DNA from: a virus
IMG/VR virus record: IMGVR_UViG_3300031730_000002
Location: 1-64,000 of that record
Length of the DNA: 64,000 bases
Direction: 5' to 3' (one strand)
Part shown: positions 1 through 64,000 of the stretch, piece after piece
Layout: each line of letters opens with the position of its first letter
How positions within the stretch are numbered: position 1 is the first letter of the stretch
Made by a program: the position numbers and the translations under genes
Notes under the pieces: generated by a model
What the model was told of the DNA's origin: nothing
What the model saw: the letters and a program-made list of their open reading frames with translations, nothing else
Databases searched by the model: none

Positions 1-66
1 GGTGCGCACCACGTAGCGGCGGCCGCGCGGCGTCGAGATAGGCTGCAGGTTGATGGCGTGTGCCAT
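1..66 (-). CDS. 5' part of a small early gene running off the window (MAHAINLQPISTPRGRRYVVRT...)
   Basis: AAGGAG RBS upstream of ATG at 66 on the - strand; frame open to the window edge. Confidence 0.6.
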   Translation of the reverse strand, partial: MAHAINLQPISTPRGRRYVVRT

Positions 67-92
67 GTCGTTCTCCTTTGAAGTGTTGAGGG

Positions 93-296
93 TCAGCAGC
101 CGAGACGCACCACAGGCACGTCCCACGGCTCGACATCGATCTGGCCGTGAGGCGTGAGGTACGCCTCACGGTGCAGGCGCAGTGTAGGGATCACTGCGGC
201 TTCGGATGTGGCAAGCACGACGAATCGCGTGACTGCCGGTTTGCGCTGCCGAGGCTGCAGCGGGTCGGTGATGGTGACCAGCCACAGGCCGGCCAT
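93..296 (-). CDS. hypothetical protein, 67 aa
   Basis: Start overlaps the upstream stop (TGATG coupling); co-oriented with neighbours. Confidence 0.6.
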   Translation of the reverse strand: MAGLWLVTITDPLQPRQRKPAVTRFVVLATSEAAVIPTLRLHREAYLTPHGQIDVEPWDVPVVRLGC

Positions 297-526
297 CAGC
301 GGGTCGAGCGGGCGCGGATCGCCGCGCTGATCTGCGCCAGGGCGATGACGGCTCGCAAGTCGCGCTGGTGCGAGGGCAAGGCCGCGGCGTTGCGCTCGCG
401 GCGCACCTCGCTGATGGAGACGCCGCGGGTGGCGGCTTCCTTGGCCACGGTGGCGGCCTTGGCGGGGGCCTGGTTGGTCGGCTTCACGATGCCGGCGGCG
501 ATGAGTTGGGCACGGGTCTGGCGCAT
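296..526 (-). CDS. hypothetical basic Ala-rich protein, 76 aa (MRQTRAQL...)
   Basis: AAGGAG RBS before ATG at 526; shorter than the ORF-track call. Confidence 0.65.
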   Translation of the reverse strand: MRQTRAQLIAAGIVKPTNQAPAKAATVAKEAATRGVSISEVRRERNAAALPSHQRDLRAVIALAQISAAIRARSTR

Positions 527-575
527 GGCAGGGGCTCCTTCAAGTGTGCGCACTGGGCGCGGTTGGGTGAAACGG

Positions 576-941
576 TTATCCACAGGCAGAAATTGGTTAG
601 TGGGCACTTCAGAGGCAAAATCGCGTTTCTGTTTTGCTCAGGTGATATCCGAAAGGTATTGCAGGTAATACCCTTAGGATATCAACGGCCTTTCGAGAGG
701 GCGCGGACGACGGAAGCGGTCGAAATAAGGGCTAGGCAGGCGTTCGTTACGTGTAACGTATATCCTTCGTCACTTTTGGACATCATCCTCTTTTTGGACG
801 AGGAAAAAGTGATCTGGAAAATCACTTTTTCGTAGTTTCAAAAGAGGGCGCCGTTTTTAAATCACCTTCGGGTATTACGGGTAGTACTGGGTTGTTATTG
901 TTATGAAGCGAGCACGGACAGGGTGATGACGGTTATCAACA
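576..941. promoter_or_regulatory. AT-rich intergenic region with a DnaA-box match and several inverted repeats (candidate origin or regulatory region)
   Basis: TTATCCACA at 576-584, TTATCAACA at 933-941; IRs at 643-684, 746-759 and 803-831. Confidence 0.35.
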
Positions 942-1044
942 GGCTTGCGAGGGTCGCAGCTTGCTCGAATGGCATGGGTGTCAGGGCCGGATAGAACAGG
1001 CTTGCGGCTGCGAGGATCGCAGTGCAGAAGTGGCGGGGGCGCAT
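901..1044 (-). CDS. small hydrophobic (membrane) protein, 47 aa
   Basis: MRPRHFCTAILAAASLFYP...LASLLITVITLSVLAS; follows the 1050-1184 ORF. Confidence 0.4.
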   Translation of the reverse strand: MRPRHFCTAILAAASLFYPALTPMPFEQAATLASLLITVITLSVLAS

Positions 1045-1049
1045 GGGTG

Positions 1050-1184
1050 TTAGGCCACGCGCAAGCCGTCGCGCCAGGCTTGCGGCCGGTAGCCGTGCCG
1101 GCTCAGGTAGTCCATGGGCGCGAGGCTCGTTGCGGGCAGACGGCGCTCGAACCCGTCGAAGGTCCAGAAAACGATCGTGTACAT
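1050..1184 (-). CDS. hypothetical protein, 44 aa (MYTIVFWTFDGF...)
   Basis: GGAG RBS upstream of ATG at 1184. Confidence 0.55.
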   Translation of the reverse strand: MYTIVFWTFDGFERRLPATSLAPMDYLSRHGYRPQAWRDGLRVA

Positions 1185-1214
1185 GGTGAGGGCTCCAAAA
1201 TTTCGAGGGGCGCG

Positions 1215-1329
1215 AGTTGACATAACGTGCGGCGTGCGCATCGATCAAACCGTTATGTAGTTGGGTTCACAGCGACGCCGCGCCTATGGCGGTCGTGTGG
1301 AATCGGAAAAGTTGTCAGTTGACATAACG
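1215..1329. repeat. 13-bp direct repeat AGTTGACATAACG (1215-1227, 1317-1329) plus inverted core CGTTATGT (1251-1258)
   Basis: Read directly from the sequence; intergenic. Confidence 0.7.
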
Positions 1330-1334
1330 CATGA

Positions 1335-2105
1335 GCATGCGCAAACCGCAGGGCTTGCGAATGCTCGCGCATTCGGGAATGCAGCGGCGCGCCTGGTTAA
1401 CTTTCGTTCCAGCGGTGCGCGGCTGTTAGGGGGCAAGGACCAGTGTTTTCGGAGTCCTTGTCTCGGCATTCCTACTAGATAGCACTCACGCGAGAAGTAC
1501 CAGACAAACGAGTCTCGGTGCTCTTGGTGCGTATAGACATCCGCGACGATTCATAGCCTTGAGAGCGTGTCTCAGCTGGATAAGGTGGTTCTGTCGTGTG
1601 TATCACTCAGGCAGAGTCTTTGTCCTGTTGCGGCGCTCAGGTCCGCAGGGTCTTTCATTGGCCGGGATGTTCACTCACTAGATGCAGCGTGCGCCTATAC
1701 GGTCCGGGCGACGTGGTTTCGGGTGAGTGCTTTCTAGTCGCACCTGCATCGATCGTTCACACGTCTAATGCAGCGTACTTGCGTGACTAGGTTTGAAGTA
1801 GTCAGCTAATCGGTGGCTGTAGAGATTCTGTCCTAGTCCTGTTTGCAGGGTTGTTAGTCAAGCATCTAAGCGGATAGGCAAAGATGAAACGAGACGAACG
1901 CGCCCGCTAGTAAGACTAGCGTTAGGTCTACAGCACATTGTTAGAGAGCGTCTAGGGGGTTAGGTGCGCCGATTAGAGGGACAAACCTCTAGCGGGTTAC
2001 CTCACTGCCTAGTCTGCTATGGCGCGGCCGTTAGGCCGGGCTTTTAAGGTGCAGAGCACTAGCTCGGAGCTAGTGCTCTGCACCCTACTGGCGTAGGGTG
2101 CAGCG
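1335..2105 (-). ncRNA. candidate large structured non-coding RNA (~750 nt; ends approximate)
   Basis: No credible ORF; many local hairpins and nested long-range helices; GNRA loops on the - strand; 12 CTAG in about 600 nt. Confidence 0.6.
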
Positions 2106-2109
2106 GGGT

Positions 2110-2793
2110 TTAGTGCGTTAGCGCGAGTGCCGCGCTCTGCGACACTTCGCGGGCTTGCACGTCGATGACATCGGCCTGCGGGGTGACATCCGCATAGAAC
2201 TCCGAAACGAGTGCATCCAGCTGCAGGCCTGCGTCGATGTTGCCCGATGCGAGCGCGGCGCGGATGAACGCGAACGCGTCAGCCAGTGTGAGGGGGATCG
2301 GCTGCGCGGCGGCCTTGGCGGCCTTCTCTGCAGCCTTGGCGGCCTTTTCCTTGGCGGCCTTGGTAGCGGCGGCCTTTTCCTTGCGCTCTTCGCTGGCCTT
2401 GTCAGCGGCAAGCCCGGCCCGGGTGCATTCGGAGTCGAAGGCTTCTGATGCGATAAGTGAGAGTTCAGCCGCGCGCACCTCTGCATCGGGCTTTGCCATC
2501 GGCTGCGCTGCATGCTGCGCTACTGCGGCTGTATAGGCGCCCTGCATGACAGTGAGCACGCGGGCAGCTTGCGCGGCGGCGAGCTTGCGCTGGGGCTTGC
2601 TTCCTTCCAATTGGCCTTCGATGCTGGCCAGTGAGGTGAGCACCTCGATTGTGTCGTTCAGGTTGCGCTTGTTGCCATCCTTCAGGATGTAGACCAGTGT
2701 TTGCGTGAGTGCTGCGAACGCCTGTTCGTATTGCACCTCACGGGCGCCAGCGAACGCGAGAATGGCGGGAATGGGCTTCAATTGTGCGGACAT
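2110..2793 (-). CDS. hypothetical early protein, 227 aa, with an Ala/Lys-rich helical segment
   Basis: GGAG RBS before MSAQLKP; AKAAKEKAAKAAEKAAKA low-complexity stretch. Confidence 0.75.
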   Translation of the reverse strand: MSAQLKPIPAILAFAGAREVQYEQAFAALTQTLVYILKDGNKRNLNDTIEVLTSLASIEGQLEGSKPQRKLAAAQAARVLTVMQGAYTAAVAQHAAQPMAKPDAEVRAAELSLIASEAFDSECTRAGLAADKASEERKEKAAATKAAKEKAAKAAEKAAKAAAQPIPLTLADAFAFIRAALASGNIDAGLQLDALVSEFYADVTPQADVIDVQAREVSQSAALALTH

Positions 2794-2888
2794 GGTACGG
2801 ACTCCAGTAGAGGGGGTTGCATGCGCTAGGTGAGGCATGGCAGGGCGTGTGCACTGCGGTATAGGCTCATGCCTATACCGCATGGCAC

Positions 2889-3071
2889 TCACCCCATGAG
2901 TGCGAACATGAGGCGACCGAGCCACGAGAGGGGGCGCGGTTCAGGGTAGCGCAGGGTATATGGGGTGCGCTGGCGCAGAGGTGCGGGTTGTGTGAACGTG
3001 GCGCCGATGCGTGGCGCATTGTGTTCAGCGTATGCCACTAAGGCCGTGTGTTCAGCGTAGTCGAATCGCAT
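2889..3071 (-). CDS. hypothetical protein, 60 aa (MRFDYAEH...)
   Basis: AGGAG RBS before ATG at 3071. Confidence 0.6.
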   Translation of the reverse strand: MRFDYAEHTALVAYAEHNAPRIGATFTQPAPLRQRTPYTLRYPEPRPLSWLGRLMFALMG

Positions 3072-3492
3072 CGCGTTACTCCTATTTGTTGGGCCAATGA
3101 CAACGCCACCGGCACAGACCCTATCGCATACGCTGTGCCAGCCCTGTTTAGGCATTAAAACAACGCTATTCTGACCATTTACGTCACATTGGGGGCCATG
3201 CCAAGACGCAAAACGTCAGCTCCATGACAAGGAACGTCACTTTGCGTACATGTTGACACTGTTTGTTACATGCACGCTGTCCTGGTGGCCGGGGCAAGGA
3301 CAAGACCGGGCCGGCGTTCGGGTCGGAGTGACAGGCCTTGTCCTGTTTCCCTGACAGGGGCGCGGACGGGTAGGCTTTCTTGGGGGAGTCGGAGGCCTGG
3401 CCCTACCCAACCCCTCCCGCCATATGAAATATTTTTCCAAACTTTCCTACACACCCCGTATTTTTGTCACCCTACGTGCCACAATCCGTCGC

Positions 3493-3792
3493 ATGGAGAT
3501 CTCGCGTAAAGACCTGGCCGCCCTGCAGGCCCGCCGCATCACCAAGACCGCGCTCGCGGCCCATCTAGGCGTCAGCGCCACCTACCTCATGCGCATCACG
3601 CCACCGCTGCCGCCCGGCCCCGTGGCCGCGCAGCGGCGCGCGAACTCGACCTTCGCCGAGAGCCGGAAAGCGTTCCGCGCCCGACTGGCCAAGCAGGTAC
3701 TCGCCGGCAGCAAGTCGATAACCAAGGCCGCGGCCGAAGCCAAGTGCTCCGAACGAACCATGTACAGGTATCTATGCAAATCGACGAAGTGA
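3493..3792 (+). CDS. helix-turn-helix DNA-binding protein (two HTH-like segments)
   Basis: ITKTALAAHLGVSATYL and ITKAAAEAKCSERTMYRYL. Confidence 0.7.
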   Translation: MEISRKDLAALQARRITKTALAAHLGVSATYLMRITPPLPPGPVAAQRRANSTFAESRKAFRARLAKQVLAGSKSITKAAAEAKCSERTMYRYLCKSTK

Positions 3793-3971
3793 GCACGCCA
3801 GTACTGCCCGGCAGACCTTACTTCTATACTGCCCTGCAGCTGGAGGATTACGACTTCCTGGTATCAGGCCCATCCGGTCCCGATAAGCACAAGGTCATCG
3901 CCGAGATCTACCTCTATCACGGCCTCGTTCGCGCAACCATCATCCACGCATATGTCCCTTACCTCACCTGA
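3774..3971 (+). CDS. hypothetical protein, 65 aa
   Basis: Fills the gap between overlapping co-oriented genes. Confidence 0.45.
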   Translation: MQIDEVSTPVLPGRPYFYTALQLEDYDFLVSGPSGPDKHKVIAEIYLYHGLVRATIIHAYVPYLT

Positions 3972-4389
3972 CAAGTCGCCGCTGATTCCGCGGGTGCCCT
4001 TTTCTCCGACCACGCAAAAGCAGGTCGAAGATCTGGAGGACAAACTCGCAGAGATGGAGGATGAAGCCGATATGGTCGATGCAGACCCTGGCAAGGAAAC
4101 CCTCATCTCGATCGATATGCTGGCCGAGACCGTGCAGCTATACCGCAGCACCAAACGCTTACACCGTCGCGCGATCCAATTTGACAGCAAGGCACCGCTG
4201 AATCAGCAGGCACAGGTGGTCAATAGCCTCGGCGGCTTGCTGAAGTCTCTCGCTGCCTTGCAGATTCGCCTGTATGACAGCGAGCGGCTGAAGAAACTTG
4301 AAACCGCACTCATTGAGATGCTGAGCGACTTGCCGGTGGAGCAGCAGAACACCTTTTTGGCCCGCTATAAGGAATTGACGGATGTTTGA
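3952..4389 (+). CDS. terS: probable terminase small subunit
   Basis: 145-aa helical protein overlapping the start of the large terminase; synteny only. Confidence 0.55.
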   Translation: MSLTSPDKSPLIPRVPFSPTTQKQVEDLEDKLAEMEDEADMVDADPGKETLISIDMLAETVQLYRSTKRLHRRAIQFDSKAPLNQQAQVVNSLGGLLKSLAALQIRLYDSERLKKLETALIEMLSDLPVEQQNTFLARYKELTDV

Positions 4390-6049
4390 GGGTCACTTCG
4401 AGCGCATTCGCGCGGCTGTGCAGAAAGAGTATGGCCTCGGTACTGTGCCGGAGTGGATCTGCAAGCACACAAAGCTGGGTGGCAAGCCCTACAGCTACAA
4501 GAATCACGAGTTTCAGCTGCAGATTCTGCGTGATCAGAGCCCTGAGAAGATCATTCGCAAGTGCTCACAGGTCGGTTTGACCGAGTTGAGCTTCCGCGAG
4601 GTGCTCGCGATACTGCGAATCATCGACGGCTTTACCGCGATTTACACCATGCCGAGTGCCACTGACATGGCAAAAGTGGTGCAAACACGCCTCGATCCGA
4701 TCGTGACAGGCAGTGCTGACCTGACATATGCGCTCTCTTCGAGCGTGGATTCGGCCATCGTGAAGCAGTTTGGCCTCAGTTTTCTCCATTTGTCGGGTAC
4801 TTTTGGCCAACAGCAGGCCATTTCAGTGCCTGCGGACATGGTTGTGCACGATGAGGTCGATTTCAGCAATTTGAAGGTGCTGACGACCTACGAGTCACGA
4901 CTCACGCACAGCAAGTACAAGATGCGGCGCGAGTTCTCGACTCCGACGCTGCCAGGGCGCGGGATCTCAGCCCGATTCGATCGATCGCGCCGCCATTTCA
5001 ATATGGTGAAGTGCCATCGCTGCAATCACTGGTTTTTGCCCGACTATTACCTGCATGTGAGGGTGCCGGGGTACGACGACGACCTGAAACTGATCACCAA
5101 CCGCAATCTGCACCACTACGACTGGCGGCATGCGGCGCTGCACTGCCCGCACTGCGCTGGAATTCCGAGCTTGCAGCACGAGAACCGCAACTGGGTGCTC
5201 GAAAATCAGAATGAGAACTACACCGCGGCAGGGTATGCGGTGTCCCCATTCGACGCGCCTAACATCATCTCGACTCCGTTCCTGGTGGAGAAGTCGACAA
5301 AGTACGAGCGCATTGCCGACTTCGTCAATTTCAATCTCGGGCAGCCGTATGAGGACGCGACAGTAAGCCTGACCGACTCATTCCTGCGTAGTTTGTTCGT
5401 GCCAGGCAGCCCACCAACGAGTAGTGCCAATTTCATGGGCATCGACATGGGCGCTTTGTGCCATATCGTTGTCGGGAATGCCCAATCGACCGGCGAGTTG
5501 GTGGTTTTGCACTACGAGCGGGTGACTTTGGCCGATTTCGAGCGGCGCAAACGCGAGCTTGCGATCGAGTATCGAGTGCTTGTGACGGTGATGGATGCCT
5601 TGCCGTATACCGACATGGTAATGCGGCTGCAAATTAGCGACCCGAATTTGTTCGGTGCGATCTATCTCGACATGAAGAATATCGTCACCTATGCGGTGAA
5701 GGACCAGCGAAAAGACCCTGAGAAGGGCAAGTTGAACATCCGGCAGGTGCAAATCAACCGGAATGTGGCATTCGACGACATGGTGCAGTCGATTATTCGG
5801 CGCGAGGTGGTGTTTTTCGACCGACCGGAGAAGGACATCTTCATTGCGCACCTGTTGGACATGAAGCGGCAGACAGTATCGGACTCGAATGGTGAGCTGG
5901 TGTACAAGTGGATTAAGTCGGAGCAGGGGGACGACCACTTCATGCATGCGATGATGTATCTCTACACCGCGTGCAAGCTGCGGGCGCTGACGACGGGCAG
6001 TGCGCCGATTCAGACGCTGATTTCGAGCTTCAGGGTCAAAACCATGTGA
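4382..6049 (+). CDS. terL: terminase large subunit (lambda GpA-like)
   Basis: Walker A-like RKCSQVGLTE, Walker B VVHDEVD, FSTPT motif, CxxC pairs, nuclease MGIDMG...DDHFMHA. Confidence 0.9.
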   Translation: MFEGHFERIRAAVQKEYGLGTVPEWICKHTKLGGKPYSYKNHEFQLQILRDQSPEKIIRKCSQVGLTELSFREVLAILRIIDGFTAIYTMPSATDMAKVVQTRLDPIVTGSADLTYALSSSVDSAIVKQFGLSFLHLSGTFGQQQAISVPADMVVHDEVDFSNLKVLTTYESRLTHSKYKMRREFSTPTLPGRGISARFDRSRRHFNMVKCHRCNHWFLPDYYLHVRVPGYDDDLKLITNRNLHHYDWRHAALHCPHCAGIPSLQHENRNWVLENQNENYTAAGYAVSPFDAPNIISTPFLVEKSTKYERIADFVNFNLGQPYEDATVSLTDSFLRSLFVPGSPPTSSANFMGIDMGALCHIVVGNAQSTGELVVLHYERVTLADFERRKRELAIEYRVLVTVMDALPYTDMVMRLQISDPNLFGAIYLDMKNIVTYAVKDQRKDPEKGKLNIRQVQINRNVAFDDMVQSIIRREVVFFDRPEKDIFIAHLLDMKRQTVSDSNGELVYKWIKSEQGDDHFMHAMMYLYTACKLRALTTGSAPIQTLISSFRVKTM

Positions 6050-6116
6050 TGTTCCACGTGAAGCAGTCTTCTCCCGCTATAGCCTTTCCCATCGGCTTCT
6101 GCAATACTCCCTGCCC

Positions 6117-7637
6117 ATGAACCTGCTCGACAAACTCACCTCCTTTCTGGCGCCCAAGCCAACGGCATGGGACGGGGTGGTGACGGAAGCGGCGAGCACG
6201 GCGCTGCCGGTGCAGGCGCCGCCGAAGGTCAAGCCCAAGCAGCAGTCGGTGCCGCCGTTCTCGCCGCAGGTCAAGCCGGGCGAGGCCGTGCTGGTCAAGG
6301 CCGACCGGCAGCTGGCCAACACGGACATCCTCAGCTACCGGCGCAGCGCGACGACGGGCGCGACGCTGCGCGACTTGGTGGTGGCAAGCCCCGACCTGTC
6401 GGCGGCGGTCTCGGCCAACTTGCGGCTGGGCATCACCGAGAGCTACATCCTGAAGGCGTGGAATCCGGACGGCAGCTTCAACGCCGACGCGACGCGGCTG
6501 GCCTACCAGCTGCTCATGCGCATGGACCTGGTGCCGGACTACACGCAGGGCTTCAACGTCACGAACAGCTTGCTGGCCACGTCGGAGGCGCTGGCCAAGG
6601 ACATGATGACCTACGGCGCCATGGCGATGGAGCTGGTGCTCGACTCGTCGCGCCTGCCGGCGCAGTTCGTGCCGCTGAGCAGCAGCCAGATCTTTTTCTT
6701 CCCTGAAGACAAGGGTGTGCGGCCGGTGCAGCGGATCGCTGGTGTCGACATCGACATGGACCAGCCGACGTTCTTCTACCTCTCGCTCGATCAGGACTTG
6801 CTGACCGCCTACGCCACGTCGCCGCTCGAAGCAGCGATTCAGCCGGTGCTGGCCGACAGCGAGTTCACGAACGACATGCGCCGGGTGATCAAGCGCGCGG
6901 CGTTCCCGCGGCTGGACGTGGAGATCGACGATGAGCTGATGCGCCAGTCGATCCCGCCCGAGATCTTGAACGACCCGGTGAAGCTGACCGACTACCGCAA
7001 CACAGTCACTCGGGCAGTGTCCGACGTGGTCAACGGGCTGGCGCCGGAAGATGCGCTGGTGCACTACAGCTTCCTGAAGGTCAGCTACATCGAGGGTGGC
7101 ACAGGCCCGGTCGAGCAGACGTTCCAGGGTGTGCAGGATCTGATCAACGCCAAGCTGTCGACCGGTGCGAAGGTTCTGCCGAGCGTGCTGGGTCATGGCA
7201 GTGGCAGCCAGAACGTCGCGAGCAGCGAGACGCTGCTGTCGATGAAGACGGCAGACGGCCAGATCCGCCGCAAGCTCAACGAGATGTACAGCAAGGCGTT
7301 CACGCTGGCTGTGCGCCTGTTCGGCATGGACGTGTGTGTCGAGTTCACCTACCGCCCGATCAACCTGCGCCCGACCATCGAGGTCGAGGCGTTCGAAGCG
7401 CAGCGGCAGGCTCGGATTCTGGAGCTGCTGTCGGTGGGCATGATGGGTGACGAAGAGGCTTGCCTGGAGCTGACCGGCAACTTGCCGCCGGCAGGGTTCA
7501 AGCCGCTGTCGGGCACGATGTTCTACAAAGCCGATGCTTCAGTGCCGGCCGGCTCGGAAAGCTCGACCACCGGCGGCTTGAACCAGGCGATCACGAGCGA
7601 TGCGCCGAAGGGCAAGCGCGGAGGCAACGGCAAATGA
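6117..7637 (+). CDS. portal protein
   Basis: 506 aa immediately after terL; size and position. Confidence 0.8.
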   Translation: MNLLDKLTSFLAPKPTAWDGVVTEAASTALPVQAPPKVKPKQQSVPPFSPQVKPGEAVLVKADRQLANTDILSYRRSATTGATLRDLVVASPDLSAAVSANLRLGITESYILKAWNPDGSFNADATRLAYQLLMRMDLVPDYTQGFNVTNSLLATSEALAKDMMTYGAMAMELVLDSSRLPAQFVPLSSSQIFFFPEDKGVRPVQRIAGVDIDMDQPTFFYLSLDQDLLTAYATSPLEAAIQPVLADSEFTNDMRRVIKRAAFPRLDVEIDDELMRQSIPPEILNDPVKLTDYRNTVTRAVSDVVNGLAPEDALVHYSFLKVSYIEGGTGPVEQTFQGVQDLINAKLSTGAKVLPSVLGHGSGSQNVASSETLLSMKTADGQIRRKLNEMYSKAFTLAVRLFGMDVCVEFTYRPINLRPTIEVEAFEAQRQARILELLSVGMMGDEEACLELTGNLPPAGFKPLSGTMFYKADASVPAGSESSTTGGLNQAITSDAPKGKRGGNGK

Positions 7638-7960
7638 CCACGCCGATGCAGATCGTCGAGCACAAGCGCGGCGACACCTTCAACCCGACTTGCACGTACC
7701 TGAATTCGGCAGGAGTTGCCTACGACTACACGCTTGACGGCATCACGATCGCGAGTCAGGTGCGTACTCCGGCTGGTAAGCTGGTTGGTACTCTGACTGC
7801 GGCACCCGGTGTCGGCACGGGAGTATTCACGCTGGAGTCCGGAAGTACTCAAAATTGGCCTCTCGGCTCACTGCGCTGGGACATACAATTCACCCAAGGC
7901 GGCCACATCTTTTCCACCAAAACGGCAGAGCTGATGCTTGTGGCCGACAACACCCTGTAA
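7634..7960 (+). CDS. Ig-like adaptor, BppU N-terminal/LtfC-like, 108 aa
   Basis: KRGDTF...SQVRT...WDIQF pattern; ATG coupled to the portal stop. Confidence 0.6.
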   Translation: MTTPMQIVEHKRGDTFNPTCTYLNSAGVAYDYTLDGITIASQVRTPAGKLVGTLTAAPGVGTGVFTLESGSTQNWPLGSLRWDIQFTQGGHIFSTKTAELMLVADNTL

Positions 7961-7972
7961 ACGGAGAATCGC

Positions 7973-8401
7973 ATGTCCAAGTCAAATACCTACGAAAACG
8001 ACCTCCTGCTTTTGCTGTTCAATGCGACAGCGATCGCGAACGTCGCGGACAATGCCGCCAGCTCTCCGCTGACCAACCTGTTCGTCGCGCTGCATACCGC
8101 CGACCCCGGCGAAGCTGGCACGCAGACCACGTCCGAAGCGACCTACACGAGCTATGCCCGTGTCTCTGTCGCCCGCACCGCGGGTGGCTGGACGGTGGCT
8201 GCCAACTCGGTCTCGCCGGTGGCGACGATCTCGTTCCCGGCTTGCACGGCCGGCACCAACACCATCACCCACTTCTCGGTGGGTGCGGCGACCAGCGGAG
8301 GCTCGAAGATCTTCTACAGCGGCACCGTGACGCCGAACATCAGCGTGAGCACCGGTGTGACGCCGCAGCTCGCGACCAGCTCGACCATCACCGAAGACTA
8401 A
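7973..8401 (+). CDS. small beta-rich virion fibre/filament subunit, 142 aa
   Basis: YENDLL...VALHTADPGEAG...YARVSV...FPAC...ITHF motif family; strong GGAG RBS; homologous to both halves of 32587-33459. Confidence 0.75.
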   Translation: MSKSNTYENDLLLLLFNATAIANVADNAASSPLTNLFVALHTADPGEAGTQTTSEATYTSYARVSVARTAGGWTVAANSVSPVATISFPACTAGTNTITHFSVGAATSGGSKIFYSGTVTPNISVSTGVTPQLATSSTITED

Positions 8402-8419
8402 GTCTAGGGCCTGGTGGCG

Positions 8420-8454
8420 GCACAGGCTGAGGCTGGTCCTCCAGCCTGTGCTTT
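8420..8454 (+). terminator. terminator/attenuator-like hairpin after the filament-subunit gene
   Basis: GCACAGGCTG...CAGCCTGTGC 10-bp stem followed by TTT. Confidence 0.55.
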
Positions 8455-8472
8455 CGCGTATCTGGAGTAAAC

Positions 8473-9738
8473 ATGCTGCTGCTCAATTCCGCCACGATGA
8501 AGGTCACGATCACCACCGGCTCTGCCGGTGACATCGAGATCGGCTGGTCGGGTATCGACAAGACCGGGACTGGGCCGGCGTCATATTCCTACGCCTCAGT
8601 GCCGACCGATGTGCCGGCGAACATCAGCGGGAGTGGCACGAACGATCTTGTGCCAGTACCAGCAGCGAGTACCGAACGCAATGTCGGCGCAATGTACGCA
8701 GCGAACAACCACGCCACGACATCGAATGCCATCACGATCCAGCTCACGGACGGCACCGACACAACGCGGCTGTGGCGCGGCACCTTGCTCGCGCAAGAGG
8801 CTGTGGTGTTCGATCAGGGCGGTGTGTGGACCGTGTACGGTACGGACGGCAACCCAAAGCAGACTGGTCAGCTTCTCGGTTTGGTGCTCGGCGCTGTTGG
8901 TGCTGCCAATCTGGCAGCATCGGATACCGACACTCTGAATGTCTTTGCTCGCAAAGTTGCTGGCTGCATGGCGCTCAAGACACAAGCACCGTCCGGTATC
9001 GAGCAGTTCTTGCAAGAGAGTTTGAGCCACAACGGCAGCTCGCTCTACTTGCCGAACAACGGCACGACGGTTGGCCTCAACACCGGGCTCGCCTGGACGA
9101 CTGGCGGCACCGTCAGCCACCCCACACCAAGCAGCACCAGCCCGGCGATCTACAACCAGCAAAAGCGCACGCGCTGGGCCAACGTCGTCACCACGACCAA
9201 TCAGGTGCTCGGCTTGCGCACCGCCACCGCGGAGAAGCGCTACTGGCGCGGCAACGCGGCAGGGCTTGGTGGCTGGTTCTTCCACGCGCGGTTTGCTATC
9301 GGCTTGTGGCCGGCGGCCACCGTGCGCCTGTTTGTCGGCTTGAACGACTCGAACTCGGGCTGGGTTATCTCCGACACGCTGACCGGCAACGGCTGCGGGT
9401 TCTGGCATGACACGACTGACGCCGCTTCGGTTCTCAGCTTTGCTACCCGAGACGGCACGACCGCCAACAAGGCGGCGATCACACTCGCCGCAAACCTTGC
9501 TGCTGGACAGTGTTTTGATGCCTACATCTACTCGCCACCAAACGGGAGCTTCATCGGTTACCGGCTGGTCGAGTTGAACACCGGCACGGTGCTGGTCGAC
9601 ACCACGACCACAACGAACATTCCACTGACGACTGCATTCCTTGGGCAAGAGCTTGCGATGTCGAACGGTACAGCCAACACCACAGTCACCACGACTGCCT
9701 TCGAGCTGTCAGGCCACAGCTGCCAGTCCGACTACTAA
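8473..9738 (+). CDS. virion fibre-associated protein, 421 aa, beta-rich
   Basis: Thr/Gly/Asn-rich; GGAG RBS; inside the fibre cassette. Confidence 0.65.
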   Translation: MLLLNSATMKVTITTGSAGDIEIGWSGIDKTGTGPASYSYASVPTDVPANISGSGTNDLVPVPAASTERNVGAMYAANNHATTSNAITIQLTDGTDTTRLWRGTLLAQEAVVFDQGGVWTVYGTDGNPKQTGQLLGLVLGAVGAANLAASDTDTLNVFARKVAGCMALKTQAPSGIEQFLQESLSHNGSSLYLPNNGTTVGLNTGLAWTTGGTVSHPTPSSTSPAIYNQQKRTRWANVVTTTNQVLGLRTATAEKRYWRGNAAGLGGWFFHARFAIGLWPAATVRLFVGLNDSNSGWVISDTLTGNGCGFWHDTTDAASVLSFATRDGTTANKAAITLAANLAAGQCFDAYIYSPPNGSFIGYRLVELNTGTVLVDTTTTTNIPLTTAFLGQELAMSNGTANTTVTTTAFELSGHSCQSDY

Positions 9739-9748
9739 GTAGCAGCCC

Positions 9749-12700
9749 ATGAGTGCTGCCGTTCTCGTAGCTGGGGACTTCTTCTATCGCATAGCGACAG
9801 TCCCAAATCAGTTTCCGATTACTGTCACAGGTTGGATGCGCTGTGACTCGTTGGGTGCTGCCGCGTCTCCGATTTATGTTCGTTATGCCGACGCAGGCGG
9901 CAGCGAGCGATCGGGCATGTTTATCGACGCTGCTACCACAGGTGTTTTCATTGAGGGCACTTCGTCGACTGGCAACTGGAGCCCCAGTGAGCCTCGTTCG
10001 TTGGGGGTCTTCCAGCACTGGACCTATCGTAATGACGGCACCACGCACACGTTGGCTTTCAATGGCCGCGTTACCCGCGAAACAGGTGGTCAGCCGGCTA
10101 CAGACACATCCCCTTCGATCGCAATCGGAGGTGCTGGCAGCGAGTTCATCCTAGGGCAGATCTCTCGTGTCAAGGTGTGGGAAGCCATCTTGACTGACGC
10201 AGAGGTTCGCGCTGAGATGGCTTCAGTCGCACCTGTTCGTACCTCGAATCTGTGGGCTGATTACCGCTTCGCGTCGGGAGCGTTGCTTACAGACTCCAGC
10301 GGGAACAGTCGCAGCCTGACCGCGGCGACCAATCAGGTCAATGGCGCTGACGAAGTGCCTCTCGGCCCGATCATCTTCACGCAACCGGTGCGTCAGCAAG
10401 TATTCGCAGGGAAGGACGCGACCTTCAGCGTACTTGCCTACCCGAGCGCAGGTACGCTGAGCTATCAGTGGAAGCGCGATGGGGTCAATGTCGGCACCGA
10501 TAGCTCTACGTACACGCTGCCAACGAGCATCGCAGACAACGGCGCGCAGATCACAGTCGCCATCACCGACAGCAACGCAACGACAACATCAAGCGTGGCG
10601 ATGCTGGCTGTGCTGCGCACATCGCGCAGCCACGGGGCGAAGGTCAAGAAGACTCGTCGCAGCACTCTGATCGAGTACGCAAACTCGGTTGCATCGTGGT
10701 TCAGTGCTCTCCTGGTGCCCAACGGCAGCTTTGCCGATGGCATGGTGAACGCTCCGAGTGGGGCGAGCGGAGACGGCGTTGGTGCCTCAACCGGCACAGG
10801 AACAGCGACTGGTGTCGGTCAGGCTGCAACGCTGCAGCCCGGCACCGCGACTGGCTCCAGCACAGCGACAGGCGTTGGTCGAGCCAATGCGGAAGGTGTC
10901 GAGTCCGCGGCCGGCACTTCGACCGTCACCGGTGTCGGGTCAGCAGCCTTTCTCGGTGTAGCCGCTTCAACCGGAACCGGCGCAGCGGCGGCCGATGGCC
11001 GATCGCTCTCGACGCAGGTCGCCGCCGCGGCTGGTACGAGCACGCCGACTGCAGTCGGCCAGTCGACCACGGTCGAGCCTGGTGCTTCGACCGGGGCAAG
11101 CACAGCAACAGCCACAGGCCAGACCAGCGCACTTGCGGACGCGGCCTCGGCCGGCATCTCGACGGTCTCTGGAGTGTCTCAAGCGATCTCGATCGCAGAC
11201 GGCGCTGCCGCAGGCACCAGCACAGCCACTGGTGTGGGTGCGACCGAGCAGGTCGCGTCGGCTGCAGGCACCAGCACTGCGACTGCAGTAGGTCAATCGC
11301 TCGCGATCAGCGACGGCGCGGCGCCGGGCACCAGTACTGTCACCGGCGTCGGGCAGGCAGCAACTGCTGCTGTTGCTGCCGCGGACGGCATTGCAACTGC
11401 GACTGCAACCGGGCAATCGCTCTCGACACAGGTCGGCTCGGCTGTAGGCACTAGCACTGCGGACGCTACGGCGGGAGCGTCGATCGGCGCTGCCGCAGGC
11501 GCGAGCACGCCACTTGCGGTTGGCCAAGCCCTCTCGACGCAGGTCGGCGCGGCAGCAGGCACCAGCACAGTGGCAGCCACGAGTGACGCACTTGCGATTA
11601 GCGTGGGCTCGGCCGCCGGCACCAGCACAGCGGCTGCTGATGGTCAGACGACATCGATCGCTACCTCAGTCGGCGCCAGCACAGTTGCAGCCGATGGCCG
11701 ATCGCTCTCGACGCAGGTCGCCAGCTCGACCGGCACCGGTGCAGCTACCGGCGTCAGCAGCCAAGCCGGCACAGGCAACGCTGCGGCAGATGGCACCAGC
11801 ACCGCGACAGCGGTTGGGCAGTCGCTCTTCACAGGTGACGCGAGCGCGGCAGGCACCAGCACAGTCCAGGCTGATCGGCTGATGCTGGTTGCGGCAGTTG
11901 CCAGCTCGATCGGCGCGAGCACGGTATCTGGTGTCGGTGAGGCGCCGGCTGCAGGCGTCGCCGCGGCGACCGGTACGAGCACTGTTGCTGCTGCAGGCGA
12001 GTCGCTCTCGACGCAGGTTGCCAGCTCGACCGGCACGAGCACGGTGCTCGGGATCGAGCAAGGCGCGGCGTCGGTCGCTTCGTCGAACGGGGCTGGCGAT
12101 GCTGCGGCTGTCGGCCAGTCGACCGTCGATGCAGTTGTGGCCGCAGCCTCGACCAGCACTGTCACAGGTGATGGTCAGGCGCTGGCGCGCGCTGACGCGA
12201 GTGCGGCCGGCACCAGCACTGCGCAAGCGTCACCGTCTCTGCTGAGTGTCGCGAGTTCGAGCGGTGTCAGCACGGCCGCGGCCACCGGGCAGTCGATCGC
12301 TGATGCCACGGCAGCAGCGGCTGGCGCGAGCACGGCTGCAGCGGACGGCGCCCCACTTGCGATCAGCGTTGGGGCGGCGACAGGCACGAGCACGGCACTT
12401 GCCGACAGCCAGGCGCCAGCGGTCGGCACCGGCGCAGCAGCAGGCACGAGTACTGTGCAGGCCCAGCCGGCGCTGCTTGGTGTTGCTTCGTCGGTCGGGA
12501 CTGCTGCGTCGGTCGTTGTCGGTCAGGCCAACGCGCTCGCAACAGCCGCTGCTGCCGGGTCGAGCACCGCTGATGCGCTGGGTGTCCAGCAAGGGCAGGC
12601 TGTCGCACAGTCCACCGGCGCAGGCACTGCGCTGGCAGTCGGCGCGCCGCTGGCAGTCGCTACCGCAGCGGCAGCAGGCAGCTCGACCGCACTTGCGACA

Positions 12701-13321
12701 GCGAACGCGCCGAGTGTTGGCTCTTCTGCAGGTTCGAGCACGGCGAGTGCCGGCGGCATCATGGCCATCCAGGCCGTTGCCACGAGCGCTGCAGCTGCAT
12801 CGGATACTGCGGTCTCCGACGCCATCGCGCTTTTGGTGGCCACGGCTTCAGGGTCGTCTATCGCCGCTGCGGTGTCCGATGCTATCGCGTTGATGGTGGC
12901 CACGGCAGTCGGGTCTTCTGATGTTCAAGGCTACCCGAGCAGCTCGGCAACATCACCCGCGACTGCCGCAGGCACCTCGACTGCTCAGGCTGTTGGCCAA
13001 AGCGCGCTGACCGGTGTCGGCAATGCGGCAGGGTCTGCGACAGTTCTCGGTTACTGGCAGAAGTCGGGCTATATCGACGTTTCTGTGTCGATCGCACCGC
13101 GGCTCACGCCGAAGATCAACGTGGCATTCCAGAACTTCAGCGGTGTGCGCGTGGTGCTCGCGTCTTCGGCCGGTCGGATTCAGGTTGATCTGCCAGCTCA
13201 AGGCGGGAGTACCTTTACTGGCTTTGGTCACCGCACGACTTACCTGCTGATGCCCACGCAGCAACTCGTGCTTGAGTACGCACCAACTGCGTTTCAACTG
13301 CAGCCAGCTTCTCAGGTCTGA
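9749..13321 (+). CDS. 1190-aa repeat protein: LamG/ConA-like N-domain, Ig-like domain, then ~39 x ~20-aa A/G/S/T repeats
   Basis: GQISRVKVWEAILTDAEV (LamG-like), FTQP...TFSV...YQWKRDG (Ig-like), repeated xxVAAAAGTSTATAVGQSL units. Confidence 0.8.
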   Translation: MSAAVLVAGDFFYRIATVPNQFPITVTGWMRCDSLGAAASPIYVRYADAGGSERSGMFIDAATTGVFIEGTSSTGNWSPSEPRSLGVFQHWTYRNDGTTHTLAFNGRVTRETGGQPATDTSPSIAIGGAGSEFILGQISRVKVWEAILTDAEVRAEMASVAPVRTSNLWADYRFASGALLTDSSGNSRSLTAATNQVNGADEVPLGPIIFTQPVRQQVFAGKDATFSVLAYPSAGTLSYQWKRDGVNVGTDSSTYTLPTSIADNGAQITVAITDSNATTTSSVAMLAVLRTSRSHGAKVKKTRRSTLIEYANSVASWFSALLVPNGSFADGMVNAPSGASGDGVGASTGTGTATGVGQAATLQPGTATGSSTATGVGRANAEGVESAAGTSTVTGVGSAAFLGVAASTGTGAAAADGRSLSTQVAAAAGTSTPTAVGQSTTVEPGASTGASTATATGQTSALADAASAGISTVSGVSQAISIADGAAAGTSTATGVGATEQVASAAGTSTATAVGQSLAISDGAAPGTSTVTGVGQAATAAVAAADGIATATATGQSLSTQVGSAVGTSTADATAGASIGAAAGASTPLAVGQALSTQVGAAAGTSTVAATSDALAISVGSAAGTSTAAADGQTTSIATSVGASTVAADGRSLSTQVASSTGTGAATGVSSQAGTGNAAADGTSTATAVGQSLFTGDASAAGTSTVQADRLMLVAAVASSIGASTVSGVGEAPAAGVAAATGTSTVAAAGESLSTQVASSTGTSTVLGIEQGAASVASSNGAGDAAAVGQSTVDAVVAAASTSTVTGDGQALARADASAAGTSTAQASPSLLSVASSSGVSTAAATGQSIADATAAAAGASTAAADGAPLAISVGAATGTSTALADSQAPAVGTGAAAGTSTVQAQPALLGVASSVGTAASVVVGQANALATAAAAGSSTADALGVQQGQAVAQSTGAGTALAVGAPLAVATAAAAGSSTALATANAPSVGSSAGSSTASAGGIMAIQAVATSAAAASDTAVSDAIALLVATASGSSIAAAVSDAIALMVATAVGSSDVQGYPSSSATSPATAAGTSTAQAVGQSALTGVGNAAGSATVLGYWQKSGYIDVSVSIAPRLTPKINVAFQNFSGVRVVLASSAGRIQVDLPAQGGSTFTGFGHRTTYLLMPTQQLVLEYAPTAFQLQPASQV
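10769..13060 (+). repeat. ~39 tandem degenerate ~60-nt (20-aa) coding repeats
   Basis: G(T/A/S)ST core every 17-20 aa; identical 33-bp DNA copies at 10991-11023 and 11690-11722. Confidence 0.85.
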
Positions 13322-13356
13322 CCTTTTGACCTACACTTCGCGAAACTGGAGAGATC

Positions 13357-14157
13357 ATGTGGCGTTTCGGTAATCTGTGGGCGGGTAACGAGGCGTCTTA
13401 CGAGGCCCTGATCGCTGTCAGTGCGCAGGTATCTGCGATGATTGGCTCCGGTCAGCAGGCCCCACTGCCGGAACTGCTGCACATCGATTCAGGTGTGGGC
13501 GTCGTGAGTATCGAGGGTGCTTTGATTCCTGGCGATGCCGGGTTTTATTCGTACTTCGGGTATGTCGGCTACAACGACATTCGCACCGCTGCAATGGCAG
13601 CGGTGATGAATCCCGACGTGAAATCCATCATGCTTCACATGAACTCGCCGGGTGGCGCAGTCGACGGCTGCCAAGACTGCGCCAACATGCTTGCGCAGAT
13701 CTCGTCGCTCAAGCCGACGATGGTTTTCGCCGACAACAGCCTCGGATCAGGCGCTTACTGGCTTGCAACTTCGGCCGGGAAGATCTTCATCAGCACCACG
13801 ACCGAAGCTGGCAGTGTTGGCGTGATCGCCAAAGCGGCCGAGTACAGCAAGGCGCGTGCAGCAGCCGGCATTACCGACCTGGTTGTGCGCTCTGGCCCTT
13901 ACAAGCAGCTGATCAATCCGGTCGAACCGCACAGCGATGCAGGTATTGCGATGCTGCAAGAGCGGGTGAACGCAATTGCCGATGTGTTTTTGGAGCATGT
14001 CTCTGATGCACGCGGTGTTTCGGCCAAGCAATTCGATGCGACAATGGGCCAAGGACGAGTATTCACCGGCGCGAAAGCGGTCGCAGTGGGAATCGTCGAT
14101 GGTCTCGCTACATACGATTCCGCACTTTCTGCCGCAATACTCATTCAACCCCGTTGA
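13357..14157 (+). CDS. S49 (SppA/ClpP-like) prohead protease
   Basis: MNSPGG, GSGAYWLA, GSVGV, GPYK motifs. Confidence 0.92.
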   Translation: MWRFGNLWAGNEASYEALIAVSAQVSAMIGSGQQAPLPELLHIDSGVGVVSIEGALIPGDAGFYSYFGYVGYNDIRTAAMAAVMNPDVKSIMLHMNSPGGAVDGCQDCANMLAQISSLKPTMVFADNSLGSGAYWLATSAGKIFISTTTEAGSVGVIAKAAEYSKARAAAGITDLVVRSGPYKQLINPVEPHSDAGIAMLQERVNAIADVFLEHVSDARGVSAKQFDATMGQGRVFTGAKAVAVGIVDGLATYDSALSAAILIQPR

Positions 14158-14182
14158 CAGTCGTGTACCTGCTAGTCAGAAT
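14154..14182 (+). promoter_or_regulatory. sigma70-like promoter for scaffold/decoration/capsid genes
   Basis: TTGACA-17 nt-CAGAAT. Confidence 0.6.
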
Positions 14183-14206
14183 ACGCGGCAACGTACTGGA
14201 GCCCAC

Positions 14207-14830
14207 ATGCTGAAGAAAACCACTCTGAGCGCTGCAGCAATTGCTGCAATCGCATCTGGCGCACCGCTCCCTGCCGATACCAATCTGGCCGCGGCCGACA
14301 CAACCGGCGGGGAGCAGCTTGACGCTGCTGCTGTTGCCGCTGCTGCCGCGCTCGCTGCTGGTGCCGCGAAGACCCCCGAACAGATTGCTGCCGACGAGGC
14401 AGCTGCTGCTACTGCCGCCGCAGCCACTGCCGCCGCTGCTGCAGGCACCGCCGCGACTGCCGAGTCCGAGCTGGTGAAGTTCCTGCGCACCGAGCTGTCG
14501 ACTGCGCAAGCGACGATCACTGCCAACGCCATCAAGATCTCGACGCTCGAAGCTGCGTCGACCGGCATGGCCGCGACTCATCCGAAGCTGCTGGAGATCG
14601 CGCGTGGCGCGGTCAAGAAGATGCGCGTCGCGCTCGGCGCATCGGGCGACGGTGCCGATGTGATGTCGGCTGAAGAGGCCATCACCGCGCATGCCGAGAC
14701 CAGTGCGACCTTCGCCAAGAAGTTCGTTGTCGGCGGTGCCGCGGCGACCAGCTCTTCGGCTGAAGAGTCTGCCCAGCAAGGCCCCAACGTCATCCCCCTG
14801 TTCATCCAAGCGGCCAAAGCCGCCAAGTAA
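14207..14830 (+). CDS. capsid scaffolding protein, 207 aa
   Basis: Ala-rich coiled coil between protease and decoration gene; GGAG RBS before MLKKTT. Confidence 0.7.
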   Translation: MLKKTTLSAAAIAAIASGAPLPADTNLAAADTTGGEQLDAAAVAAAAALAAGAAKTPEQIAADEAAAATAAAATAAAAAGTAATAESELVKFLRTELSTAQATITANAIKISTLEAASTGMAATHPKLLEIARGAVKKMRVALGASGDGADVMSAEEAITAHAETSATFAKKFVVGGAAATSSSAEESAQQGPNVIPLFIQAAKAAK

Positions 14831-14839
14831 GGAACTCAC

Positions 14840-15313
14840 ATGAGCCGCGCCTTCTACCGTCAAGAAATCCTGGCGACCCAAAACGCCCCGGTCACGTCCC
14901 GACTGGGCCTGGTCAGCGCGCCCTACGGTGCGACCGAGATCGGCAAGTTCGTCAAGAACGGCGCCGAGTCGGCCCACATCCTGTGCGCCGCCGGTGATGC
15001 CATCGAAGGCTACATCGCTTCTGTCGAGTCTGCCACGTCGGCTGGCTTCGGCATCGGTGCAGTGCAGCAGCGCGACCCGAAGTTCGTGACCTTCGACGGC
15101 TTGCAGGCCACGCCCGGCACCGGCACCGTGACCATCGGCTCGTATGTCGTGTGCGGCACGGTCGTCGCCAAGGACACCGCGCTGACCGCTTACGCGAAGG
15201 TCTGCAAGGCCACCACCGAACCGCCTGCCGGCCCCTACGCATGGCGCGTGGTGTCGCTGGGTTCGGTCGGCACCGGCGCTGTTGGCACCACTGGTCTCAT
15301 CGAGCGCGTCTAA
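14840..15313 (+). CDS. head decoration/cement protein
   Basis: 157-aa beta-rich protein directly before the capsid gene; AAGGA RBS. Confidence 0.7.
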   Translation: MSRAFYRQEILATQNAPVTSRLGLVSAPYGATEIGKFVKNGAESAHILCAAGDAIEGYIASVESATSAGFGIGAVQQRDPKFVTFDGLQATPGTGTVTIGSYVVCGTVVAKDTALTAYAKVCKATTEPPAGPYAWRVVSLGSVGTGAVGTTGLIERV

Positions 15314-15355
15314 GCGCACCCCGTCACCGTTCTCTCAAACACCAAGGAGCCCACG

Positions 15356-16576
15356 ATGGGTGCGAAGTTTTTCAATGCTGCTGGCGCGATCCAGGACGTC
15401 GATCTGCCTGCGAGCATCTACTCGCTGGCTTCCGCCGCGAACCGGTCCGTGGCCGCCTACATCAACTCGAAGTACGAGACCGATGAGGCCAAGTTCGGTA
15501 CGACCTTCAACCAGATGCTTGCCGCGGCTGGCCTGCTGGTTCCCGATCCCAAGGTGCAGAAGAACTTCGGCCTCCGCGCGCCGATGATGGCCGACGTGCT
15601 TGCGGGCACGGTCGACTTCTCGGCTGCCTCGAACAGCCAACAGTTCGGCAATGCCGCACCGTCCACCGGCACCTCGCGCACCCTGTTCCCGGCCGCACTG
15701 ATCGCCTACATGGAGACGGCGCTCGTCAAGAACTACGAGATGGACGCCGCGGTGTTCGATCAGATGGTCGCGACCGACTTCTCGATCAACGGTGACCGTT
15801 TCGAGCAGCCGCAGATCAACATGGCCACCCTGAACGGCCCGAACAGCGCGCTGGCTTCGCGCCGAGCGCAGCTCGCCGGCCCGGCCGCGATGATGCAGTT
15901 CACGACTTCGGACGTGACCCGCAAAATCCCGACCTACGCACTGGGCATGGAGTTCTCGAAAGAGGCTCTCAAGGCCACCACGCTGGATCTGGTCGGCATG
16001 TCCGTCAGCCGTCAGCTGATGGTCGAGCGCGACTCCTGGGTGAACTCCTACATCAGCGACATCTACGCTGGTGACCTGGACATCAACACCGGTTCGCTGT
16101 CTTCGCTGGGCTACTCGGTGAACACCAGCACGCTGGACGCGACCGCGACCACGACCATCACGCAGAAGGCGTGGCTGAAGTGGCTGTTCCGCAATCGCAA
16201 GTACCGCATCATCAACTGGGTGATGTGCGACCTGGCGACGTACCTGCTGATCGAAGGTCGCACCGGTCGTCCGTCGCTGACCGCGATCGACATGACCCTG
16301 CCGCGTCTCGACCCGCAAGCGCGGATCGTCAACGGCGTCATCGGCGACGTGAAGGTCTTCATCGTCGACGATGCGAGCGCTGGTGGCCCGCTGCCGGCCG
16401 GCACCGTGCTGGGCTTGGACAGCCGCTACGGCATCGCACGCGTGCGCAACGCGAGCGCTGACGTGTCGGCCGCCGAGAGCTACGCTCTGCGCCAGACCGA
16501 AGCCTTCATGGTTCAGTTCGCCGAGATCTGCTACCGTCTGCACCCCGACGCCTTCGACACCCTCGTGGTGGCGTAA
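15356..16576 (+). CDS. major capsid protein
   Basis: 406 aa, AAGGAG RBS, strong codon bias, position in the head module. Confidence 0.85.
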   Translation: MGAKFFNAAGAIQDVDLPASIYSLASAANRSVAAYINSKYETDEAKFGTTFNQMLAAAGLLVPDPKVQKNFGLRAPMMADVLAGTVDFSAASNSQQFGNAAPSTGTSRTLFPAALIAYMETALVKNYEMDAAVFDQMVATDFSINGDRFEQPQINMATLNGPNSALASRRAQLAGPAAMMQFTTSDVTRKIPTYALGMEFSKEALKATTLDLVGMSVSRQLMVERDSWVNSYISDIYAGDLDINTGSLSSLGYSVNTSTLDATATTTITQKAWLKWLFRNRKYRIINWVMCDLATYLLIEGRTGRPSLTAIDMTLPRLDPQARIVNGVIGDVKVFIVDDASAGGPLPAGTVLGLDSRYGIARVRNASADVSAAESYALRQTEAFMVQFAEICYRLHPDAFDTLVVA

Positions 16577-16605
16577 GCGACAACGCCACTTCACAGGAGA
16601 GCTAC

Positions 16606-16902
16606 ATGAGCAAAATGGTCTACGTCAACAGCCACGCCCAGTTCCCGATGATCGACGCCGTGGACGGTACACGCTTCGAAGCTGGCGAGCCGAAGAAGGT
16701 GGCCGACAACCGCTGGATCGCAGCGCAGGTGGATGCCGGTGTGCTCTACTACTGCGATGCGGACGGCGTTGCGATTGTGGCCAAGGGCGCTGCCGATACC
16801 CCGGCAGAAACCCAAGCGAAGGCCGCGGACAAAGACCCCATGCTCACCAAAGAGGCCGTTCCGGCACTCGGCGGCGGCGTGAAGTCCGGCACCGCGACCT
16901 GA
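16606..16902 (+). CDS. hypothetical protein after capsid, 98 aa
   Basis: AGGAG RBS; followed by a terminator. Confidence 0.7.
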   Translation: MSKMVYVNSHAQFPMIDAVDGTRFEAGEPKKVADNRWIAAQVDAGVLYYCDADGVAIVAKGAADTPAETQAKAADKDPMLTKEAVPALGGGVKSGTAT

Positions 16903-16923
16903 GCGCAACAGGCACCTGTCTGG

Positions 16924-16947
16924 AGGCCCGCTACGAGCGGGCCTTTT
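16924..16947 (+). terminator. intrinsic terminator
   Basis: AGGCCCGCT-ACG-AGCGGGCCT-TTT. Confidence 0.8.
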
Positions 16948-16977
16948 CATTCCTGCAGCCCTGCGAGACAATGCGAC

Positions 16978-17460
16978 ATGCTGACCGACTACACCTCGTA
17001 TGACGACATCCGCGCAGCACTGGGTGTCGCGCCGGAAGAGATCACCGATGAGGTGCTCGCGCTCAACAGCTACGAGCAGATCCTGACGTTCGATCTCTAT
17101 GATCTGACGCCGGCCATCGGCCCCTACTACTTGGCGCTGTCTGGTGTGCTGACAGCCGACCAGGAGCGCTTCAAGGATCTGATGCAGGTCTACGCCGCCT
17201 ACGTGATCGCGAAGCATCTGCTCACCAGCCTGCCGATGTTCGGGCCACAGAGCATCAAGGACGCCAAGACCGAGATCCAGCGGATCAGCGACCCGTACAA
17301 GGCGACGCGAGAGGGTGTCCTGGCGTTCTACGAGCTGATGCGGGCCCGCTTGCTGGCCGCCTATCTGGTGCTGGTGCCCAGCGCGCCGATCTCGTCTGCC
17401 GCGGTCTTCAATGTGATGGCCGCAATCCCGCTGGGGGCTGACCCTGTTACTGGAGTCTGA
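16978..17460 (+). CDS. head-tail connector (adaptor)
   Basis: N-terminal YTSYDDIRAALG pattern; synteny. Confidence 0.65.
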   Translation: MLTDYTSYDDIRAALGVAPEEITDEVLALNSYEQILTFDLYDLTPAIGPYYLALSGVLTADQERFKDLMQVYAAYVIAKHLLTSLPMFGPQSIKDAKTEIQRISDPYKATREGVLAFYELMRARLLAAYLVLVPSAPISSAAVFNVMAAIPLGADPVTGV

Positions 17461-17462
17461 GC

Positions 17463-18293
17463 ATGCGCCTTAAGGACGCCGCCAAGCGCTTCAACGACGC
17501 GCAGGCATACGACGCCTACACCAGCGATCCGCTGTTCAAGTGCCAGTTCACGAGCTTCGATGACCATTCGGCAGATGGCGCCACGGCGCGCCGCCGGGTG
17601 CTCAACATCCCCGAGAACCTCACGATCCCGACGCGGCGCTGCATCCGGCTGTACGACCAGGCTTGGCTTGTGGGCGTGGGGTCGCCAGACAGCTTCGCCG
17701 GCAGCGCGATCCGGGTCCAGTACGGCATGAAGAAGGCCACGGACCTTGCCCTGCTGGCCACGCCTGCCGGCGTGCTCACGTCGACCGGCATGCGGGCCTA
17801 CGTGCAGAAGCACTACTACCGCGACAACATGGACACGAAGACCGAGTCGGACAACCAGATCGCCTGGAACGTCTTCGTCGCGCCGGTCGAGACTGTGATC
17901 ACCGGCATGTTCATCGTGGCCGATGTGCTGCTGCGGGTACGGAACACCTACCTGCCGGTCGAGGGCTTGCGCGTGGCGCAGTGTGATGATCTCGGGCCGG
18001 TCTCGATCGTTGCGGCCACCTTCACCGAGAACGGTACGTACAACCCACTGACAGACACTTGGGGCACTGTCAACATCGCCACGACGGTGATCCTGGTGGA
18101 CTACGCACGGCTGTACCAACTCGCCTCGAAGGCAGATCCGACCTACGAGCCGGGCGATGTCTCGGTACTTGTGCGGCAGGCCGCCGTGACCCCGGCTGTG
18201 GGGGCACGCTTCACCATGAATGGCAAAACCTGGAGGGTGCTGTCAGTCCAGTCTGAGCTGGATAGCTGGCTGCTGCACGCACGAATTGGTTGA
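17463..18293 (+). CDS. head closure/stopper-type protein
   Basis: C-terminal GARFTMNGKTWRVLSV...WLLHAR beta-barrel pattern; synteny. Confidence 0.55.
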   Translation: MRLKDAAKRFNDAQAYDAYTSDPLFKCQFTSFDDHSADGATARRRVLNIPENLTIPTRRCIRLYDQAWLVGVGSPDSFAGSAIRVQYGMKKATDLALLATPAGVLTSTGMRAYVQKHYYRDNMDTKTESDNQIAWNVFVAPVETVITGMFIVADVLLRVRNTYLPVEGLRVAQCDDLGPVSIVAATFTENGTYNPLTDTWGTVNIATTVILVDYARLYQLASKADPTYEPGDVSVLVRQAAVTPAVGARFTMNGKTWRVLSVQSELDSWLLHARIG

Positions 18294-18771
18294 GCTGGAT
18301 ACTTCCGGGATCGATGCGTTTCTCCTGCAGCTCAACACGCTGCAGGCGAGTTTCAACTCGCAGGTGAACGAGAGGTTTCGTCACTGGGTTGGTGTGATTT
18401 TCGAGGACATCGTGCAGCTCACTCCTCAGTGGTCAGGGAATCTCGCAGCCAACTGGTATGTGGGTGTCGACGCGCTGAGTGAAGCTGAGAATACGATACC
18501 CGAGAAGGCGATCATGTGGCCGCTCGATCTTTACGCCGCAGCGCATGAGCGTGGGGACGAGGCGGCTGTGGAAATTTCACTGCGCCGGTTTGCCGAAGAG
18601 ACGTTCAACTGGTCGGAGAGGGTCTATATTTACAACCCGACCGAGATCGCTCCCGATGTCGAGGCTCAATCCATCTACATTCGGCCGGAGAATCTGGTTG
18701 ATGGTCGTGTGCACATGATCGCGCACGCGGCCTTCTTCTACTCCAGCTACCAACCTCCAGGCTTGCAATGA
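18286..18771 (+). CDS. neck protein, HK97 gp10-like
   Basis: TPQWSGNLAANW resembles the TPVxTGxLR motif; TTG start inferred. Confidence 0.6.
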   Translation: MVELDTSGIDAFLLQLNTLQASFNSQVNERFRHWVGVIFEDIVQLTPQWSGNLAANWYVGVDALSEAENTIPEKAIMWPLDLYAAAHERGDEAAVEISLRRFAEETFNWSERVYIYNPTEIAPDVEAQSIYIRPENLVDGRVHMIAHAAFFYSSYQPPGLQ

Positions 18772-19184
18772 CTTTCGAAGCTGCACGAGTGGCGCTGGTG
18801 ACGCGGTTCGAGCTTGCGCTCGCTGCATACCCGACGACAAAACCGAAGGTGCAGTACCAAAACCGTGACCTGATCGACACCAAGGTGCAGGTCGAGCCTT
18901 GGGTTTCTTTCTCGATCGTGAATCTCACAGGCAAGCAGCTCGATCTGTCGAATAAGCCCATGAGTGGGCAATATGGCCAGATTGTGCTGGCTGCGATGGC
19001 CAGAGAGAACACCGGCAGTAGCAAGGCTAACCTGCTGCTTGACTACTTCCTGCCTTGGCTCGAATTGAAAGAGCTTGGCGTGGTACGCACCCATTCTGCG
19101 ATGGGGGCGAAGAATTTCGTGAAAGACGGCTGGGAAGGTTACCCGCTTTTGATTCCTTTCTGGTGGCTGCGAGTTGCCACTTGA
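18768..19184 (+). CDS. tail terminator protein
   Basis: 138 aa immediately before the tail tube gene. Confidence 0.6.
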   Translation: MTFEAARVALVTRFELALAAYPTTKPKVQYQNRDLIDTKVQVEPWVSFSIVNLTGKQLDLSNKPMSGQYGQIVLAAMARENTGSSKANLLLDYFLPWLELKELGVVRTHSAMGAKNFVKDGWEGYPLLIPFWWLRVAT

Positions 19185-19202
19185 CCCACCCTCGTACATA
19201 AT
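19174..19202 (+). promoter_or_regulatory. sigma70-like promoter for the tail tube gene
   Basis: TTGCCA-17 nt-CATAAT. Confidence 0.5.
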
Positions 19203-19238
19203 CGGCGCTGATCGCGCCTTCCTCATTCGGAGAAAACT

Positions 19239-20459
19239 ATGCCGACGCTTGCCTCAACCAGTCGTGTCCAGCTGGCCTACATTCTGGAGTCGGTCTTTGG
19301 CACGACGCCGGGCGCCGGCAACGGCAGCTACCTGCGTTGCACCGGGGAGTCGATGGACTTCGCGGTCACGAAAGAGACCTCCAAGGAGCTGCGCTCCGAT
19401 CGTCAGCTGTCGAGCGTTGTGCCGGTATCGGCGCAGGGATCGGGCGGCTTCAACTTCCACCTGAACTACGCCGAGTACGATCCGTTCCTGCAGTCGCTGC
19501 TGCAGAACGCGCCGACCGTGTTCGGCACCAATGGCGAGTCGGCCGGCGCATCGGTGGTGACCTTCGCTACCGGCACGCTGACCGCCAGCGTGGCGACGGC
19601 CGGCGCAGACAGCTGGGCTACCTTGCAGCTGGGCCAGTTTTTCCAGGTCAGTGCGACCGGCGACGCCAACGATCTTAAGGTGCTGCGGGTCTCGACCACC
19701 GTCGCCCCGACCACCACCGTCATCACGCTCGATGCGGGCACGCCAGCCGTCGCCAGTGTTGCAGTGGCGGGCGTCAAGCTGCGGGCCGCGCGCTTCACCA
19801 ACGGCGTGACGCAGACCAGCTTCACCATCGAGCGCCAGTCGCCCGACGTGACGCAGGTGCTGACCTACCGCGGCATGACCCCCAGCAAGATGTCGCTCAA
19901 GTTCGAGGCTGCGGCGCTGACCGATGGCTCGTTCGAGTTCATCGGCAAGGGTGCCACGCGTGGCACCGCGACGGCACTGCCCGGCACGCTGGTCGCATCG
20001 AAGACCTACGACATCCACAACGCAGCGTCCGGCATCGGCCTGGTGTGGGAAGCTGGCGTGCCGCTGGTTTCGACCTTCATCAAGAGCCTGTCGCTCGACT
20101 ACGACAACAACCACCGCGCGCAGCAAGCCATCGGCATCCTGGGTCTGGTGGGCGTCGGCTCGGGCACCATCCAGTTCAAGGCCACGATGGAGATGTACTT
20201 CGCTGACGGTGCGATGTACGACAAGTTCCTGGCCAACACCTACACCTCGCTGGCAGTGTCGTCGATCGACTCCACCGGCGCGGGCTACGTCTTCAGCTTC
20301 CCGAAGGTCAACTTCATGTCGTCGAAGATCGTCGCCGGTGCGAAGGACCAAGACCTGATGGCCAGCTTCGAAGTGATGATGGTGGCCGACGACAGCAACG
20401 CGGTTCCCGCGCTGCGCAAGACGATCTTCATCGATCGCGTCGGCCCGGCGGTTCCGTAA
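19239..20459 (+). CDS. major tail tube protein (with inserted beta domain)
   Basis: ESVFGTTP, LRCTGES, ELRSDR, SFTIER motifs; codon bias; terminator after. Confidence 0.85.
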   Translation: MPTLASTSRVQLAYILESVFGTTPGAGNGSYLRCTGESMDFAVTKETSKELRSDRQLSSVVPVSAQGSGGFNFHLNYAEYDPFLQSLLQNAPTVFGTNGESAGASVVTFATGTLTASVATAGADSWATLQLGQFFQVSATGDANDLKVLRVSTTVAPTTTVITLDAGTPAVASVAVAGVKLRAARFTNGVTQTSFTIERQSPDVTQVLTYRGMTPSKMSLKFEAAALTDGSFEFIGKGATRGTATALPGTLVASKTYDIHNAASGIGLVWEAGVPLVSTFIKSLSLDYDNNHRAQQAIGILGLVGVGSGTIQFKATMEMYFADGAMYDKFLANTYTSLAVSSIDSTGAGYVFSFPKVNFMSSKIVAGAKDQDLMASFEVMMVADDSNAVPALRKTIFIDRVGPAVP

Positions 20460-20475
20460 TCCTTGCCGGGATGAG

Positions 20476-20500
20476 GCGGGACTGCGGTCCCGCTTTTCTT
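20476..20500 (+). terminator. intrinsic terminator
   Basis: GCGGGAC-TGCG-GTCCCGC-TTTTCTT. Confidence 0.8.
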
Positions 20501-20509
20501 CCTTCACAC

Positions 20510-20537
20510 TTGACACTATTACCAACGCTGCTATATT
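20510..20537 (+). promoter_or_regulatory. sigma70-like promoter (extended -10)
   Basis: TTGACA-16 nt-TATATT with TG at the extended position. Confidence 0.55.
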
Positions 20538-20559
20538 GCAGCTTTCATCTGGAGATCTC

Positions 20560-20952
20560 ATGGACATCGGCAAAGAATTCACCACCGACCTCGGCAAAGA
20601 AGAGGACGGTGTGCCCGTTGAGTTGGGTGATGCGACGCTGATCATCGCGCGCACCTCGACCGACGCCTACGAAAAGATGGTCGACAGTCTGTTCAAGAAG
20701 CACAAGAAGGTGCTCGACATGAAGAACAAGGCCTCGAAGACCCTCTCCGACAATCTGATGGCTGAAGTCGTTGGCAGCACGGTACTGAAGGGCTGGAGTG
20801 GCGTGACCGAGAACGGCGTCGAGTTGCCCTTCAGCAAAGAGAATGCGATTCGCCTGAGCCGCATCAAGGACTTCCGGGCCTTCGTGATGTCGAAGGCCAG
20901 TGACTTCGAGCTGTACAAGCTGGCAGTCGAGGAAGAAGTCACGGGAAACTGA
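20560..20952 (+). CDS. tail assembly chaperone (gpG-like)
   Basis: Between tail tube and tape measure; VLKGWSGV motif; ends at a slippery site. Confidence 0.85.
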   Translation: MDIGKEFTTDLGKEEDGVPVELGDATLIIARTSTDAYEKMVDSLFKKHKKVLDMKNKASKTLSDNLMAEVVGSTVLKGWSGVTENGVELPFSKENAIRLSRIKDFRAFVMSKASDFELYKLAVEEEVTGN

Positions 20953-21341
20953 TCGAGTGCCTCCAGTGGCAGGTGGTGTGGGGGCACCAGATCGAGTACC
21001 TCGAAGGGCTCGAAGAGAAGCTCGGGATCACCCCGAAAGCGTTGCTGAATCGCCCCGAGCCTCACCAGCTCGGCGGTCGGCTTTATAGCGGCTTCAACGC
21101 CCTCTCGTCCAGCCGTGGGTACGGCATGGGCGGGCCACTTGCGATCACGATCGAGGCCATCTTTGCTTACTGCCAGATGTTCGAGATCGGCAGCCCTGAT
21201 GAACGTCTGACATTCCTTCGGGCTGTGCAGCGTCTTGATGCTGCCTACCTGGCTGCAGTGGCTGCTCGTGCTGACAACCCTACTGGGGCTGCAGTTGTCG
21301 ACCAAGGCATTCCCCTCGACAATCCAGCATCAAAGGGGTAA
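20943..21341 (+). CDS. gpT-like frame reached by -1 programmed frameshift at G GGA AAC (20943-20949)
   Basis: X XXY YYZ heptamer just before the TGA; the -1 frame reads KLIECLQWQVVWGHQ... into ORF 20973-21341. Confidence 0.8.
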   Translation, partial: GKLIECLQWQVVWGHQIEYLEGLEEKLGITPKALLNRPEPHQLGGRLYSGFNALSSSRGYGMGGPLAITIEAIFAYCQMFEIGSPDERLTFLRAVQRLDAAYLAAVAARADNPTGAAVVDQGIPLDNPASKG

Positions 21342-21347
21342 GAGCAC

Positions 21348-24300
21348 ATGGGTCCGTCACTCGCGCTAGGCGTAAACGCAAAGGGCCAAGAAACTCTCGT
21401 CGGGCTTAACGAGCAGCTGGCCCTGCTTCGCGCCAATCTCGCAGCTCTGAAAGGCTCCGGGAAAGCAGACCTCTCCGGTCTGTCGAGTGCCGCCGCAGAG
21501 ATCAAGAAGTTTCGTAGCGAGTTCGCAGACTCAAACGCAGGTCTGCGCACGTCATTCGCCGAGCTTGCCGAAGCGATCAAGGGCGGTTTCAGCAAGGTCT
21601 CCAGCGAAGCCGAGACATCAGGCAAGAAGACCCGCAGCATCGTCTCGAAAGAGCGTGCCGGCCTGCAGGCTGAGTACGAGAAGTACCTTGCCGATGGCGT
21701 CAAGTTCACCGACGCTCAACTGCAACAGATGAAGGACTCAGGTATTCGGCTTGTGGCTGCTCAAGCTGCGATGCTGAAGGCCCGACAAGTCGCTGCGCCG
21801 GCCAACAAGCAGATCCTCAGTGGCGGGGACTTCACCAATCCGCGCCCGCCGTCAGCCAAGGACACCGAGATCGAGGCGGCGTGGGCCGCCTACTCGAAGT
21901 CGACTGCTGACAGCGTTGCTGCCAGCAAGGCCTCCGCGTGGGTGCGCGCCGAGAGTGCGGCCAACACCGAGATCTCGGCAGCGATGGTGCAGTCCGACAG
22001 GGGCTTTGCTGAGCTGGCCAAGCAGTCAGCCGCGCGGCGTGTCGCTGCGGCTGAAGCGGCAGCTGCGGTGGAATCCAAGGGCATCGCTGCGGCAGAGGCG
22101 TTCGCCACCAAGCAGATCCTTGCCGATCGAGCTGAGGCCGACGCGCGGTACGCCGCCGGCCTGAAGGCGTCGAGCGACATCCGGCAGGCTGCGCAGACCA
22201 AGGCCCGTCAGGAGGACGCCGCGTGGGCCAGCCGTGCCCCGAAGTCGGGCATCAACGATGCGTGGGACAAGATCGAGAAGGATCGGGCCACGCAGCAGGT
22301 CTCCAGCTTCAAGCAGGCCAACCAGGGCTTCAAGGCTATCGAGATGGCTGCCGCGGCCGAGCGCGTCGCCGCGCACGAGAGCAGCGTTGCTGCTGAGGTG
22401 GCTGGCATCAAGGCAGCCGACGCCTTCGCCCATGCCGACATGCAGCGCCGGCACGCCAACAACGTGAAGGCAGCGAAAGAGTACGCCGACACCCAAGCTG
22501 AGGTGCAGGCGCTGCGTGAGCGCGATCAGAAGCTCGATGCCGCCTTCGCAGCATCGAACGAGCGGGCTCGCGCCCGCACGTTGGTGGGTGCGCGGGCCCA
22601 GCTCGACCAAGGCCTGCCGGTGGCCACGGTGCAGCAGAACTTCGGTGGGCAGGCCACGGGCCTTGCCCAAGCTGCAACAAGCCTGAAGAGCCTGCAGGCC
22701 GAGCTTGCGACGGCGCCCACCAAGACCAAGATCATGTCCGCGGCGCTCAACGACCTGCACAGCGCGGCGCGCGGGGTTGCATCGGGCTTTGGCGCCATGT
22801 TCCTGACGTGGGGCAACATCGCCCCGCTGCTGGCCGGCGCGGCGCTGTCCAACGCCTTCGTGCAGACCGTCAAGCTGGGCTCGGCGGTCCAGCAGACCCT
22901 CGCGATCATCAAGGAGCTGGGCGGCAATACTGTGGCCGAGGTTGGCCAGGTGAAGGCCACGTTGCTCGACCTCGCTGCAGCGGGTCCGTATGGGCCGCGC
23001 GAGATCGCGGAAGCGTTCAAGACGCTGTCACTCGCTGGTCTCGATGCGAAGCAGCAAGTTGCGGCAATCAAGGATGTCTTGAACTTCTCGGTTGCTGGTG
23101 ACCTCGGGATCGAGAAGGCCGCCGAGTCTTTGGTGACCATCGGTACTGCCTTCAAGTACACCGCAGACAACTACAACCGAGTTGGCGATGTCATCGCCAA
23201 GACTGCGGCTGTGTCTGTGGCCAGCGTTGAAGGCACGGCCAAGGCATTCGCCACTGCATCACCACTTGCGGAACAGTATGGCATCTCGCTTGAAGATGTT
23301 GCTGTGCAGGTTGCACTGCTGAGCAACATCGGCATCAAGAACACTGCGGCCGGTACTTCGATTCGTAACTTCTACCAGCAGATCTTGGCCGAGACGCCCA
23401 AGGTCGTGAACGCGCTCAAGCAGTTGAAGTTTGATCCGCGCGACGCACAAGGCAATGTGAAGGAGTCTGTCCAGCTTGTGACCGAGCTGGCAGCTGCACT
23501 GAACAAGCTGGATAACCGCGGTCGGCAGAATGCCATTGCGCAGATCACCAACGAGCGAGGCAATAAGGATGTCGCCTCGTTGCTCGATGCTGTCAACAAG
23601 ACAGTTGAGGTGAAGCAAGCAGACGGTACTGTCCAGATTTTGTCTGGCCTTCAGGCCGCCAAGCGAGCGATCGTTGATGCTGCAGGCTTCGCTTCGATCG
23701 CAGCAGCGAACATGTCGTTGACGACATCCAATCAGATTAAGGGCGTCTTCTCCGCTTTGCAGGGCTCGTTGCTGACTGCCTTCGATGAGATCGAGCCCTC
23801 GGTCCTGAAGGTTGCAGTTACTCTCAAGCAAGCGTTCAACTCCGACGACTTCAAATCGGCAGTGCAGGGTCTGGCCAGCACGGTGGCCAACCTGACGGTG
23901 TTCCTTGTTGAGCACGCTGCGGCTATTGGTGGGGTGATCGCCGCCTACATCGCCTTCAAGGGTGCGATGGCGGGTGTGGCAATCGCCACTGGTGTGCTCG
24001 CAGGTGTCACTACGCTGACCACCGCATACCGCGCAATGAAGGTTGAGGTGGCTGCCACCGCGCTGATCTGGCCTGTGCTCAGTACCGGAATGGCTGCGAC
24101 TACCGGTGTGACTGTGGCGAACACTGCAGCGACTGCCGGCAACACCATCGCGCAAGAGGCATCGGCCATTGCTACCACAGCAGCAGGTGTTGCTTCGCGC
24201 GGAGCAGCTACCGGATTTGCGCTGATGCGTGCTGCACTCGGCCCGATCGCCTTCCTGCTTGGCGGCATCGTGACCCTGTGGATGCTCTACAAGAGCACGA

Positions 24301-26510
24301 CCGCGAGCGCTAACGTGACTTCGGCTGAGGCCGCGGACATCACCGGACGCTTGCAGGTGGAGGCGCTGGAGAAGGAGCACAAGCGCCTCAAAGAGCGCAA
24401 CGACATGATCGAGGCCGGCACGGAAGCGCGCAAGGCCGACATGAACATTCAGAACGCGCAGGTGCTGGCTGAGCTGAGTGCTCAGCAGATCCGCGCGAAG
24501 AATGATGTGCAGAGCCAGGCTGATGCGGCGAAGAAGCGGCTCACTCAGGCTGAGGGTCTGAGCAACGTTCCAGGCGCAGGGCCGGAGGCCGAGTACCTTG
24601 CGCAGAACGACATCAACAAGGCCGCAGAAGACTACCGGAAGGCACAAGCCGCGGTGCTGGCACTTGAGCAGCAACAGACTGCCCAGCTTGGGCTGGTTCG
24701 TGCTGCTCAGCGCGGCATCATGGAAGAGAGCCAGCGCCAGGAAGATCGTCGGCTGAAGGAAGCTGCGGACTCTCGCCGCACGCCAGGGACAACTCCCTTC
24801 GTTAAGGTCAAGCCAGATCTGACTGCTTTTTCTGGCGCCAAGCGTGAGTTCCAAGAAGAAGAGCAGATGATCGCTAAGCGCTTTGGCGATCAGCAGAAGC
24901 TGCTCGACCTGAGCAACAAGAACAAGCTGATCAGCGATGCGGCTTACGCATTTCAGTCGGAGCAGATCGCTGACGCGCAGTACAAGGCGCAGGTCGCCGC
25001 GCTCGAACGCTATATCAGCGAGTCCGAAGGACTCATTGCAGCAATGCGCGCCAAGAACAAGGGCGGCAAGGCTGACGCAGAAGAGACCAGTCAATCGAAC
25101 CTGTCGAAGAAGTACAAGGAACAGCTTGAGTTCTTGAAGGCTGAGGCCGCGCTGAAGAAGCAAGGTGGCGAGCGCAAGATCGATGACTCCTTTGACAAGG
25201 AGACTGCCAAGATCGATCAAGCTGTGACCTTGGCAAAAGCTCAGCAGCAGATCGCGCAAGATACAGCCAACTTGACCGAGCGGCAGGTCGCCTACTACAC
25301 GGCTGAGAACGCCGCACTTGCGACGAGCAATGAGTTTTTGCGCGAGAAGCGCACGATCCTGACACAGTTGCAGGATGAGATCGCTCGCGCATCTGACACC
25401 AGTCAAGGCCCGGTCGATGACCCTTATGTTGCTTATCTTCAGAAGCGTGCTGACACACTGCAGGAGCAAGTGGACAAATTCACTGTCGCCCGCAACAAGG
25501 ACGCCGCCGCTCTCGGCCAGATCGCGGCTGACAACGCACAGCCCAACTGGGAGAAGATGCTCAACGGGTTCAAGAACGTTGTGCAGCAGATGGAGTCGGC
25601 CTACAACGAAGTGGTCGAAGGCTTCGTCACGAAGGGGCAGGACATCTTCGCGGATATCGTGAAGAACGGGAAGTTCTCATTGAAGAGTCTTCTCGATGTG
25701 ATCGAGAACGCGCTGATCAAAGAGGTCTATCAGACTCAGATCGCGCCGCTCTTCGCTGACATGGGTAAGGCAGTGGCTGGTGCGATCTTTCCGCAAGGCG
25801 GCAAGAACCCCAACTACAGCAACGAAGGCAACAACTACAAGATCGGCAGTGTTGACACGGCAGCGTCTAACACATCAAGCGCGTTCACGTCTCTGCAGAC
25901 CACTGGCATCACGCCCACGACCTCAGCTTTCGGCACACTCAAGCTGGCTCTCGATGCCGCGGCTGCGGCTGCCTACCGCTTGGCGAATAGCGGCGGTGGC
26001 GGTGGCTATGGTGGGTTGGGCAAAGTCACCGGTAGTGGCGGCAGCAGCGGTGGTGGAGTTGATCCTGGTGGTGATGGCGGCTACACGGACTACTACTCTG
26101 CGAAGGGGAATGTCTTTGGCTTTGCCAGGGGCGGAGCCTTCACCAACTCGATCGTGACCGAGCGCACGCCGTTCCATTTTGCTCGCGGAGGCAAGTTTAG
26201 TCGCGGCGAGATGGGCGAAGCTGGCCCCGAGGCTGTCATGCCTCTGAAGCGAGGCGCCAACGGTGCGCTCGGCGTGGCGATGATGGGTGGTGGTGGCGGC
26301 AACAACACGTCGGTCGAGGTGCACAACTACGGCGACAGCAAGGCACGCACCGAAGAGAAGAAGAATCCGGATGGCAGCAAGATCATTCGGGTGATCATCG
26401 ATCAGACGAAGCGCGAGGTTGCAGGTGACATTCAGCGCGGGGGGCAGATTGGTGACGCGGTCGAGACCCAGTACGGCATGAATCGGGCTAACGGCTTGCC
26501 GCGTCGCTGA
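21348..26510 (+). CDS. tail tape measure protein, 1720 aa
   Basis: Ala-rich helical; TP901-type core (AGTSIRN); C-terminal MGEAGPEAVMPL motif. Confidence 0.95.
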   Translation: MGPSLALGVNAKGQETLVGLNEQLALLRANLAALKGSGKADLSGLSSAAAEIKKFRSEFADSNAGLRTSFAELAEAIKGGFSKVSSEAETSGKKTRSIVSKERAGLQAEYEKYLADGVKFTDAQLQQMKDSGIRLVAAQAAMLKARQVAAPANKQILSGGDFTNPRPPSAKDTEIEAAWAAYSKSTADSVAASKASAWVRAESAANTEISAAMVQSDRGFAELAKQSAARRVAAAEAAAAVESKGIAAAEAFATKQILADRAEADARYAAGLKASSDIRQAAQTKARQEDAAWASRAPKSGINDAWDKIEKDRATQQVSSFKQANQGFKAIEMAAAAERVAAHESSVAAEVAGIKAADAFAHADMQRRHANNVKAAKEYADTQAEVQALRERDQKLDAAFAASNERARARTLVGARAQLDQGLPVATVQQNFGGQATGLAQAATSLKSLQAELATAPTKTKIMSAALNDLHSAARGVASGFGAMFLTWGNIAPLLAGAALSNAFVQTVKLGSAVQQTLAIIKELGGNTVAEVGQVKATLLDLAAAGPYGPREIAEAFKTLSLAGLDAKQQVAAIKDVLNFSVAGDLGIEKAAESLVTIGTAFKYTADNYNRVGDVIAKTAAVSVASVEGTAKAFATASPLAEQYGISLEDVAVQVALLSNIGIKNTAAGTSIRNFYQQILAETPKVVNALKQLKFDPRDAQGNVKESVQLVTELAAALNKLDNRGRQNAIAQITNERGNKDVASLLDAVNKTVEVKQADGTVQILSGLQAAKRAIVDAAGFASIAAANMSLTTSNQIKGVFSALQGSLLTAFDEIEPSVLKVAVTLKQAFNSDDFKSAVQGLASTVANLTVFLVEHAAAIGGVIAAYIAFKGAMAGVAIATGVLAGVTTLTTAYRAMKVEVAATALIWPVLSTGMAATTGVTVANTAATAGNTIAQEASAIATTAAGVASRGAATGFALMRAALGPIAFLLGGIVTLWMLYKSTTASANVTSAEAADITGRLQVEALEKEHKRLKERNDMIEAGTEARKADMNIQNAQVLAELSAQQIRAKNDVQSQADAAKKRLTQAEGLSNVPGAGPEAEYLAQNDINKAAEDYRKAQAAVLALEQQQTAQLGLVRAAQRGIMEESQRQEDRRLKEAADSRRTPGTTPFVKVKPDLTAFSGAKREFQEEEQMIAKRFGDQQKLLDLSNKNKLISDAAYAFQSEQIADAQYKAQVAALERYISESEGLIAAMRAKNKGGKADAEETSQSNLSKKYKEQLEFLKAEAALKKQGGERKIDDSFDKETAKIDQAVTLAKAQQQIAQDTANLTERQVAYYTAENAALATSNEFLREKRTILTQLQDEIARASDTSQGPVDDPYVAYLQKRADTLQEQVDKFTVARNKDAAALGQIAADNAQPNWEKMLNGFKNVVQQMESAYNEVVEGFVTKGQDIFADIVKNGKFSLKSLLDVIENALIKEVYQTQIAPLFADMGKAVAGAIFPQGGKNPNYSNEGNNYKIGSVDTAASNTSSAFTSLQTTGITPTTSAFGTLKLALDAAAAAAYRLANSGGGGGYGGLGKVTGSGGSSGGGVDPGGDGGYTDYYSAKGNVFGFARGGAFTNSIVTERTPFHFARGGKFSRGEMGEAGPEAVMPLKRGANGALGVAMMGGGGGNNTSVEVHNYGDSKARTEEKKNPDGSKIIRVIIDQTKREVAGDIQRGGQIGDAVETQYGMNRANGLPRR

Positions 26511-27370
26511 TGGCACTCCCGCAAATCCTTTTGCCCTACGGGACGCCACCGTTCCTGCGGGATACGCACGAGCTTGAGACGATCTCGCTCTATGCGAACA
26601 CACAGGTGCAGACCGGTGCGGCGATCCGTCGTCGCATGTGGGTCAGCGCACCGCGGTATGCCAATGTGGTGCTTGAGCTGAGCACGCCGCTGATGGAGGA
26701 CTTCGATGAGTTCTACGAAGAGACGCTGGGCGGTGGTGTCAAGAAGTTCTCTGCGCAGGTCCAGAACCAGGGACCAGGTCTTCTGTGGTGGTCGTGCCGT
26801 TTCTTCGAGCCTTACACGGTCGAGTATCTCGGCGGCCTTTGGTGGCGTGTCTCGGCCAAGCTGATCTTGTTCGATGAGGGCAGCGAGGATGGTCCGGAAC
26901 CTACAACGCTGGTTGGTAGTGTTCGTGTTGATCTACAGGCTACTGCTTTGCTGGTGGTCGAGCAGCCGTTGAGCGGTAGCGTGACGATCGCACTTGAGTT
27001 CAATCCAAACATAACTGCCTTGTCAGGTTCGGTCGTCGCTGCGCTGGAATATGCAACCTACTTTGGACCGGCACCTGTCGGATCTGCTGCAGGTACATCG
27101 ACAGTGTTGGGTGTCAAAGCTGGTCCTTTGGTTGCTGCGGCTGCAGGCACATCGACTGCATCTGCAGTCGGTCGAGGTGTTGCTTCGACGGTGGGGTCTT
27201 CGGCAGGTGCTGCCGTGGCCAGTGGGGTTGGGGGCAGCAATGTTGGTGTTGGATCTGCGGCAGGCACATCGACTGCCAACGCTGTTGGGCCGGCTGAGTA
27301 CTTGCTGCTCGAAGACGGAGTTAGCTACTTGCTGCTCGAAGACGGCGTTTCAAAACTGATTTTGGGGTAA
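26510..27370 (+). CDS. distal-tail (Dit-like) protein 1 with C-terminal repeat arm
   Basis: FDEFYEETLGGG...CRFFEPY...WRVSAKL; then 3 LxGSV repeats, 4 AAGTST-type repeats and YLLLEDGVS x2. Confidence 0.65.
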   Translation: MALPQILLPYGTPPFLRDTHELETISLYANTQVQTGAAIRRRMWVSAPRYANVVLELSTPLMEDFDEFYEETLGGGVKKFSAQVQNQGPGLLWWSCRFFEPYTVEYLGGLWWRVSAKLILFDEGSEDGPEPTTLVGSVRVDLQATALLVVEQPLSGSVTIALEFNPNITALSGSVVAALEYATYFGPAPVGSAAGTSTVLGVKAGPLVAAAAGTSTASAVGRGVASTVGSSAGAAVASGVGGSNVGVGSAAGTSTANAVGPAEYLLLEDGVSYLLLEDGVSKLILG

Positions 27371-27373
27371 GCA

Positions 27374-27919
27374 ATGGCTGATACGAAACTCACAGACCTG
27401 ACCGCGATCACCAGCACGGACGGCTCTGAAGCTCTGTATGCGGTGAAGGGTGGAGTACCAGGGTCGCTCAATATCGATGTGATCTGCAATCGTGCAGTAG
27501 CGCTTGTGCCTGCAGCGCCTGAGAGCATGTACTACTTCGGCACTACGACTGATGCCACACCAACTGACCTGACAAACGACGGCACAGGCAGTTTTTCCGG
27601 CTCTAACGGTCTGCTTTTGGATTTTGGTGCTGGCCCCGGTGTCGTTGGGTATGAGGCGATGCTGGTCGCGCACTCGACAAGTGGTGAGCATCTCTTCTCG
27701 ACCACGAAGAATGTGGCCAGCTATGACCTGAGCGGGCCTACGGCAGCCTTGCTTGGAACGGACACCTTCACGGTCGTTGATGATTCTGCCGGGGCGTCTG
27801 CTTGGGTCGTGACTACGGTCGTCGACCCCACCACGATGTATCTGTACTTCCAGGTGACCGGAGACATTGGCACCACGATCACATGGGGCCTGCGCCTCAC
27901 GCCTGTGCGCCTGCAATGA
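27374..27919 (+). CDS. tail fibre/tip accessory protein, 181 aa
   Basis: MADTKLTDLTA N-terminus typical of fibre proteins; beta-rich. Confidence 0.55.
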   Translation: MADTKLTDLTAITSTDGSEALYAVKGGVPGSLNIDVICNRAVALVPAAPESMYYFGTTTDATPTDLTNDGTGSFSGSNGLLLDFGAGPGVVGYEAMLVAHSTSGEHLFSTTKNVASYDLSGPTAALLGTDTFTVVDDSAGASAWVVTTVVDPTTMYLYFQVTGDIGTTITWGLRLTPVRLQ

Positions 27920-28764
27920 ACCAGTACCCTCTGACCCTGCCAGGGCCATCTAAGATCCTGCTGAAGCCGGCCGAGCGCCGCCGTGTGTCTTCGCTCAGCG
28001 AGGGCTTGCAGCAGGTGTTGGGGCGTCAGCGTGACTTCCTCGGTGTCGAGGAAGTCGAGTGGGAGTTCGTGGCATCGTACGCCGAGATCTTCGACACCTG
28101 GTGGAAGGATGAGCTGGTCTATGGTGGGGGCTGGTTCTCTGCAGGTTGGCCGTCTTCTCGCTTGCTGACTGGAGGCAACCGACGCTTCATTACAGTGCCG
28201 AAATGGACGCTGATCGGGCACGAATACTGGCGTGTGTCTGCGGACCTTGAGCTGCGCGGTGGTGCTGTGCCTATGGAGCCGGGCGGCACACGGCCCTACG
28301 ATATGTATGCCTCCTTTCCGAGCCAGGCAGGGAACAACCGACTGATGTACGGCGGGTTCTCTGAACTTACCTACCCATGGACTCTGCACGTCACTACGCA
28401 CAACACTGCGGTTGATATTGCGGCAGGGCCTGTAGTTGAGTTCACTTTTACTGTGGTCAATGTGGACACGGTGAACTTCTCAGCCCCAAGTTTCTCTCCG
28501 GTCACAAGCACAACAACCCGAACAGTCTCTCTTCGTGACTTCGATACCAACAGTGCGACCATCCGGGCGCTTAATACGCTTCCAGGCAACTTCTACACGA
28601 CGCAGACCATCACAGTGCATGCGACGGTTGATGGCGTGGATATCGGGCAGGCTTTCCAACTTATCTGCAATCCGGATGAGACGACCAACTCCGGCACTGC
28701 TGTCGTCACCGGCTATCCAGGCGGGCGCACCACCTACGCTGATTACACCTGGAGCACTTTCTAA
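27916..28764 (+). CDS. distal-tail (Dit-like) protein 2 with C-terminal extra domain
   Basis: FDTWWKDELVYGGGWF...RRFITVP...WRVSADL parallels 26510-27370; ATGA coupling at 27916. Confidence 0.6.
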   Translation: MNQYPLTLPGPSKILLKPAERRRVSSLSEGLQQVLGRQRDFLGVEEVEWEFVASYAEIFDTWWKDELVYGGGWFSAGWPSSRLLTGGNRRFITVPKWTLIGHEYWRVSADLELRGGAVPMEPGGTRPYDMYASFPSQAGNNRLMYGGFSELTYPWTLHVTTHNTAVDIAAGPVVEFTFTVVNVDTVNFSAPSFSPVTSTTTRTVSLRDFDTNSATIRALNTLPGNFYTTQTITVHATVDGVDIGQAFQLICNPDETTNSGTAVVTGYPGGRTTYADYTWSTF

Positions 28765-29334
28765 ATGCCTGTCTACCTGCCAGCAATCAACGGCCTCAAA
28801 GTGAGCCAAGCCTACGCTGAAGCCATGTCTTCAGAGCTGATCACGCGCGTGATGGTCTTGTGCTACGAGTTCAATCATCCCGAGTTCGTCGATGAGAACG
28901 GAGACCAGGAAGCCATCCGCATCGTCAACGAGTATCTCGACATGACGATGACGCTCGAACCTGGAGCGCCAATGAACGGAGGCGAAGCTGTGCTGTTTAC
29001 CGCGCTGCCGTGCCGTGTCTCCGGGCCGAACGAAGGAGACAGCGGAGAGGCGCAAGGCATCTCACTCGAAGTCGACGGAGTCAGCGGCGAGCTGGTCGAA
29101 CGCTTGCGACTTGCACTCAACTCATCGGCGCCGGTGACAGTCATGGAGCGTATTTACGCGAGCGATGATTTGAGCGGTCCGGCGCAGTTGCCTGTATTGC
29201 AGATGATCTTGCGCAATGTCTCGGTTGGTGATGTGACAGTCACTGCCAACCCAACGTTCTTTGACGCGTCGAACAACCCGTTCCCTCGCACTGAGTACTC
29301 GAAAGAGGAATACGCAGGACTGGCATCGCGATGA
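28765..29334 (+). CDS. DUF1833-like minor tail protein
   Basis: EFNHPEF...IRIVN...LEVDGVS...ERIYASDDLSGP...FP; precedes NlpC/P60. Confidence 0.75.
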   Translation: MPVYLPAINGLKVSQAYAEAMSSELITRVMVLCYEFNHPEFVDENGDQEAIRIVNEYLDMTMTLEPGAPMNGGEAVLFTALPCRVSGPNEGDSGEAQGISLEVDGVSGELVERLRLALNSSAPVTVMERIYASDDLSGPAQLPVLQMILRNVSVGDVTVTANPTFFDASNNPFPRTEYSKEEYAGLASR

Positions 29335-29759
29335 AACACTGGGCCTACGAACATATCGGCAAGCCTTACACGGATGGCAACGACGGCTTGCCTATGGACG
29401 GTCCTGACACGTTCAACTGTTGGGGTTTTGTGCGCTTCATCTTTCGCACGGTGCGCGGCATTGAGATGCCGTTGGTGCACATCGATCGCTTCTTGTCTGA
29501 TGATGCAGCGAATCGAGTGGCGATCCGGGAAGTCTTCTCCAAGAGCGGCTGGCGTCCAGTGAGAGACTCGATCCCGCAGGAGTTCGACATTGCGCTGACA
29601 TCGAATGTGAACGGTAGACACGTAGGCATCGCCAGTCACGTGAATGACCGTATGCATTTGATCCATGCGATCGAGCGTGAGGGGGTGTCTGCGATCTCAT
29701 TCGCGGATCTGTGGATGCTTGGATATCGCAAGCCGACTTTCTGGAGATACCAAGCGTGA
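29331..29759 (+). CDS. NlpC/P60 family tail-tip protein
   Basis: IGKPY...GPDTFNCWGFV...HVGI...IHA. Confidence 0.9.
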   Translation: MKHWAYEHIGKPYTDGNDGLPMDGPDTFNCWGFVRFIFRTVRGIEMPLVHIDRFLSDDAANRVAIREVFSKSGWRPVRDSIPQEFDIALTSNVNGRHVGIASHVNDRMHLIHAIEREGVSAISFADLWMLGYRKPTFWRYQA

Positions 29760-32575
29760 ACACTTTGCCTGCGCTGTTGCCGACCGCCCGTATTTGGGAC
29801 ATCCCCTTCGACGGTGAAGAGGTTGATCCGCTGTTTGCTTACCACCCTTCGCTCGGCGGCTCTATTCGTGACTGGATTCCGCCGGGTTGCGGGCGCGCGA
29901 TGGTGATCGTCAATGGTGTCGCGCTGATGCAGCGTGAGTGGATCTTCCGTCCAGTGCTTCCAGGAGACGTGATCGACTGGCACTTGCTGCCGACTGGTGG
30001 CGGTGACAACAAGGGCACGTCACGTCAAGTACTGACGATCATTGCGATCATTGTCATCGCCTATTTTCTTGGGCCTGCAGGCGCAGGTCTGTCAGGCACC
30101 GAACTCGCGGTGGCGACAGTAGCTGCAAACCTTGCGGCCACAGTGCTGATCAACGCGATCATTCCGATCAAGGCACTTGATGTCAGCGCGAACTCGGCAT
30201 CGTCGGTCTATAACGTCGCGCTGTCTGCCAACTCAGCTCGTCTGAACCAGCCGATCCCGGTCATCTATGGTCGCATGAAGACCTTTCCGGACTTCGCCGC
30301 TCAGCCTTATTCCTACTACGCCAACAACAATCAGTACTACGCCGCGGTCTTCTGCATCGGGCAGGGCCACTACACCATCGAGCGGGTGATGATCGATGAC
30401 ACGAACATCCGCAACTTTGAAGATGTGAAGTATCGCATCCTGCCTCCAGGCTCATTGCCTACGCTGGTGCAAACCAATGTGGTGACGGCACCGGAGATCG
30501 CAGGCCAAGAGCTGAAGGCTGGGCGCTTCACCGCAGGCTACACAGTCTGTGCTGCAGGCTACGTTGTTTCGCGCATCGAGATCGATGTGACGATGGATCA
30601 AGGCATCGGCTACATGGAGAACGACGGCTCGATCACGCCGTTCCCATTGGATATGCGAGTCGACGCACGCTACGTCGATGACTTCGGTGTGCCCACCAGC
30701 GCGGTGACCGGCTCGGCGTCTTGGTTCAACATCATGCTGCCGAACATCACCGGGGCAACGCGCACACCAATCCGCCGGACCTTTGGTGTGGACATTACGC
30801 CGGGTCGGGTCGAGGTGCGGATGACTCGCACAACACTCTTCTACACCGACAACCACTACGTCAACACTGTCAACTGGGCGTCGATGCGTGGCTTCATTGT
30901 CGACGCCGATGGGGCAGTTCTGCACGCAGGTGCAACACACATGGAAGTGCTGATGAAGGCCAGCGAACAGCTGACCGGCTTGAATCAGCGCAAGGTGAAT
31001 GTGATCGCGCGCCGAAAGCTCAGCGTGCAGACTGCCACAGGCGTGTACGGCCCACTTGCGGAGACCCGCAGCATCGCTTGGGCGATTCAGGACATCTGGC
31101 TCAACCAAGATTACGGTGCGCGACAGGCATTCAGCACACATGACTACGACACCTTGGTGATCCTGGATGCCATTTGGGCAGCCCGCCAGGACTACCTCGA
31201 CATCATCTTCGACAGCCGCATCACTGTGCGTGAGGCGTTGAAGATCGTGACGCAGGCGGGTCGCGCTATTGCCTATCAGCGCATGGGCATGCTGACCGTG
31301 GCACGCGATCAGATGCAGACGCTTCCGATCGCAGGCTTCAGTGGGCGCAACATTGTGGCTGGCAGCGCGACGATCGGATATGCGCTACCGACACCAGAAA
31401 CGGCTGACGCAGTTGTTGTTGAGTACTTCGACAATCGCATTTGGGACTGGGTGCCTGTGGTCTGCCCGGCGCCTGGTGTTGTGACGCCGGTCAACCCAGT
31501 GACGCTGCGGCTTGCAGGCATCACGCAGTACTACCAAGCCAAACGCGAGGGTACTTACAAGGCCGCTGACAACCTCTGGCGCCGCGAGTTCCCTCGGTGG
31601 CAGACCGAGCTGCTGGGCCGGCTGCCGACTTACGGAAGTCCGGTACTCTTTGCCCCGGCGATGCCGGGCTGGGCACAGAGTGGTGATGTGGTTGATGTGA
31701 GCGGGCTCAGCATCACGCTCAGCGAGCCCGTAGTCTTCGAGACTGGTGTCGACAACTTCATCAGCTTCATGGGGCCTTACGGCAACTATGGCGCCGCGAT
31801 CGTCGCATCTCCAGGCAGCGACTCGAACACAGTTGTGCTCGCATCAGCGCCAGCCTTCGCTCTGGTCTTCAGCGATTCAGATCGAGCGCGCACGCGCTAC
31901 ATCTTCGGGCCGCAAGGTCACGCAGAGATGATGGTGCGCATCTTGAGCTTGCAGTACAAGGGGCACTCGGAGACCGGGCCGATCGTCGAGCTCTCTGGAG
32001 TGTCGGAAGACAACCGCGTGCATGCTGCTGACAACGAGTTTTTGCCTGTTGGTGGGGTGGTTCAGAGCCCAGTGCCTACCAGTGAAGCCGGCGACTTGGA
32101 CAATCCGCCTGTCGGTGAAGGTGCACCAGGTGACGGCGGCGAGTACTACTACACCGTCGACATTGGAGATCCTTGGATCACCGAGACCACATCTTTCGCT
32201 GCGCCGAAGTCAATCAGCTTCACGTTCAAGAACGATGGCACACTTCTCAGCGACCCGACCTATCCAGGGTCTGATGTGCACCCGCTCTGGATGCTCTATG
32301 GGGCGGTCGAATCGTCGATTGCTGCGCAGTACGAGGTACGAGCAGTCATCACTTCTACTGACCCGGTTATTCCTACCGATTTTGATTTGGTGGCAACTTT
32401 CACAGATGACACCGGGGCTTGGCACAACCTCGGCGCGGATGTGACCTACACACTGAATCTGACAGCCGGCGAGACCGCCATTGTGCAAGGCTATTTTGAG
32501 ATTCGGGATGTCGCGACGCATACAGTCCAGGACTCTGGCGGTATGCTCTTTGCGATCTACACCAGCATCATCTGA
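29756..32575 (+). CDS. tail tip/central fibre hub (gpI/gpJ-like), ~939 aa
   Basis: NSARLNQPIPVIYG, IGQG and TRSIAWA motifs; GTGA coupling. Confidence 0.85.
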   Translation: MNTLPALLPTARIWDIPFDGEEVDPLFAYHPSLGGSIRDWIPPGCGRAMVIVNGVALMQREWIFRPVLPGDVIDWHLLPTGGGDNKGTSRQVLTIIAIIVIAYFLGPAGAGLSGTELAVATVAANLAATVLINAIIPIKALDVSANSASSVYNVALSANSARLNQPIPVIYGRMKTFPDFAAQPYSYYANNNQYYAAVFCIGQGHYTIERVMIDDTNIRNFEDVKYRILPPGSLPTLVQTNVVTAPEIAGQELKAGRFTAGYTVCAAGYVVSRIEIDVTMDQGIGYMENDGSITPFPLDMRVDARYVDDFGVPTSAVTGSASWFNIMLPNITGATRTPIRRTFGVDITPGRVEVRMTRTTLFYTDNHYVNTVNWASMRGFIVDADGAVLHAGATHMEVLMKASEQLTGLNQRKVNVIARRKLSVQTATGVYGPLAETRSIAWAIQDIWLNQDYGARQAFSTHDYDTLVILDAIWAARQDYLDIIFDSRITVREALKIVTQAGRAIAYQRMGMLTVARDQMQTLPIAGFSGRNIVAGSATIGYALPTPETADAVVVEYFDNRIWDWVPVVCPAPGVVTPVNPVTLRLAGITQYYQAKREGTYKAADNLWRREFPRWQTELLGRLPTYGSPVLFAPAMPGWAQSGDVVDVSGLSITLSEPVVFETGVDNFISFMGPYGNYGAAIVASPGSDSNTVVLASAPAFALVFSDSDRARTRYIFGPQGHAEMMVRILSLQYKGHSETGPIVELSGVSEDNRVHAADNEFLPVGGVVQSPVPTSEAGDLDNPPVGEGAPGDGGEYYYTVDIGDPWITETTSFAAPKSISFTFKNDGTLLSDPTYPGSDVHPLWMLYGAVESSIAAQYEVRAVITSTDPVIPTDFDLVATFTDDTGAWHNLGADVTYTLNLTAGETAIVQGYFEIRDVATHTVQDSGGMLFAIYTSII

Positions 32576-32586
32576 CCGAGAAGACC

Positions 32587-33459
32587 ATGAGCCAACTATC
32601 CAACTACACCGAGAACGAGCTTGCCGATTTCATTCGAGGGCAGGGAGCGGCGGGCATCAACGCCATCTCGCTCTTCTACATCGGGCTTGCGACTGCAGCG
32701 AGCGACGGCAGCATCACGGAGTGCTCTGGCACCGGGTATGCACGGCAAGCGTATGGGCGCGGCTTGACCCAGTGGTGCGGTACTCAAGGCTCTGGCACTA
32801 CGCTGGCCAGTACTGGGGTCAGCCACGCGATCAGCAACAACAACTCATGCTCCTTTGGCACATCGGGTGCAGCGTGGGGCACTGCCACACACGCAGTGCT
32901 GTACAGCGCAATCACTGGCGGCAATGTCATCGCTTACTGCGAACTGCCCAGTCCGATCTCTATCGGGTCTGGTGTGCCGGTTAGCTTGGCTGCAGGCGCG
33001 ATCTCGATGACGTTGGGGTTGACTGGCGGGTTGAGCAACTACCTGTCCAACAAGCTACTCGATTTTGTGTTTCGCGCCGTGGCCTACACGATGCCGGCCA
33101 ATCTGTTCTTCGGCCTGTTCACGACCGCGCCGACGAATGCTGGTGGCGGCGTCGAGGTGTCGGGTGGGGCCTACGCCCGCCAGAGCCTGCCGGCGTCTAT
33201 GGCTGGCCTCTGCGGTACGCAGGGTGCTGGAACCACAGTGGCCAGCACCGGTACAAGCGGTCGAATTGCCAACAACCTGACCCTTGCTTTCCCCACTCCA
33301 ACGGCCAACTGGGGCACAATCACGCATGAGGCGGTTTTCGATGCTGTGAGCGCTGGGAACCTGCTCTTCTGGAACGTGCTCGATGTGCCCCGCACGGTGC
33401 TCTCAGCCAGCAGCCCGCAGACGCATGCAGCAGACACATGGGAGCTGACCTTTGCCTAA
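32587..33459 (+). CDS. tandem two-domain paralogue of the 142-aa filament subunit
   Basis: LSNY...GL.T...YARQ...F...WGT.TH...GN repeated twice. Confidence 0.75.
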   Translation: MSQLSNYTENELADFIRGQGAAGINAISLFYIGLATAASDGSITECSGTGYARQAYGRGLTQWCGTQGSGTTLASTGVSHAISNNNSCSFGTSGAAWGTATHAVLYSAITGGNVIAYCELPSPISIGSGVPVSLAAGAISMTLGLTGGLSNYLSNKLLDFVFRAVAYTMPANLFFGLFTTAPTNAGGGVEVSGGAYARQSLPASMAGLCGTQGAGTTVASTGTSGRIANNLTLAFPTPTANWGTITHEAVFDAVSAGNLLFWNVLDVPRTVLSASSPQTHAADTWELTFA

Positions 33460-33484
33460 CTCTCGAAATCACCGGGACTTTGCC

Positions 33485-33820
33485 ATGACTGCACCAGACA
33501 CAGGCTCCATGCCGCTCGACTCTCACGGGCGCCGCAAGTTCTTTCAGTTCAACCCGAACATCGACTCAGGCACCTTGCTGAACATCCTGGTGATGGTCGT
33601 TGGCGGTTTCATCGCCTACGGAACCTACACCAGCGACAAGGCCTTGCAGACCGCGCGCATCACCGCGGTCGAGAAGGAGGTGATCGAGAACAAAGGTACT
33701 GTCAAGGAGGCTGTGACCGACTTGAAAGGTGAGGTCAAAGACGTGCAGCGCACGCTGCGCGATGTGAACGAGAGCCTTGCGGTGCTCAAGGCTCGCCCCA
33801 GCATTCAACCGAGGCCGTGA
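33485..33820 (+). CDS. single-TM coiled-coil protein (lysis cassette; holin/antiholin-like)
   Basis: TLLNILVMVVGGFIAYG TM segment followed by heptads. Confidence 0.5.
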   Translation: MTAPDTGSMPLDSHGRRKFFQFNPNIDSGTLLNILVMVVGGFIAYGTYTSDKALQTARITAVEKEVIENKGTVKEAVTDLKGEVKDVQRTLRDVNESLAVLKARPSIQPRP

Positions 33821-33821
33821 C

Positions 33822-34151
33822 ATGGAAATGCCCAAAGTTCCTCAGGCCTTCATGCAAGGTCTCATTGCTTTGCTGCTGATCGGCAACTTCACCTTCATGC
33901 TGGTTGCGCCCTCAATCTTCCCCAGCTACAAGCCGCCCGGCGACGCGCTGACGCAGACGCTGGTCAATCTCGTGATCCTTGCTGTGGGCTACTACCTCGG
34001 CAGCTCGCAGGGCTCAGCCCGCAAAGATGAGCTGAACGCCAGCCAGCAGGACAAGGCGATCGTGGCGCTGACCGGCGCTGCACCTCTTGCTGCGCCCGTG
34101 AAGATCGACGACAGCACCCCCATCAAGGTTGAAGAGACTGCACCGAAATGA
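33822..34151 (+). CDS. holin candidate, 2 TM
   Basis: Two hydrophobic helices and GYYLGSS motif; directly upstream of the endolysin. Confidence 0.65.
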   Translation: MEMPKVPQAFMQGLIALLLIGNFTFMLVAPSIFPSYKPPGDALTQTLVNLVILAVGYYLGSSQGSARKDELNASQQDKAIVALTGAAPLAAPVKIDDSTPIKVEETAPK

Positions 34152-34792
34152 TCACCGCCTCGCAGTGGCTGCGCGTGCTGGCCTACTGCGGTGTGAAGTT
34201 CACCACCGCGACCAGCTGGGCCAAGGTCTTCGAAGCCAGGGTGCAGCCCGAGCTGTTCTCGCTCGGGCAGGCCGAGCTGGACGACTTCGTCGGCCAGACC
34301 CTGCACGAGTCGGCGATGCTGGAGCATCTGGTCGAGAACCTGAACTACAGCGCGAAGCGAATCCGCGAGATCGGCAATGAATCCCCGGTTGGCTCGCGCT
34401 GGCGCTCGTTGGTGCCGATGGCCGACAGCCTGGCTTACAAGCCTCGCGAATTCGGCAACGCCGTCTACGGCGGCCGGCTGGGCAACACGCTGCCAGAGTC
34501 GGGCTTCAAGTACCGGGGCCGCGGCATCCCGATGATCACCGGCTACGACAACTACGCCTTGGTGCAGAAGCTCACCGGCTTGCCTATCGTGGCCGTGCCC
34601 GAGCTGCTCGAACAGCCGGACATGGCGCTGCGCTGCGCGATCCTTTGGTGGGAGAAGAAGGTGCCGGACAGCGCGATCGACAGTGTCGAGCGTGTGACAA
34701 AGGCGGTGCAGGGCGCCCAGCTCGGGCTCGATGATCGGAGACAGCTTACGCAAAAAGCGTCACAAGCTCTCAAGGAATGCCTTAAAGTGTGA
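34148..34792 (+). CDS. endolysin, glycoside hydrolase family 19
   Basis: HES, ENLNYS, RLGN, YRGRG..ITGYDNY, GLDDR. Confidence 0.9.
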   Translation: MITASQWLRVLAYCGVKFTTATSWAKVFEARVQPELFSLGQAELDDFVGQTLHESAMLEHLVENLNYSAKRIREIGNESPVGSRWRSLVPMADSLAYKPREFGNAVYGGRLGNTLPESGFKYRGRGIPMITGYDNYALVQKLTGLPIVAVPELLEQPDMALRCAILWWEKKVPDSAIDSVERVTKAVQGAQLGLDDRRQLTQKASQALKECLKV

Positions 34793-34822
34793 GTCTCCCT
34801 CCACTGCCTTGAAAGGCCTCCC

Positions 34823-35185
34823 ATGCTCAAACGACTCGATCCGCGCGGCTTCATTGCCGCGTTCCTACTGGTGATGCTGGTTAGCGCTTGCAGCACCTTC
34901 GGCGTGCCAACGCCGCAGACCTTCAACCAGAACCTTGCGGTCAGCATTGCTGCGAACACCTCGGTGCGCGAGACCGCGACCACGCTGCTGCAAGCTGGCA
35001 AGATCTCGGCGATCGACGCGCAGAACATCCAGGCTCAGGCTGATGTGGCGCGTGAAGGCTTGAACGTCGCGCGAACGCTGTCAGGCACCGACCTTGCGAG
35101 TGCGCAGGGTCGACTTGAAGCCACGACTGCGGCGTTGAAGGCGCTGCAGGCCTACCTCGCAACGAAACAAGGAGCGCCGAAATGA
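34823..35185 (+). CDS. lipoprotein (spanin-like)
   Basis: Signal peptide with lipobox LVSA-C; follows the endolysin. Confidence 0.65.
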   Translation: MLKRLDPRGFIAAFLLVMLVSACSTFGVPTPQTFNQNLAVSIAANTSVRETATTLLQAGKISAIDAQNIQAQADVAREGLNVARTLSGTDLASAQGRLEATTAALKALQAYLATKQGAPK

Positions 35186-35370
35186 ACGCACTCGCCATCA
35201 TCACGCTGCTGCTGCAGTACTCCGACAAAATCGCGCAGATCGGCGGTCTTCTGTCGAAGGCCCAGTCCGAAGGCCGCGACGTGACCGACGCCGAACTGGA
35301 CACCCTGTTCGCCGGTGACGACGCTGCTCGCGCAGCGCTGGCCGCGGCAATCGCTGCAGCCCAGCCGTAA
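35182..35370 (+). CDS. small protein, 62 aa (possible spanin partner)
   Basis: AAGGAG RBS, ATGA coupling. Confidence 0.6.
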   Translation: MNALAIITLLLQYSDKIAQIGGLLSKAQSEGRDVTDAELDTLFAGDDAARAALAAAIAAAQP

Positions 35371-35380
35371 GGGGAGAGCC

Positions 35381-36061
35381 ATGCGTCAGATCTTTCTTTT
35401 GGCGCTGGCTCTGCTGTGCGCGCCTGTGCAGGCAGCCATCGGCTGCCTGCCTGTCACGATCTTCACGCCTTTTCCCATTGCGATGGGGTCTGTGACGAAG
35501 TCTGTGGAGACCGACGCGGCCACTGCTGATGCATGGTGGTGCCCGATCTATCCGGACGGTGTTCTCAGGTATCAAGTCAACGTGATGTGGAGCCTGAAGA
35601 AGACCAAAGCTGCCTACGACTGGGGTGCAGCCTTTATCCGGATCAAGGCAGCTCCCTCCATGCTCGACGCGCTCAATGGGGAGCTGGCATCGAACAGCGC
35701 GGCAACAGCACCTGGCTCGCAGGATGAGTACGAAGTCAACCTTGTGAAGTATCGAGCTTGTCTCGCACTGGCGACCAAGCCCTATGTTGTGAGCATCCCG
35801 GATCTACCGGCCAACTTCTGCGGTGTGGCGCCTACGCCGCCCGGCCCAAGCGCTGTCACATGGCTGACACCGAGCAGCACTACCTTGAAGGTGTACTCGA
35901 ACAACAGCGGGAAGCTGGGCCCCGCCATCGCAGGGCGCACTGCACCGCCAAATGCGAAATGCAACAGCTCGGTGCCCCAAGTGAAGCTCGGTACGTCTGT
36001 TTACTTTCCTCTTCTCACCGGCCCACTCAACGAGCTGGTTTTGTGTAAACTGGTGCAATAA
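35381..36061 (+). CDS. secreted Cys-containing protein, 226 aa
   Basis: Sec signal MRQIFLLALALLCAPVQA; six Cys in the mature part; GGAG RBS. Confidence 0.65.
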   Translation: MRQIFLLALALLCAPVQAAIGCLPVTIFTPFPIAMGSVTKSVETDAATADAWWCPIYPDGVLRYQVNVMWSLKKTKAAYDWGAAFIRIKAAPSMLDALNGELASNSAATAPGSQDEYEVNLVKYRACLALATKPYVVSIPDLPANFCGVAPTPPGPSAVTWLTPSSTTLKVYSNNSGKLGPAIAGRTAPPNAKCNSSVPQVKLGTSVYFPLLTGPLNELVLCKLVQ

Positions 36062-36138
36062 TGCACGTCACGATCCAACGTCTCGAAGTTCACATCCACG
36101 CCGACTTCTCGGCTCTTCTTCCATCCATCGGAGCAATC

Positions 36139-36444
36139 ATGGCAACCCTCGACGAACTGCAAGCCAAGGCCACCCAAGCAGCTGAGGCTGTGGCATCCCT
36201 CACCGCTGCTGTCACGGCATCGAACGACAAGACCGACGAACTGATCACCGTGGCCGGCGCCACCAAGGACGCACTGGAAGCGCTGCGCGCCGATGTGGCC
36301 AACGGTATCGTGGTCGACCCCGCGCGCCTCGACGCCATCCTGGCGCAGATGGACAGCGTGGTCGTGGCTGCCGAAGCCTCGAAGGTCGCCGTGGCCGAAC
36401 AAGACGCGCAGACCGGTGCCGCGGCCGAAGCAAACGTGCCCTGA
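36139..36444 (+). CDS. Ala-rich coiled-coil protein (may start at 36061)
   Basis: GGAG RBS before MATLDEL. Confidence 0.65.
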   Translation: MATLDELQAKATQAAEAVASLTAAVTASNDKTDELITVAGATKDALEALRADVANGIVVDPARLDAILAQMDSVVVAAEASKVAVAEQDAQTGAAAEANVP

Positions 36445-36449
36445 GTCTC

Positions 36450-36545
36450 GGGTGAAGGTGGACTACGGCGCGGGAACGCGCCGTGGTTACCTTGTCCCTG
36501 GAGAGGCATTCAAAGCCGTCGACGACGAGTGCGTTCGACGGCTTT
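36450..36545 (+). terminator. tandem hairpins at the convergence of the two transcription arms
   Basis: Long GGAA-capped stem at 36450-36498; AAAGCCGTCGA/TCGACGGCTTT stem at 36512-36545. Confidence 0.55.
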
Positions 36546-36584
36546 CGTCCATTCTGAGCGAACGTACAGGCTCAACAGAGCTTG

Positions 36585-36818
36585 TCAAAAGCTCGACGTT
36601 GGCACCGGATCTGCTCTACCCTTCCGAAGCGCCCACGCCCGCACACCGTCAAGCAGCACCCACACGCCAGCCCCGAAGGGCTTGACGTACTGCTCCCCCT
36701 CCAGCCAGAGGCCCTTGTGGATGCGCTGGTAGATCGTGTTGGCGTTCTCTCCCGAGATCTCGCAGTAGCGCTTGAGCGGCAAGCCGCCCAAGCGCTCGAC
36801 TGCCTCGTTCGGAGTCAC
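36585..36818 (-). CDS. excisionase-like winged-HTH protein
   Basis: LKRYCEISG...TIYQRIHKGLWLEG...WV...VRAW. Confidence 0.65.
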   Translation of the reverse strand: MTPNEAVERLGGLPLKRYCEISGENANTIYQRIHKGLWLEGEQYVKPFGAGVWVLLDGVRAWALRKGRADPVPTSSF

Positions 36819-38920
36819 AAGGACACCACCTGGCTTGCGAAGGCGTCGACCAGCGGGCTGTGCGTCACCAGCAGCGTCTGATCGAAGCCGGCCGATGCCA
36901 CCAAGCCCAGCATGTTGGTCTCGCGCTCATCGTCGCAGGCCGCCCCCGGCTCATCGAGCATGAGGAAGCGGGCGTTCGGCAGGAAGGTCTTGGTGAGGGC
37001 GATTCGGATCGCGAGCCCGAGCGCATCGAGCGTCGAGCCCGAGAGCCCGCCCACGTCCTGCCCATCGGCCTTGAAGCCGCCGTCTGTGCGGGTGATCACC
37101 GACTGCACGCCACGAACCGACGAGAAGTAGCTGCTCACCGACGCCAGCACGATCGTCCACAGCTTGTCGGAGATCGCCGGCCGCGCGCCGCGCAGCTTCT
37201 TGATAAGCGCGTTGTTCCGGTTCATGGCTGCGAGCCGATCCCGTGCAGTGTCGAGCTGGACCTGCAGGGTGTGGCGCTGCTGTACCCGCTGGGCGTGCAG
37301 CTGCAGCTTGTGCTCCATCTCGACCCGCTTGGCGTCGAGCGCAGCCTTCACGTCGCGGATCTCGTCGCCCAGCACGCGCACACGGTGCTCCAGCGCGTCG
37401 CCAGCGTCGAGCCGAGCCTTGGCCAGCACCGCGGCAGCTTCGAGGCCTTCCTGCGCCGCCTGCAAGGCCGCCAGCTGCCCTTGCAGTGCTGAGAGCTGCC
37501 GTTCGCTGGCCGCCTTGTCCGACGCCGAGCTGAAGTATGCGCGGTGCTCGGCCTCAGCCCTGGCGATCAGCTCGGCGTAGGCCGGTCGTTCGCCAGCGGC
37601 TTGCGGCACTTCGCCTTTCCACTTCCAGCTGTGTGGCACCTGATCGTCAGCGATCTCTATGTAGGCACTATGCTTCCCTATTGCCCGCTCGTATGCGGTC
37701 GCCTGCTGGTCGAGTAGCAACAGCTCATCATATTCAGCCTTAGTGCCGGCATAGGCTGTCTCACAAGCCAACACAGCCGTGTCGATCTCAGCCACTTCAG
37801 CATTCACTGCGATGTTGCGCTGCACGACTTCAGGCACCGATGCCAGATCCTTGTCACAGAAGGCACAGGTCTGTTCTTTGACCAGGCCTGCGACCACAGT
37901 AGCGCGGCGAGTAAGCAGGGCGTTGTTCTGGTTGATTAAGTTGTTGACCGTCTGCAGTGAATCCTTGAGCGCTTCTGCCAATGAGGCACGACTACCAGCC
38001 CACACCAGTTCAGGCACAGGCAGGTTGTGCAGCTGGCCATAGGCCGTCAGCGCAGCGTCCTCCTGCACGCGGCTGAACAGCGCCTTGCGCCAGTCCTCGA
38101 CCTGCTCCTGCGTGGTGGTCGGCTGGATGAGCAGGCGCACAGTGGCCGGTAGCACTTCGGAGATCCGTAGCGACACCTGATCGGCGTCGCGCACGCCCGC
38201 GGCGGCGTCGACGATGGCCTTCCGCGCGTCGCCGAGCGCCAGGGCATTCAGCTCTGTCGACTTGAGCTTCTGCTCTTCGTAGGCCGCGCCCATGCGGCTG
38301 TTGAGCGCGTCGATCTCGATCTCCATCGCCGCCGTGTCCAGCGGCTCAACCGCCGCAGCTTCGAGCTGGCCAGCCAGCGTGGCCAGCTGAGTCTCGACAT
38401 CCTTCGTCGCGCCGGTGGGCAGGTCGTGCTGCACCATCTCCACGATCCGGTCGATGAGGTTGAAGTCGGCCAACGTCTCGATCAGCGCCGCCGCCTCGCT
38501 CGGGCCGCCGGCCAGCGCACCACGCAGCGCACCTTGCGACGCGAGCATCATCTTGCTGGCTGTGTCGGCAGTGGTGCCCAACAGGTTCTCGCAGAAGCGA
38601 GTGACTTCGGTCTGGCCAGTGACCTTGCCGCCAGCGTAGTTCAGCTCGGCACCGGACTTCTTGCGCACGATCGTGTAGCTCACGCCATCGAAGTGGAATG
38701 CAAGCTCGATGCGCAGCGCGCTCTCGGGCTGGCCCCACGTCACGCATCGGTCGAGCGGCTGGCGCAAGGCGCGGAAGCCGAACAGCGCAGCTGCAAGCGC
38801 TTCCTGGACCGTGGTCTTCCCGGCTTCATTCAAGCCGCGGATGGCCACAAGGCCTTGGGCAAAGTTGATGGTCAGATCTTCGTGCTTGCGGAAGAACTTG
38901 AGAGTGAGACGATCAAACAT
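36815..38920 (-). CDS. sbcC: SbcC/Rad50-like SMC ATPase
   Basis: GLNEAGKT, coiled coils with CAFC zinc hook, LSGS signature, LMLDEP, VTH. Confidence 0.92.
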   Translation of the reverse strand: MFDRLTLKFFRKHEDLTINFAQGLVAIRGLNEAGKTTVQEALAAALFGFRALRQPLDRCVTWGQPESALRIELAFHFDGVSYTIVRKKSGAELNYAGGKVTGQTEVTRFCENLLGTTADTASKMMLASQGALRGALAGGPSEAAALIETLADFNLIDRIVEMVQHDLPTGATKDVETQLATLAGQLEAAAVEPLDTAAMEIEIDALNSRMGAAYEEQKLKSTELNALALGDARKAIVDAAAGVRDADQVSLRISEVLPATVRLLIQPTTTQEQVEDWRKALFSRVQEDAALTAYGQLHNLPVPELVWAGSRASLAEALKDSLQTVNNLINQNNALLTRRATVVAGLVKEQTCAFCDKDLASVPEVVQRNIAVNAEVAEIDTAVLACETAYAGTKAEYDELLLLDQQATAYERAIGKHSAYIEIADDQVPHSWKWKGEVPQAAGERPAYAELIARAEAEHRAYFSSASDKAASERQLSALQGQLAALQAAQEGLEAAAVLAKARLDAGDALEHRVRVLGDEIRDVKAALDAKRVEMEHKLQLHAQRVQQRHTLQVQLDTARDRLAAMNRNNALIKKLRGARPAISDKLWTIVLASVSSYFSSVRGVQSVITRTDGGFKADGQDVGGLSGSTLDALGLAIRIALTKTFLPNARFLMLDEPGAACDDERETNMLGLVASAGFDQTLLVTHSPLVDAFASQVVSL

Positions 38921-39965
38921 TGTTGTGCTTCTCCAGCAGCGCAGTCACGGTGGCGCGCTCTTCTTCGTTGAGGATCTTCAGCAGCTCTTCGAGCACCGAG
39001 AATGAGCGGATCTGTTCGAGCGAGACCTGCAGCGATTCGCCGTCGTTGGTTCCTTCGACTTCGACAGCGTTGGTGATGACCAGCGATTCGCTGTGCTTGC
39101 GGAAGCTGGAGATCGCGGTGATCACGTCCGAGGCCTGTGCCGCCGTCGCCTTGCCGACCACACGCACGAAGTCGGTGATGCCAAGCGGCTGCAGCATCTG
39201 CCAGTCCAGCTCAGCGAAGCAGCCTTCGCGAGTCCACGTTGGCAGCCACTCGATGCCAGAGTCCGTGATGCGCAAGGCGTACTTCATGTCGTTGCCGAGA
39301 CAGTCGGCCACGCTGCTCGGCACCTGGTTGCCGACGATGAGGACTTTGTTGTCCAGGTACTCTCGGCGCTGGTGCTCGTGCGCCACGATGATCTTCTCGA
39401 CCTTCAGCGTGGCAGCCTGCTCCAGCGACAGGTTCAGCGAGTGGTCCGACTTCGCCGCAAAGTTGTTCGACACGTTGCAGTGCAGGAATAGGTACTTCGT
39501 GTCGGCCGGCACCTTGCTCAGCTCCAGCTCGAACAGGTCTTGGTTGGCCACGTGTGGGATGACGTACACGCCTTCGTCAATCGTGGTGCCTTCCTTGATC
39601 ACGACCACTTGGCCAGGGAAGCTCAAGGACAACAACTCGCAGAGGATGTCGAAGCTCGACAGCACAGCCGAGTTTTTCGTCATGTCGTGGTTGCCGCGAG
39701 AAGCGTAGAGGGTAGGCACCGGCTTGTATGAGCACTCCAGCCACGCTGCGGTGATCTTGTAGATTTGCAGTAAGTCGCTCAGCGGGATCGCTGCGGTGTC
39801 GAGCCAGTCGCCGTTGATCAGCACGTCGTCGGTGCCGGCCATATCGAGCAGACCGCCGTAGTCGGCGAGCAGGTTGGCTCGTAGTTGCATCGCTGTGGCC
39901 GGCGTGGTGCCGCCGGTGCGGATCGCACCGAGGTGCAGATCGTTGATGTGGAAGAGGGGCTTCAC
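38913..39965 (-). CDS. sbcD: SbcD/Mre11-like metallophosphoesterase nuclease
   Basis: DLH, GDWLD, GNHD, AHEH; GTG start at 39965 inferred. Confidence 0.88.
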   Translation of the reverse strand: MKPLFHINDLHLGAIRTGGTTPATAMQLRANLLADYGGLLDMAGTDDVLINGDWLDTAAIPLSDLLQIYKITAAWLECSYKPVPTLYASRGNHDMTKNSAVLSSFDILCELLSLSFPGQVVVIKEGTTIDEGVYVIPHVANQDLFELELSKVPADTKYLFLHCNVSNNFAAKSDHSLNLSLEQAATLKVEKIIVAHEHQRREYLDNKVLIVGNQVPSSVADCLGNDMKYALRITDSGIEWLPTWTREGCFAELDWQMLQPLGITDFVRVVGKATAAQASDVITAISSFRKHSESLVITNAVEVEGTNDGESLQVSLEQIRSFSVLEELLKILNEEERATVTALLEKHNNV

Positions 39966-40192
39966 AGATATGACCTTCGGAACATGAGATCCAGAGAGGT
40001 TGTGGCGACCTCGACAGGCTTGACGCGCACATCGATAAATTGTGGGTGGCCGTAGTCCCGCCGCAGCTCGATGCACAGGCGGTTGTTGAGCCTAGCGAGG
40101 CCAAAGTCTTTGGCAAGGCCAAGAAGACCTTCGGCTTCGAAGCCTTCGATCTCGGCGATGTCGACGCCGTCGATTTGCAGCTTGGCCATCAC
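39962..40192 (-). CDS. hypothetical protein, 76 aa
   Basis: Coupled overlaps on both sides. Confidence 0.6.
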   Translation of the reverse strand: MMAKLQIDGVDIAEIEGFEAEGLLGLAKDFGLARLNNRLCIELRRDYGHPQFIDVRVKPVEVATTSLDLMFRRSYL

Positions 40193-40431
40193 TTGAACAC
40201 CTGCTCTAGACGTGCAGTGACTGCAGCGCGAGCCTCTTGTCGAATGATGTCGGTCACGTTGTAGCCGCGCACCAACTCCTTCAGCGCGTCAGGCTTGCAC
40301 ATGCTCTCAACTGTGTGCGCCACTGCTTCTCGGATCTCTTCGCGTGTGATGGTCAGCAGGTGCTCGTTGATGAGCACGCGGACTTGGCCACGCAGCTCTT
40401 TGTCGTCGGATGTGTCGAGGGTGATCTTCAA
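40189..40431 (-). CDS. hypothetical protein, 80 aa
   Basis: GGAG RBS; downstream of a promoter. Confidence 0.6.
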   Translation of the reverse strand: MKITLDTSDDKELRGQVRVLINEHLLTITREEIREAVAHTVESMCKPDALKELVRGYNVTDIIRQEARAAVTARLEQVFK

Positions 40432-40456
40432 GGTCTTCTCCAGTTAAGGTGTAGAA

Positions 40457-40485
40457 AGAATAACACCGCCCTCAGGCGATGTCAA
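40457..40485 (-). promoter_or_regulatory. sigma70-like promoter for the sbcD-sbcC-xis unit
   Basis: TTGACA-17 nt-TATTCT with extended TG. Confidence 0.65.
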
Positions 40486-40502
40486 CAGAGTCAGGAAATG
40501 TG

Positions 40503-40961
40503 TCAGAGATCCAGGATCGGCTGCACGTCTTCCCACTGTACGTAGCCGCTGAGATCCCAGCTACCGAACGCCGGACCAGGCCGTGTGCGGAACAGCTCCA
40601 AAGGTGGGCTGACCCACGTCTTCGTGATCGAGCTGTAGACCAGCACATGCACCACGCCGCCGGCCATCTCGCGAATGCGGCACTTGCCCACCTGCGAGTC
40701 TTCGAAGTTCTTGTAGGGTAAGCGGTGCTCCTTGTGCGCCACCTCCTTCACCTCGATGATCCCGTGCCTGCCCGGCATGTACCAGCTGAAGTCTCCGGCG
40801 ATGCGCTGGAACTTCCCGCCGGCAGATCTGGCGTCGTAGCCGCGGTGCCAGTCGAAGGCTTGGCGCTGCGAGTGAAGGCCTTCGAGGTAAGCCTTGACGA
40901 TCGCCTCGGCACTCTTGCCCTGCTGGCCCTTGGCCTTGGTCTTCTTGTCGTCACCGAACAT
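40503..40961 (-). CDS. PD-(D/E)XK nuclease, RecU-like Holliday junction resolvase
   Basis: GKSAE...GDF...IIEVKE...SQ. Confidence 0.7.
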   Translation of the reverse strand: MFGDDKKTKAKGQQGKSAEAIVKAYLEGLHSQRQAFDWHRGYDARSAGGKFQRIAGDFSWYMPGRHGIIEVKEVAHKEHRLPYKNFEDSQVGKCRIREMAGGVVHVLVYSSITKTWVSPPLELFRTRPGPAFGSWDLSGYVQWEDVQPILDL

Positions 40962-41160
40962 CTTGATCTCCAGTCAGTGCAGCTTCATCGTTGGCCGCCT
41001 GCACGACCACACCCAATGCCCGCATGTTCTCGCTCTGCACGAACAGGCTGATGGTCTTGGGCACGATGCCCGGCAGCTGCTCCCACGTGTAGCCACCTTG
41101 CTTGAGATGGCGCTCGAAGATGCCGAGCTTCCAGCTGTCGATGATGATTCCTGCTTTCAC
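40951..41160 (-). CDS. hypothetical protein, 69 aa
   Basis: AGGAG RBS. Confidence 0.6.
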   Translation of the reverse strand: MKAGIIIDSWKLGIFERHLKQGGYTWEQLPGIVPKTISLFVQSENMRALGVVVQAANDEAALTGDQDVR

Positions 41161-41187
41161 ATCTGTCTCCTGAATTTCTGGCGCCAG

Positions 41188-41571
41188 TCAAAACGGGCAC
41201 ACTTTGGTTTCAACGCCGCCAGTCTCCCATGCAAGGTCGACGGACAGCTCCATGATTTGCGATGGCGTCGCTCCATCGCGTATCGCTCTAAGTAGGTCAG
41301 CTCTTTTGGATTGGGAGCAAAACGAGCTTCCCAGTCGATGTGGGAAATGGAAGCCGTGGCAGCGACAGGCCACACGACTGACACGTTCGCGATCTGCATA
41401 GAAGTGATAGTGCCCGCAATGCCGGCATAGACGACCCCCATTTGCTTTCAACTCCTTCTTCAACGCTGCACCGGTGAGAGGTGGAAGACCTCTCACCTGC
41501 GTGTAGCTCACAACAGCTTTCTTGAACGTGTTCCGCGTGCGGCACTTGCTGCAGCGGTAGATGTAGCTCAC
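41188..41571 (-). CDS. Cys/His-rich Zn-binding protein
   Basis: CSKC, CRHC, CRC..FPHR...C. Confidence 0.6.
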   Translation of the reverse strand: MSYIYRCSKCRTRNTFKKAVVSYTQVRGLPPLTGAALKKELKANGGRLCRHCGHYHFYADRERVSRVACRCHGFHFPHRLGSSFCSQSKRADLLRAIRDGATPSQIMELSVDLAWETGGVETKVCPF

Positions 41572-41939
41572 TTGTTCAGATGAGCCAGAGCCCCGTGGAA
41601 GCGCGGCTTGCCCATCGTCGCCGTGACGATCTTCTGCTCGATCAGGATGAAGGTCACCACCTCGACATCCTGCTTTCTCCGCGTCGGGTCTTTGCGGACC
41701 TTGGCCACGTGCTCAGGGTAAGGGTCTTCGGGGCCTTGCTGCACCACCAGCTCCACACGCCCCCGCAGCCACGAGGCCATAGCGCAGACCGCAGCATGCT
41801 TGTTGTGGAACAGCTTTGGCTGCCCAGTCTCGTAGTCGCTGTCGACCATGCCTGGAGTCCAGTGGCTGCTGCCCTTCTGCTGCTTGCGCTGCGGCATGAA
41901 GGCCTGCGTCGGAATGTGGCGAATGGCGAAGACTTCCAT
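41568..41939 (-). CDS. hypothetical protein, 123 aa
   Basis: GGAGG RBS; coupled to neighbours. Confidence 0.6.
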   Translation of the reverse strand: MEVFAIRHIPTQAFMPQRKQQKGSSHWTPGMVDSDYETGQPKLFHNKHAAVCAMASWLRGRVELVVQQGPEDPYPEHVAKVRKDPTRRKQDVEVVTFILIEQKIVTATMGKPRFHGALAHLNK

Positions 41940-41940
41940 G

Positions 41941-42723
41941 TCAGGCCTCCAGGCGAAACTTGCGGAACGCGGCCACCGAGTGCGGGCAGATCTGCTCGAT
42001 CAGGTCGAGCATCGCATCGCTGTACACACGGATCTCGTGCTGCGCATGGTTGTCCGAGCGCAAGCCGATGAAGTGGAAGAGGTTGTGCAAGTCCACCGTG
42101 CCGAACATGCGGCTGTAGGTGGCGAAGGGCAGGTTGTCCCTCGCAAGCTCGCGCGGCATGCCTTCGTCCATCTGCTTCCTGTAGAGCGCGAAGCCGGCTT
42201 CCATGTGGGCGCGCTGCTCTTCCTGCCAGCGCCGATCGCGAGCTTCGATCTCGGGTGTCAGCTCGGTGCTGTCGTCGCGCATCTGCTTGTTGCTCTTCGA
42301 CTGCGTGCCGAAGTTGCCGACTTCCGGCACGTAGAACTCTTCCGGCAACGGAGCGTAGCGAGCGCTCAGCTCGTTGTAGCTCCACATACGATGGCGGTGC
42401 CATTGGCGGAACACCATGATCGGAGCCTTCACCTCGAACGTGAAAACCATCGCCTCGAACGGCGACGTGTGCCGGTTCTTCATCAGGTAGGCGATGAGCT
42501 TGGCGTCCTTCTCGTCTTCACCGACCCGCCAGTCAGCGTCGTAGCTGACCCGAGCGTTGCGCACCACTTCGAGATCGCCGGACCAGTCGCCGTGGTCGGC
42601 CTTGAGATAGCCGCTGGTGGTGTGCGAGACGGCATCGTGAGTCGCTATGGACTGGGGGATGGGCTGCATGCAGGAGACGAGACGGACGAAGCCGTGGTCG
42701 AGAAGATCAGTTTTGGTTTTCAT
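41941..42723 (-). CDS. thyX: FAD-dependent thymidylate synthase
   Basis: ARVSY, HTSPFE, RHRMWSYNELSARY, HAQHEIR. Confidence 0.96.
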   Translation of the reverse strand: MKTKTDLLDHGFVRLVSCMQPIPQSIATHDAVSHTTSGYLKADHGDWSGDLEVVRNARVSYDADWRVGEDEKDAKLIAYLMKNRHTSPFEAMVFTFEVKAPIMVFRQWHRHRMWSYNELSARYAPLPEEFYVPEVGNFGTQSKSNKQMRDDSTELTPEIEARDRRWQEEQRAHMEAGFALYRKQMDEGMPRELARDNLPFATYSRMFGTVDLHNLFHFIGLRSDNHAQHEIRVYSDAMLDLIEQICPHSVAAFRKFRLEA

Positions 42724-42813
42724 GTTGTTCCTTTGAAGTTGGGTGAACGTAGGGTGGTAGCGCGTTGCTCATGCAGGCGCTGAAGATGACGTAGAAGATG
42801 CCGGCGAAGAGGA

Positions 42814-43017
42814 TCACGGCGCAGGCTCCCATGAGTGGATGTCTTTCATCGCGAAGTCGCGATCAGCGTTCTTCTCAATGTCGACAGCAGCGAGCAACCA
42901 CTGCATCTCTGTATGAAACTGGCTGCTACGGAAGGAGATGAAGTGCGGCTGGATCAGTCGTTTGCTGCGCTCCCCGCGATAGTTCGTGTAATCGATGACT
43001 ACTCTGTCATGGATCAT
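42814..43017 (-). CDS. stand-alone WYL-like domain protein
   Basis: IDYTNYRGERSKRLIQP...WLLAAVDIEKNADRDFAMKDI. Confidence 0.7.
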   Translation of the reverse strand: MIHDRVVIDYTNYRGERSKRLIQPHFISFRSSQFHTEMQWLLAAVDIEKNADRDFAMKDIHSWEPAP

Positions 43018-46000
43018 GCTGCTTCCTTTTCAAGTTGACGATCTGCCATCGCTTTGTACATCTTGACCAAGCCTTCAGCGATGGCTGCTGCTGTAGGCTC
43101 TGCACCGATCTCGGTCTGGTTGTAGAAGTCCGGCCCGAACGAGATGCTCGACGTGATCGGGATCTTCATGTCTGCGAACGTTGCCACCATGCAGGCGTGC
43201 ATGCGCGGGATGAAGGCCGGCAGGTCTTCGATCAGCACCGACGCCACCACTTCATCGTGAATGGGGCCGTAGCAGATGGCGTCGAAGTCAAAGAACAGGC
43301 CGTCCTTCCACATGCGGCCTTCAGCCAGCTTGGTCATCTCGCCAGCCGAGCCCTGCACCTTGGTGTTCACGGCTTGCCGCTCGGCCTTGCTCGACACCCA
43401 GCGGTCGCCCTTGAAGGCTTCAGCCAGGTGGCGCATCGCGCCCTTCATCGTGCGCACGAAGCCGTCCTCACGGGCCTTGGCGATCACGCGCTCCTTCCAG
43501 AGTGCCACCTCAGCGAACGCAGCTTCTCGCGCGTCGATGAAGGCCTGCGCTGCCTCTTCGCTGACCAGCAGCGTTTGCGCGACCTTGGGCGCCATCGCCC
43601 CGAACTCGGTGGTGAAGTTGACCTTCTTCCCGAGGTTGCGATCATCCTTTACGAACTGGAACAGCGGGTGCGACTTGTGCCCGTGCCGGATCTCTTCGAA
43701 CTGCTCGTAGTTCAGGTCAGGCACTTCAGCGCCCTTGGCCCGGCGCTCTGCTTGCTTGTACTTGTAGACACCGACACCGGTCAGTGCGTGCACGTCCTTC
43801 TTGTTGTCGCCGACATAGCAGGCCACCAAGTTCGGGTCTTCGCTGTAGTCGGCGATGATCTTCAGCTCTTGCGATTCGAAGTCCATCGACACCACGACGG
43901 CGTTGCGCTTGTGTGGCACCACGCACTCGCGGATCTTCGCGGCTTGCCCGTCGATCTTCTGGTGCTTCGCAAGCTGCTGCTTGTTCGGCGCGCTCTCACT
44001 TGCCCGCCGCGTGTTCGTCGCGCACTGGTTGTGCGACGGGTGGATCATGCCGTCCTTCCAGTGCACGAAGTACGGGTAGGTTGAGTAGTAAAGCGAGCGG
44101 CGGGTGCGCACCATCTGCATCAGCCTGAAGGCTTCGAGCACGCCCTTCTGATCTGGCGTGGCGTCCATCTGCAAGGCGTACTCGATCGAGAGCTGATCGG
44201 TCTTCGGGTTGCCCTCGTAGATGCCGGCCTGCCTCATCGTGTCGGTGGCCTTGTTGCGCACACGCACCGGCAAGCCCATCATCTCGTACATGAGCTTGGA
44301 CATCTTTGTGGGTGAGCCGAGCGGGTTGTCGGGCTCGCCCTTGAAGTGCGATGTCACGTACTTGTTGAAGAGCGCAAGGCCTTCCGGCCCGCTCGTACCC
44401 GCTTGCAGCGCCAGCGCAAACGACGGCTCGTTCTCGATCTCGCGGCAGTGTGTCACCAGCTTCGACAGCGTGCGCATCGCTGTGTCCATCTTCTTGCCGG
44501 TGCAGATGGTGAAGGCTTCCTTCACGTCGGCTGCGGTCAGCTCGGTGTAGACCGGCGGCTGCGTGCCTGTGTACTTCTTCTCGATGAGGTAGGCGCTGGC
44601 CACCTTCCAGGCATTCGCATACACGATGTCATCGGCCGCGCTCAGCTCGTTGATCTTCTCCACTGACACAGCCATGCCGGTCAGGAAGTTGACGGCATGC
44701 TGGTAGGCCGCATCGATCTCGACTTCGAGGTAGACCTGCCATGTGTGCTCGATCTCCATCACGAGCCGGTTGTAGACGTGCAGTGCCGCGGTGCAGATGG
44801 TGTCGTCGCAGCCGTAGCCGACCACCTGCTGAGCAGTCAGCTCGTTCATCTTGTAGCGGCGCTCTTCCCACTCTTCCATCGGGAACTGCACTTCGCTGTC
44901 AACAATCTCGCCGATGTTCGAAGCATGCTCGAACACGCGGAGCTGCCGGCCGCCCGGCTGCAGCGTGCCCACAGGCCCGGCCAGCTTGGTGACTTGGTCG
45001 AAGGTCTGCTGCTCGTAGCCCAGCACACGCTTGGAGCGGTCCTTTAGCCCGAGCTTGCTGTTCTCGTCGACGTAGCTGTTCTCGAACATCGTGTCGAGGA
45101 CATTGGGCAGGAAGCCGCGGTAGCCGTTGTCCTGCCAGTGCTCGGCGAACTCCTGATAGCACACGCACAGCTCGAAGGCAGTGTTCTGGATCACCAGATG
45201 CATCGTCTTCGGGATCATCTCGATGACCTTGCGCGCCTGCTCCAGCGTGATGTTGTTCGTGTTGGCATGGTCGACGCTGAAGTACATGGTGTACTGCGTG
45301 TTCTTGCCGAGCGTCAGGCTGAAGCCCGTCAGCTCGCTGCCAAGCTGGTCAAGGCGGTCTCCGTCCTTCTGTGCGGAGATCCACTCGTCGCTTGCGTCGG
45401 TTGTCGAGGTCTCGATGTCGAACGTGGCGAACGGCGACTCTTCGATGATGCGCGGCATCCACTCGACGAAGCCTTGCAGGTTGTCAGCTGTGACCAGAAA
45501 GGTCTCGCCATACCACTTGGACACACGTTCATCGGCTTGTGCAGGCCGCGGCGTCACCATGCCTGCCTCGATCACCAGCGGCACCTGCGCAGTGTTGACC
45601 CACTCAGGGTACAGGCGTGCCACGCGGTAGGAGCGGACGGCGTTCTTCTCTTGGTCGACGATCATCTTGATCAGCCTGTCGTCGCCGACCTGTGGGTACA
45701 GAGGCCCAAGGTCCGACTTTGCAAGCAGGTCGAGCAGCTCGTGCATACCGTCTTCGCCATAGGCAAGCAGCATCGCCTGGAATGACTTGACGCCGAAGCC
45801 TTCGACGCCGCGGATCTTGTCGGAGGTGTCGCCGACCAGCGACTTGTACAGCGTGATCAGCCGGCGATCCCACGGGCCGTAGGGATGCTGGCCGAGCGGG
45901 TCATGGTTGCGCCGCACGATGATCTTGGCGCCGTGCGCGTTGGTGCCGTGCAGGATGGTCAGGTCGCCGTCGCCGGTGGCGATGACGAGATCCTGTTCGG

Positions 46001-46412
46001 CTTCGCGAGCCAGGTAGGCGAGCACGTCGTCGCCTTCGACGAAGTCCTGCGACATCAGCGTGGAGCCAAGGCCGCGCCACAGGTTGCGCATCATCTCGCG
46101 CAGCTTCTCGAACTCGGCGTAGTTCTCAGGGGCCTTGTCTTCGCCAGCCTTGTAGATCGGGTCGAACGCACGCCGCTTCTGCTTCGAGTGCATGCCTTCG
46201 AACACGAGGATGGCGTCGATGGGCGCGAGGCCGAACTGGTCGAGAGCACCGACCATCATGTTCATCACGTTCTCGTAGCCGTGCTTGGCCGAGTTGATCC
46301 AAACCTTCTTGTCGGGGTCCACCGGACTTGCGACTTCGTAGCCGTTCTCGGTGTCCTTACCTGCAAAGAGTCCTGTCCACATGAAGCTGGACATATCGAA
46401 TGCGATGCGCAT
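43014..46412 (-). CDS. polA: family A DNA polymerase with 5'-3' and 3'-5' exonuclease domains
   Basis: EGDD/TGDGD/LVGDTSD (5'-exo), FDIET and YGCDD (3'-exo), motif A DFESQEL, motif B KKVNF, motif C HDE. Confidence 0.93.
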   Translation of the reverse strand: MRIAFDMSSFMWTGLFAGKDTENGYEVASPVDPDKKVWINSAKHGYENVMNMMVGALDQFGLAPIDAILVFEGMHSKQKRRAFDPIYKAGEDKAPENYAEFEKLREMMRNLWRGLGSTLMSQDFVEGDDVLAYLAREAEQDLVIATGDGDLTILHGTNAHGAKIIVRRNHDPLGQHPYGPWDRRLITLYKSLVGDTSDKIRGVEGFGVKSFQAMLLAYGEDGMHELLDLLAKSDLGPLYPQVGDDRLIKMIVDQEKNAVRSYRVARLYPEWVNTAQVPLVIEAGMVTPRPAQADERVSKWYGETFLVTADNLQGFVEWMPRIIEESPFATFDIETSTTDASDEWISAQKDGDRLDQLGSELTGFSLTLGKNTQYTMYFSVDHANTNNITLEQARKVIEMIPKTMHLVIQNTAFELCVCYQEFAEHWQDNGYRGFLPNVLDTMFENSYVDENSKLGLKDRSKRVLGYEQQTFDQVTKLAGPVGTLQPGGRQLRVFEHASNIGEIVDSEVQFPMEEWEERRYKMNELTAQQVVGYGCDDTICTAALHVYNRLVMEIEHTWQVYLEVEIDAAYQHAVNFLTGMAVSVEKINELSAADDIVYANAWKVASAYLIEKKYTGTQPPVYTELTAADVKEAFTICTGKKMDTAMRTLSKLVTHCREIENEPSFALALQAGTSGPEGLALFNKYVTSHFKGEPDNPLGSPTKMSKLMYEMMGLPVRVRNKATDTMRQAGIYEGNPKTDQLSIEYALQMDATPDQKGVLEAFRLMQMVRTRRSLYYSTYPYFVHWKDGMIHPSHNQCATNTRRASESAPNKQQLAKHQKIDGQAAKIRECVVPHKRNAVVVSMDFESQELKIIADYSEDPNLVACYVGDNKKDVHALTGVGVYKYKQAERRAKGAEVPDLNYEQFEEIRHGHKSHPLFQFVKDDRNLGKKVNFTTEFGAMAPKVAQTLLVSEEAAQAFIDAREAAFAEVALWKERVIAKAREDGFVRTMKGAMRHLAEAFKGDRWVSSKAERQAVNTKVQGSAGEMTKLAEGRMWKDGLFFDFDAICYGPIHDEVVASVLIEDLPAFIPRMHACMVATFADMKIPITSSISFGPDFYNQTEIGAEPTAAAIAEGLVKMYKAMADRQLEKEAA

Positions 46413-46651
46413 CAGTCTTCTTCTTTCTTTGCGAAGCGGAAGTTTTCGAAAATGTCCATCTGCACATCCAGCACCTCAGAGGCGATGAAGTAGAGCCACT
46501 TGCAGAAGATGTAGGCCCAAAGAATGCAAACCACCAGAACAGGCATCGTGTACAGGTCAGTCAGCATCCAGGCAACGACCGTCCAAAGAAGCGGGATGCT
46601 GGTGGGCAAGCACTTTGTCGAGAGCACAAGGTGCTCGTTCGGGTTCTTCAT
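46412..46651 (-). CDS. small membrane protein
   Basis: Two hydrophobic stretches; ATGA coupling. Confidence 0.55.
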   Translation of the reverse strand: MKNPNEHLVLSTKCLPTSIPLLWTVVAWMLTDLYTMPVLVVCILWAYIFCKWLYFIASEVLDVQMDIFENFRFAKKEED

Positions 46652-46890
46652 CTTGCGATCAACCTTTGAAGTTTTTCTTTGCTCGTCTGGCAATGCACGC
46701 AACGTATGCGACAGAGAGCAAGCCGAGCGGGAGGAATGTCACCGTCGCAATCAAGACAGTGAGCACCGTCGAAGTCAGGGTGAGACTCAGGTGCAGTAAG
46801 TGCACGAATCTTTTCCAGAGCTGAGTCGTTGTAGATCTGCTGAAGCTCAGCAGCGCGGTCCAGATTGTCACTATGCCCGCCTTGCATCAC
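46648..46890 (-). CDS. TraR/DksA C4 zinc-finger protein
   Basis: DNLDRA acidic tip, CLDC...IPPARL...CVHCQ. Confidence 0.88.
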   Translation of the reverse strand: MMQGGHSDNLDRAAELQQIYNDSALEKIRALTAPESHPDFDGAHCLDCDGDIPPARLALCRIRCVHCQTSKEKLQRLIAR

Positions 46891-47416
46891 AGGCCGCGTT
46901 GATGTACTGCTGCAACTGAAGCACGTCGACGCGAAGCTGGTCGAGACTGCCGATGTTGTTGATGATGTAGTCCTTCTCGTCAGGGATCAGACCGTGTTCG
47001 CTCGCATGCTTGCGGTCATCTTCCTTGATCGTGGTCTCGCGACCCTTGACGTGCACCAGCAGACCGCGCTCGCGCACCCAGTCGGCTTCGTTGTGGAACC
47101 GAACATCGGTGATCGTCACGCGCGCCCACATCGAGTGCTCGACGCGCGACTTGGTGATGGCCAGCCAGATGTCGGGCTGCAGCGCGCGGCCCCACTCGGT
47201 GCCCAGCGTCTGCGCCGCTTGCCGCCAGGAGAACTTGTAGCCGGGGATCGGCGCTTCCTTGTCCACCCTGTTCGGCGGCTCCGGGAAACCCATCGCGATG
47301 AGACCTTGCTTCAGCGGGCCTGCAAAAGCGATCATGTGGTAGCCAAGCAGTTGGCCGACTGTGTCTTTGCCGGCACCGCCAGCGCCTGTGATGCCGATGA
47401 CGAATGTGTCTTTCAT
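46871..47416 (-). CDS. deoxynucleoside monophosphate kinase
   Basis: GITGAGGAGKDT, FAGPLK, QTLGTEWGR, DVRFHNE, HASE. Confidence 0.92.
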   Translation of the reverse strand: MKDTFVIGITGAGGAGKDTVGQLLGYHMIAFAGPLKQGLIAMGFPEPPNRVDKEAPIPGYKFSWRQAAQTLGTEWGRALQPDIWLAITKSRVEHSMWARVTITDVRFHNEADWVRERGLLVHVKGRETTIKEDDRKHASEHGLIPDEKDYIINNIGSLDQLRVDVLQLQQYINAACDARRA

Positions 47417-48477
47417 TCTTGGTCCTTGTTGTAGATGGAACGTTCTGCTTCGGGAAGAGTGTCAATCAGATCTTGCCTTAACTGCGTAAGGCTTTCCCTG
47501 ATCTTCTTGCTGGAACTCTCGCGCATCACCAGCGGCGGGTCGCGCTGGAAATTCCAGATCTTCGCAGCGAAGTCATGCTTGTTCAGTACCTCGGGCACAA
47601 GCCTCTCGCTCAGCTGCAGCAGCTTGACCCTGTCGTTGGCCATCCACTCCTGCAAGATCTCCACGCAGTCCTGGACGATACCGATCTGCCGCTGCACGCT
47701 ACGCACTTGCGGAACGGCTGCGAGGATTGCTTCAGGCAGCGGATCATTAAGCTCCCCACCTTGCAGGAAGTAGAGCATCTGCAGTGCGGAGTCGAGCGCC
47801 TCGGCCTCGTGGAAGCGACTGTCGTTTTCGAAGACCAGTGAACGCATGCGTGCGAGCGGGTCATGGCGGTATGACGTGATGGCTGCGCCGCGCGGCGACG
47901 TTGCCAGCGCCTCTATCAGACCGGTCACCGGCACATCCCAAGGCGAGTCAGGAGCGAAGGGAATGCCGGCGACAACGCCGACCGGACCACGTTCGGGAGT
48001 CTCGACGTAGAAGTCCGAAGCCGTCTGCACGAGTGGAGCGCCGCGGGACATAGAGATCGTGTAGGCCACCTCCATGCTGAACATCGCGCCGGCATACTCT
48101 GCCAGGTTGTTAGGGAAGCCTTCAGGGATACAGAAGCGCAGATGCCGATCGCCGATGGTTGTGTTGTGCAGCAGCCTGGAGGTGCGCTTCCAGCCGAAGG
48201 CACCGATGACCTTGTCCGGCTTGCGGAACATGTCGTGCAAGCTGTTGATCCAGAACTCGTACAGCAGATCGAACGTGATGCCTTCGCGCCGATCGATGAA
48301 CTCCTGCAGGCCCAGCCCTTCGAGCACGAGCGTAGAGCCGGTCAGTGGTGGAACCTGCCACGGCAGATCGAGGTGTTTGATCTCGCCTTGCAGAAGGTCC
48401 ACAGAGCCGAAGCCGGCCCTGTGGAATGCTTGGACGATGGCCCGAACCAGCGGGCCGCGGCGGTCAGCTCGCGCCAC
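47413..48477 (-). CDS. hypothetical protein, 354 aa (possibly a degenerate Pol-beta-superfamily nucleotidyltransferase)
   Basis: Long coupled ORF; weak FGS...HLD and LQMLYFLQGGELNDPLPE resemblance. Confidence 0.55.
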   Translation of the reverse strand: MARADRRGPLVRAIVQAFHRAGFGSVDLLQGEIKHLDLPWQVPPLTGSTLVLEGLGLQEFIDRREGITFDLLYEFWINSLHDMFRKPDKVIGAFGWKRTSRLLHNTTIGDRHLRFCIPEGFPNNLAEYAGAMFSMEVAYTISMSRGAPLVQTASDFYVETPERGPVGVVAGIPFAPDSPWDVPVTGLIEALATSPRGAAITSYRHDPLARMRSLVFENDSRFHEAEALDSALQMLYFLQGGELNDPLPEAILAAVPQVRSVQRQIGIVQDCVEILQEWMANDRVKLLQLSERLVPEVLNKHDFAAKIWNFQRDPPLVMRESSSKKIRESLTQLRQDLIDTLPEAERSIYNKDQE

Positions 48478-49045
48478 CTTCGAGCACCTTGCGCTCGGCG
48501 CCGGTGTCGCGATTGAGCGCCATGTAGTCGCTGTACTTGTCGCCGTAGCGCAGCGCCAGCTTGTCGATGTTCTTGGTCAGCGCTGCGTCGAGCGTGTAGC
48601 CTGCGTAGACCAGATAACCGCACAGGCCTGTAGCGATGCCGACAACCATCTCTCGGTTGGAGACGCCACGCTCCTTCTCAGGGACAGCCACGCCGCCCAC
48701 AAGTGCAGCCGACATCAGCGCCATGTCAACGAGATCCCACAGGTCCGTTGACAGACCCTTGCCCGCCAAGAACCCGACCTTCGTCTCTTCCCAAATGTCA
48801 TCGACCAGCTTGCCGCCGAGATGCATCTCGTGCATGTACAGGTTCAGATACCAGCAGCAGTCGGCCACTTCTTCCATCATGTTGACGGCGTCGAAGGGCT
48901 TGCCATAGATGGCGAAACGCTTGACGTTGTCGGCAAGTTCGCCGATCTCGGTGACCAGACCGAGCAGCGCGTGCTTGACTTGCTGTTCGTGAGGGAAGGG
49001 CTTCGCGGTGCGAAGAGCGAGGGGCATGTATTCAGAGAAGTTCAC
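48464..49045 (-). CDS. MazG-like nucleotide pyrophosphohydrolase
   Basis: LGLVTEIGELAD...EEVADCCWY...NIDKLALRY. Confidence 0.85.
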   Translation of the reverse strand: MNFSEYMPLALRTAKPFPHEQQVKHALLGLVTEIGELADNVKRFAIYGKPFDAVNMMEEVADCCWYLNLYMHEMHLGGKLVDDIWEETKVGFLAGKGLSTDLWDLVDMALMSAALVGGVAVPEKERGVSNREMVVGIATGLCGYLVYAGYTLDAALTKNIDKLALRYGDKYSDYMALNRDTGAERKVLEGGAS

Positions 49046-49725
49046 AGGCGTGCCTTTCGGAGAGTTTCGAGGGTGTACTTGAGGTTGGGGTCGATGTCCT
49101 GCTGCAGAAGCCAGTTGCGGTAGTCGTTGGGGATGTCGGTGATCTTCTTTCCTTTGTGTTCGCCGAAGGGCATCTCGTACAGCATGCTCGGCTTGTCGCC
49201 CATGCCAATCAGCTGGGCGAAGCTGCGGCCGGTGAGGGGCACTAGTGCTTTGAGCACATCGAGCACGGTCAGGATGTCGCCCATCGCCTCGTGCGCCGGC
49301 CGCTCGGGGCAGCCCAGCTCAGTGCGCAAGGTGCCGAGCCGGTGGTTGGGTGCCGCCGGCATGTGCTTGCGCGCCATCTCCAAGGTGCAGACCTGAGCCA
49401 CGATGTTCATGTGCGGACCGAAGAAGCGACGATCAAACCGGGCGTTGTGCGCGATGAAGATGACTGGCGGTTTCTCACCCGAGAAGATGAAGCCCATGGC
49501 CTCGGCCATCGTCGGCGCGCCGCGGACATCGGCGTCGGAGATCCCGTGGATCGCTTGCGCACCAGGCTCGATCTCGACGCCAGGGTTGATCAGCGACTCC
49601 CACTGATTCAAGACATTCAGGTCGATGTCGAGTTCGAGTAGCGCGATCTCGCAAGCGCCGGCCAGTGCGCTCAGCCCAGTCGTCTCACAGTCGCCCAACA
49701 CTATCCGGGGTGTCACATCATCCAT
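49042..49725 (-). CDS. DEDDh 3'-5' exonuclease (ExoX-like)
   Basis: DCETTG, IHGI, AHNARFD, HEAMGD; C-terminal MPFGEHKG. Confidence 0.92.
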   Translation of the reverse strand: MDDVTPRIVLGDCETTGLSALAGACEIALLELDIDLNVLNQWESLINPGVEIEPGAQAIHGISDADVRGAPTMAEAMGFIFSGEKPPVIFIAHNARFDRRFFGPHMNIVAQVCTLEMARKHMPAAPNHRLGTLRTELGCPERPAHEAMGDILTVLDVLKALVPLTGRSFAQLIGMGDKPSMLYEMPFGEHKGKKITDIPNDYRNWLLQQDIDPNLKYTLETLRKARL

Positions 49726-49744
49726 GCCTGTCTTTCGTAGGTGG

Positions 49745-49771
49745 AAAAAGACCCGGCACTGCCGGGTCTTT
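49745..49771 (-). terminator. intrinsic (bidirectional) terminator
   Basis: AAAAAGACCCGGC-ACT-GCCGGGTCTTT. Confidence 0.8.
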
Positions 49772-49785
49772 CGGGGCGCTGCAGG

Positions 49786-50094
49786 TTAAGCAGCCGGTGC
49801 GGCGTTGTCGGCGAAGGTCAAGGTGAGCTTGGCCGGCGTCGAGACCGTGGCAGCCGTGTAGACGACATCAGCGGTGACAAACAGCTGGTCGGGCGTGGAC
49901 ACGGTCAGCACACCGCTTGCGCTGACGGCTTCGTCGGCCGGTGCCAGATTGGCGCTGAGCGTGTCGGCAGATGCCACCACGACAAAGCCTTCGGTCACCG
50001 ACCAGATGGCCGGCGTGTTCGGAGCAACGTCGAGGCCGGCGGCATCGACTGCGCGGAGGGTCACGGTCGCACCTTGTTTGAGAATGACTGTCAT
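49786..50094 (-). CDS. Ig-like beta protein, 102 aa
   Basis: VTLRAVDAAG...WSV...LTVS pattern; AAGGTG RBS before MTVILK (could extend to 50262). Confidence 0.55.
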   Translation of the reverse strand: MTVILKQGATVTLRAVDAAGLDVAPNTPAIWSVTEGFVVVASADTLSANLAPADEAVSASGVLTVSTPDQLFVTADVVYTAATVSTPAKLTLTFADNAAPAA

Positions 50095-50266
50095 GATCTT
50101 TTCACCTTTCAAAGTGAGTGATGTGGTGGGAGAGAAGACGAGGTAGAGCAGCTGTGGGCCGCTGGGAACAGGGAAGTAGAACTCTAGCAGCCCTGCGAGA
50201 TAGTGCAGAACAATCTGCACTGCCCTCGCAAGGCGCCGCCACAGCCTCTTCAGCGGCGCCACTGGG

Positions 50267-51112
50267 TCAACCCTCAGCGAACTCGGCCGGGCCGACCTGC
50301 AGCAAGGTCCAGTTGTTCGTGCCGGTCTTCTTGGGCACCGCCTTGATGCTCAGGATGTTCGAGCCTTCGGCCGGCTGCTTGCCTGCAGCCACGTCGAACG
50401 TGCGGTCGAAGTTGAAGCGGTCGAACGTCTTGCGGGCCTGCGACGACAGGCTGACCTGCACCGTGCGATCGAGCAGGTTGGTGGGGTTCTCGGAGGCCAG
50501 CAGCACACCGACAAGCACCATCTTCTGTGCGACCTTGGCATTCGGAAATAGTGGGCGAACTTCTTCGAGGTAGTCGGCGATGGTCTGGCCTGAATCGCTG
50601 AGCGTCACGCCGTCGTTCGAGTAGCGCACGTACTCCTTGGCCTTGGCCGAGTCGTCACCCATGCCGATGTCCCAGGCGTGTTGCCACGAGCGCAGCTCGA
50701 TCGCGATCTCGCGCCCGAGGCTGTTGCCGCTGTTGTCCTGGATGTCACCAGCGCCAGCCTTCAGTCGCTCGAAGGTGTCGTACTCGACGGTGAAAGCGTC
50801 CTTGAAGGCGTTCAAGATCGGCTCGGGCATCGCCTTCACGGCGGCGGTCAGGGCGCCCGGAGGACGCACCAGCACGGCGCGTTGGGTGCTGGCAGGCTGC
50901 TGCTGCACGGCGGGCTTGACGGGGATCTGCACGGCGGCCGGCGCTGTGGTTGACGCAGGCGTCTGCGCTGCCCCGAGCTGTGCGGTCTGCGGCGTGGTGC
51001 CGGCTGCGGGGTTGTCGGCGGGAGCCACGGTCTGCTGCACGGGGGTCTGTGCGGCGGTCTCCACTGCGGGAGCAGCTTCGGCGGTGGCGTTGGGATTGCG
51101 GCGAATCAGCAT
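50267..51112 (-). CDS. probable ssDNA-binding/replication accessory protein with a P/A/Q/T-rich N-terminus
   Basis: Own promoter, strong codon bias, next to primase-helicase; function inferred. Confidence 0.5.
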   Translation of the reverse strand: MLIRRNPNATAEAAPAVETAAQTPVQQTVAPADNPAAGTTPQTAQLGAAQTPASTTAPAAVQIPVKPAVQQQPASTQRAVLVRPPGALTAAVKAMPEPILNAFKDAFTVEYDTFERLKAGAGDIQDNSGNSLGREIAIELRSWQHAWDIGMGDDSAKAKEYVRYSNDGVTLSDSGQTIADYLEEVRPLFPNAKVAQKMVLVGVLLASENPTNLLDRTVQVSLSSQARKTFDRFNFDRTFDVAAGKQPAEGSNILSIKAVPKKTGTNNWTLLQVGPAEFAEG

Positions 51113-51171
51113 GGTGTCATTTCCTATTCAGGTTGGTAGTCACATAGTGGTCAAGAGAAGACCACGAGAGA

Positions 51172-51199
51172 AGTCTAGCGAGTTCAGTAGAAGTGTCAA
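51172..51199 (-). promoter_or_regulatory. sigma70-like promoter
   Basis: TTGACA-16 nt-TAGACT. Confidence 0.55.
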
Positions 51200-54144
51200 G
51201 TGCCTTTGAAGTTATCCACCCCCAGTTTGCGAAGTTCATTCATGTCGAAGACGAACGTGCCGCCCGGCGCCACCAGCTTGTGCGATGCGCCTTGCTCCAG
51301 CAGAGCAGTCGAGTCACGCATGGCGTGCAGGAAAGCAGGGTCGCCGGAGAAGAGCGGCTTGTAGCTGATGTTCTTGCAGTGCACGCGGTACTTGTGATAG
51401 CAGCGACGCATCGAGAACTCGATCGCTTCCTTGCCGCCGAAGTCGAAGACTGCGAAGTCCTGGCCTTTGACCAACTTCGATGGCGAGTCCTCTTCCTCGT
51501 AGCTCATCGAGGCAAAGGTGTTGAGCACCTTCAGGTACTCGGCTTGCGTGGCCGGCAACAGATCCTGCATGCGGGAGTAGATCGCATCGTCGAGCACTGC
51601 GAACTGCTCGGCAAACTCTGCCTCACCGTACACCAGATCGATGATCCGCTTGAACTGCCGCAAGCCGAACTTGCTGACGGTGAAGTTGTAGACCGAGCGC
51701 TGCTTCGCGCCCTGCTTGCGCCGCATCTCTTCGTCGGTGATGCCATCGGTCAAGTCCTGCGCGGTCAGCATGTAGTGCGCCTGCGCCGCGTTGTACATCA
51801 CATCGAACTCGGTCTTCAACTGCTCCAGGCTGTAGTTGTGGACGATGTCGGCCGCAAGGTGGCGACCGATCACCGCCATGCTCTGCTTCTCGGCCACGAA
51901 GTGCATGAAGCGTGCGTACCAGGTCAAAGCCACCGACGACGGCGGTCGCACCACCGTGACCAGGACAACACGCTCCATCGTCGCCGGCTCTTCTTCCATC
52001 ACCTCACCGACAAAGCAGACCGGCGCCGAGATCTGCGTCTGGTTCAGAGAGCGGAAATCCTCGCTGTCCCGGTTGCCGCCACCCTTCGTGATCTCGCGGT
52101 TGTTGTAGGCATCGCGCCAGAGCAGCTTGAGTTTGCTGTGCAGATCCGGCGGCATCTCGTGCGGCTTGTACTCGTCGATCAGCAGCGGGATGCTTGCCGA
52201 TGCGGCCATGTGCTGCTGCAGAGCGAACAGGCTGGACTGCGGTGTCAGCTCTTTCGGCTCCTGGTTGAAGTAGAAGAGCGACAACATCGCCCGGTTCTGC
52301 TCGGTCTTGCCTGCACCAGCTGACCCATTCACATGCAGCAACGGGAACTTCTGGTAGACCTTGTTGAACATCATCCGGTAGAAGCATGACGTGTACCAGC
52401 CCAAATAATTCCCGATCACGTCGGGCTTCTGGCAGCCGATGAACGAGTGCAAGGCCTTGCGGAAAGACTCTTTACTTTCCGTGGCTGCCCAGTCCGCAAG
52501 CTCGGGCGCGTCGCTGAGATCCGTGCGGTAGATGCCGCGTGTGTCGGGGTAGCCTTGGAAGGACATCGTGATGCCGGTGGCTGCAGCACGCGGCTCCATC
52601 ATCACGCCGCGGTTGTCTGCCCACACCATGAAAGGTTTGTGCAGCTCGGTCTGCTCGTGGCCGGGGATGTTGAGTACGTCGAGGCCTTCGCGCTTGGCGA
52701 CGTAACGGACCTTGTCGTTGCTCATAGCTTTCTGCGCTACTCGCATGTGAAGTGATCGAACATGAGCATCGCTCCCTTGCATGATGTGGGCGTAGCGCCC
52801 GGCGAATTTGTTGAAGGCCTGCAGACCAGAGAAGGTGTCCAGCTCAAGGGTCTGCGTGCCGACGCTCTTGCCGTTGACGAAGACCGTGGCTTGGTAGCAT
52901 GACACCGCACTCTTCTCGGTGTCACGCAGGATCACCACGTCATCGAATGACAGAGCGCAGATGCGCTTCTTTCCGTCCTCGGTGTTGATGTAGACCCCGT
53001 ACTTGGTCATGTCGAGACCAGCGGCGATGTCGTTGTACGCATCGCTGACCGGCACCTCGGTGCTGGCTTCAGCCGGTGCATTCGCAGCCGCTTCGATGTT
53101 CGCCGCGACTTCAGCCTCGGTGACTGGGATGCCGTCAAGGTCTGGTGCATCGTGGCTGAGCAAGGTCTTGATCGCACCGATCGAGAACTCGTAGCACGGG
53201 TTGTCGTGCGTGTAGCGGTGCATGCGCACCAGCTCGGTCGCACGCTTGTCCGGCGTGTTGTAACGGTTGCCGTCGCCACCATGAGTCTCGATCAAGCCAG
53301 CGGCCTTGGCCACCAACGTCTCTTCATTCCAGCCCATCGCATCGGCCACGATGCCGAGCTGCAGTGACAGCTGATGGAAGCCGACATCGGCCTTGATGCC
53401 TTGGCCAGCCAGCATGTAATCGAGCGAGGGCAGCTTGGTCTGGCGCAGCTTGCTGTTGTCGGTCATCGCCTTCTTGCGACGCTTGGCCAGCTTGGCGTCA
53501 ACCGCCTGCACGGCCTTGTCGTAGAGCAAGGTCAAGTCGATCGACTGTGCGGCCGGCTCGGGCTGGATCAGCGGGCGCGGCGCCGAGGTCAGCTCGGTGT
53601 ACTGCTCGGTGGTCATGGCCTTCAGCTCGGACCAGGTGATCGCCACCTTGTAGCGCCCGTTCTCGCGCTGCACGTTCGTCGAGCGCCACATGCGCCCCTT
53701 GCGCGCCGAGTAGACCCGAAGGTCAAGGTGGTCGACTGCAACAGCCAGCGCCATCTCACGGTAGAAGAGCGGCAGGTTGACGACGCCGAGCTTCGGTGCC
53801 TTGGGCATGAAGACTTCCATCGGGATCTCGCAGTGGTAGCCGCGCCCGCCGGTAGCGAAGAGCTTCACCGTGCTCATCTTCAGGCCGCGCTCCTCCATGC
53901 CCGACAGCAGCTTGACGGCTTGCGTGGTCGCCGTGTCGATGTCGTTGCAGTCCCAGTCGAGGTACATCGGACCCTCGTACTTGAGCTTGTCGATCTCTTC
54001 GCGCGATAGGTCGTCGACCATCTGCGACACAGCGAGCACGGTCGAATAGCGTGGTCGTTTCTCGGCGCAGAAGGCAGGCCACATCGGCAGCGGAATGGGC
54101 TGCCATGTTTCTTCGCCCCCAACGATTTGCACGTACTTGTACAT
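51196..54144 (-). CDS. primase (AEP/Prim-Pol)-helicase fusion, ~982 aa
   Basis: YLDWD, TGGRGYH, D(L)RVY; Walker A GSAGAGKT, Walker B LLIDE; start at MYKYVQ. Confidence 0.88.
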   Translation of the reverse strand: MYKYVQIVGGEETWQPIPLPMWPAFCAEKRPRYSTVLAVSQMVDDLSREEIDKLKYEGPMYLDWDCNDIDTATTQAVKLLSGMEERGLKMSTVKLFATGGRGYHCEIPMEVFMPKAPKLGVVNLPLFYREMALAVAVDHLDLRVYSARKGRMWRSTNVQRENGRYKVAITWSELKAMTTEQYTELTSAPRPLIQPEPAAQSIDLTLLYDKAVQAVDAKLAKRRKKAMTDNSKLRQTKLPSLDYMLAGQGIKADVGFHQLSLQLGIVADAMGWNEETLVAKAAGLIETHGGDGNRYNTPDKRATELVRMHRYTHDNPCYEFSIGAIKTLLSHDAPDLDGIPVTEAEVAANIEAAANAPAEASTEVPVSDAYNDIAAGLDMTKYGVYINTEDGKKRICALSFDDVVILRDTEKSAVSCYQATVFVNGKSVGTQTLELDTFSGLQAFNKFAGRYAHIMQGSDAHVRSLHMRVAQKAMSNDKVRYVAKREGLDVLNIPGHEQTELHKPFMVWADNRGVMMEPRAAATGITMSFQGYPDTRGIYRTDLSDAPELADWAATESKESFRKALHSFIGCQKPDVIGNYLGWYTSCFYRMMFNKVYQKFPLLHVNGSAGAGKTEQNRAMLSLFYFNQEPKELTPQSSLFALQQHMAASASIPLLIDEYKPHEMPPDLHSKLKLLWRDAYNNREITKGGGNRDSEDFRSLNQTQISAPVCFVGEVMEEEPATMERVVLVTVVRPPSSVALTWYARFMHFVAEKQSMAVIGRHLAADIVHNYSLEQLKTEFDVMYNAAQAHYMLTAQDLTDGITDEEMRRKQGAKQRSVYNFTVSKFGLRQFKRIIDLVYGEAEFAEQFAVLDDAIYSRMQDLLPATQAEYLKVLNTFASMSYEEEDSPSKLVKGQDFAVFDFGGKEAIEFSMRRCYHKYRVHCKNISYKPLFSGDPAFLHAMRDSTALLEQGASHKLVAPGGTFVFDMNELRKLGVDNFKGT

Positions 54145-54647
54145 CAGAACCTCGTGTTTGCGAACTGCGGCCACTTGTGCCGGAACTCGCCGACTGGGGT
54201 CAGGTACGTGTCTCCTGCTACCCAGTGCGTCGGGTGACTTCTCATCTTCATCGCAAGGCTTAAACGCAGTACGCTGCGGCCGGGCACCTTGGTGTTCGGC
54301 AGCCAGCGCACATCGTTGTGGTACGGGCACCAGACGAAGACATCAGGGTGTAGCTCTGTCGGGCGCTGAGCAACAAGAGTGCTGCCTTCTTCTTTGCTGG
54401 TCAGGCAAAGCTCAACGCCGTGCGTGAAGTCAACGTGCAGACCAGTCAACTCGAACGAGTCCATCACCTCTGGCGACCCATCTGCCTTCGCCTTCCACAG
54501 CACCAGGACCAAGCCCTCGTGCACAGAAATCCGGTGCGAGATCCGCAAGCGTTGCCACTTGGCGTACTGGTGCAAGGGCAGCAGCGCTGCCGCCGCCTCG
54601 ACCAGTGTCACCTCTTCGGTCTGTCGATCACTTGCCATATACCGCAT
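54144..54647 (-). CDS. hypothetical protein, 167 aa
   Basis: Coupled between helicase and primase. Confidence 0.65.
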   Translation of the reverse strand: MRYMASDRQTEEVTLVEAAAALLPLHQYAKWQRLRISHRISVHEGLVLVLWKAKADGSPEVMDSFELTGLHVDFTHGVELCLTSKEEGSTLVAQRPTELHPDVFVWCPYHNDVRWLPNTKVPGRSVLRLSLAMKMRSHPTHWVAGDTYLTPVGEFRHKWPQFANTRF

Positions 54648-56058
54648 CCCTTAGATCTTGAAAGCCGCCTTGCACTCGGTTGAGCAGCTGGTCGTTGTGG
54701 AGAAGATTCTCGAAGAGATGCTTCTGAATGGTGCCGCTTGCGATGCCGATGTGAATGTTCGGCACGTTGGGCTGGCCGTCGCGATAGACGCGGCCGACGA
54801 CCTGGTTGAAGTGCAGCGGCATGCGCGGAGCTTCGGCGAACAGCACCTCGGAGCAGACGTGCTGATAGTCGCTACCGAACCCACCCGATGCGGGCTGGAT
54901 CACTGCGATACGGCAAGTCGGATCGAACTTGAATCGCTCGCTGTTGATCTCCTGCTTCTTCTGCGAGATCGCGCCGTACATTCCAACAGCGCCGAACTCT
55001 TGCAGGTACTGCAGGATCTTTGCGGAAGTGATCTGGTAGTAGCTGCCGATGATCAGTTTGGACTTGGCGGGGTTCATCACATCAGCCGAGTCCATGACGT
55101 GATCGATCAGATCGAACGTGGTGGACCGCGCATCTTCATTGCCGGAGAAGTAGTCCCAGTTGACGATGATCTGCTGCAGCGCGTTGTACAGCTTGCTTGC
55201 GGATGTGGCGTCGATCTTGCCACCGCTTTCGAGCAGCAAGATCTGCTCTTCGGCAAGTACGTCGTACAGCGCCTTGTGCTCTTTCTCAAGCTCGTACTCG
55301 ATCGGTATGTAGTTAGGCTTCTTGAGCCCCTTGAGCACGTTCTCTTTGAGCAGCCTCGCGCTGTGCATCATCAAGTTGCTCTGCATCAGCTCAAGGTTCT
55401 TCCACTCCGTGACCTTCTCGAAGAAGTCACGCTCGGCGACGTGGATGTTTTCGAACTGGGTCTTGCTCCGGTAGATGCCCGGCGTGATCAGCTTGACGTA
55501 TGCGTAGGCATCGTGGGGAGTACTGAGCGGTGTCCCTGTGAGAAGGGCAAGGTTCGAATCCTCGGCCAGACTCGCCACCGCTTTGTGGTTAGCGGACGCC
55601 GGATTCTTGACTGACGTGGCTTCATCCACGTCGATGGTCTTTGTCTTGCCAGCAAATGCATTGTGGATTCGCTTGTAGTCGTTCTTCAGGATGCCGATCG
55701 ACATCAAGATCCACTTCGGTTTGGTCAGGTCCATCGCAGCGCGCTGCTTGAGCGTGCCGCGATAGATCAGCACGTCGCCGATACCAGGGATCGAGGTGAG
55801 CCAGCGATGCCACTGCTTGAACAGGATGGGCGGCATGATCACCACGTTCACGTCGGCGTTCCAGCACAGCGTGAGATAGGTGGCCATGACCGTCTTCCCC
55901 GTGCCGACCTCAGCATAGAGGCCCGCACGCGGGTAGTCGATCTTGTCTTCGATGACCTCGATCTGGTCAGGCCGGAGCGTGAACGGAGGCGGGTGGTCCT
56001 TCAGCACCGACAGGAGATCCCGGAGCGCCGGGGCGCTCGGTGCGAGCTGCGCGCTCAC
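54628..56058 (-). CDS. SF2 (SNF2-like) helicase
   Basis: EVGTGKT, DVDEAT, LLTGTP, QVVGRVYRDGQ. Confidence 0.9.
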   Translation of the reverse strand: MSAQLAPSAPALRDLLSVLKDHPPPFTLRPDQIEVIEDKIDYPRAGLYAEVGTGKTVMATYLTLCWNADVNVVIMPPILFKQWHRWLTSIPGIGDVLIYRGTLKQRAAMDLTKPKWILMSIGILKNDYKRIHNAFAGKTKTIDVDEATSVKNPASANHKAVASLAEDSNLALLTGTPLSTPHDAYAYVKLITPGIYRSKTQFENIHVAERDFFEKVTEWKNLELMQSNLMMHSARLLKENVLKGLKKPNYIPIEYELEKEHKALYDVLAEEQILLLESGGKIDATSASKLYNALQQIIVNWDYFSGNEDARSTTFDLIDHVMDSADVMNPAKSKLIIGSYYQITSAKILQYLQEFGAVGMYGAISQKKQEINSERFKFDPTCRIAVIQPASGGFGSDYQHVCSEVLFAEAPRMPLHFNQVVGRVYRDGQPNVPNIHIGIASGTIQKHLFENLLHNDQLLNRVQGGFQDLRDAVYGK

Positions 56059-56059
56059 C

Positions 56060-56425
56060 TCAGACCTTCAGGCGCAAGGCGTCTTTGAGGGGTTCGAACA
56101 GAACAGTCTGCTGCGGGTGCGCGTCGAGGAAGGCGCTGAAGCGCTTGATGGGCATCGTTGCAGCGGCGATGCCGAGAGTGAGACGACCGAGCGGGAAGTT
56201 GGAGTAGCCACACACCCACAGCGCCTCGCGGCTGTACCGCACATAGTCGTCAGGCGGGCCACCTGCACCAGACATGAGCCACATCAAATTGAATGCGCCG
56301 ATGTCTTCGGGATAGCACAAACCCCAGCCTACCAAGTGCTTGCCTTCGCGCTGGATGTAGTAGGTGGGGTGCACCGGCGACCAGTACGGTCGGGTGATTT
56401 GCAAGAGGAAGTCGGAGAATTCCAT
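56060..56425 (-). CDS. hypothetical protein, 121 aa
   Basis: AAGGA RBS; TTGATC-17 nt-CAGAAT upstream (~56453-56481). Confidence 0.6.
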   Translation of the reverse strand: MEFSDFLLQITRPYWSPVHPTYYIQREGKHLVGWGLCYPEDIGAFNLMWLMSGAGGPPDDYVRYSREALWVCGYSNFPLGRLTLGIAAATMPIKRFSAFLDAHPQQTVLFEPLKDALRLKV

Positions 56426-56501
56426 GCGCGTGATCCTTTCTAAGAGGGGATGATTCTGTCGTAAAGTGAGGGCCGGATCAAGCCCTCGTAAACGTGAATT
56501 T

Positions 56502-56726
56502 TTAGCGGAAGCGTGGGTAGTCTTCGTTGTGGGTTGGGTCGTCTTCCTCAGCCTCGACGCAGGCGTTGTACAGCACCTTGCTGCACGGCTGGTTGTCGAA
56601 CTCGTGGTACATCCAGATCACGTACTTCGGATCGATCTCGGCGATCTCACTCGGCGTCTTGCCGTTGTGCTTGCCGAAGTCGAGTGGTGTATGGTCAAGC
56701 TCTTCATCGCGTGTCTTGAACTTCAC
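56502..56726 (-). CDS. ExoX C-terminal-like (FGKH-motif) small protein
   Basis: LDFGKHNGKTPSEIAEIDPKYVIW; AGGAG RBS. Confidence 0.7.
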   Translation of the reverse strand: MKFKTRDEELDHTPLDFGKHNGKTPSEIAEIDPKYVIWMYHEFDNQPCSKVLYNACVEAEEDDPTHNEDYPRFR

Positions 56727-56738
56727 TGTCTTCTCCTG

Positions 56739-56767
56739 TTGACAAACTTACTAACTCTGTCTACTAT
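56739..56767 (+). promoter_or_regulatory. strong sigma70 promoter of the H-NS-like moron
   Basis: TTGACA-17 nt-TACTAT. Confidence 0.75.
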
Positions 56768-56823
56768 TCGCATGCGCTGTGAGTAGCGCTACTCAACCCA
56801 CTTACTGAACAAGGAACAATGTC

Positions 56824-57147
56824 ATGTCCATTCTCGACGAAATCGCAACCCTGAAGAAGCAGCTCGATGAAAAGATGGCTGCGGCCGAAGTCGAACTCCG
56901 TGCGCAGAAGTCCGGCGTCATCGCCGAGATCCTGGCGCACATGAAAGAGAACGGCGTCTCGCTCAAGGATCTGAACGCTGCGGCTCTCGTCGCCGCCAGC
57001 AAGTACAGCTCGGGCACGAAGACCTGGTCGGGCAAAGGCAAGCAGCCGGCTTGGCTGGTCGCGGGCATCGCTGCCGGCGCCACGCTCGACTCGTTCCTGA
57101 CGCACAAGGTGGCCAACGCCGCCGCTGCCGAACCGGCCTCAGCGTAA
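56824..57147 (+). CDS. hns: H-NS family nucleoid-associated protein
   Basis: N-terminal coiled coil, GVSLKDL, KY...TWSGKGKQPAW...LDSFL. Confidence 0.88.
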   Translation: MSILDEIATLKKQLDEKMAAAEVELRAQKSGVIAEILAHMKENGVSLKDLNAAALVAASKYSSGTKTWSGKGKQPAWLVAGIAAGATLDSFLTHKVANAAAAEPASA

Positions 57148-57148
57148 G

Positions 57149-57406
57149 CTACGCCGCTCGCTGCAAGGCCGCCTCCGGGCGGCCTTTTTCGTGTCTGAAA
57201 CGATCCCACATCAGCAGGTGCCGGAACTGGCTGCGGTCGTTGATGCCCATGCGCTTGCGAATCCGCAGCATGTGGGCCTCCGCAGTCTTCACTGCCATGC
57301 CCAGCTCTCGGGCCGCGGCCTTGCTGCCGCCCCACAGGATCACCGTGTCCATCAGCTGCTCTTCGCGTGGGGTCAAGCCCCAAGGGTTACTCTTCTTCTT
57401 GGTCAT
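57149..57406 (-). CDS. LuxR/GerE-type HTH regulator
   Basis: LTPREEQL...G.SKAAARELGMAVKTAEAHMLRIRKRMG. Confidence 0.85.
   Translation of the reverse strand: MTKKKSNPWGLTPREEQLMDTVILWGGSKAAARELGMAVKTAEAHMLRIRKRMGINDRSQFRHLLMWDRFRHEKGRPEAALQRAA
57165..57189 (+). terminator. intrinsic terminator after the hns-like gene
   Basis: AAGGCCGCC-TCCG-GGCGGCCTTTTT. Confidence 0.75.
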
Positions 57407-58295
57407 TCATCCACTCCGCGGCGTCAGCGATCTTCGCCTTGCCTTCTTCGATTTCCTGCTCGCGGGCTTCCCAAGCGTCTCGATCGATCAGCTCTTCAAG
57501 ATGCTCGACAATCATGCCGTCCATCTCGACAGGTGACAGAGCATCAAGCTCCCACGACTCGTCGCCGTGGACCTGCTCGTACTCCTTGAAGCGTGAGTCG
57601 GTCTGTTTGGCTGGGTTGGGTGGCAAGTCGCGCTCGTCGACCTGCTCGCGGTTAAGCGCGATGCGACGAAAATCGATGCTCAGGTTCGGCGTGTCGTGGT
57701 TGGCGAAGAGGTTGAAGCGCTGCTCCAGGTCTCGGCTCATGTCGATGCCACTGGGGTCATGGTCACCGAGGTGCAGGATCACCAGCTCTTGCTTCGCCTT
57801 CGACGCCTTGTAGAAGTAGCTCTGCACGATCTCACGCAAGATCGTGACGCTGGGGTAACCACGCGCCGCGAGGTAGGGCACGTCCCACTTCGTGCAGGTA
57901 CGGTCGATCACGCCGGCGAGAGCTTCCTTCTCCACCACGACCAGCACGCGCATCTTCTGCGTGGCCCACATGTCCATGTGAAACTGATCGGCGCAAGCCT
58001 CGACGATGCTCGATGCTGAAGACCACGATGCCTGCTGCACCAGATCTCGGGTGCGGTCTTCGATCGCCTCCCAGTCCAGCAGACCGGCCAGCCGGGCGTT
58101 GTTGCCCAGCATCGTGATGCGCTTGTAGCTCTCGACCGTATTGGGTATCCAGTCCTTCGCGACCAACTGGTAGTAGAGCTGGCGCATCGTCAGCCGATAG
58201 CCTTGCTTCTGGTAGGTGTCGATAATCGCCGTCATGCGCGAGATCATTGCTAGCGACTCGGGCTTGAATTTCGTGTGTTCGTAGGCTTGCTTCAA
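57387..58295 (-). CDS. TopoVIA/Spo11-like winged-helix + TOPRIM protein
   Basis: TMRQLYYQL, VVVEKEAL, LGDHDPSG, ELDAL. Confidence 0.75.
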   Translation of the reverse strand: MKQAYEHTKFKPESLAMISRMTAIIDTYQKQGYRLTMRQLYYQLVAKDWIPNTVESYKRITMLGNNARLAGLLDWEAIEDRTRDLVQQASWSSASSIVEACADQFHMDMWATQKMRVLVVVEKEALAGVIDRTCTKWDVPYLAARGYPSVTILREIVQSYFYKASKAKQELVILHLGDHDPSGIDMSRDLEQRFNLFANHDTPNLSIDFRRIALNREQVDERDLPPNPAKQTDSRFKEYEQVHGDESWELDALSPVEMDGMIVEHLEELIDRDAWEAREQEIEEGKAKIADAAEWMNDQEEE

Positions 58296-58675
58296 GTGGA
58301 GATCCTTTCAAAGAGTTCAGCCTGTGTCTCAGGCATGTCGGGCCACCAGCGGTTGCCCTTCAGTACGTTCGCCTCAAGTGGGCTGAGTGTGAGATTGGCG
58401 GGACAGTGCAGGCCGCAGACCAGTGGGTGCCGCAGCGGCACGATGTGTTCCACCGACCAGCGCACTCCCGTGGCAGCGGTGGCAATGCGCGCGAGCCGGT
58501 AGAACTGACCGAGATCAGGCTTGTCGACCCAGCGCGGAACAGCGCGTCTCTCATGGCGACGGCGATGAGTTCCTGGTAGACGGGAACCAAAGACCTTCGG
58601 GCCTTTTCGTATAGCAAGCTGTCCGAAAAGTGGGCCTCTACAGTGCCCGTCACTGAGATCAAAGCTGGCCTGCAT
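58292..58675 (-). CDS. HNH endonuclease
   Basis: VEHIVPL...VCGLHCPANL...NVLKGN. Confidence 0.8.
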   Translation of the reverse strand: MQASFDLSDGHCRGPLFGQLAIRKGPKVFGSRLPGTHRRRHERRAVPRWVDKPDLGQFYRLARIATAATGVRWSVEHIVPLRHPLVCGLHCPANLTLSPLEANVLKGNRWWPDMPETQAELFERIST

Positions 58676-58928
58676 CTTCGTGGCGCACGCAACCGAAGGC
58701 TTCTCCAGTGCAGAGCACTGCGTAATACCCGCTGGCGTCCGTCATACCAAATCCGTTGGGCTCCACCACGGCTTCGGCGAAGGTCTGCGTCGGCATCTTG
58801 CAGATGCGGACTTCAAAGCCGCGGCTCATTGGAATGTACGTATCCGGGTCTACCGGCTCGCACAAGTCATTGGCACGGAAGTCACCGCCGGCCGGCACCC
58901 AGTGTTTGCAGGTCTTGCAGGTCTTCAT
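58659..58928 (-). CDS. Cys-rich small protein
   Basis: CKTCKHW...C...FGCVRH. Confidence 0.65.
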   Translation of the reverse strand: MKTCKTCKHWVPAGGDFRANDLCEPVDPDTYIPMSRGFEVRICKMPTQTFAEAVVEPNGFGMTDASGYYAVLCTGEAFGCVRHEDAGQL

Positions 58929-58929
58929 G

Positions 58930-59214
58930 TCAGTGCACCTGCCCGTTGTTCGCAGCCCCAGTCACGGTGTCTCTCGCCTGCTTGCGCATCGTCGCCACGA
59001 GATCTTCGTTGACTTGAGCGAACAGATGTTGCATCTGCTCTTCCGTGCCTCCGATGCGAGTGTCAACGAACTGGCCGTCGTTGCCGATCGTCAGACCCAT
59101 GAACATCCACTCGCCGGTGCTTGGGTCTTTGCCACACAGGAACGCTACCTGGTTGCCGTCTGCGTCACGCAGAACCTTGATGAAGTCTTTCACGCTTTGC
59201 TTTCTCTCGGCCAT
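58930..59214 (-). CDS. hypothetical protein (MAERKQ...)
   Basis: ORF in an early-gene run; start uncertain. Confidence 0.5.
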   Translation of the reverse strand: MAERKQSVKDFIKVLRDADGNQVAFLCGKDPSTGEWMFMGLTIGNDGQFVDTRIGGTEEQMQHLFAQVNEDLVATMRKQARDTVTGAANNGQVH

Positions 59215-59398
59215 CGGCCAGTTGAATGGTGCCAATGTAGACACCCTTGAGGGTCACGGCCACAAGTCGGCCGTTCTTGACCATGTCGTGCTGAGCCACG
59301 GCTGCACCGAAGACCGCACGGAACGACACACCCCAGTGGGGAATGTCGACCGTGCTGTCCTTGTAGGTGATGTTTGAGTTGACCGCGGGGTACAGCAT
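59165..59398 (-). CDS. hypothetical protein, 77 aa
   Basis: ORF in an early-gene run. Confidence 0.45.
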   Translation of the reverse strand: MLYPAVNSNITYKDSTVDIPHWGVSFRAVFGAAVAQHDMVKNGRLVAVTLKGVYIGTIQLADGREKAKRERLHQGSA

Positions 59399-59473
59399 GG
59401 TCAGCGGCTACCAGCGACGTGCTGATAGGTCTCCAGTTGGCCTTGGGCGTTCTGACGAAGGTGAGGCTTGCCC

Positions 59474-59758
59474 TCAACCTTCGTCAAGCATTTGGATTGG
59501 TCCTGGTCGTTCTTGGGCGGGTCCGTCAAACGCTTGGGGCTTCCAAGGGGTGACAAGGGTTCGGTTATCTCGTGTACCGGGCGCATAGCGGCTCCTTGCT
59601 GACCTGACGTTGATATGCGAGCCGTAGTTTCCCATGGCGAGGGGGGTGTTGGGAATCAGGTCGATCGTGACGACGTAGCCGAGATACTCCAACTCCGTCA
59701 CGATCAGCGTGAGGGTGCTCATCAGCTCTTCGACCCGCCAATTGGTTTGCTTCCACAT
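59474..59758 (-). CDS. hypothetical protein (MWKQTNW...)
   Basis: ATG 3 nt after the upstream stop. Confidence 0.45.
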   Translation of the reverse strand: MWKQTNWRVEELMSTLTLIVTELEYLGYVVTIDLIPNTPLAMGNYGSHINVRSARSRYAPGTRDNRTLVTPWKPQAFDGPAQERPGPIQMLDEG

Positions 59759-59760
59759 GG

Positions 59761-60288
59761 TCAGTCGCTTGAGCTGGAGCTGCTGTCCGAACTGCTGCTG
59801 TCGGAGCTGCTGTCGGAGCTGCAGCTCGACGGCGGCTCGTAGCGCTCGATCGGCGTGCTGTCGATGCGGATGTCCTTGCAGACGCTGGCCTTGGCCACAT
59901 CGACCGGATTCGGTGCTTCCCACCCGCCGCTCGCGCCGCCACCATCGAACTCGCCGCCCTTGCCGGACTCGAACACAGCCGGCGCCGTGTCAAGCGGCGG
60001 CCATGCTGAGGGACGGTCAAGGCTGCGCTCGATCGGGTGACCGTAGAAGTAGACCACCTCTCCGCCCTTTGGCAGCACAAGAATCTCATCGTCCCTTATG
60101 GGCTTACGAGAAACTCCCTCGGCCTTGAAGCGAACGTTGGGCGGCCCCGGCGGTGCCGGAGGCTTGGGGTAGGTGGGTCTCGGGTTGTGCCCGTAGATCT
60201 GCGGCATCGGAGGGATGCGCCTTGGCTCAGGCAGTGCAACATTGCCGCCACCGCCGAACAGTCTCTTCAACCAGTTGAAGTTGAACAT
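59761..60288 (-). CDS. Pro/Gly/Ser-rich low-complexity protein
   Basis: AAGGA RBS; GGEFDGGGASGGW and poly-Ser tail. Confidence 0.6.
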   Translation of the reverse strand: MFNFNWLKRLFGGGGNVALPEPRRIPPMPQIYGHNPRPTYPKPPAPPGPPNVRFKAEGVSRKPIRDDEILVLPKGGEVVYFYGHPIERSLDRPSAWPPLDTAPAVFESGKGGEFDGGGASGGWEAPNPVDVAKASVCKDIRIDSTPIERYEPPSSCSSDSSSDSSSSDSSSSSSD

Positions 60289-60541
60289 GGTCTTCCTTTC
60301 AAGTAGAGTAGGCCCGCCGACTCAGCAGGCCCCTGTTTCATGTGAGAGTGTCGGGAGCCCTAAGCCCCAAGCCCTGAGTCGGCACCCTCTAAACGCACCA
60401 GCTCCAGCAGCACTTTCTGTAGCGCCTGTTCCAGCGCGTCATACGCAAGTCGTCTGATGAGCTTGGTGTCCGTGACTGCACCCGGCTGCTGTACCAACTT
60501 CAGGTGAACAATCACAGAGTGGTCATCTGTGCATCTGCACA

Positions 60542-61165
60542 TTACCCACCCTCGACGCTGTTGCCAACGATCTTCACGCTGCAGCCAACGCGGTCGCTCA
60601 CCTCGTTGAACTTGTCGCGCACCGCGGCGCCAAGATCGACGCCGGTAGGGTGAGCCTTGTCAAAGCAGCCTGGAAGTCTTCGAGCGTCAAGGCAACGTCG
60701 CGCCAAGATGTCGAGGTAGCACTGCACGTCGGCCAGCTCCTTGCGCGCCTCGATCTCGTACTCATCGAAGCTCAAGTCGCCCCGCTCGTACTTCTTGCGG
60801 ATGTTCGCGAACTCGCCCAGCTCACCGACCAGCGCTTGCAGCCACTGAGCAGGAGACCAGTCGCTGCCGTCCGGCTCGCTGTGCGCGATGACGCCGTGCT
60901 TGTTCTTGAACTGCGGCAAGCGTGCGATGTTCGCCTTGCGCAAGGTGTCGAAGCTCAGCCCCTGCTCGGGCTCCTTCATCTCGTGCGCGCCGATGTTGCG
61001 CCCTGTGGCCGGCTCCAGCGCAATGCTCGGCTTGTACCCCAGCAACACGTGCGCCATGCCGCTCTCCAGATTCCGCAGCACGTTAAAGACTAGTGCCCAG
61101 CGTTGCTCCAGCGAGCAGTCGCGCGGATCGAACGTGCCCTGCGTGGGGTCGACGCCGCGGGTCAT
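60542..61165 (-). CDS. second MazG-like pyrophosphohydrolase
   Basis: WSPAQWLQALVGELGEFAN...KELADVQCYLD...KFNEVS. Confidence 0.8.
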   Translation of the reverse strand: MTRGVDPTQGTFDPRDCSLEQRWALVFNVLRNLESGMAHVLLGYKPSIALEPATGRNIGAHEMKEPEQGLSFDTLRKANIARLPQFKNKHGVIAHSEPDGSDWSPAQWLQALVGELGEFANIRKKYERGDLSFDEYEIEARKELADVQCYLDILARRCLDARRLPGCFDKAHPTGVDLGAAVRDKFNEVSDRVGCSVKIVGNSVEGG

Positions 61166-61557
61166 ACCGGCAACTCCACAGTCGAGCCGTGGTACTGGTA
61201 GGCACGCATGCGCATCGCAGCTTCGAGCCTGGTGTCGCTCAACGCTATCACCAGATCGACGGTCGAGCCAACCGTTGCCATCCAGCCAGAGCCTTCCGGG
61301 AACGTGCTGATCTTCTCCCGATCGATGATCGGCCCTGCGTGCCGGTCTTCCGAGCTGTAGCGCCGGATGTTCACGCCCCACTGCTCGGTGGCCACGTCCC
61401 AGCCAACAGCAGTGAGGTACTCGCTACCGGGGATCGAGAGCGGGAACAAGATCCCCGCCGCGGTGCGCGGCTGGCCAGTGCCCAGCTTGTAGCCTTCGGC
61501 CAGCGCGACCGCAAGGTCAAGGCGTGCGCCGCGTAATTCCGTGGTCTTGTACAGCAT
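61162..61557 (-). CDS. NinX/DUF2591-like protein
   Basis: ELRGARLDLAVA...YSS...GPIIDREKI...LEAAMR. Confidence 0.75.
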   Translation of the reverse strand: MLYKTTELRGARLDLAVALAEGYKLGTGQPRTAAGILFPLSIPGSEYLTAVGWDVATEQWGVNIRRYSSEDRHAGPIIDREKISTFPEGSGWMATVGSTVDLVIALSDTRLEAAMRMRAYQYHGSTVELPV

Positions 61558-61858
61558 TGGTGAATCCTTGAAGTTGTGCGATGGTGAGTTCGTAGGCGAA
61601 GGTCTCCAGCATGCCGGTGTCCTTGTTCCAGGCTGAACCGAAGACCGTGGCGATTGCGTTGCAGGCGCAGCTGAGGTTGAAGCTCTTCGTGTACTTGGGC
61701 AGGCCGAGTGCGTCGAGCAGTGCCTGCGGGAAGTTGACGCCATGCAGCGCAGGCGGCTGCTGCGCCGCTGCCATGTAGGCTTCGCTGATCTGCTGTGGGC
61801 TGTCTACCGGCTCCGGCTTGACCGCTTGGTCCTTGAACCAACGTCCAAAGTCCTTCAT
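61517..61858 (-). CDS. hypothetical protein, 113 aa
   Basis: ORF in an early-gene run. Confidence 0.55.
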   Translation of the reverse strand: MKDFGRWFKDQAVKPEPVDSPQQISEAYMAAAQQPPALHGVNFPQALLDALGLPKYTKSFNLSCACNAIATVFGSAWNKDTGMLETFAYELTIAQLQGFTNAVQDHGITRRTP

Positions 61859-61861
61859 GGC

Positions 61862-62038
61862 TCAGACCCGCTTGAGCTGCGACGGCCGAGCCTTGATGAC
61901 GCCGAGCATGCCGCAGTCGATGAAGCACCAGGTGCCGTTGGCCATCTCTTCGGTCTTGGTGACCTTGCCCTTGGCGGTCTCGCCGTTGCGACGGGTGAAC
62001 TTGACGGCGGTGCCCTTGGCGAATTTCATGGAAGTCAT
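61862..62038 (-). CDS. small basic SH3/KOW-like protein
   Basis: FAKGTAVKFTRRNGETAKGKV...ARPSQL. Confidence 0.55.
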   Translation of the reverse strand: MTSMKFAKGTAVKFTRRNGETAKGKVTKTEEMANGTWCFIDCGMLGVIKARPSQLKRV

Positions 62039-62096
62039 TTGTGTGTCTCGTGAAGTTGAAGAAGTTGTCAGTCTAACGGAGTGTGTGGTCTGCTGT

Positions 62097-62699
62097 CTAG
62101 CCGGCTGTGAAGTTCCCTCCATGCCAGAAGACTGTGCCGGAAGGCTCCGGCGGATTCGTGTTCTCGGCATCATGTGCACGCAGCATCTCGAACGCCAGCT
62201 CATAGGCCGCAGAGATCCGCGCACCTTCAGCACGAACTCGCGGCAGTGGTTCCAGGCGCTGCTCGATAACGCGGTGCGCAAGGTTGGGCTTGCCGTCCTT
62301 GACCTGCACCTTCGCCTTCAGCGCCAGGAACTTCTTCTCGATCTCGTCAACCTTCTCCATGTTGCGTCGATGCTGTGCGTACTTGCCCTGCAGCATCACC
62401 GTGGCGTTGGTCACCACGTCACCTGCCGGTGTGTCGAGCACCGCGGCCATCGCCTCCATCACGAAGCCTGCAGCCTCCTGCTCGACTGGCGACTTCTCCT
62501 GCGCGCTGCCGGTCTCGTCATACTCCTTGCGTCGCTCAGGCACTGACAGCACGGCGTAGGCGTCGTTGACCTGCTGCATCTTCTCGGCGCTCCCGCCTTC
62601 ACGGTCGGGGTGCGCCTTTGAAGACGCCTTGCGGTACGCCTTCTTGATGGTGTCTTCGTCGGCGTCTTTGGGGACACCGAGGGTTTCGTAGAGGTTCAC
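62097..62699 (-). CDS. J-domain (DnaJ-like) co-chaperone
   Basis: LYETLGV...IKKAYRK...HPDR...AYAVLS...RKEYD. Confidence 0.92.
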   Translation of the reverse strand: MNLYETLGVPKDADEDTIKKAYRKASSKAHPDREGGSAEKMQQVNDAYAVLSVPERRKEYDETGSAQEKSPVEQEAAGFVMEAMAAVLDTPAGDVVTNATVMLQGKYAQHRRNMEKVDEIEKKFLALKAKVQVKDGKPNLAHRVIEQRLEPLPRVRAEGARISAAYELAFEMLRAHDAENTNPPEPSGTVFWHGGNFTAG

Positions 62700-63097
62700 C
62701 GTTTGATCTCCACCACCGGGCACATCTTCTCCTTCCACCCTCGGTAGGCCTCGCGCAGAAGACTCCCGCTCGTTGTTGAGGCTGTGCGCTCGCTCAGCAT
62801 GTGCAGGCCCCCGACAAGCAGGCCAAAGGCCAGCAGGATCAGCGCGACTCCAGGCACCACGAAGAAGCCTGACTCGAACTCACCGAGGCCGATCCAGAAA
62901 AGAAGACCGAAGGCCGGCAGCACGACTGCACCACCGATGACGATAAAGCCTAAAAAGACCACCCCGATGAACTTGAGCGGGGCCACCAGCACGGAGCGCC
63001 AGAAGATCTCGCACAAGGTTTGCGTGCGTTGGTAGGGACTGAGCCCGCCGAACTCGGCCCACTTGATGAGGGCGCTTTGTCTGTTGATTGTGATCAC
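62696..63097 (-). CDS. membrane protein, 133 aa
   Basis: Long hydrophobic segments; GGAG RBS. Confidence 0.65.
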   Translation of the reverse strand: MITINRQSALIKWAEFGGLSPYQRTQTLCEIFWRSVLVAPLKFIGVVFLGFIVIGGAVVLPAFGLLFWIGLGEFESGFFVVPGVALILLAFGLLVGGLHMLSERTASTTSGSLLREAYRGWKEKMCPVVEIKR

Positions 63098-63266
63098 ACT
63101 GGCTCCGTTCTGATCTGTTTGCCGTCCGCGTCCTTGACGCAGACATGATGGGTACGATGCTCGGTGCCGCCGGGGTCAAGCACGACTGCGCAAGTCTGCG
63201 GTGTCTTCGTGTTGAAGTGGGCACCGAGCTTGCGCCCGCAGACCCAGCAGATGCTGGGTCTGGTCT

Positions 63267-63662
63267 TCACAGCGAGTCGGCGATGGTGCGCAGCTCGTCG
63301 AGCGACTTGCTGGTGAGCACTTCGTTTTCCTTGTGCTCAATGATGCCCAGCAGGCGCTGCTTGCGCTCCTTGTTCTCGCGCGCCGTCGCCGCTGCAGCGT
63401 TCTCTTCCAGGCGCACCGCGATGATGTGCTTGACGATGTCGAACGCAAGCTCGGCCGTCTTGTCTGCCGCCGCCGGCTTGGTCACGAAGGAGATGGTGTT
63501 CTCTTCCTTCAGTTGGCTGTAGAAGCCGCGGGCGATGTCGTCCAGGTTGGCCGCGCTGTTGGCGCTGGTCAGCGGCAGCTCCCACAGGTCTTCCACCGTG
63601 AGCATGCCTTTGGTGGTGTTGAAGCGGAGCTTGAGACGAGTGGCTTGTTCGAAGATGTTCAT
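63267..63662 (-). CDS. conserved-type phage hypothetical protein, 131 aa
   Basis: MNIFEQATRLKLRF...VEDLWELPL; AAGGA RBS. Confidence 0.75.
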   Translation of the reverse strand: MNIFEQATRLKLRFNTTKGMLTVEDLWELPLTSANSAANLDDIARGFYSQLKEENTISFVTKPAAADKTAELAFDIVKHIIAVRLEENAAAATARENKERKQRLLGIIEHKENEVLTSKSLDELRTIADSL

Positions 63663-63684
63663 GTTGATTTCCTTGAAGTGAAGG

Positions 63685-64000
63685 TCAGAAGACCAGGTTG
63701 ATGATTCGAGAGAAGCTGCCCTTGACTCGGCAGCGCACGCTGTTGCGTTGGGTGGATGAGAAGCCGAGGCCGGACAGCTGACGATCGCTCTCGTCAGTGC
63801 GCATCTTGCTTCCCACGAGTTCGAGTGTTTTGCGGTGCGGGGTGAGTTCCTCCTTCAAAAATTCGTTGTAGAAGCCGCGGGCCTGTCCCTCATTACGGCA
63901 AGCCTCCAGCATGAAGAAGTAGTGGCGGTTGCCGGTCTCTTCGCCATCCCAGTGGTTCGGGCTCATCATCATCACGTTGACCGGCTGGAAGGTCTGCGTG
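63685..64000 (-). CDS. C-terminal part of a larger protein entering from beyond the window
   Basis: Frame open to the edge; SPNHW...HYFFML...GFYNEFL...LSGLGFS. Confidence 0.7.
   Translation of the reverse strand, partial: TQTFQPVNVMMMSPNHWDGEETGNRHYFFMLEACRNEGQARGFYNEFLKEELTPHRKTLELVGSKMRTDESDRQLSGLGFSSTQRNSVRCRVKGSFSRIINLVF

Follow-up and report, generated by a model that had tools for sequence, protein, structure and literature searches.

A candidate family of large, multi-domain structured RNA in the early operon of a high-GC soil/root phage

Few RNAs of bacteria or phages exceed about 500 nt and have intricate conserved folds, and those that are understood are ribozymes, ribonucleoprotein cores or, as has recently emerged, self-assembling RNA cages. 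One of the large RNAs, OLE, is bacterial (Bacillota) and membrane-associated, with partners of the OapA type. On a smaller scale, T7-like phages have early transcripts that are processed by RNase III, at sites that are single hairpins of about 50 nt. Phages and prophages carry large ornate RNAs of their own, GOLLD and ROOL, which have been studied by cryo-EM (PMC12286853), and a catalogue of structured RNAs drawn from IMG/VR contains elements of 29-151 nt, each required to be present in at least three unique IMG/VR regions (PMC10690425).

The element described here was predicted from sequence in the window (the whole stretch of DNA that was analysed, i.e., the first 64 kb of an IMG/VR virus record) and is like GOLLD and ROOL in belonging to the ~600-800 nt size class, in its many-helix ornate fold, in being phage-borne and in being without an associated coding function, but it has no sequence or structure match to either, has no tRNA genes nearby and lies inside an early operon. 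With OLE it shares the arrangement of a large structured RNA adjoining a small conserved protein gene, whose product is a possible partner, although here the 227-aa neighbour is of no recognisable family, and there is no Rfam match. As at the RNase III sites of T7-like phages, long perfect hairpins are found between cistrons of an early polycistronic transcript; here, however, the hairpin that would be the site borders a 700-nt covarying fold. The IMG/VR catalogue has the same data source and the same comparative logic, yet an element of 770 nt with no other IMG/VR copy could not have been in it.

The original prediction had been unable to place the element in a known class by eye, and that judgement held, since a cmscan of the whole window against Rfam 15 produced no relevant match at the gathering score. 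When the threshold was relaxed to E<=10, for positions 1000-2400 of the window and 1000-2100 of a homologous metagenome contig (L004, see below), the only matches were of miRNAs and sRNAs at chance level, on (terminal) hairpins. At that same threshold the covariance models for GOLLD, ROOL and OLE matched neither copy, no self-cleaving ribozyme (hammerhead, twister, HDV-like or others) was found on either strand of either copy, and there was no Rfam match to group I or group II introns, the element being in any case intergenic and interrupting no gene. RNase P, tmRNA, 6S, SRP and rRNA fragments had no Rfam match, nor did ARAGORN find a tRNA or tmRNA. From these Rfam negatives it follows that the element is not GOLLD, ROOL, OLE, an intron, RNase P, 6S or a catalogued ribozyme. 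It does fit the descriptive kind of a large ornate structured ncRNA (more than ~400 nt, non-coding and with covarying helices), as nine of its 28 helices covary, and we consider 1333-2104 to be a new family of large multi-domain structured non-coding RNA, known from sequence alone.

The record itself is of 85,865 bp with 61% GC and is rated 100% complete. Its ends (1-139 and 85726-85865) overlap by 139-140 bp at 99% identity, and contig L004 bridges the head-tail junction, so the genome is circular or circularly permuted and of ~85.7 kb, despite its IMG/VR label of "linear". Plus-strand genes, TerL (4382-6049) among them, extend from 3424 to about 36.7 kb, and minus-strand genes occupy the remainder of the genome, wrapping through position 1, with a divergent gap between the two transcription arms at 3156-3423. 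Counted from this gap, the element comes third in the minus-strand early arm, ~1 kb in, and the order along the minus strand is an 88-aa ORF, the 227-aa gene (2110-2793), the element, and then ORFs at 1184-1050 and 1044-901. No Pfam or PHROG families were found for these flanking proteins. The features in the immediate neighbourhood are:

2110-2793, minus strand: upstream neighbour, encoding a 227-aa Ala/Lys-rich protein that is conserved along with the RNA
1333-2104, minus strand: the whole element, about 770 nt with 28 consensus helices
1191-1332: spacer of about 145 nt, specific to the window and missing from L004, with two exact AGTTGACATAACG repeats
1050-1184, minus strand: downstream neighbour, a 44-aa ORF that is conserved in L004

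What had drawn attention to this stretch was its apparent lack of an ORF with an RBS, and a usable reading frame is indeed absent from 1333-2104: there are no ORFs of at least 30 aa in 1790-2105, and those elsewhere in the element are short and unconserved. Scans of 1-3600 for promoters and terminators gave nothing usable, i.e., no sigma-70-like promoter was found, nor were a promoter and terminator of the element's own. Within the divergent gap, ACGTCA occurs three times (3181, 3213 and 3234), and these copies may be regulator sites. In the spacer, the AGTTGACATAACG copies are 102 nt apart and there is also an inverted CATAACG...CGTTATG pair; the spacer may serve as an operator-like site or may mark where a small insertion took place. 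Searches of the genome for a reverse transcriptase (RVT_1), a tyrosine integrase and RNase III found none, and a search for a T7-type RNA polymerase gave no match, although its control likewise matched nowhere.

The phage is of a high-GC, proteobacterial-type, soil/root lineage from which sequenced relatives are almost absent. The best isolate relatives of its TerL are those of Vibrio phages, at 31% identity, and with the best of these, SHOU24 (31%), synteny is absent. A search of sequencing runs listed one DNA run that contains the stretch, a root metagenome that is probably its source, and no RNA runs. For the element, a distant-mode blastn search with 1200-2200 against 50,697 phage records gave no match, exact searches of IMG/VR with invariant blocks of 19-20 nt gave 0 matches, and an 18-mer search of GTDB genomes gave five matches that were all chance, sharing only a word of 18-20 nt. 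Scans of IMG/VR anchored on the neighbouring 227-aa and 76-aa proteins were negative, and a scan anchored on TerL found one relative (47%) on a contig that starts too near TerL to include the region. The 227-aa protein has no Pfam or PHROG matches, appears in the protein atlas in unnamed viral clusters only, and has just two relatives among 5.8 billion proteins, of which one (P0002) was found, by comparing the contigs of that run, to be from the same phage in the same sample. The second relative matches the ENA metagenome contig L004, whose copy of the protein has 84% amino acid identity to that of the window. Within the 227-aa gene, an Ala/Lys-rich repeat, KEKAAKAAEKAAKAAA (2312-2332), is the site of a 21-nt in-frame deletion in another assembly from the same sample, the sole difference seen between the contigs of that run and this phage, and one that is either a repeat-length polymorphism or an assembly difference.

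It was a protein-anchored metagenome scan that yielded L004, whose region is collinear with the window and whose copy of the element is ~85% identical. A second contig considered in the metagenome scan, L005, which carries a partial relative (34%), had no comparable ORF-free block. The homology with L004 begins sharply at ~1333-1336, at the base of the last helix of the element (helix 28), and continues into the upstream gene; in L004 this terminal hairpin is followed, within about 20 nt, by the RBS and ATG of the minus-strand gene that comes next.

All of the motifs named in the original prediction were found where it had placed them, and the comparison of folding energies with dinucleotide shuffles that it had proposed showed both strands to fold far better than their shuffles (plus strand, MFE -347 kcal/mol, z -6.45; minus strand, MFE -287 kcal/mol, z -5.25; 20 shuffles each). 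A comparative model was built with RNAalifold on the two-sequence alignment of the window and L004 in the minus-strand orientation, and contains, for n=2 sequences, 225 consensus pairs in 28 helices with 0 broken pairs. In minus-strand order, 5' to 3', its features are:

2078-2103, minus strand: alternative 11-bp hairpin just past the upstream stop codon, overlapping helix 3
2048-2084, minus strand: helix 3, a near-perfect hairpin of 16-18 bp directly after the stop of the 227-aa gene
2022-2041, minus strand: helix 4, a hairpin with a C(UAAC)G tetraloop whose loop is UAAA in L004; pair probability 0.98 in both
1947-2018, minus strand: domain A (helices 5 and 6), with four consecutive double-compensatory pairs
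1814-1937, minus strand: domain B (helices 7-12), an invariant outer stem GCUGUAGA/UCUACAGC, then a CUAGU/ACUAG stem and a variable interior
1781-1806, minus strand: helix 13 hairpin, with three consecutive double-compensatory pairs
1740-1778, minus strand: helix 14, a 16-bp hairpin with a GUGA (GNRA) tetraloop, two internal U.G and one double-compensatory pair
1474-1738, minus strand: domain C, long-range helix 15 (1474-1493/1719-1738) around helices 16-24
1376-1472, minus strand: domain D (helices 25-27), with an AAC-GAAA-GUU hairpin within a 44-nt invariant block
1333-1366, minus strand: helix 28, the terminal hairpin at the 3' (minus-strand) edge, with two double-compensatory pairs and one G.U to G-C change

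The covariation between the window and its one homologue, a check that had also been proposed, is extensive for n=2 sequences: across 1333-2018 there are 21 double-compensatory pairs in nine helices, often in runs of three or four consecutive pairs, and a further six pairs are changed on one side only, to or from G.U. In addition to the pairs noted above, domain C contributes three in helix 15, two in helix 17, three in helix 20 and one in helix 23, and domain D, where pair probabilities are 0.82-1.0 in both sequences, contributes two in helix 26. Domain C also has an invariant 11-nt loop, CGGACCGUAUA, and in L004 contains a 22-nt insertion that is itself a GCCC-UAAC-GGGC hairpin. When the 3' partners were slid by 1-3 columns, only 0-2 double-compensatory pairs remained, and on refolding, 40 column-shuffled alignments had 4.7 such pairs on average and never more than 11. 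The true alignment has a consensus-energy z of -15.6. Most helices were predicted independently in each sequence's own ensemble with a pair probability >0.65. The pattern of compensation is thus one that neither chance nor alignment bias would be expected to yield, and the sequence comparison supports the view that 1333-2104 is a real, selectively maintained, multi-domain RNA structure. Helices 1-4, 7, 16, 18, 24, 25 and 27 are invariant between the two copies and hence silent on covariation; helix 3, in which one U-A to U.G is the sole change in L004, is among those that covariation cannot test, and helices 8-12 are tentative because their pair probability is low in L004. A search for further covarying helices and pseudoknots gave only candidates of 5-6 bp, with one change each, that clash with the model, and the element is complementary to other parts of the genome at chance level only.

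Several pairings that had been drawn by hand could be traced in the model. The long-range inverted repeat was found to be longer than first drawn, with 20-nt arms (1474-1493/1719-1738) of 90% complementarity that are joined by three double-compensatory changes as helix 15. For the two nested helices the outcome was mixed, in that GCTGTAGA/TCTACAGC became helix 7, invariant in both copies, and CTAATCGG/CCGATTAG was unsupported by the homolog, where the left arm reads CTGAATGG and the right arm is unchanged. The local hairpins TAGAGG/CCTCTA (helix 6), CAAGGAC/GTCCTTG (helix 26, two compensatory changes) and CTGCAT/ATGCAG (helix 14, one) survived, and CGCTAGT-AAG-ACTAGCG did not, being broken in L004 and replaced in the model by a pairing of ACTAG with CTAGT at 1833-1839. 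The loop-bearing hairpins AAC-GAAA-GTT and GGCC-TAAC-GGCC were likewise kept, and AC-GCAA-GT is a junction in the model.

Selection could be gauged against the adjacent gene, where synonymous third positions of the four-fold type are 65% identical to L004, as against 89-91% for codon positions 1 and 2. The element has 89% identity in paired columns and 78% in unpaired columns, and its invariant blocks, of 30, 39 and 44 nt, include loops and junctions; judged from this one pair of sequences, the alignment shows purifying selection on the element about equal to that on codon positions 1 and 2 of its neighbour.

On the whole, we think it rather probable that the element is a minus-strand RNA, derived from a leftward early transcript, that is stable enough to persist and has its effect in trans. 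Such a transcript would start in the divergent region near 3156-3423 and would carry the fold between the 227-aa gene and the 1184-901 genes, and the fold might then be cut out by a host double-strand RNase at the 16-18-bp hairpin on its 5' edge. That the block does build up as a stable RNA, and that it works in trans early in infection, is a narrower proposition, for which we see the chances as evenly balanced. By analogy with other large ornate phage RNAs, it could serve as a scaffold, assemble itself into a particle, or act as a decoy for a protein of the host or the phage; the invariant blocks of 30, 39 and 44 nt and the 11-nt loop CGGACCGUAUA are candidates for its tertiary or ligand contacts. 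Trans action, processing and oligomerisation are points that we purely infer, and helix 3 and the hairpins that overlap it are possibly a processing site or a switch; neither strand has a U-tract after helix 3. A bolder idea, which we regard as doubtful, is that the element is the founder of a class of giant phage RNAs not seen before that are active in themselves, e.g., as a ribozyme or as an RNA particle that assembles itself and captures a host factor. The RNA would then be among the very first products of infection and would take over or disarm the cell, with its CUAG-rich helices and invariant loops serving as functional contacts. The element is an unrelated, added example of a large ornate RNA, from a high-GC soil/root phage lineage, and lies at the head of an early operon, where take-over and anti-defence functions cluster. 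A secondary-structure model is at hand, the boundaries are defined and the neighbour protein is co-conserved, so that direct synthesis and probing are feasible and the host is not needed.

The alternative that best survives, although we consider it unlikely, is that the element is a cis-acting intercistronic module that governs the early genes downstream of it, by way of read-through, processing, stability or translation, in versions that include a switch via the two mutually exclusive hairpins at 2048-2103 and a barrier that protects the upstream mRNA. Its position between co-oriented genes, without its own promoter or terminator, is what such a module would have, as are the conserved, overlapping alternative hairpins at its 5' edge and, in L004, its ending ~20 nt ahead of the next RBS. 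Yet known cis elements (put, EAR, leaders and riboswitches) are smaller by several-fold, a local switch is hard to square with nine covarying helices and with invariant blocks of 30-44 nt spread across 770 nt, and in the window a tolerated insertion of 145 nt separates the element from the next gene.

A separate issue, one of strand and not of function, is whether the functional RNA is instead the plus strand, which would make it an independent gene, read towards the 227-aa gene and sharing with it a bidirectional terminator in the form of the hairpins at 2048-2103. The original prediction had the RNA co-oriented with the early genes, for which context and loops speak and on which energy and wobble tests, being strand-symmetric, are silent. 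The plus strand is the more stable (-347 vs -287 kcal/mol, with 256 vs 225 consensus pairs and more G.U), but this advantage vanishes after composition-matched shuffling, when the consensus-energy z is -15.6 for minus and -15.5 for plus. Stacked wobble pairs on shared helices are 17 plus-type vs 7 minus-type, where composition alone predicts 1.6:1, and informative 1x1 sites point one each way. In domain A, one A-U to G.U change is compatible with the minus strand only. Although the strong hairpins would fall at the 3' end of a plus-strand transcript, and there is a TTGACA box at 1320-1325 in the window, the spacer that bears this box is missing from L004, which has minus-strand coding sequence in its place, and a start ~30 nt past the box would truncate the covarying hairpin 28. 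The plus strand also has no -10 element or U-tract and no conserved promoter. On the minus strand the tetraloops are GAAA, GUGA and UAAC (the last again in the hairpin inserted in L004), which we take to be of the GNRA and UMAC families; read on the plus strand, they become UUUC, UCAC and GUUA, of which UCAC is all that this strand has to offer, and it is without GNRA or UNCG loops. Unpaired positions are 35% A on the minus strand, and the flanking genes are all on the minus strand, with the last hairpin abutted in L004 by the RBS and ATG of the next minus-strand gene. The thermodynamics being symmetric, our preference for the minus strand comes from genomic context and from the GAAA, GUGA and UAAC loops, and we hold that the RNA is probably the minus strand, a plus-strand RNA being distinctly unlikely.

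Less credible still, and in our estimation improbable, is that the element is a pre-primer or origin-activating transcript directed towards an AT-rich region with DnaA boxes at ~570-945, in the manner of ColE1 RNA II or of transcriptional activation at ori-lambda. With RNA II it would share the character of a structured non-coding transcript, several hundred nt long, that points at a putative origin: the only perfect DnaA box in the genome, TTATCCACA, is at 576-584, a box with one mismatch lies in the same orientation at 933-941, and the two flank a non-coding block that has 46-53% GC, contains repeats of the AAAAGTGAT type and, on the minus strand, lies 400-750 nt downstream of the element. 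L004, too, has three DnaA-type boxes in the matching place and in the same orientation. Against this, and unlike RNA II, the element is separated from the candidate origin by ~430 nt and two ORFs, both small and conserved, an antisense partner was not found, and no G/C-rich, hybrid-forming tract or RNase H-type site was identified. The region from 540 to 945 is in its own right a candidate replication origin, with nested inverted repeats GATATCC...GGATATC (642-685) and AAAAGTGAT/ATCACTTTT repeats (770-830).

The remaining questions were whether the stretch might encode protein, e.g., with TAG recoded, and what the abundance of CTAG, pointed out in the original prediction, might mean. The 118 substitutions between the window and L004 fall almost evenly by position mod 3 (37/38/43), and the internal indels are of 1, 1, 2, 4, 4, 1, 22, 1, 1 and 2 nt. 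No frame is open across the whole element, even on reading through TAG, TGA or TAA. A conserved protein frame, whose discovery on reading through TAG had been named as a refutation, was thus not found, and, with no codon periodicity and with indels that break frame, the stretch is not coding, TAG recoding or not. Conservation above that of synonymous sites likewise excludes a decaying pseudogene. CTAG is as concentrated as had been claimed, with 12 copies in the element vs 36 in the whole 85,865-bp genome, where 0.32 would be expected at the genome-wide rate and 5.6 from local dinucleotide shuffles (P=0.004); the L004 element has 15 (P<0.0005). Eight of the 12 sites are the two arms of four CUAG:CUAG helices, and since L004 keeps 10 of the 12 and gains five, the motif is favoured and not just tolerated. 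A function at the level of DNA, whether in protein binding at CTAG, in cruciforms, in packaging or as an origin, is close to refuted, as is a protein gene that has decayed or been recoded, and we give next to no credence to either. In favour of such readings, CTAG is enriched and kept or gained in both copies, the GC of the element is lower than that of its flanks and one plus-strand frame is open for 157 codons with TAG read through. Against them, the nested helices up to 290 nt apart, the compensatory changes and the conserved G.U pairs point to RNA, and the frame-breaking indels and flat mod-3 differences exclude coding. In the genome at large CTAG is avoided, with 36 copies observed vs 116 expected by a Markov (trinucleotide) estimate, and one third of them are inside the 770-nt RNA.

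What the first reader, a model, noticed from the sequence alone, without database searches (positions are those of the whole stretch)
7634..13321. Candidate ruler-templated virion filament: a ~39-repeat strand protein plus a small, probably high-copy subunit, inserted between portal and protease
Seen: four genes interrupt the usual portal-protease adjacency. They encode an Ig-like adaptor (108 aa), a 142-aa beta protein, a 421-aa beta protein and a 1190-aa protein. The last has LamG-like and Ig domains followed by ~39 units of 17-20 aa (consensus like xxVAAAAGTSTATAVGQSL) made almost entirely of small residues, with little obvious hydrophobic core of their own. The 142-aa gene has a strong RBS and is followed by a terminator-like hairpin (8420-8454), the same layout as the capsid and tail tube units, which suggests high copy number. 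Inference: each repeat is an extended beta-strand that completes or threads one subunit (or oligomer) of the 142-aa protein. The long protein would then act as a second tape measure, setting the length of a flexible filament that carries a lectin-like tip. About 780 residues at ~0.33 nm each gives up to ~250 nm, the scale of the head and tail filaments flagellotropic phages use to catch flagella.
Basis: partly seen in the sequence, partly recalled or inferred. Interest (0 to 1): 0.85.

Follow-up and report, generated by a model that had tools for sequence, protein, structure and literature searches.

The report
Long beads-on-a-rope phage fibre module
Four genes between the portal and protease genes of an 86-kb long-tailed phage most likely build a "beads-on-a-rope" fibre, a design already solved by cryo-EM in a few other phages, here with 39 docking repeats instead of 2 to 11.

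Summary
Four co-oriented genes (108, 142, 421 and 1190 aa) lie between portal and S49 protease. The 1190-aa protein carries 39 units of 18-20 aa (aa 341-1106).

The 142-aa protein belongs to Pfam PF23140, the "bead" gp80 of podophage GP4 fibre I (PDB 8JOU). In GP4, A1002 and Bas63, cryo-EM shows dimers of this fold strung on an extended "rope" polypeptide by beta-sheet augmentation.

Across 73 non-redundant IMG/VR loci with a bead gene, 44 have a strongly periodic ORF. Its best lag is exactly 20 or 40 residues in 39 of them.

The same docking motif recurs on a Dit-like tail protein in this genome, and a tandem double-bead gene lies near it.

The mechanism is therefore a known kind. New here are the length, the siphophage setting, a lectin-like/Ig tip and an adaptor that is not gp77.

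AF2 of the rope alone gave a low-to-moderate-confidence beta-solenoid, so a self-folding rod remains a rival. The 250-nm length and the flagellotropic role are unsupported.

This scan has reached the same reading on other genomes.

The parts
7634..7960 (+). 108-aa Ig-like (BppU-N / T5 p132-like) protein. Candidate collar or adaptor that anchors the fibre near the portal.
   Evidence: The start overlaps the portal stop (ATGA). AF2 pLDDT is 93.5. Best solved matches are phage fibre-docking Ig proteins: T5 tail-tip chain 7qg9_R (Z 9.8), NF5 baseplate (Z 9.3), 80alpha baseplate (Z 8.9), Sf14 neck chain 9c39_I (Z 8.8) and TP901-1 BppU (Z 7.9). BFVD hits include BppU-N proteins. It is not PF23148 (gp77). 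It has 28 homologues, found on the same contigs as the closest bead homologues.
7973..8401 (+). 142-aa 'bead' subunit, Gp80 family.
   Evidence: Pfam PF23140, E 4.8e-16 and 59.7 bits against a cut-off of 27. PDB 8JOU chain a, E 2.8e-7. GGAG lies 6 nt before the ATG. More than 8000 relatives were found and the top 120 all carry PF23140.
8417..8453 (+). Stable hairpin after the bead gene. Possibly a partial terminator or mRNA stabiliser.
   Evidence: -35.3 kcal/mol, z -3.0. Not a terminator by the strict scan. Present in relative L010 but not conserved family-wide.
8473..9738 (+). 421-aa beta protein in a variable cassette slot. Probably a fibre or receptor-binding protein; its role in the module is unknown.
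   Evidence: phrog_13925, E 1.1e-21. Atlas neighbours are DUF2793, Mtd_N and ConA-like clusters, TM 0.63-0.74. No PDB sequence match. The genes in this slot differ in relatives L010 and L036.
9749..10618 (+). Rope protein, distal tip: ConA/LamG-like jelly-roll (aa 1-~175) plus Ig domain (aa ~204-290).
   Evidence: The Ig domain is shown by sequence. The jelly-roll is seen only in a low-confidence model (Z 10-12 to trans-sialidase lectin domain and pentraxins). N-terminal homologues are P0203, P0222 and L089. There is no Shine-Dalgarno before the ATG.
10769..13066 (+). Rope protein, 39 docking units of 18-20 aa (aa 341-1106).
   Evidence: AF2 predicts two short beta-strands per unit.
13067..13321 (+). 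Rope protein, C-terminal ~84-aa globular domain, the candidate proximal anchor.
   Evidence: Conserved in P0168 (66% identity), P0233 (54%) and the L010 rope, while N-terminal domains and repeat numbers differ. The polarity is the same as in GP4 gp79, A1002 gp39 and the Bas63 collar: repeats N-terminal, anchor C-terminal.
27068..27298 (+). Outside the finding: about 4 rope units of the same AAGTST motif on the C-terminal arm of a Dit-like tail protein (gene 26510-27370).
   Evidence: The motif [AS][AS]G[TSA]ST occurs 18 times in the six-frame translation of the window. Fifteen hits are in the rope, 3 are here, and none are elsewhere.
32587..33459 (+). Outside the finding: 290-aa tandem double Gp80 protein directly after the J-like central fibre gene.
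   Evidence: PF23140, E 7.6e-58, two domains.

Best explanation
The module encodes a chain-like ('beads-on-a-rope') accessory fibre.

The 1190-aa protein is the rope. Its C-terminal ~84-aa domain fixes it to the virion, probably at a collar of the 108-aa Ig-like protein around the portal/neck. Its 39 twenty-residue units each offer two short beta-strands. Its N-terminal lectin-like and Ig domains form the free tip.

Dimers of the 142-aa Gp80-family protein clamp onto successive units by beta-sheet augmentation. About two units per dimer would give some 17-26 dimers per rope and a flexible fibre of roughly 50-110 nm. The length would be set by the repeat number.

The fibre most likely makes the first, reversible contact with the host surface or its polysaccharides.

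Shown: family membership of the bead, the repeat anatomy, synteny, and the fold of the 108-aa protein.

Inferred: binding, stoichiometry, anchoring site, length and function.
For: 1. The bead is a Gp80-family member (PF23140, E 4.8e-16; 8JOU_a, E 2.8e-7).

2. In solved virions this fold always forms dimers strung on an extended rope by augmented beta-sheets. GP4 has 5 dimers, A1002 has 11 and Bas63 has 2 (papers PMC13730344 and PMC12609058).

3. GP4's gene next to gp80 (gp79, 325 aa) has about 11 units with a significant 20-aa period. Lag-20 autocorrelation is 0.29, against a shuffle maximum over all lags of -0.25 +/- 0.09. This fits 5 dimers at two units each.

4. In 73 non-redundant IMG/VR loci with a bead gene, 44 have an ORF with periodicity of at least 0.8. 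The best lag is 20 in 27 and 40 in 12, out of 32 lags tried, and 40 of the 44 lie on the bead's strand. Only 4 of 1158 other ORFs reach that score. Unit counts run from about 6 to about 61.

5. The closest relatives (L010, L036) keep the order portal, 108 aa, bead, variable genes, rope, protease. Their ropes are 1341 and 955 aa, with a conserved C-terminal domain and different or absent tips.

6. Lacusarx has bead, lectin-tipped repeat protein and a true gp77 adaptor (PF23148, E 5e-24) in a row.

7. The AAGTST unit occurs only in the rope and on a Dit-like arm, and a tandem double-bead gene lies in the same tail-tip gene block.

8. The bead gene has GGAG and the rope gene has no Shine-Dalgarno, as expected for a many:1 ratio.

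9. The 108-aa fold matches phage fibre-docking Ig proteins.
Against: There is no direct test of binding for this pair.

AF2 of the rope alone folds the repeats as a curli/TPS-like beta-solenoid. The last ~11 units reach pLDDT 65-81, and VIA gives Z 22.6 to CsgA but at rmsd 8 A. Self-folding is therefore not excluded.

That gp79 is GP4's rope is my inference. It is not in the PDB by sequence and the GP4 paper was not held.

The solved A1002-type rope (KPP25 homologue) shows no clear sequence period, so periodicity is not a requirement of ropes.

No gp77-family adaptor exists in this genome.

The 108-aa fold is a common Ig type, and Z values of 8-10 lie near the background of such searches.
Confidence: 0.68

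Rival explanations
1. The 1190-aa protein folds on its own into a thin beta-solenoid rod (curli- or TPS-like, one 20-aa unit per rung, about 19 nm for 39 units) that carries the lectin/Ig tip. The Gp80-like protein is a separate whisker or cap that touches it at most at one end.
For: AF2 builds a strand-turn-strand solenoid from the repeats, with pLDDT 65-81 for aa ~880-1100. VIA gives Z 22.6 to CsgA and 12.5-17.6 to EtpA. Each unit has V4, V16 and L20, which could line a narrow core.
Against: About 27 of the 39 units have pLDDT 25-50, and no residue reaches 90. The alignment had only 8 rows. The rmsd to CsgA is 8 A. The tight, strand-specific association of 20/40-aa-periodic proteins with bead genes and the frequent 40-aa super-period are not explained by a lone rod. 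In every solved case the bead's partner is an extended chain.
Confidence: 0.17
2. The repeat region is a flexible, possibly glycosylated Ala/Ser/Thr-rich spacer that merely holds the lectin/Ig tip away from the capsid. The repeats have no binding partner.
For: Composition is 80% A/S/G/T/V with very few charged residues. AF2 confidence over most of it is low.
Against: A pure spacer would not keep an exact 20-residue register with conserved G, S-T and G-Q positions over 39 diverged copies. It would also not share that register with proteins next to bead genes in dozens of unrelated phages, or recur as 4 units on a tail protein in the same gene block as a double-bead gene.
Confidence: 0.08
3. The long protein is an internal head or ejection protein, or a second tape measure, given its place in the head gene block.
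For: It lies between the portal and protease genes.
Against: It has a lectin-like domain and an Ig domain, which are typical of exposed parts. It is predicted almost entirely as beta strand or coil, with a single 10-residue helix and none of the long helices of tape measures. The real 1720-aa TMP is at 21348-26510. The same slot in FelixO1-like phages holds collar-whisker genes.
Confidence: 0.03

Closest known systems
Fibre I of Ralstonia podophage GP4 (gp80 dimers, rope protein, gp77 fibre-tail adaptor; PDB 8JOU; Zheng et al., J Mol Biol 2023, known to me through PMC13730344 and PMC12609058)
   Same: The bead belongs to the same Pfam family. The rope is separately encoded in the same operon. 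The neighbouring repeat protein has a 20-aa period. The anchor is C-terminal. A small Ig-like protein sits in the module.
   Different: 39 units against about 11 (5 dimers). The rope carries lectin-like and Ig tip domains. The host virion is a siphophage. The module sits between portal and protease. The small Ig protein is not PF23148. The window's 421-aa protein and GP4's 568-aa gp78, the other large gene of that module, are unrelated.
Chain-like fibre of Pseudomonas podophage A1002 (nozzle-rope gp39 with gp40/gp41 dimers; PMC13730344)
   Same: Many bead dimers (11) sit on one rope by augmented beta-sheets. The rope has an Ig-like domain at its distal part. Two bead genes occur in one genome.
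   Different: There the rope is the N-terminal part of a split nozzle protein and shows no clear sequence period (KPP25 homologue). The fibre wraps the tail tube. Here the rope is a dedicated 1190-aa protein with regular repeats.
Collar-whisker complex of Felixounaviruses Bas63 and Sf14 (PMC12609058; PDB 9c39)
   Same: An Ig-like protein near the neck, bead-type whisker dimers on a rope segment, and genes in the head block. The 108-aa model aligns to Sf14 neck chain 9c39_I (Z 8.8).
   Different: There the rope is a short N-terminal extension of the collar protein and holds 2 dimers. Here rope and Ig protein are separate, and the rope is about 10-20 times longer.
T5 collar protein p132 and TP901-1 BppU N-terminal domain (PDB 7qg9, 4v96)
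   Same: Best structural matches of the 108-aa protein. Both dock fibres or receptor-binding proteins onto a ring.
   Different: They sit at the tail tip, not at the neck. There is no sequence similarity, and the fold is a common Ig type.

Membership tests
GP4-type chain-like (beads-on-a-rope) fibre | Bead subunit of the Gp80 family (PF23140) | tested here: met
   E 4.8e-16 and 59.7 bits against a cut-off of 27. 8JOU_a, E 2.8e-7.
GP4-type chain-like (beads-on-a-rope) fibre | Extended rope polypeptide with serial docking sites, encoded beside the bead gene | tested here: met
   39 units of 18-20 aa lie 1.3 kb downstream in the same operon. The same 20-aa period is seen in GP4 gp79 and next to bead genes in 39 of 44 periodic loci. 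This holds at sequence level only.
GP4-type chain-like (beads-on-a-rope) fibre | Bead dimers bound to the rope by beta-sheet augmentation | not testable with these tools
AF2 of the rope alone predicts two short strands per unit, which is compatible but not a test.
GP4-type chain-like (beads-on-a-rope) fibre | gp77-family fibre-tail adaptor (PF23148) | tested here: not met
   No PF23148 match at E<=1 in the whole 85,865-bp genome. The 108-aa protein has no PF23148 hit at E<=1. GP4 gp77 and Lacusarx gp193 score E ~1e-24 in the same search.
Felixounavirus collar-whisker complex | Ig-like collar protein whose own N-terminal extension is the rope | tested here: not met
   The 108-aa protein is a bare Ig domain with strands from residue 7. 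The rope is a separate gene. Fold similarity to the Sf14 neck chain is Z 8.8.
Self-folding beta-solenoid fibre (curli/TPS-like) | Repeats fold alone with high confidence into a solenoid | tested here: inconclusive
   Mean pLDDT 43. Units 1-~27 score 25-50 and the last ~11 score 65-81. CsgA Z is 22.6 at rmsd 8.0 A. The alignment had 8 rows.
Tape measure protein | Long alpha-helical protein encoded between tail chaperones and distal tail genes | tested here: not met
   The rope is predicted almost entirely as beta strand or coil, with one 10-residue helix, and lies in the head block. The TMP is 21348-26510 (phrog_1533, E 2.6e-38).
ConA-like lectin / LamG domain (rope tip) | Jelly-roll fold recognised by profile or by a confident model | tested here: inconclusive
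   No Pfam hit. The model of aa 1-170 has pLDDT 23-69, yet aligns to trans-sialidase lectin domain (Z 12.3) and pentraxins (Z 10-11). In relative L010 a separate 406-aa protein carries Laminin_G_3 (E 1.1e-7).

The most novel reading that the evidence does not exclude
One virion uses a single 20-residue docking code at two sites: a 39-unit neck rope with a lectin tip and a 4-unit arm on the distal tail protein. Monomeric and tandem beads serve these sites. Across phages the repeat number (about 6 to more than 60 units) would be a freely tunable ruler for fibre length. The long neck fibre would work as a 'fishing line' that captures cell-surface polymers or appendages before the tail engages.
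Probability: 0.3. Interest if true: 0.75.

Novelty: new variant of a known kind. Interest (0 to 1): 0.55.

Why it matters
Chain-like fibres have been described structurally in only a handful of phages, with 2-11 bead dimers. The A1002 text I searched never uses the word 'repeat'.

This module, and the survey done here, suggest three things.

First, the design is widespread. 477 IMG/VR stretches and more than 8000 bead proteins were found, nearly all unannotated.

Second, the rope in this bead subfamily is a regular 20-residue repeat array whose copy number varies about ten-fold. That makes fibre length directly testable as a ruler function.

Third, tips and adaptors are swappable. This would help annotation of phage receptor-binding modules and the design of fibres of chosen length.

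Tried and rejected

Searches that led nowhere:
- The exhaustive search with the whole rope was swamped by the Ig domain. It yielded only two N-terminal and two C-terminal relatives.
- A word search with aa 1-200 among proteins of 654-2083 aa found nothing.
- The GP4 paper is not held.
- GP4 gp79 and gp78 are not in the PDB by sequence, whereas gp77 and gp76 are. So 'gp79 = rope' rests on position, periodicity and elimination.
- BLASTP found no similarity for the 108-aa protein vs gp77, the 421-aa protein vs gp78, or the rope C-terminus vs gp79.

My own analyses that failed:
- My first motif matrix scan of the window was badly scaled and useless. A plain motif search replaced it.
- A stricter periodicity statistic failed even on the true rope and was dropped.
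- A window-count test at fixed lags was unspecific. The best-lag test is the one I rely on.

Ideas checked and not supported:
- A conserved terminator after the bead gene is not supported.
- A link to the phiCbK head filament is not supported. Two protein searches of the phage collection, one to E 5 with the window's bead and one to E 0.01 with Lacusarx's, showed no Caulobacter phage among the listed hits. The Lacusarx paper mentions no filament.
Full report
WHAT IS THERE

The window belongs to an 85,865-bp IMG/VR virus record that CheckV rates complete. It is a siphophage. It has terminase 4382-6049, portal 6117-7637, S49 protease 13357-14157 and major capsid protein 15356-16576. It also has a tail terminator, a tube-like protein, a 1720-aa tape measure (21348-26510) and a lambda J-like central fibre (29711-32575).

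The 1190-aa protein has a globular N-terminal part, 39 repeat units (aa 341-1106) and an ~84-aa C-terminal domain. The repeat is far beyond chance. Lag-20 autocorrelation is 1.27 against 0.11 +/- 0.07 for shuffles. Spacing is 20 residues 26 times and 18 residues 4 times. The consensus is ATAVAAAAGTSTATAVGQSL. The DNA copies have diverged: only one 60-bp pair is left. The array is therefore old and kept at the protein level.

WHAT THE PARTS ARE

The 142-aa protein is a member of Pfam PF23140, 'Podophage GP4 fiber I protein gp80' (E 4.8e-16). It matches PDB 8JOU chain a (E 2.8e-7, ten chains).

Published cryo-EM work shows what this fold does.
- In GP4, five gp80 dimers are linked by an elongated, separately encoded rope protein.
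- In A1002, eleven dimers of two gp80-like proteins each form an augmented beta-sheet with the rope part of nozzle protein gp39.
- In Bas63 and Sf14, two whisker dimers sit on the N-terminal rope extension of an Ig-like collar protein at the neck (PMC13730344 and PMC12609058).

The 108-aa protein folds with high confidence (pLDDT 93.5) as an Ig-like sandwich. Its best solved neighbours are phage proteins that dock fibres onto rings:
- T5 tail-tip chain 7qg9_R (Z 9.8)
- NF5 and 80alpha baseplate chains (Z 9.3 and 8.9)
- Sf14 neck chain 9c39_I (Z 8.8)
- TP901-1 BppU (Z 7.9)

Among predicted viral structures it matches stand-alone ~105-115-aa proteins and BppU-N domains. It is not a gp77 (PF23148) relative, and the genome has none. 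Its start codon overlaps the portal stop, which suggests coupled translation. This last point is an inference.

The 421-aa protein resembles DUF2793, Mtd_N and ConA-like clusters in the ESM Atlas. It occupies a slot whose content differs between relatives. I read it as a swappable fibre or receptor-binding protein, but I could not place it further.

IS THE LONG PROTEIN THE ROPE?

Four lines of evidence point that way.

1. GP4's gene immediately after gp80 (gp79, 325 aa) is itself a repeat protein with a significant 20-residue period. About 11 units span aa 17-243. Lag-20 autocorrelation is 0.29, against a shuffle maximum over all lags of -0.25 +/- 0.09. Eleven units for five dimers suggests about two units per dimer. 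That gp79 is the GP4 rope is my inference. It is absent from the PDB by sequence, as is gp78, while gp77 and gp76 are present. The GP4 paper was not available.

2. I fetched 80 IMG/VR loci encoding bead relatives, out of 477 confirmed stretches. Among 73 non-redundant loci, 44 contain an ORF with strong internal periodicity. The best lag, chosen freely among 32 lags, is 20 in 27 loci and 40 in 12. Forty of the 44 are on the bead's strand. Only 4 of 1158 other ORFs of 150 aa or more reach the same score. Most loci without such an ORF end within about 2.5 kb of the bead gene. Unit counts range from about 6 to about 61.

3. The closest relatives (L010, L036) share terminase, portal (58-63% identity), the 108-aa protein (60-63%), the bead (78%) and the protease. 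They keep a repeat protein directly upstream of the protease, but of 1341 and 955 aa. The C-terminal domain is conserved, while the tip is absent or different. In L010 a Laminin_G_3 domain sits on a separate 406-aa protein. Cultured phages Lacusarx and RXM have the bead gene followed by 543- and 503-aa proteins with a globular head and G/A/S/T-rich units. Lacusarx then has a true gp77 adaptor.

4. Within this genome, the motif [AS][AS]G[TSA]ST occurs 18 times in all six frames. Fifteen hits are in the rope and three are on the C-terminal arm of a Dit-like protein (26510-27370). A 290-aa protein made of two tandem Gp80 domains (E 7.6e-58) is encoded right after the J-like gene, in the same tail-tip gene block. 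I checked it myself.

Expression signals fit a many-to-one ratio. There is GGAG before the bead gene and no Shine-Dalgarno before the rope gene.

WHAT SPEAKS AGAINST, AND WHAT WAS NOT TESTED

The decisive computation, folding beads with rope units against controls, could not be run.

AF2 of the whole rope, with an 8-row alignment, gave mean pLDDT 43. The first ~27 units score 25-50. The last ~11 units score 65-81 and are drawn as a strand-turn-strand solenoid that aligns to curli CsgA (Z 22.6, but rmsd 8 A) and EtpA.

No residue reaches pLDDT 90, and in my experience structure predictors often build solenoids from such repeats. Still, a self-folding rod cannot be excluded, and I give it about 0.17.

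The A1002-type rope (KPP25 homologue) has no clear period. Periodicity is therefore typical of this bead subfamily rather than of ropes in general.

The hairpin after the bead gene is real but is not a canonical terminator. It is not conserved across the family.

STOICHIOMETRY AND SIZE (INFERENCE)

Known ropes use about 45 residues per dimer in GP4 (227 aa for 5 dimers). A1002 uses about 30 (about 331 residues for 11 dimers, a rope-like structure of about 300 A).

For 766 residues this gives 17-26 dimers, or 34-51 beads. At about 27 A per dimer the fibre would be about 50-70 nm. If each unit held a dimer it would be about 105 nm.

Polarity matches all solved cases: free N-terminal end and C-terminal anchor.

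COMPARISON AND NOVELTY

The bead meets the family definition, and the rope meets it at sequence level. The gp77 adaptor feature is not met. The collar-with-own-rope feature of Felixounaviruses is not met.

The module therefore works like GP4 fibre I but is a distinct variant. It has a dedicated 1190-aa rope with a lectin-like/Ig tip, a BppU-N-type Ig protein instead of gp77, a location between portal and protease in a siphophage, and a second short rope on the distal tail.

It is not the longest of its kind, since L010 has about 61 units. Other agents of this scan have reported similar or longer ropes on other genomes. I did not test those reports and do not count them as evidence.

A flagellotropic role is unsupported. 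CbK-type phages gave no bead match among the listed hits.

VERDICT

Binding, stoichiometry, anchoring and function remain inferred.

Confidence in the beads-on-a-rope reading is 0.68. Interest is 0.55.

Noticed in passing
window 26510-27370 (arm about 27068-27298): A Dit-like distal tail protein ends in about 4 units of the same AAGTST rope motif, followed by a duplicated YLLLEDGVS tail. This is the only other place in the window with the motif.
   Followed up: partly
window 32587-33459: A 290-aa protein made of two tandem Gp80 (PF23140) domains lies directly after the J-like central fibre gene. It looks like a covalent 'bead dimer', possibly for the Dit arm.
   Followed up: partly
window 9735-9751: The rope gene starts 10 nt after the 421-aa gene's stop and has no Shine-Dalgarno sequence. 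The bead, 421-aa and protease genes all have GGAG.
   Followed up: no
L010 13087-17112 and 10129-11349: The closest relative has a 1341-aa rope of about 61 units with no globular tip. It encodes a Laminin_G_3 domain on a separate 406-aa protein, so the tip can be fused or separate.
   Followed up: partly
L003 (Sphingobium phage Lacusarx) 8001-10368; L002 (Citromicrobium phage RXM) 1179-3547: Cultured CbK-like siphophages carry a bead gene, a 503-543-aa protein with a globular head and G/A/S/T-rich units, and a small protein. In Lacusarx that small protein is a true gp77-family adaptor. All are annotated as hypothetical or 'head protein'.
   Followed up: partly
L084 (Ralstonia phage GP4) 2206-3183: GP4 gp79, next to gp80, has about 11 units with a significant 20-aa period. 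It is absent from the PDB by sequence and is the likely identity of the GP4 rope.
   Followed up: partly
window 14840-15313: A 157-aa protein between the scaffold-like gene and the capsid gene has no family match. It is 62% identical to an ORF after the protease gene in relative L036 (the locus ends before a capsid gene). It may be a decoration or head accessory protein.
   Followed up: no
G000:C1:81164-81271 (outside the window): A weak fourth PF23140 match (E 0.0028, below the cut-off) on the minus strand.
   Followed up: no

Follow-up and report, generated by a model that had tools for sequence, protein, structure and literature searches.

The window analysed here is a stretch of 64,000 nucleotides that holds the structural module of an 85,865-base uncultured virus record, and the genes listed below for it all lie on the plus strand. 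We judge a 555-aa open reading frame (ORF; 4382-6049) to be a putative terminase and a 506-aa ORF (6117-7637) to be a putative portal. Further along lie a 142-aa protein (7973-8401), a single-domain member of the Gp80 family of bead proteins, a 421-aa protein (8473-9738) and a 1190-aa protein (9749-13321) that comprises an N-terminal domain, an Ig-like domain, about 38 AAGTST-type units and a C-terminal domain of about 90 residues, and to which we refer as the giant rope. More head and tail ORFs occupy 13357-21341 and lead up to a 1720-aa tape measure (21348-26510), recognised by its size and position. Immediately behind it is the subject of this analysis, a 286-aa distal tail protein (Dit; 26510-27370) that also bears AAGTST units. 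The module continues with a 181-aa protein (27374-27919), a 281-aa second Dit paralogue with a similar N-domain (27919-28764), a DUF1833 protein annotated in phrog as a minor tail protein (28765-29334), an NlpC/P60 protein (29331-29759), a gpJ-like central fibre (29711-32575) and a 290-aa tandem Gp80-Gp80 protein, a covalently fused pair of beads (32587-33459). The gene for this tandem bead thus lies in the tail module, 5.2 kb downstream of the Dit gene, and that for the single bead 18.7 kb upstream of it.

The start of the Dit gene lies at the tape measure's stop codon, and the order in which tape measure, Dit, DUF1833, NlpC/P60 and gpJ-like genes follow one another places the hub and central-fibre genes downstream of Dit. 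Residues 5-122 match phrog_384 (E 1.2e-11), and in an AF2 model built from an alignment with 18 homologues residues 1-130 (26510..26899) are predicted with a pLDDT of 85-93. The modelled domain is a tail-tube-like β-sandwich of the DTP type: Foldseek matched it to the DTP of the Shigella siphophage Sf11 (9occ_C; E 1.8e-5, probability 1.00), to lambda gpM (8iyk_E; probability 0.99) and to the T1 DTP (9l9p_H; probability 0.96). Because the gene directly follows the tape measure and because the N-domain is predicted to have this fold, we conclude that the 286-aa protein is a distal tail protein of the Dit or lambda gpM type, and we refer to residues 1-130 as its ring domain. A Dit of this type would form the hexameric ring between tube and hub, on its own or jointly with the second paralogue. 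The original prediction had called the protein Dit-like, a label that gene position and fold both bear out. In the second paralogue phrog_384 matches residues 3-120 (E 3.6e-5), and the C-domain is a globular β-domain without a repeat arm. In most related loci the next gene after that of the arm-bearing Dit, or the next but one, encodes a paralogue with the same N-terminal pattern.

Beyond residue 130 the pLDDT of the Dit model falls below ~52 and the chain is predicted to be unfolded, with low-confidence hairpins drawn for its repeat units. Such values are as expected of a segment that would fold only on a partner. Seven units of 17-22 aa fill residues 132-262 of this arm, and they fall into two classes. 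The three class-1 units (residues 132-186; 26903..27067) are hydrophobic strand units of the pattern L-x-G-S-V-x-hydrophobic-x-L, spaced by 17-22 aa, and read, in order, LVGSVRVDL, LSGSVTIAL and LSGSVVAAL. The four class-2 units (residues 187-262; 27068..27295) are AAGTST units of ~19 aa each, recognised from profile matches and shuffles. The arm ends in a tandem motif, YLLLEDGVS twice and then KLILG (27296..27367). The original prediction had read four AAGTST repeats at the end of the Dit, three different and more hydrophobic units just before them, and a match between the AAGTST repeat and that of the 1190-aa protein. All three statements hold, with residues 187-262 reading as quoted there, with a third AAGTST unit that is degenerate, and with a profile score for the match that lies beyond the range of shuffled sequences.

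A profile made from 29 units of the 1190-aa protein scores 16.1, 14.5 and 16.9 bits at Dit residues 190-202, 208-224 and 246-260, respectively, and only -3.5 bits at the degenerate third unit (223-240). The AAGTST stretch of 76 aa as a whole scores 32.8 bits, compared with a mean of -18.8 and a maximum of -1.1 among 2000 composition-preserving shuffles, and its best single unit scores 18.6 bits, where no shuffle exceeds 9.1. Three exact copies of the hexamer AAGTST are present on the Dit and ten on the 1190-aa protein; at least one copy arises in 252 of 200,000 shuffles (0.13%) of the Dit stretch. The complete 85,865-base record was translated in six frames; of its 1260 ORFs with 40 aa or more, the AAGTST profile matches the Dit and the 1190-aa protein only, the Ala/Gly-rich tape measure giving no match, and no other ORF of the record matches a class-1 profile. 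The original prediction had named a shuffle control and a proteome scan with the repeat profile as checks on itself, and the repeat passes both, with none of the 2000 shuffles reaching the real score and no third protein among the 1260 ORFs. The composition bias of both regions would be the basis for a chance resemblance between two low-complexity A/G/S/T-rich stretches, but the shuffles, the three exact hexamers, the whole-record scan and the conservation of the units in homologues speak so strongly against coincidence that we consider it ruled out.

The likeness is one of peptides. At the DNA level the best matches between the Dit units and the gene for the 1190-aa protein reach 84-85% over 34-37 nt, and the serine of AAGTST is encoded by TCG throughout the three Dit copies, whereas eight of the ten units of the giant rope use AGC or AGT. 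Given this weak DNA similarity and the different serine codon families, we hold that the resemblance is kept at the peptide level. A recent DNA duplication or a gene conversion between the two genes was also considered and is ruled out by the shortness of the DNA matches and the differing serine codons.

The end motif has relatives elsewhere. Dit homologues with AAGTST units, and many without them, have related tandem ends, with two or three copies of hydrophobic-x-(L/R)-E-D-G, and the rope protein of the cultured phage Lacusarx (L196:7456-9087, LAV_00108) terminates in three LLP/LEVEDR-type copies. Ropes may share such EDG-type tandem ends as a terminal plug or anchor; a literature search on the LLLEDG motif returned nothing relevant. 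The 181-aa gene that follows the arm opens with MADTKLTDL, and a similar start is found after the ELREDG-ended Dit of locus L059 and not in L028 or L040, so that an LLxEDG end followed by a gene opening with MADTKLTDL is seen in two of four loci with such ends.

In the 1190-aa protein the AAGTST profile finds 38 matches between residues 343 and 1101. Autocorrelation of the ropes peaks at lags of 20 and 40 residues, and even lags exceed odd lags, which indicates an alternating residue pattern of the kind found in strands. The Ig-like stretch ahead of the units (residues 218-285) matches the PDB entry 5lxk, a 'Decoration protein' (E 4.5e-4). Sister ropes with the same position in the head module are found on the minus strand of two related records, one of 1342 aa with 52 units used for its profile (G001, C1:36309-40334) and one of 794 aa with 21 units used (G004, C1:24566-26947), where the rope gene starts within the end of the bead gene. 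By eye, the C-terminal domain of about 90 residues looks conserved in both sister ropes; it is possibly a virion anchor.

Both bead proteins belong to the Pfam family PF23140 ('Podophage GP4 fiber I protein gp80'), which matches the 142-aa protein once (E 4.8e-16) and the 290-aa protein twice (E 7.6e-58). This agrees with the original prediction, which had treated the 142-aa protein and each half of the 290-aa protein as related subunits. The 290-aa protein also matches gp80 of the phage GP4 (8jou_a) by sequence (E 9.9e-11), and its AF2 model (pLDDT 82, pTM 0.79) matches the same chain by fold (Foldseek E 1.7e-5, TM 0.74), so that a bead of the Gp80 fold is encoded by the same phage as the arm. 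Further Foldseek matches of this model include the Bas63 whiskers (9mt4_K and 9mt4_L), an Sf14 neck chain and a tail-fibres entry of phage 7-7-1 (9rkv), which we take to be the garland protein (PMC12796354). The second-ranked Foldseek match of the tandem bead model (32587-33456) is a 953-aa tail chain of Haloferax tailed virus 1 (9h4p_BD; E 5.3e-4, 386 columns), a hint that an archaeal virus may have Gp80-like domains in arrays. The present record holds a further ORF of ~130 aa on the minus strand, 17 kb past the window (81062-81457), with a twin-arginine-like leader; the Gp80 profile matches it weakly and in part (E 0.002), and its product may be bead-like and exported.

The single bead is common and keeps characteristic company. 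We found 477 IMG/VR relatives of the 142-aa protein, the best 80 of the 477 being 61-85% identical to it. Among the IMG/VR loci with at least 6 kb of flank on both sides of the bead gene (n = 35), 25 encode, no more than 7 kb from that gene, a protein that is periodic at ~20 aa, compared with 1 of 710 control ORFs, and several of the loci scored as negative for periodicity also contain ropes when inspected by eye. In the cultured Sphingobium phage Lacusarx the bead gene is directly followed by that of a 543-aa protein with related units (the pair LAV_00107/00108), and the Citromicrobium phage RXM is a further cultured phage with a bead of this subfamily.

Homologues of the Dit itself separate the two classes of unit. 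The ring domain is kept in all 18 aligned homologues, as are the three class-1 units, one homologue (P0022) ending inside them, and diverged class-1 units, two to six in each, are present in 19 of 19 IMG/VR Dit homologues that adjoin a tandem bead gene. The number of AAGTST units, by comparison, varies from 0 to about 5-6 and is often odd (1, 3 or 5). In six homologues (P0013, P0015-P0018 and P0020) one AAGTST-type unit stands right at the N-terminus, ahead of the ring domain, from which it follows that a unit may precede the Dit fold as well as follow it. The homologues end in an LLLEDG-type tandem, in ILREDG-type motifs or in globular domains of ~130-180 residues, and in those of ~400 aa the units lie between the ring and the globular end domain. 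A profile search of 1.84 billion representatives returned 3545 members of the Dit family at E ≤ 0.001, and AAGTST-type units are found on 10 of the best 150 of these 3545. From the copy numbers and this proportion, we regard the AAGTST block as a minority insertion between an older arm and the end motif. The portability that the original prediction ascribed to the repeat is thus evident in its variable copy number, in its N-terminal placement in six homologues and in its presence on 10 of 150 representatives. Cultured relatives of the 286-aa Dit were found neither by tblastn against 50,697 phage records nor by a pattern scan of 185,579 species genomes.

The two classes of unit also differ in the bead genes that accompany them. 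A Dit with class-1 units co-occurs with a tandem Gp80 gene placed after the gpJ-like gene in 19 of 19 loci approached from the tandem bead, several of which are the same records fetched twice, and in 6 of 6 loci with enough flank approached from the Dit. For the AAGTST units we combined whole-record PF23140 searches with reading of the records. All three records that have AAGTST units on the Dit and include the head module (the present record, G000, together with G001 and G004) encode a giant AAGTST rope, of 1190, 1342 and 794 aa, respectively, along with a single-domain bead. The five near-complete relatives without AAGTST units (G002, 99% complete; G003, 92%; G006, 88%; G007, 97%; G008, 100%) all encode the tandem bead only, and have neither a single bead nor a giant AAGTST rope. 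A further record with AAGTST units on its Dit (G005) was excluded from the count, its head module being off the contig. One more relative (G010) has no AAGTST unit on its Dit and encodes a single bead of 134 aa with its own rope of 254 aa (L115:6207-9401) built of six G-T/S-G-x-L units. It is compatible with a rule by which AAGTST on the Dit implies a single bead, and the dissimilarity of its rope units to AAGTST indicates that the sequences of rope units diverge between lineages of one bead subfamily. Rope unit and bead gene thus go together in 3 of 3 records and are jointly missing in 5 of 5, a small sample; with G010 counted against the association, a one-sided Fisher test on these few records, whose lineages are not independent, gives p ~0.05.

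We observe directly the shared repeat, the membership of both partners in the Gp80 family and the phyletic and neighbourhood patterns, and the AAGTST units are most likely docking sites for small bead proteins. The reading that we favour, with a probability of roughly 55%, is that the 286-aa Dit combines a ring with a rope arm that docks Gp80-family beads, which would give the tail tip a short side fibre of beads on a rope. In this lambda-like siphophage the ring domain would sit under the last ring of the tail tube, and the remaining 156 residues would form a rope, a fibre-dock arm that is predicted to be unfolded on its own. Each β-strand unit of ~19 aa would pair with an edge strand of a Gp80-family bead by β-augmentation. 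The four AAGTST units would most likely bind the free 142-aa bead, the same docking unit being repeated ~38 times on the 1190-aa protein, so that one bead gene might decorate both a very long fibre and the arms at the tail tip. In the podophage A1002 one dimer is bound per about 30 rope residues (PMC13730344), and in GP4 the figure would be ~46 residues if its gp79 is the rope; on either figure, 76 residues and four units suggest about two dimers per arm, and probably two 142-aa dimers would be bound if two units serve one dimer. For the fused tandem bead, the best candidate for a docking site is the set of three class-1 units beside the ring, since the whole lineage has both and the tail module contains no other periodic segment; the pairing is suggested by joint universality, which shared ancestry alone could explain. 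The arm might act in adhesion to the host surface. The comparative genomics of AAGTST units, single bead and giant rope fits docking of this kind.

A different view of the AAGTST stretch, which we think unlikely though well worth weighing, is that it is a spacer or self-associating stalk, an A/G/S/T-rich β-hairpin or trimeric fibre segment that binds no bead and sets the reach of whatever lies at the distal end, namely the LLLEDG plug here and a globular domain in other homologues. Its likeness to the 1190-aa protein would then be that of a common fibre-forming repeat. The low-confidence hairpins drawn by AF2 can be read in this way, but an exact hexamer preserved across serine codon families, as in this stretch, is rare in linkers. 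Copy number varies freely, odd numbers included, which also sits poorly with a strict rule of two units per dimer and so counts against bead docking, and in the ~400-aa homologues, where they stand between ring and globular domain, the units could be a mere stalk. The degenerate third unit of this Dit and the lack of sequence similarity between either class of unit and the gp79 units of GP4 weigh against docking as well. A match between arm and partner rope within each genome is likewise incomplete, since the own-genome rope gave the best profile match to the arm in two of three genomes (n = 3 only). Against a stalk, the only scored records with AAGTST units on this Dit are those that also encode a single-domain bead and a giant rope; the same type of unit adjoins a bead gene across many phages, and the solved precedents use such repeats as docks.

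The arm might also be a rope on which the beads are distributed otherwise than we propose, with the AAGTST units bound by the fused tandem bead, or by the two beads indiscriminately, and with the class-1 units serving as strands of the ring or as contacts to the second paralogue. The tandem bead is encoded in the tail module, much closer to the Dit gene than the single bead is, four units would fit two tandem beads, and the pairing of class-1 units with the tandem bead draws on joint universality only. Yet at least ten related records encode the tandem bead alongside a Dit that lacks AAGTST units; this bead therefore does not need the unit, and it is the single bead that tracks the AAGTST units. 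We consider this arrangement improbable, and retain the docking of the free 142-aa bead on the AAGTST units as the preferred assignment.

If the AAGTST units do dock the free bead, the arrangement could be taken one step further, to a possible and more tentative reading in which the units form a peptide address code. The 142-aa bead would be shared by a ~38-unit fibre encoded in the head module and by the Dit arms; each arm would be a hetero-chain, with the tandem bead on the hydrophobic units and free dimers on the inserted AAGTST units; and AAGTST would be a transferable module that retargets the bead to other proteins of the virion. Were this true, the insertion of repeats would make virion decoration programmable. 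Apart from any such reading, a lambda-like siphophage that encodes beads of the Gp80 family has a rope-type repeat on its Dit, a platform that usually bears receptor-binding proteins. If the arm docks beads, then siphophage tail tips can bear side fibres of the chain-like type, transfer of a 19-aa unit from one scaffold to another can recruit a subunit that already exists, and the sequence of the units writes the order of beads on the rope. With 3545 cluster representatives in the Dit family and 477 IMG/VR loci in the bead subfamily, the design may be widespread in uncultured phages.

To our knowledge, the solved structures of rope-and-bead fibres all date from 2023 or later and come from three podophages and from myophage necks only. 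The solved examples with beads of the Gp80 family are GP4, VP1, A1002 and Bas63, and in them Gp80-type dimers are strung along a repeat rope via augmented β-sheets (PMC13730344; PMC12609058). The docking put forward in the original prediction therefore has a solved precedent, in that GP4, Bas63 and A1002 carry bead dimers on repeat ropes. The kind of system is known; undescribed in the papers that we found are a rope on a siphophage Dit, two classes of unit, a tandem fusion of two beads, and a bead that would also serve a second rope of great length.

Fiber I of the Ralstonia podophage GP4 contains five gp80 dimers, a separately encoded rope and an Ig-like adaptor, gp77 (PDB 8JOU; Zheng et al. 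2023, J Mol Biol 435:168258, via PMC12609058 and PMC13730344). The present system resembles it in the bead family, PF23140, with matches to 8jou_a in both sequence and fold, and in a repeat rope of ~20-aa units. By our own parsing, gp79 of GP4, which is encoded next to gp80, has 11 units of ~20 aa; gp77 and gp80 are present among PDB sequences, gp78 and gp79 are absent from them, and the rope gene of 8JOU is named in no open paper. The AAGTST and class-1 profiles show no sequence similarity to the gp79 units, nor does the reverse search, and the 108-aa protein at 7634-7957 shows none to gp77 in a sequence comparison. We do not treat the lack of homology to a solved rope as defining, because the solved ropes themselves belong to different proteins. 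The rope of GP4 is separate and attached at the neck, whereas here it is a C-terminal extension of Dit with two classes of unit, and one of the beads is a fused tandem.

A second parallel is with the Pseudomonas podophage A1002, whose nozzle-rope protein gp39 bears seven gp40 dimers and four gp41 dimers in a fixed order (PMC13730344), a solved precedent for the ordered recruitment of two subunits that the original prediction put forward. As proposed for the present phage, the rope lies within a larger tail protein and two bead paralogues are assigned to fixed, consecutive stretches, which in A1002 bind by augmented β-sheets. A1002 differs in being a podophage with its rope on a split nozzle protein and with both beads as free dimers, whereas we propose a fused tandem bead near the ring and a distal free bead that is shared with a second rope of ~38 units. 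In the collar-whisker of the myophage Bas63 (and of Sf14) a 12-mer Ig-like collar is extended at its N-terminus by the rope, which carries two whisker dimers (PMC12609058; PDB 9MT4). There too the rope is fused to a ring-forming virion protein, and the arm is short, with about two bead dimers; its location at the neck rather than the tail tip, its different family of ring protein and its single class of unit set it apart. C-terminal extensions of Dit are themselves known to dock receptor-binding proteins, in Sf11 (a gp17 helix that docks tailspikes), T5 and p2 (PMC12724387). The ring fold is alike in these proteins, and the logic that we propose here is shared, in that a variable C-terminal extension recruits host-binding proteins, but they use helices or folded domains to hold trimeric spikes or fibres, whereas the Dit described here would use a repeat of strand units to hold beads of the Gp80 type.
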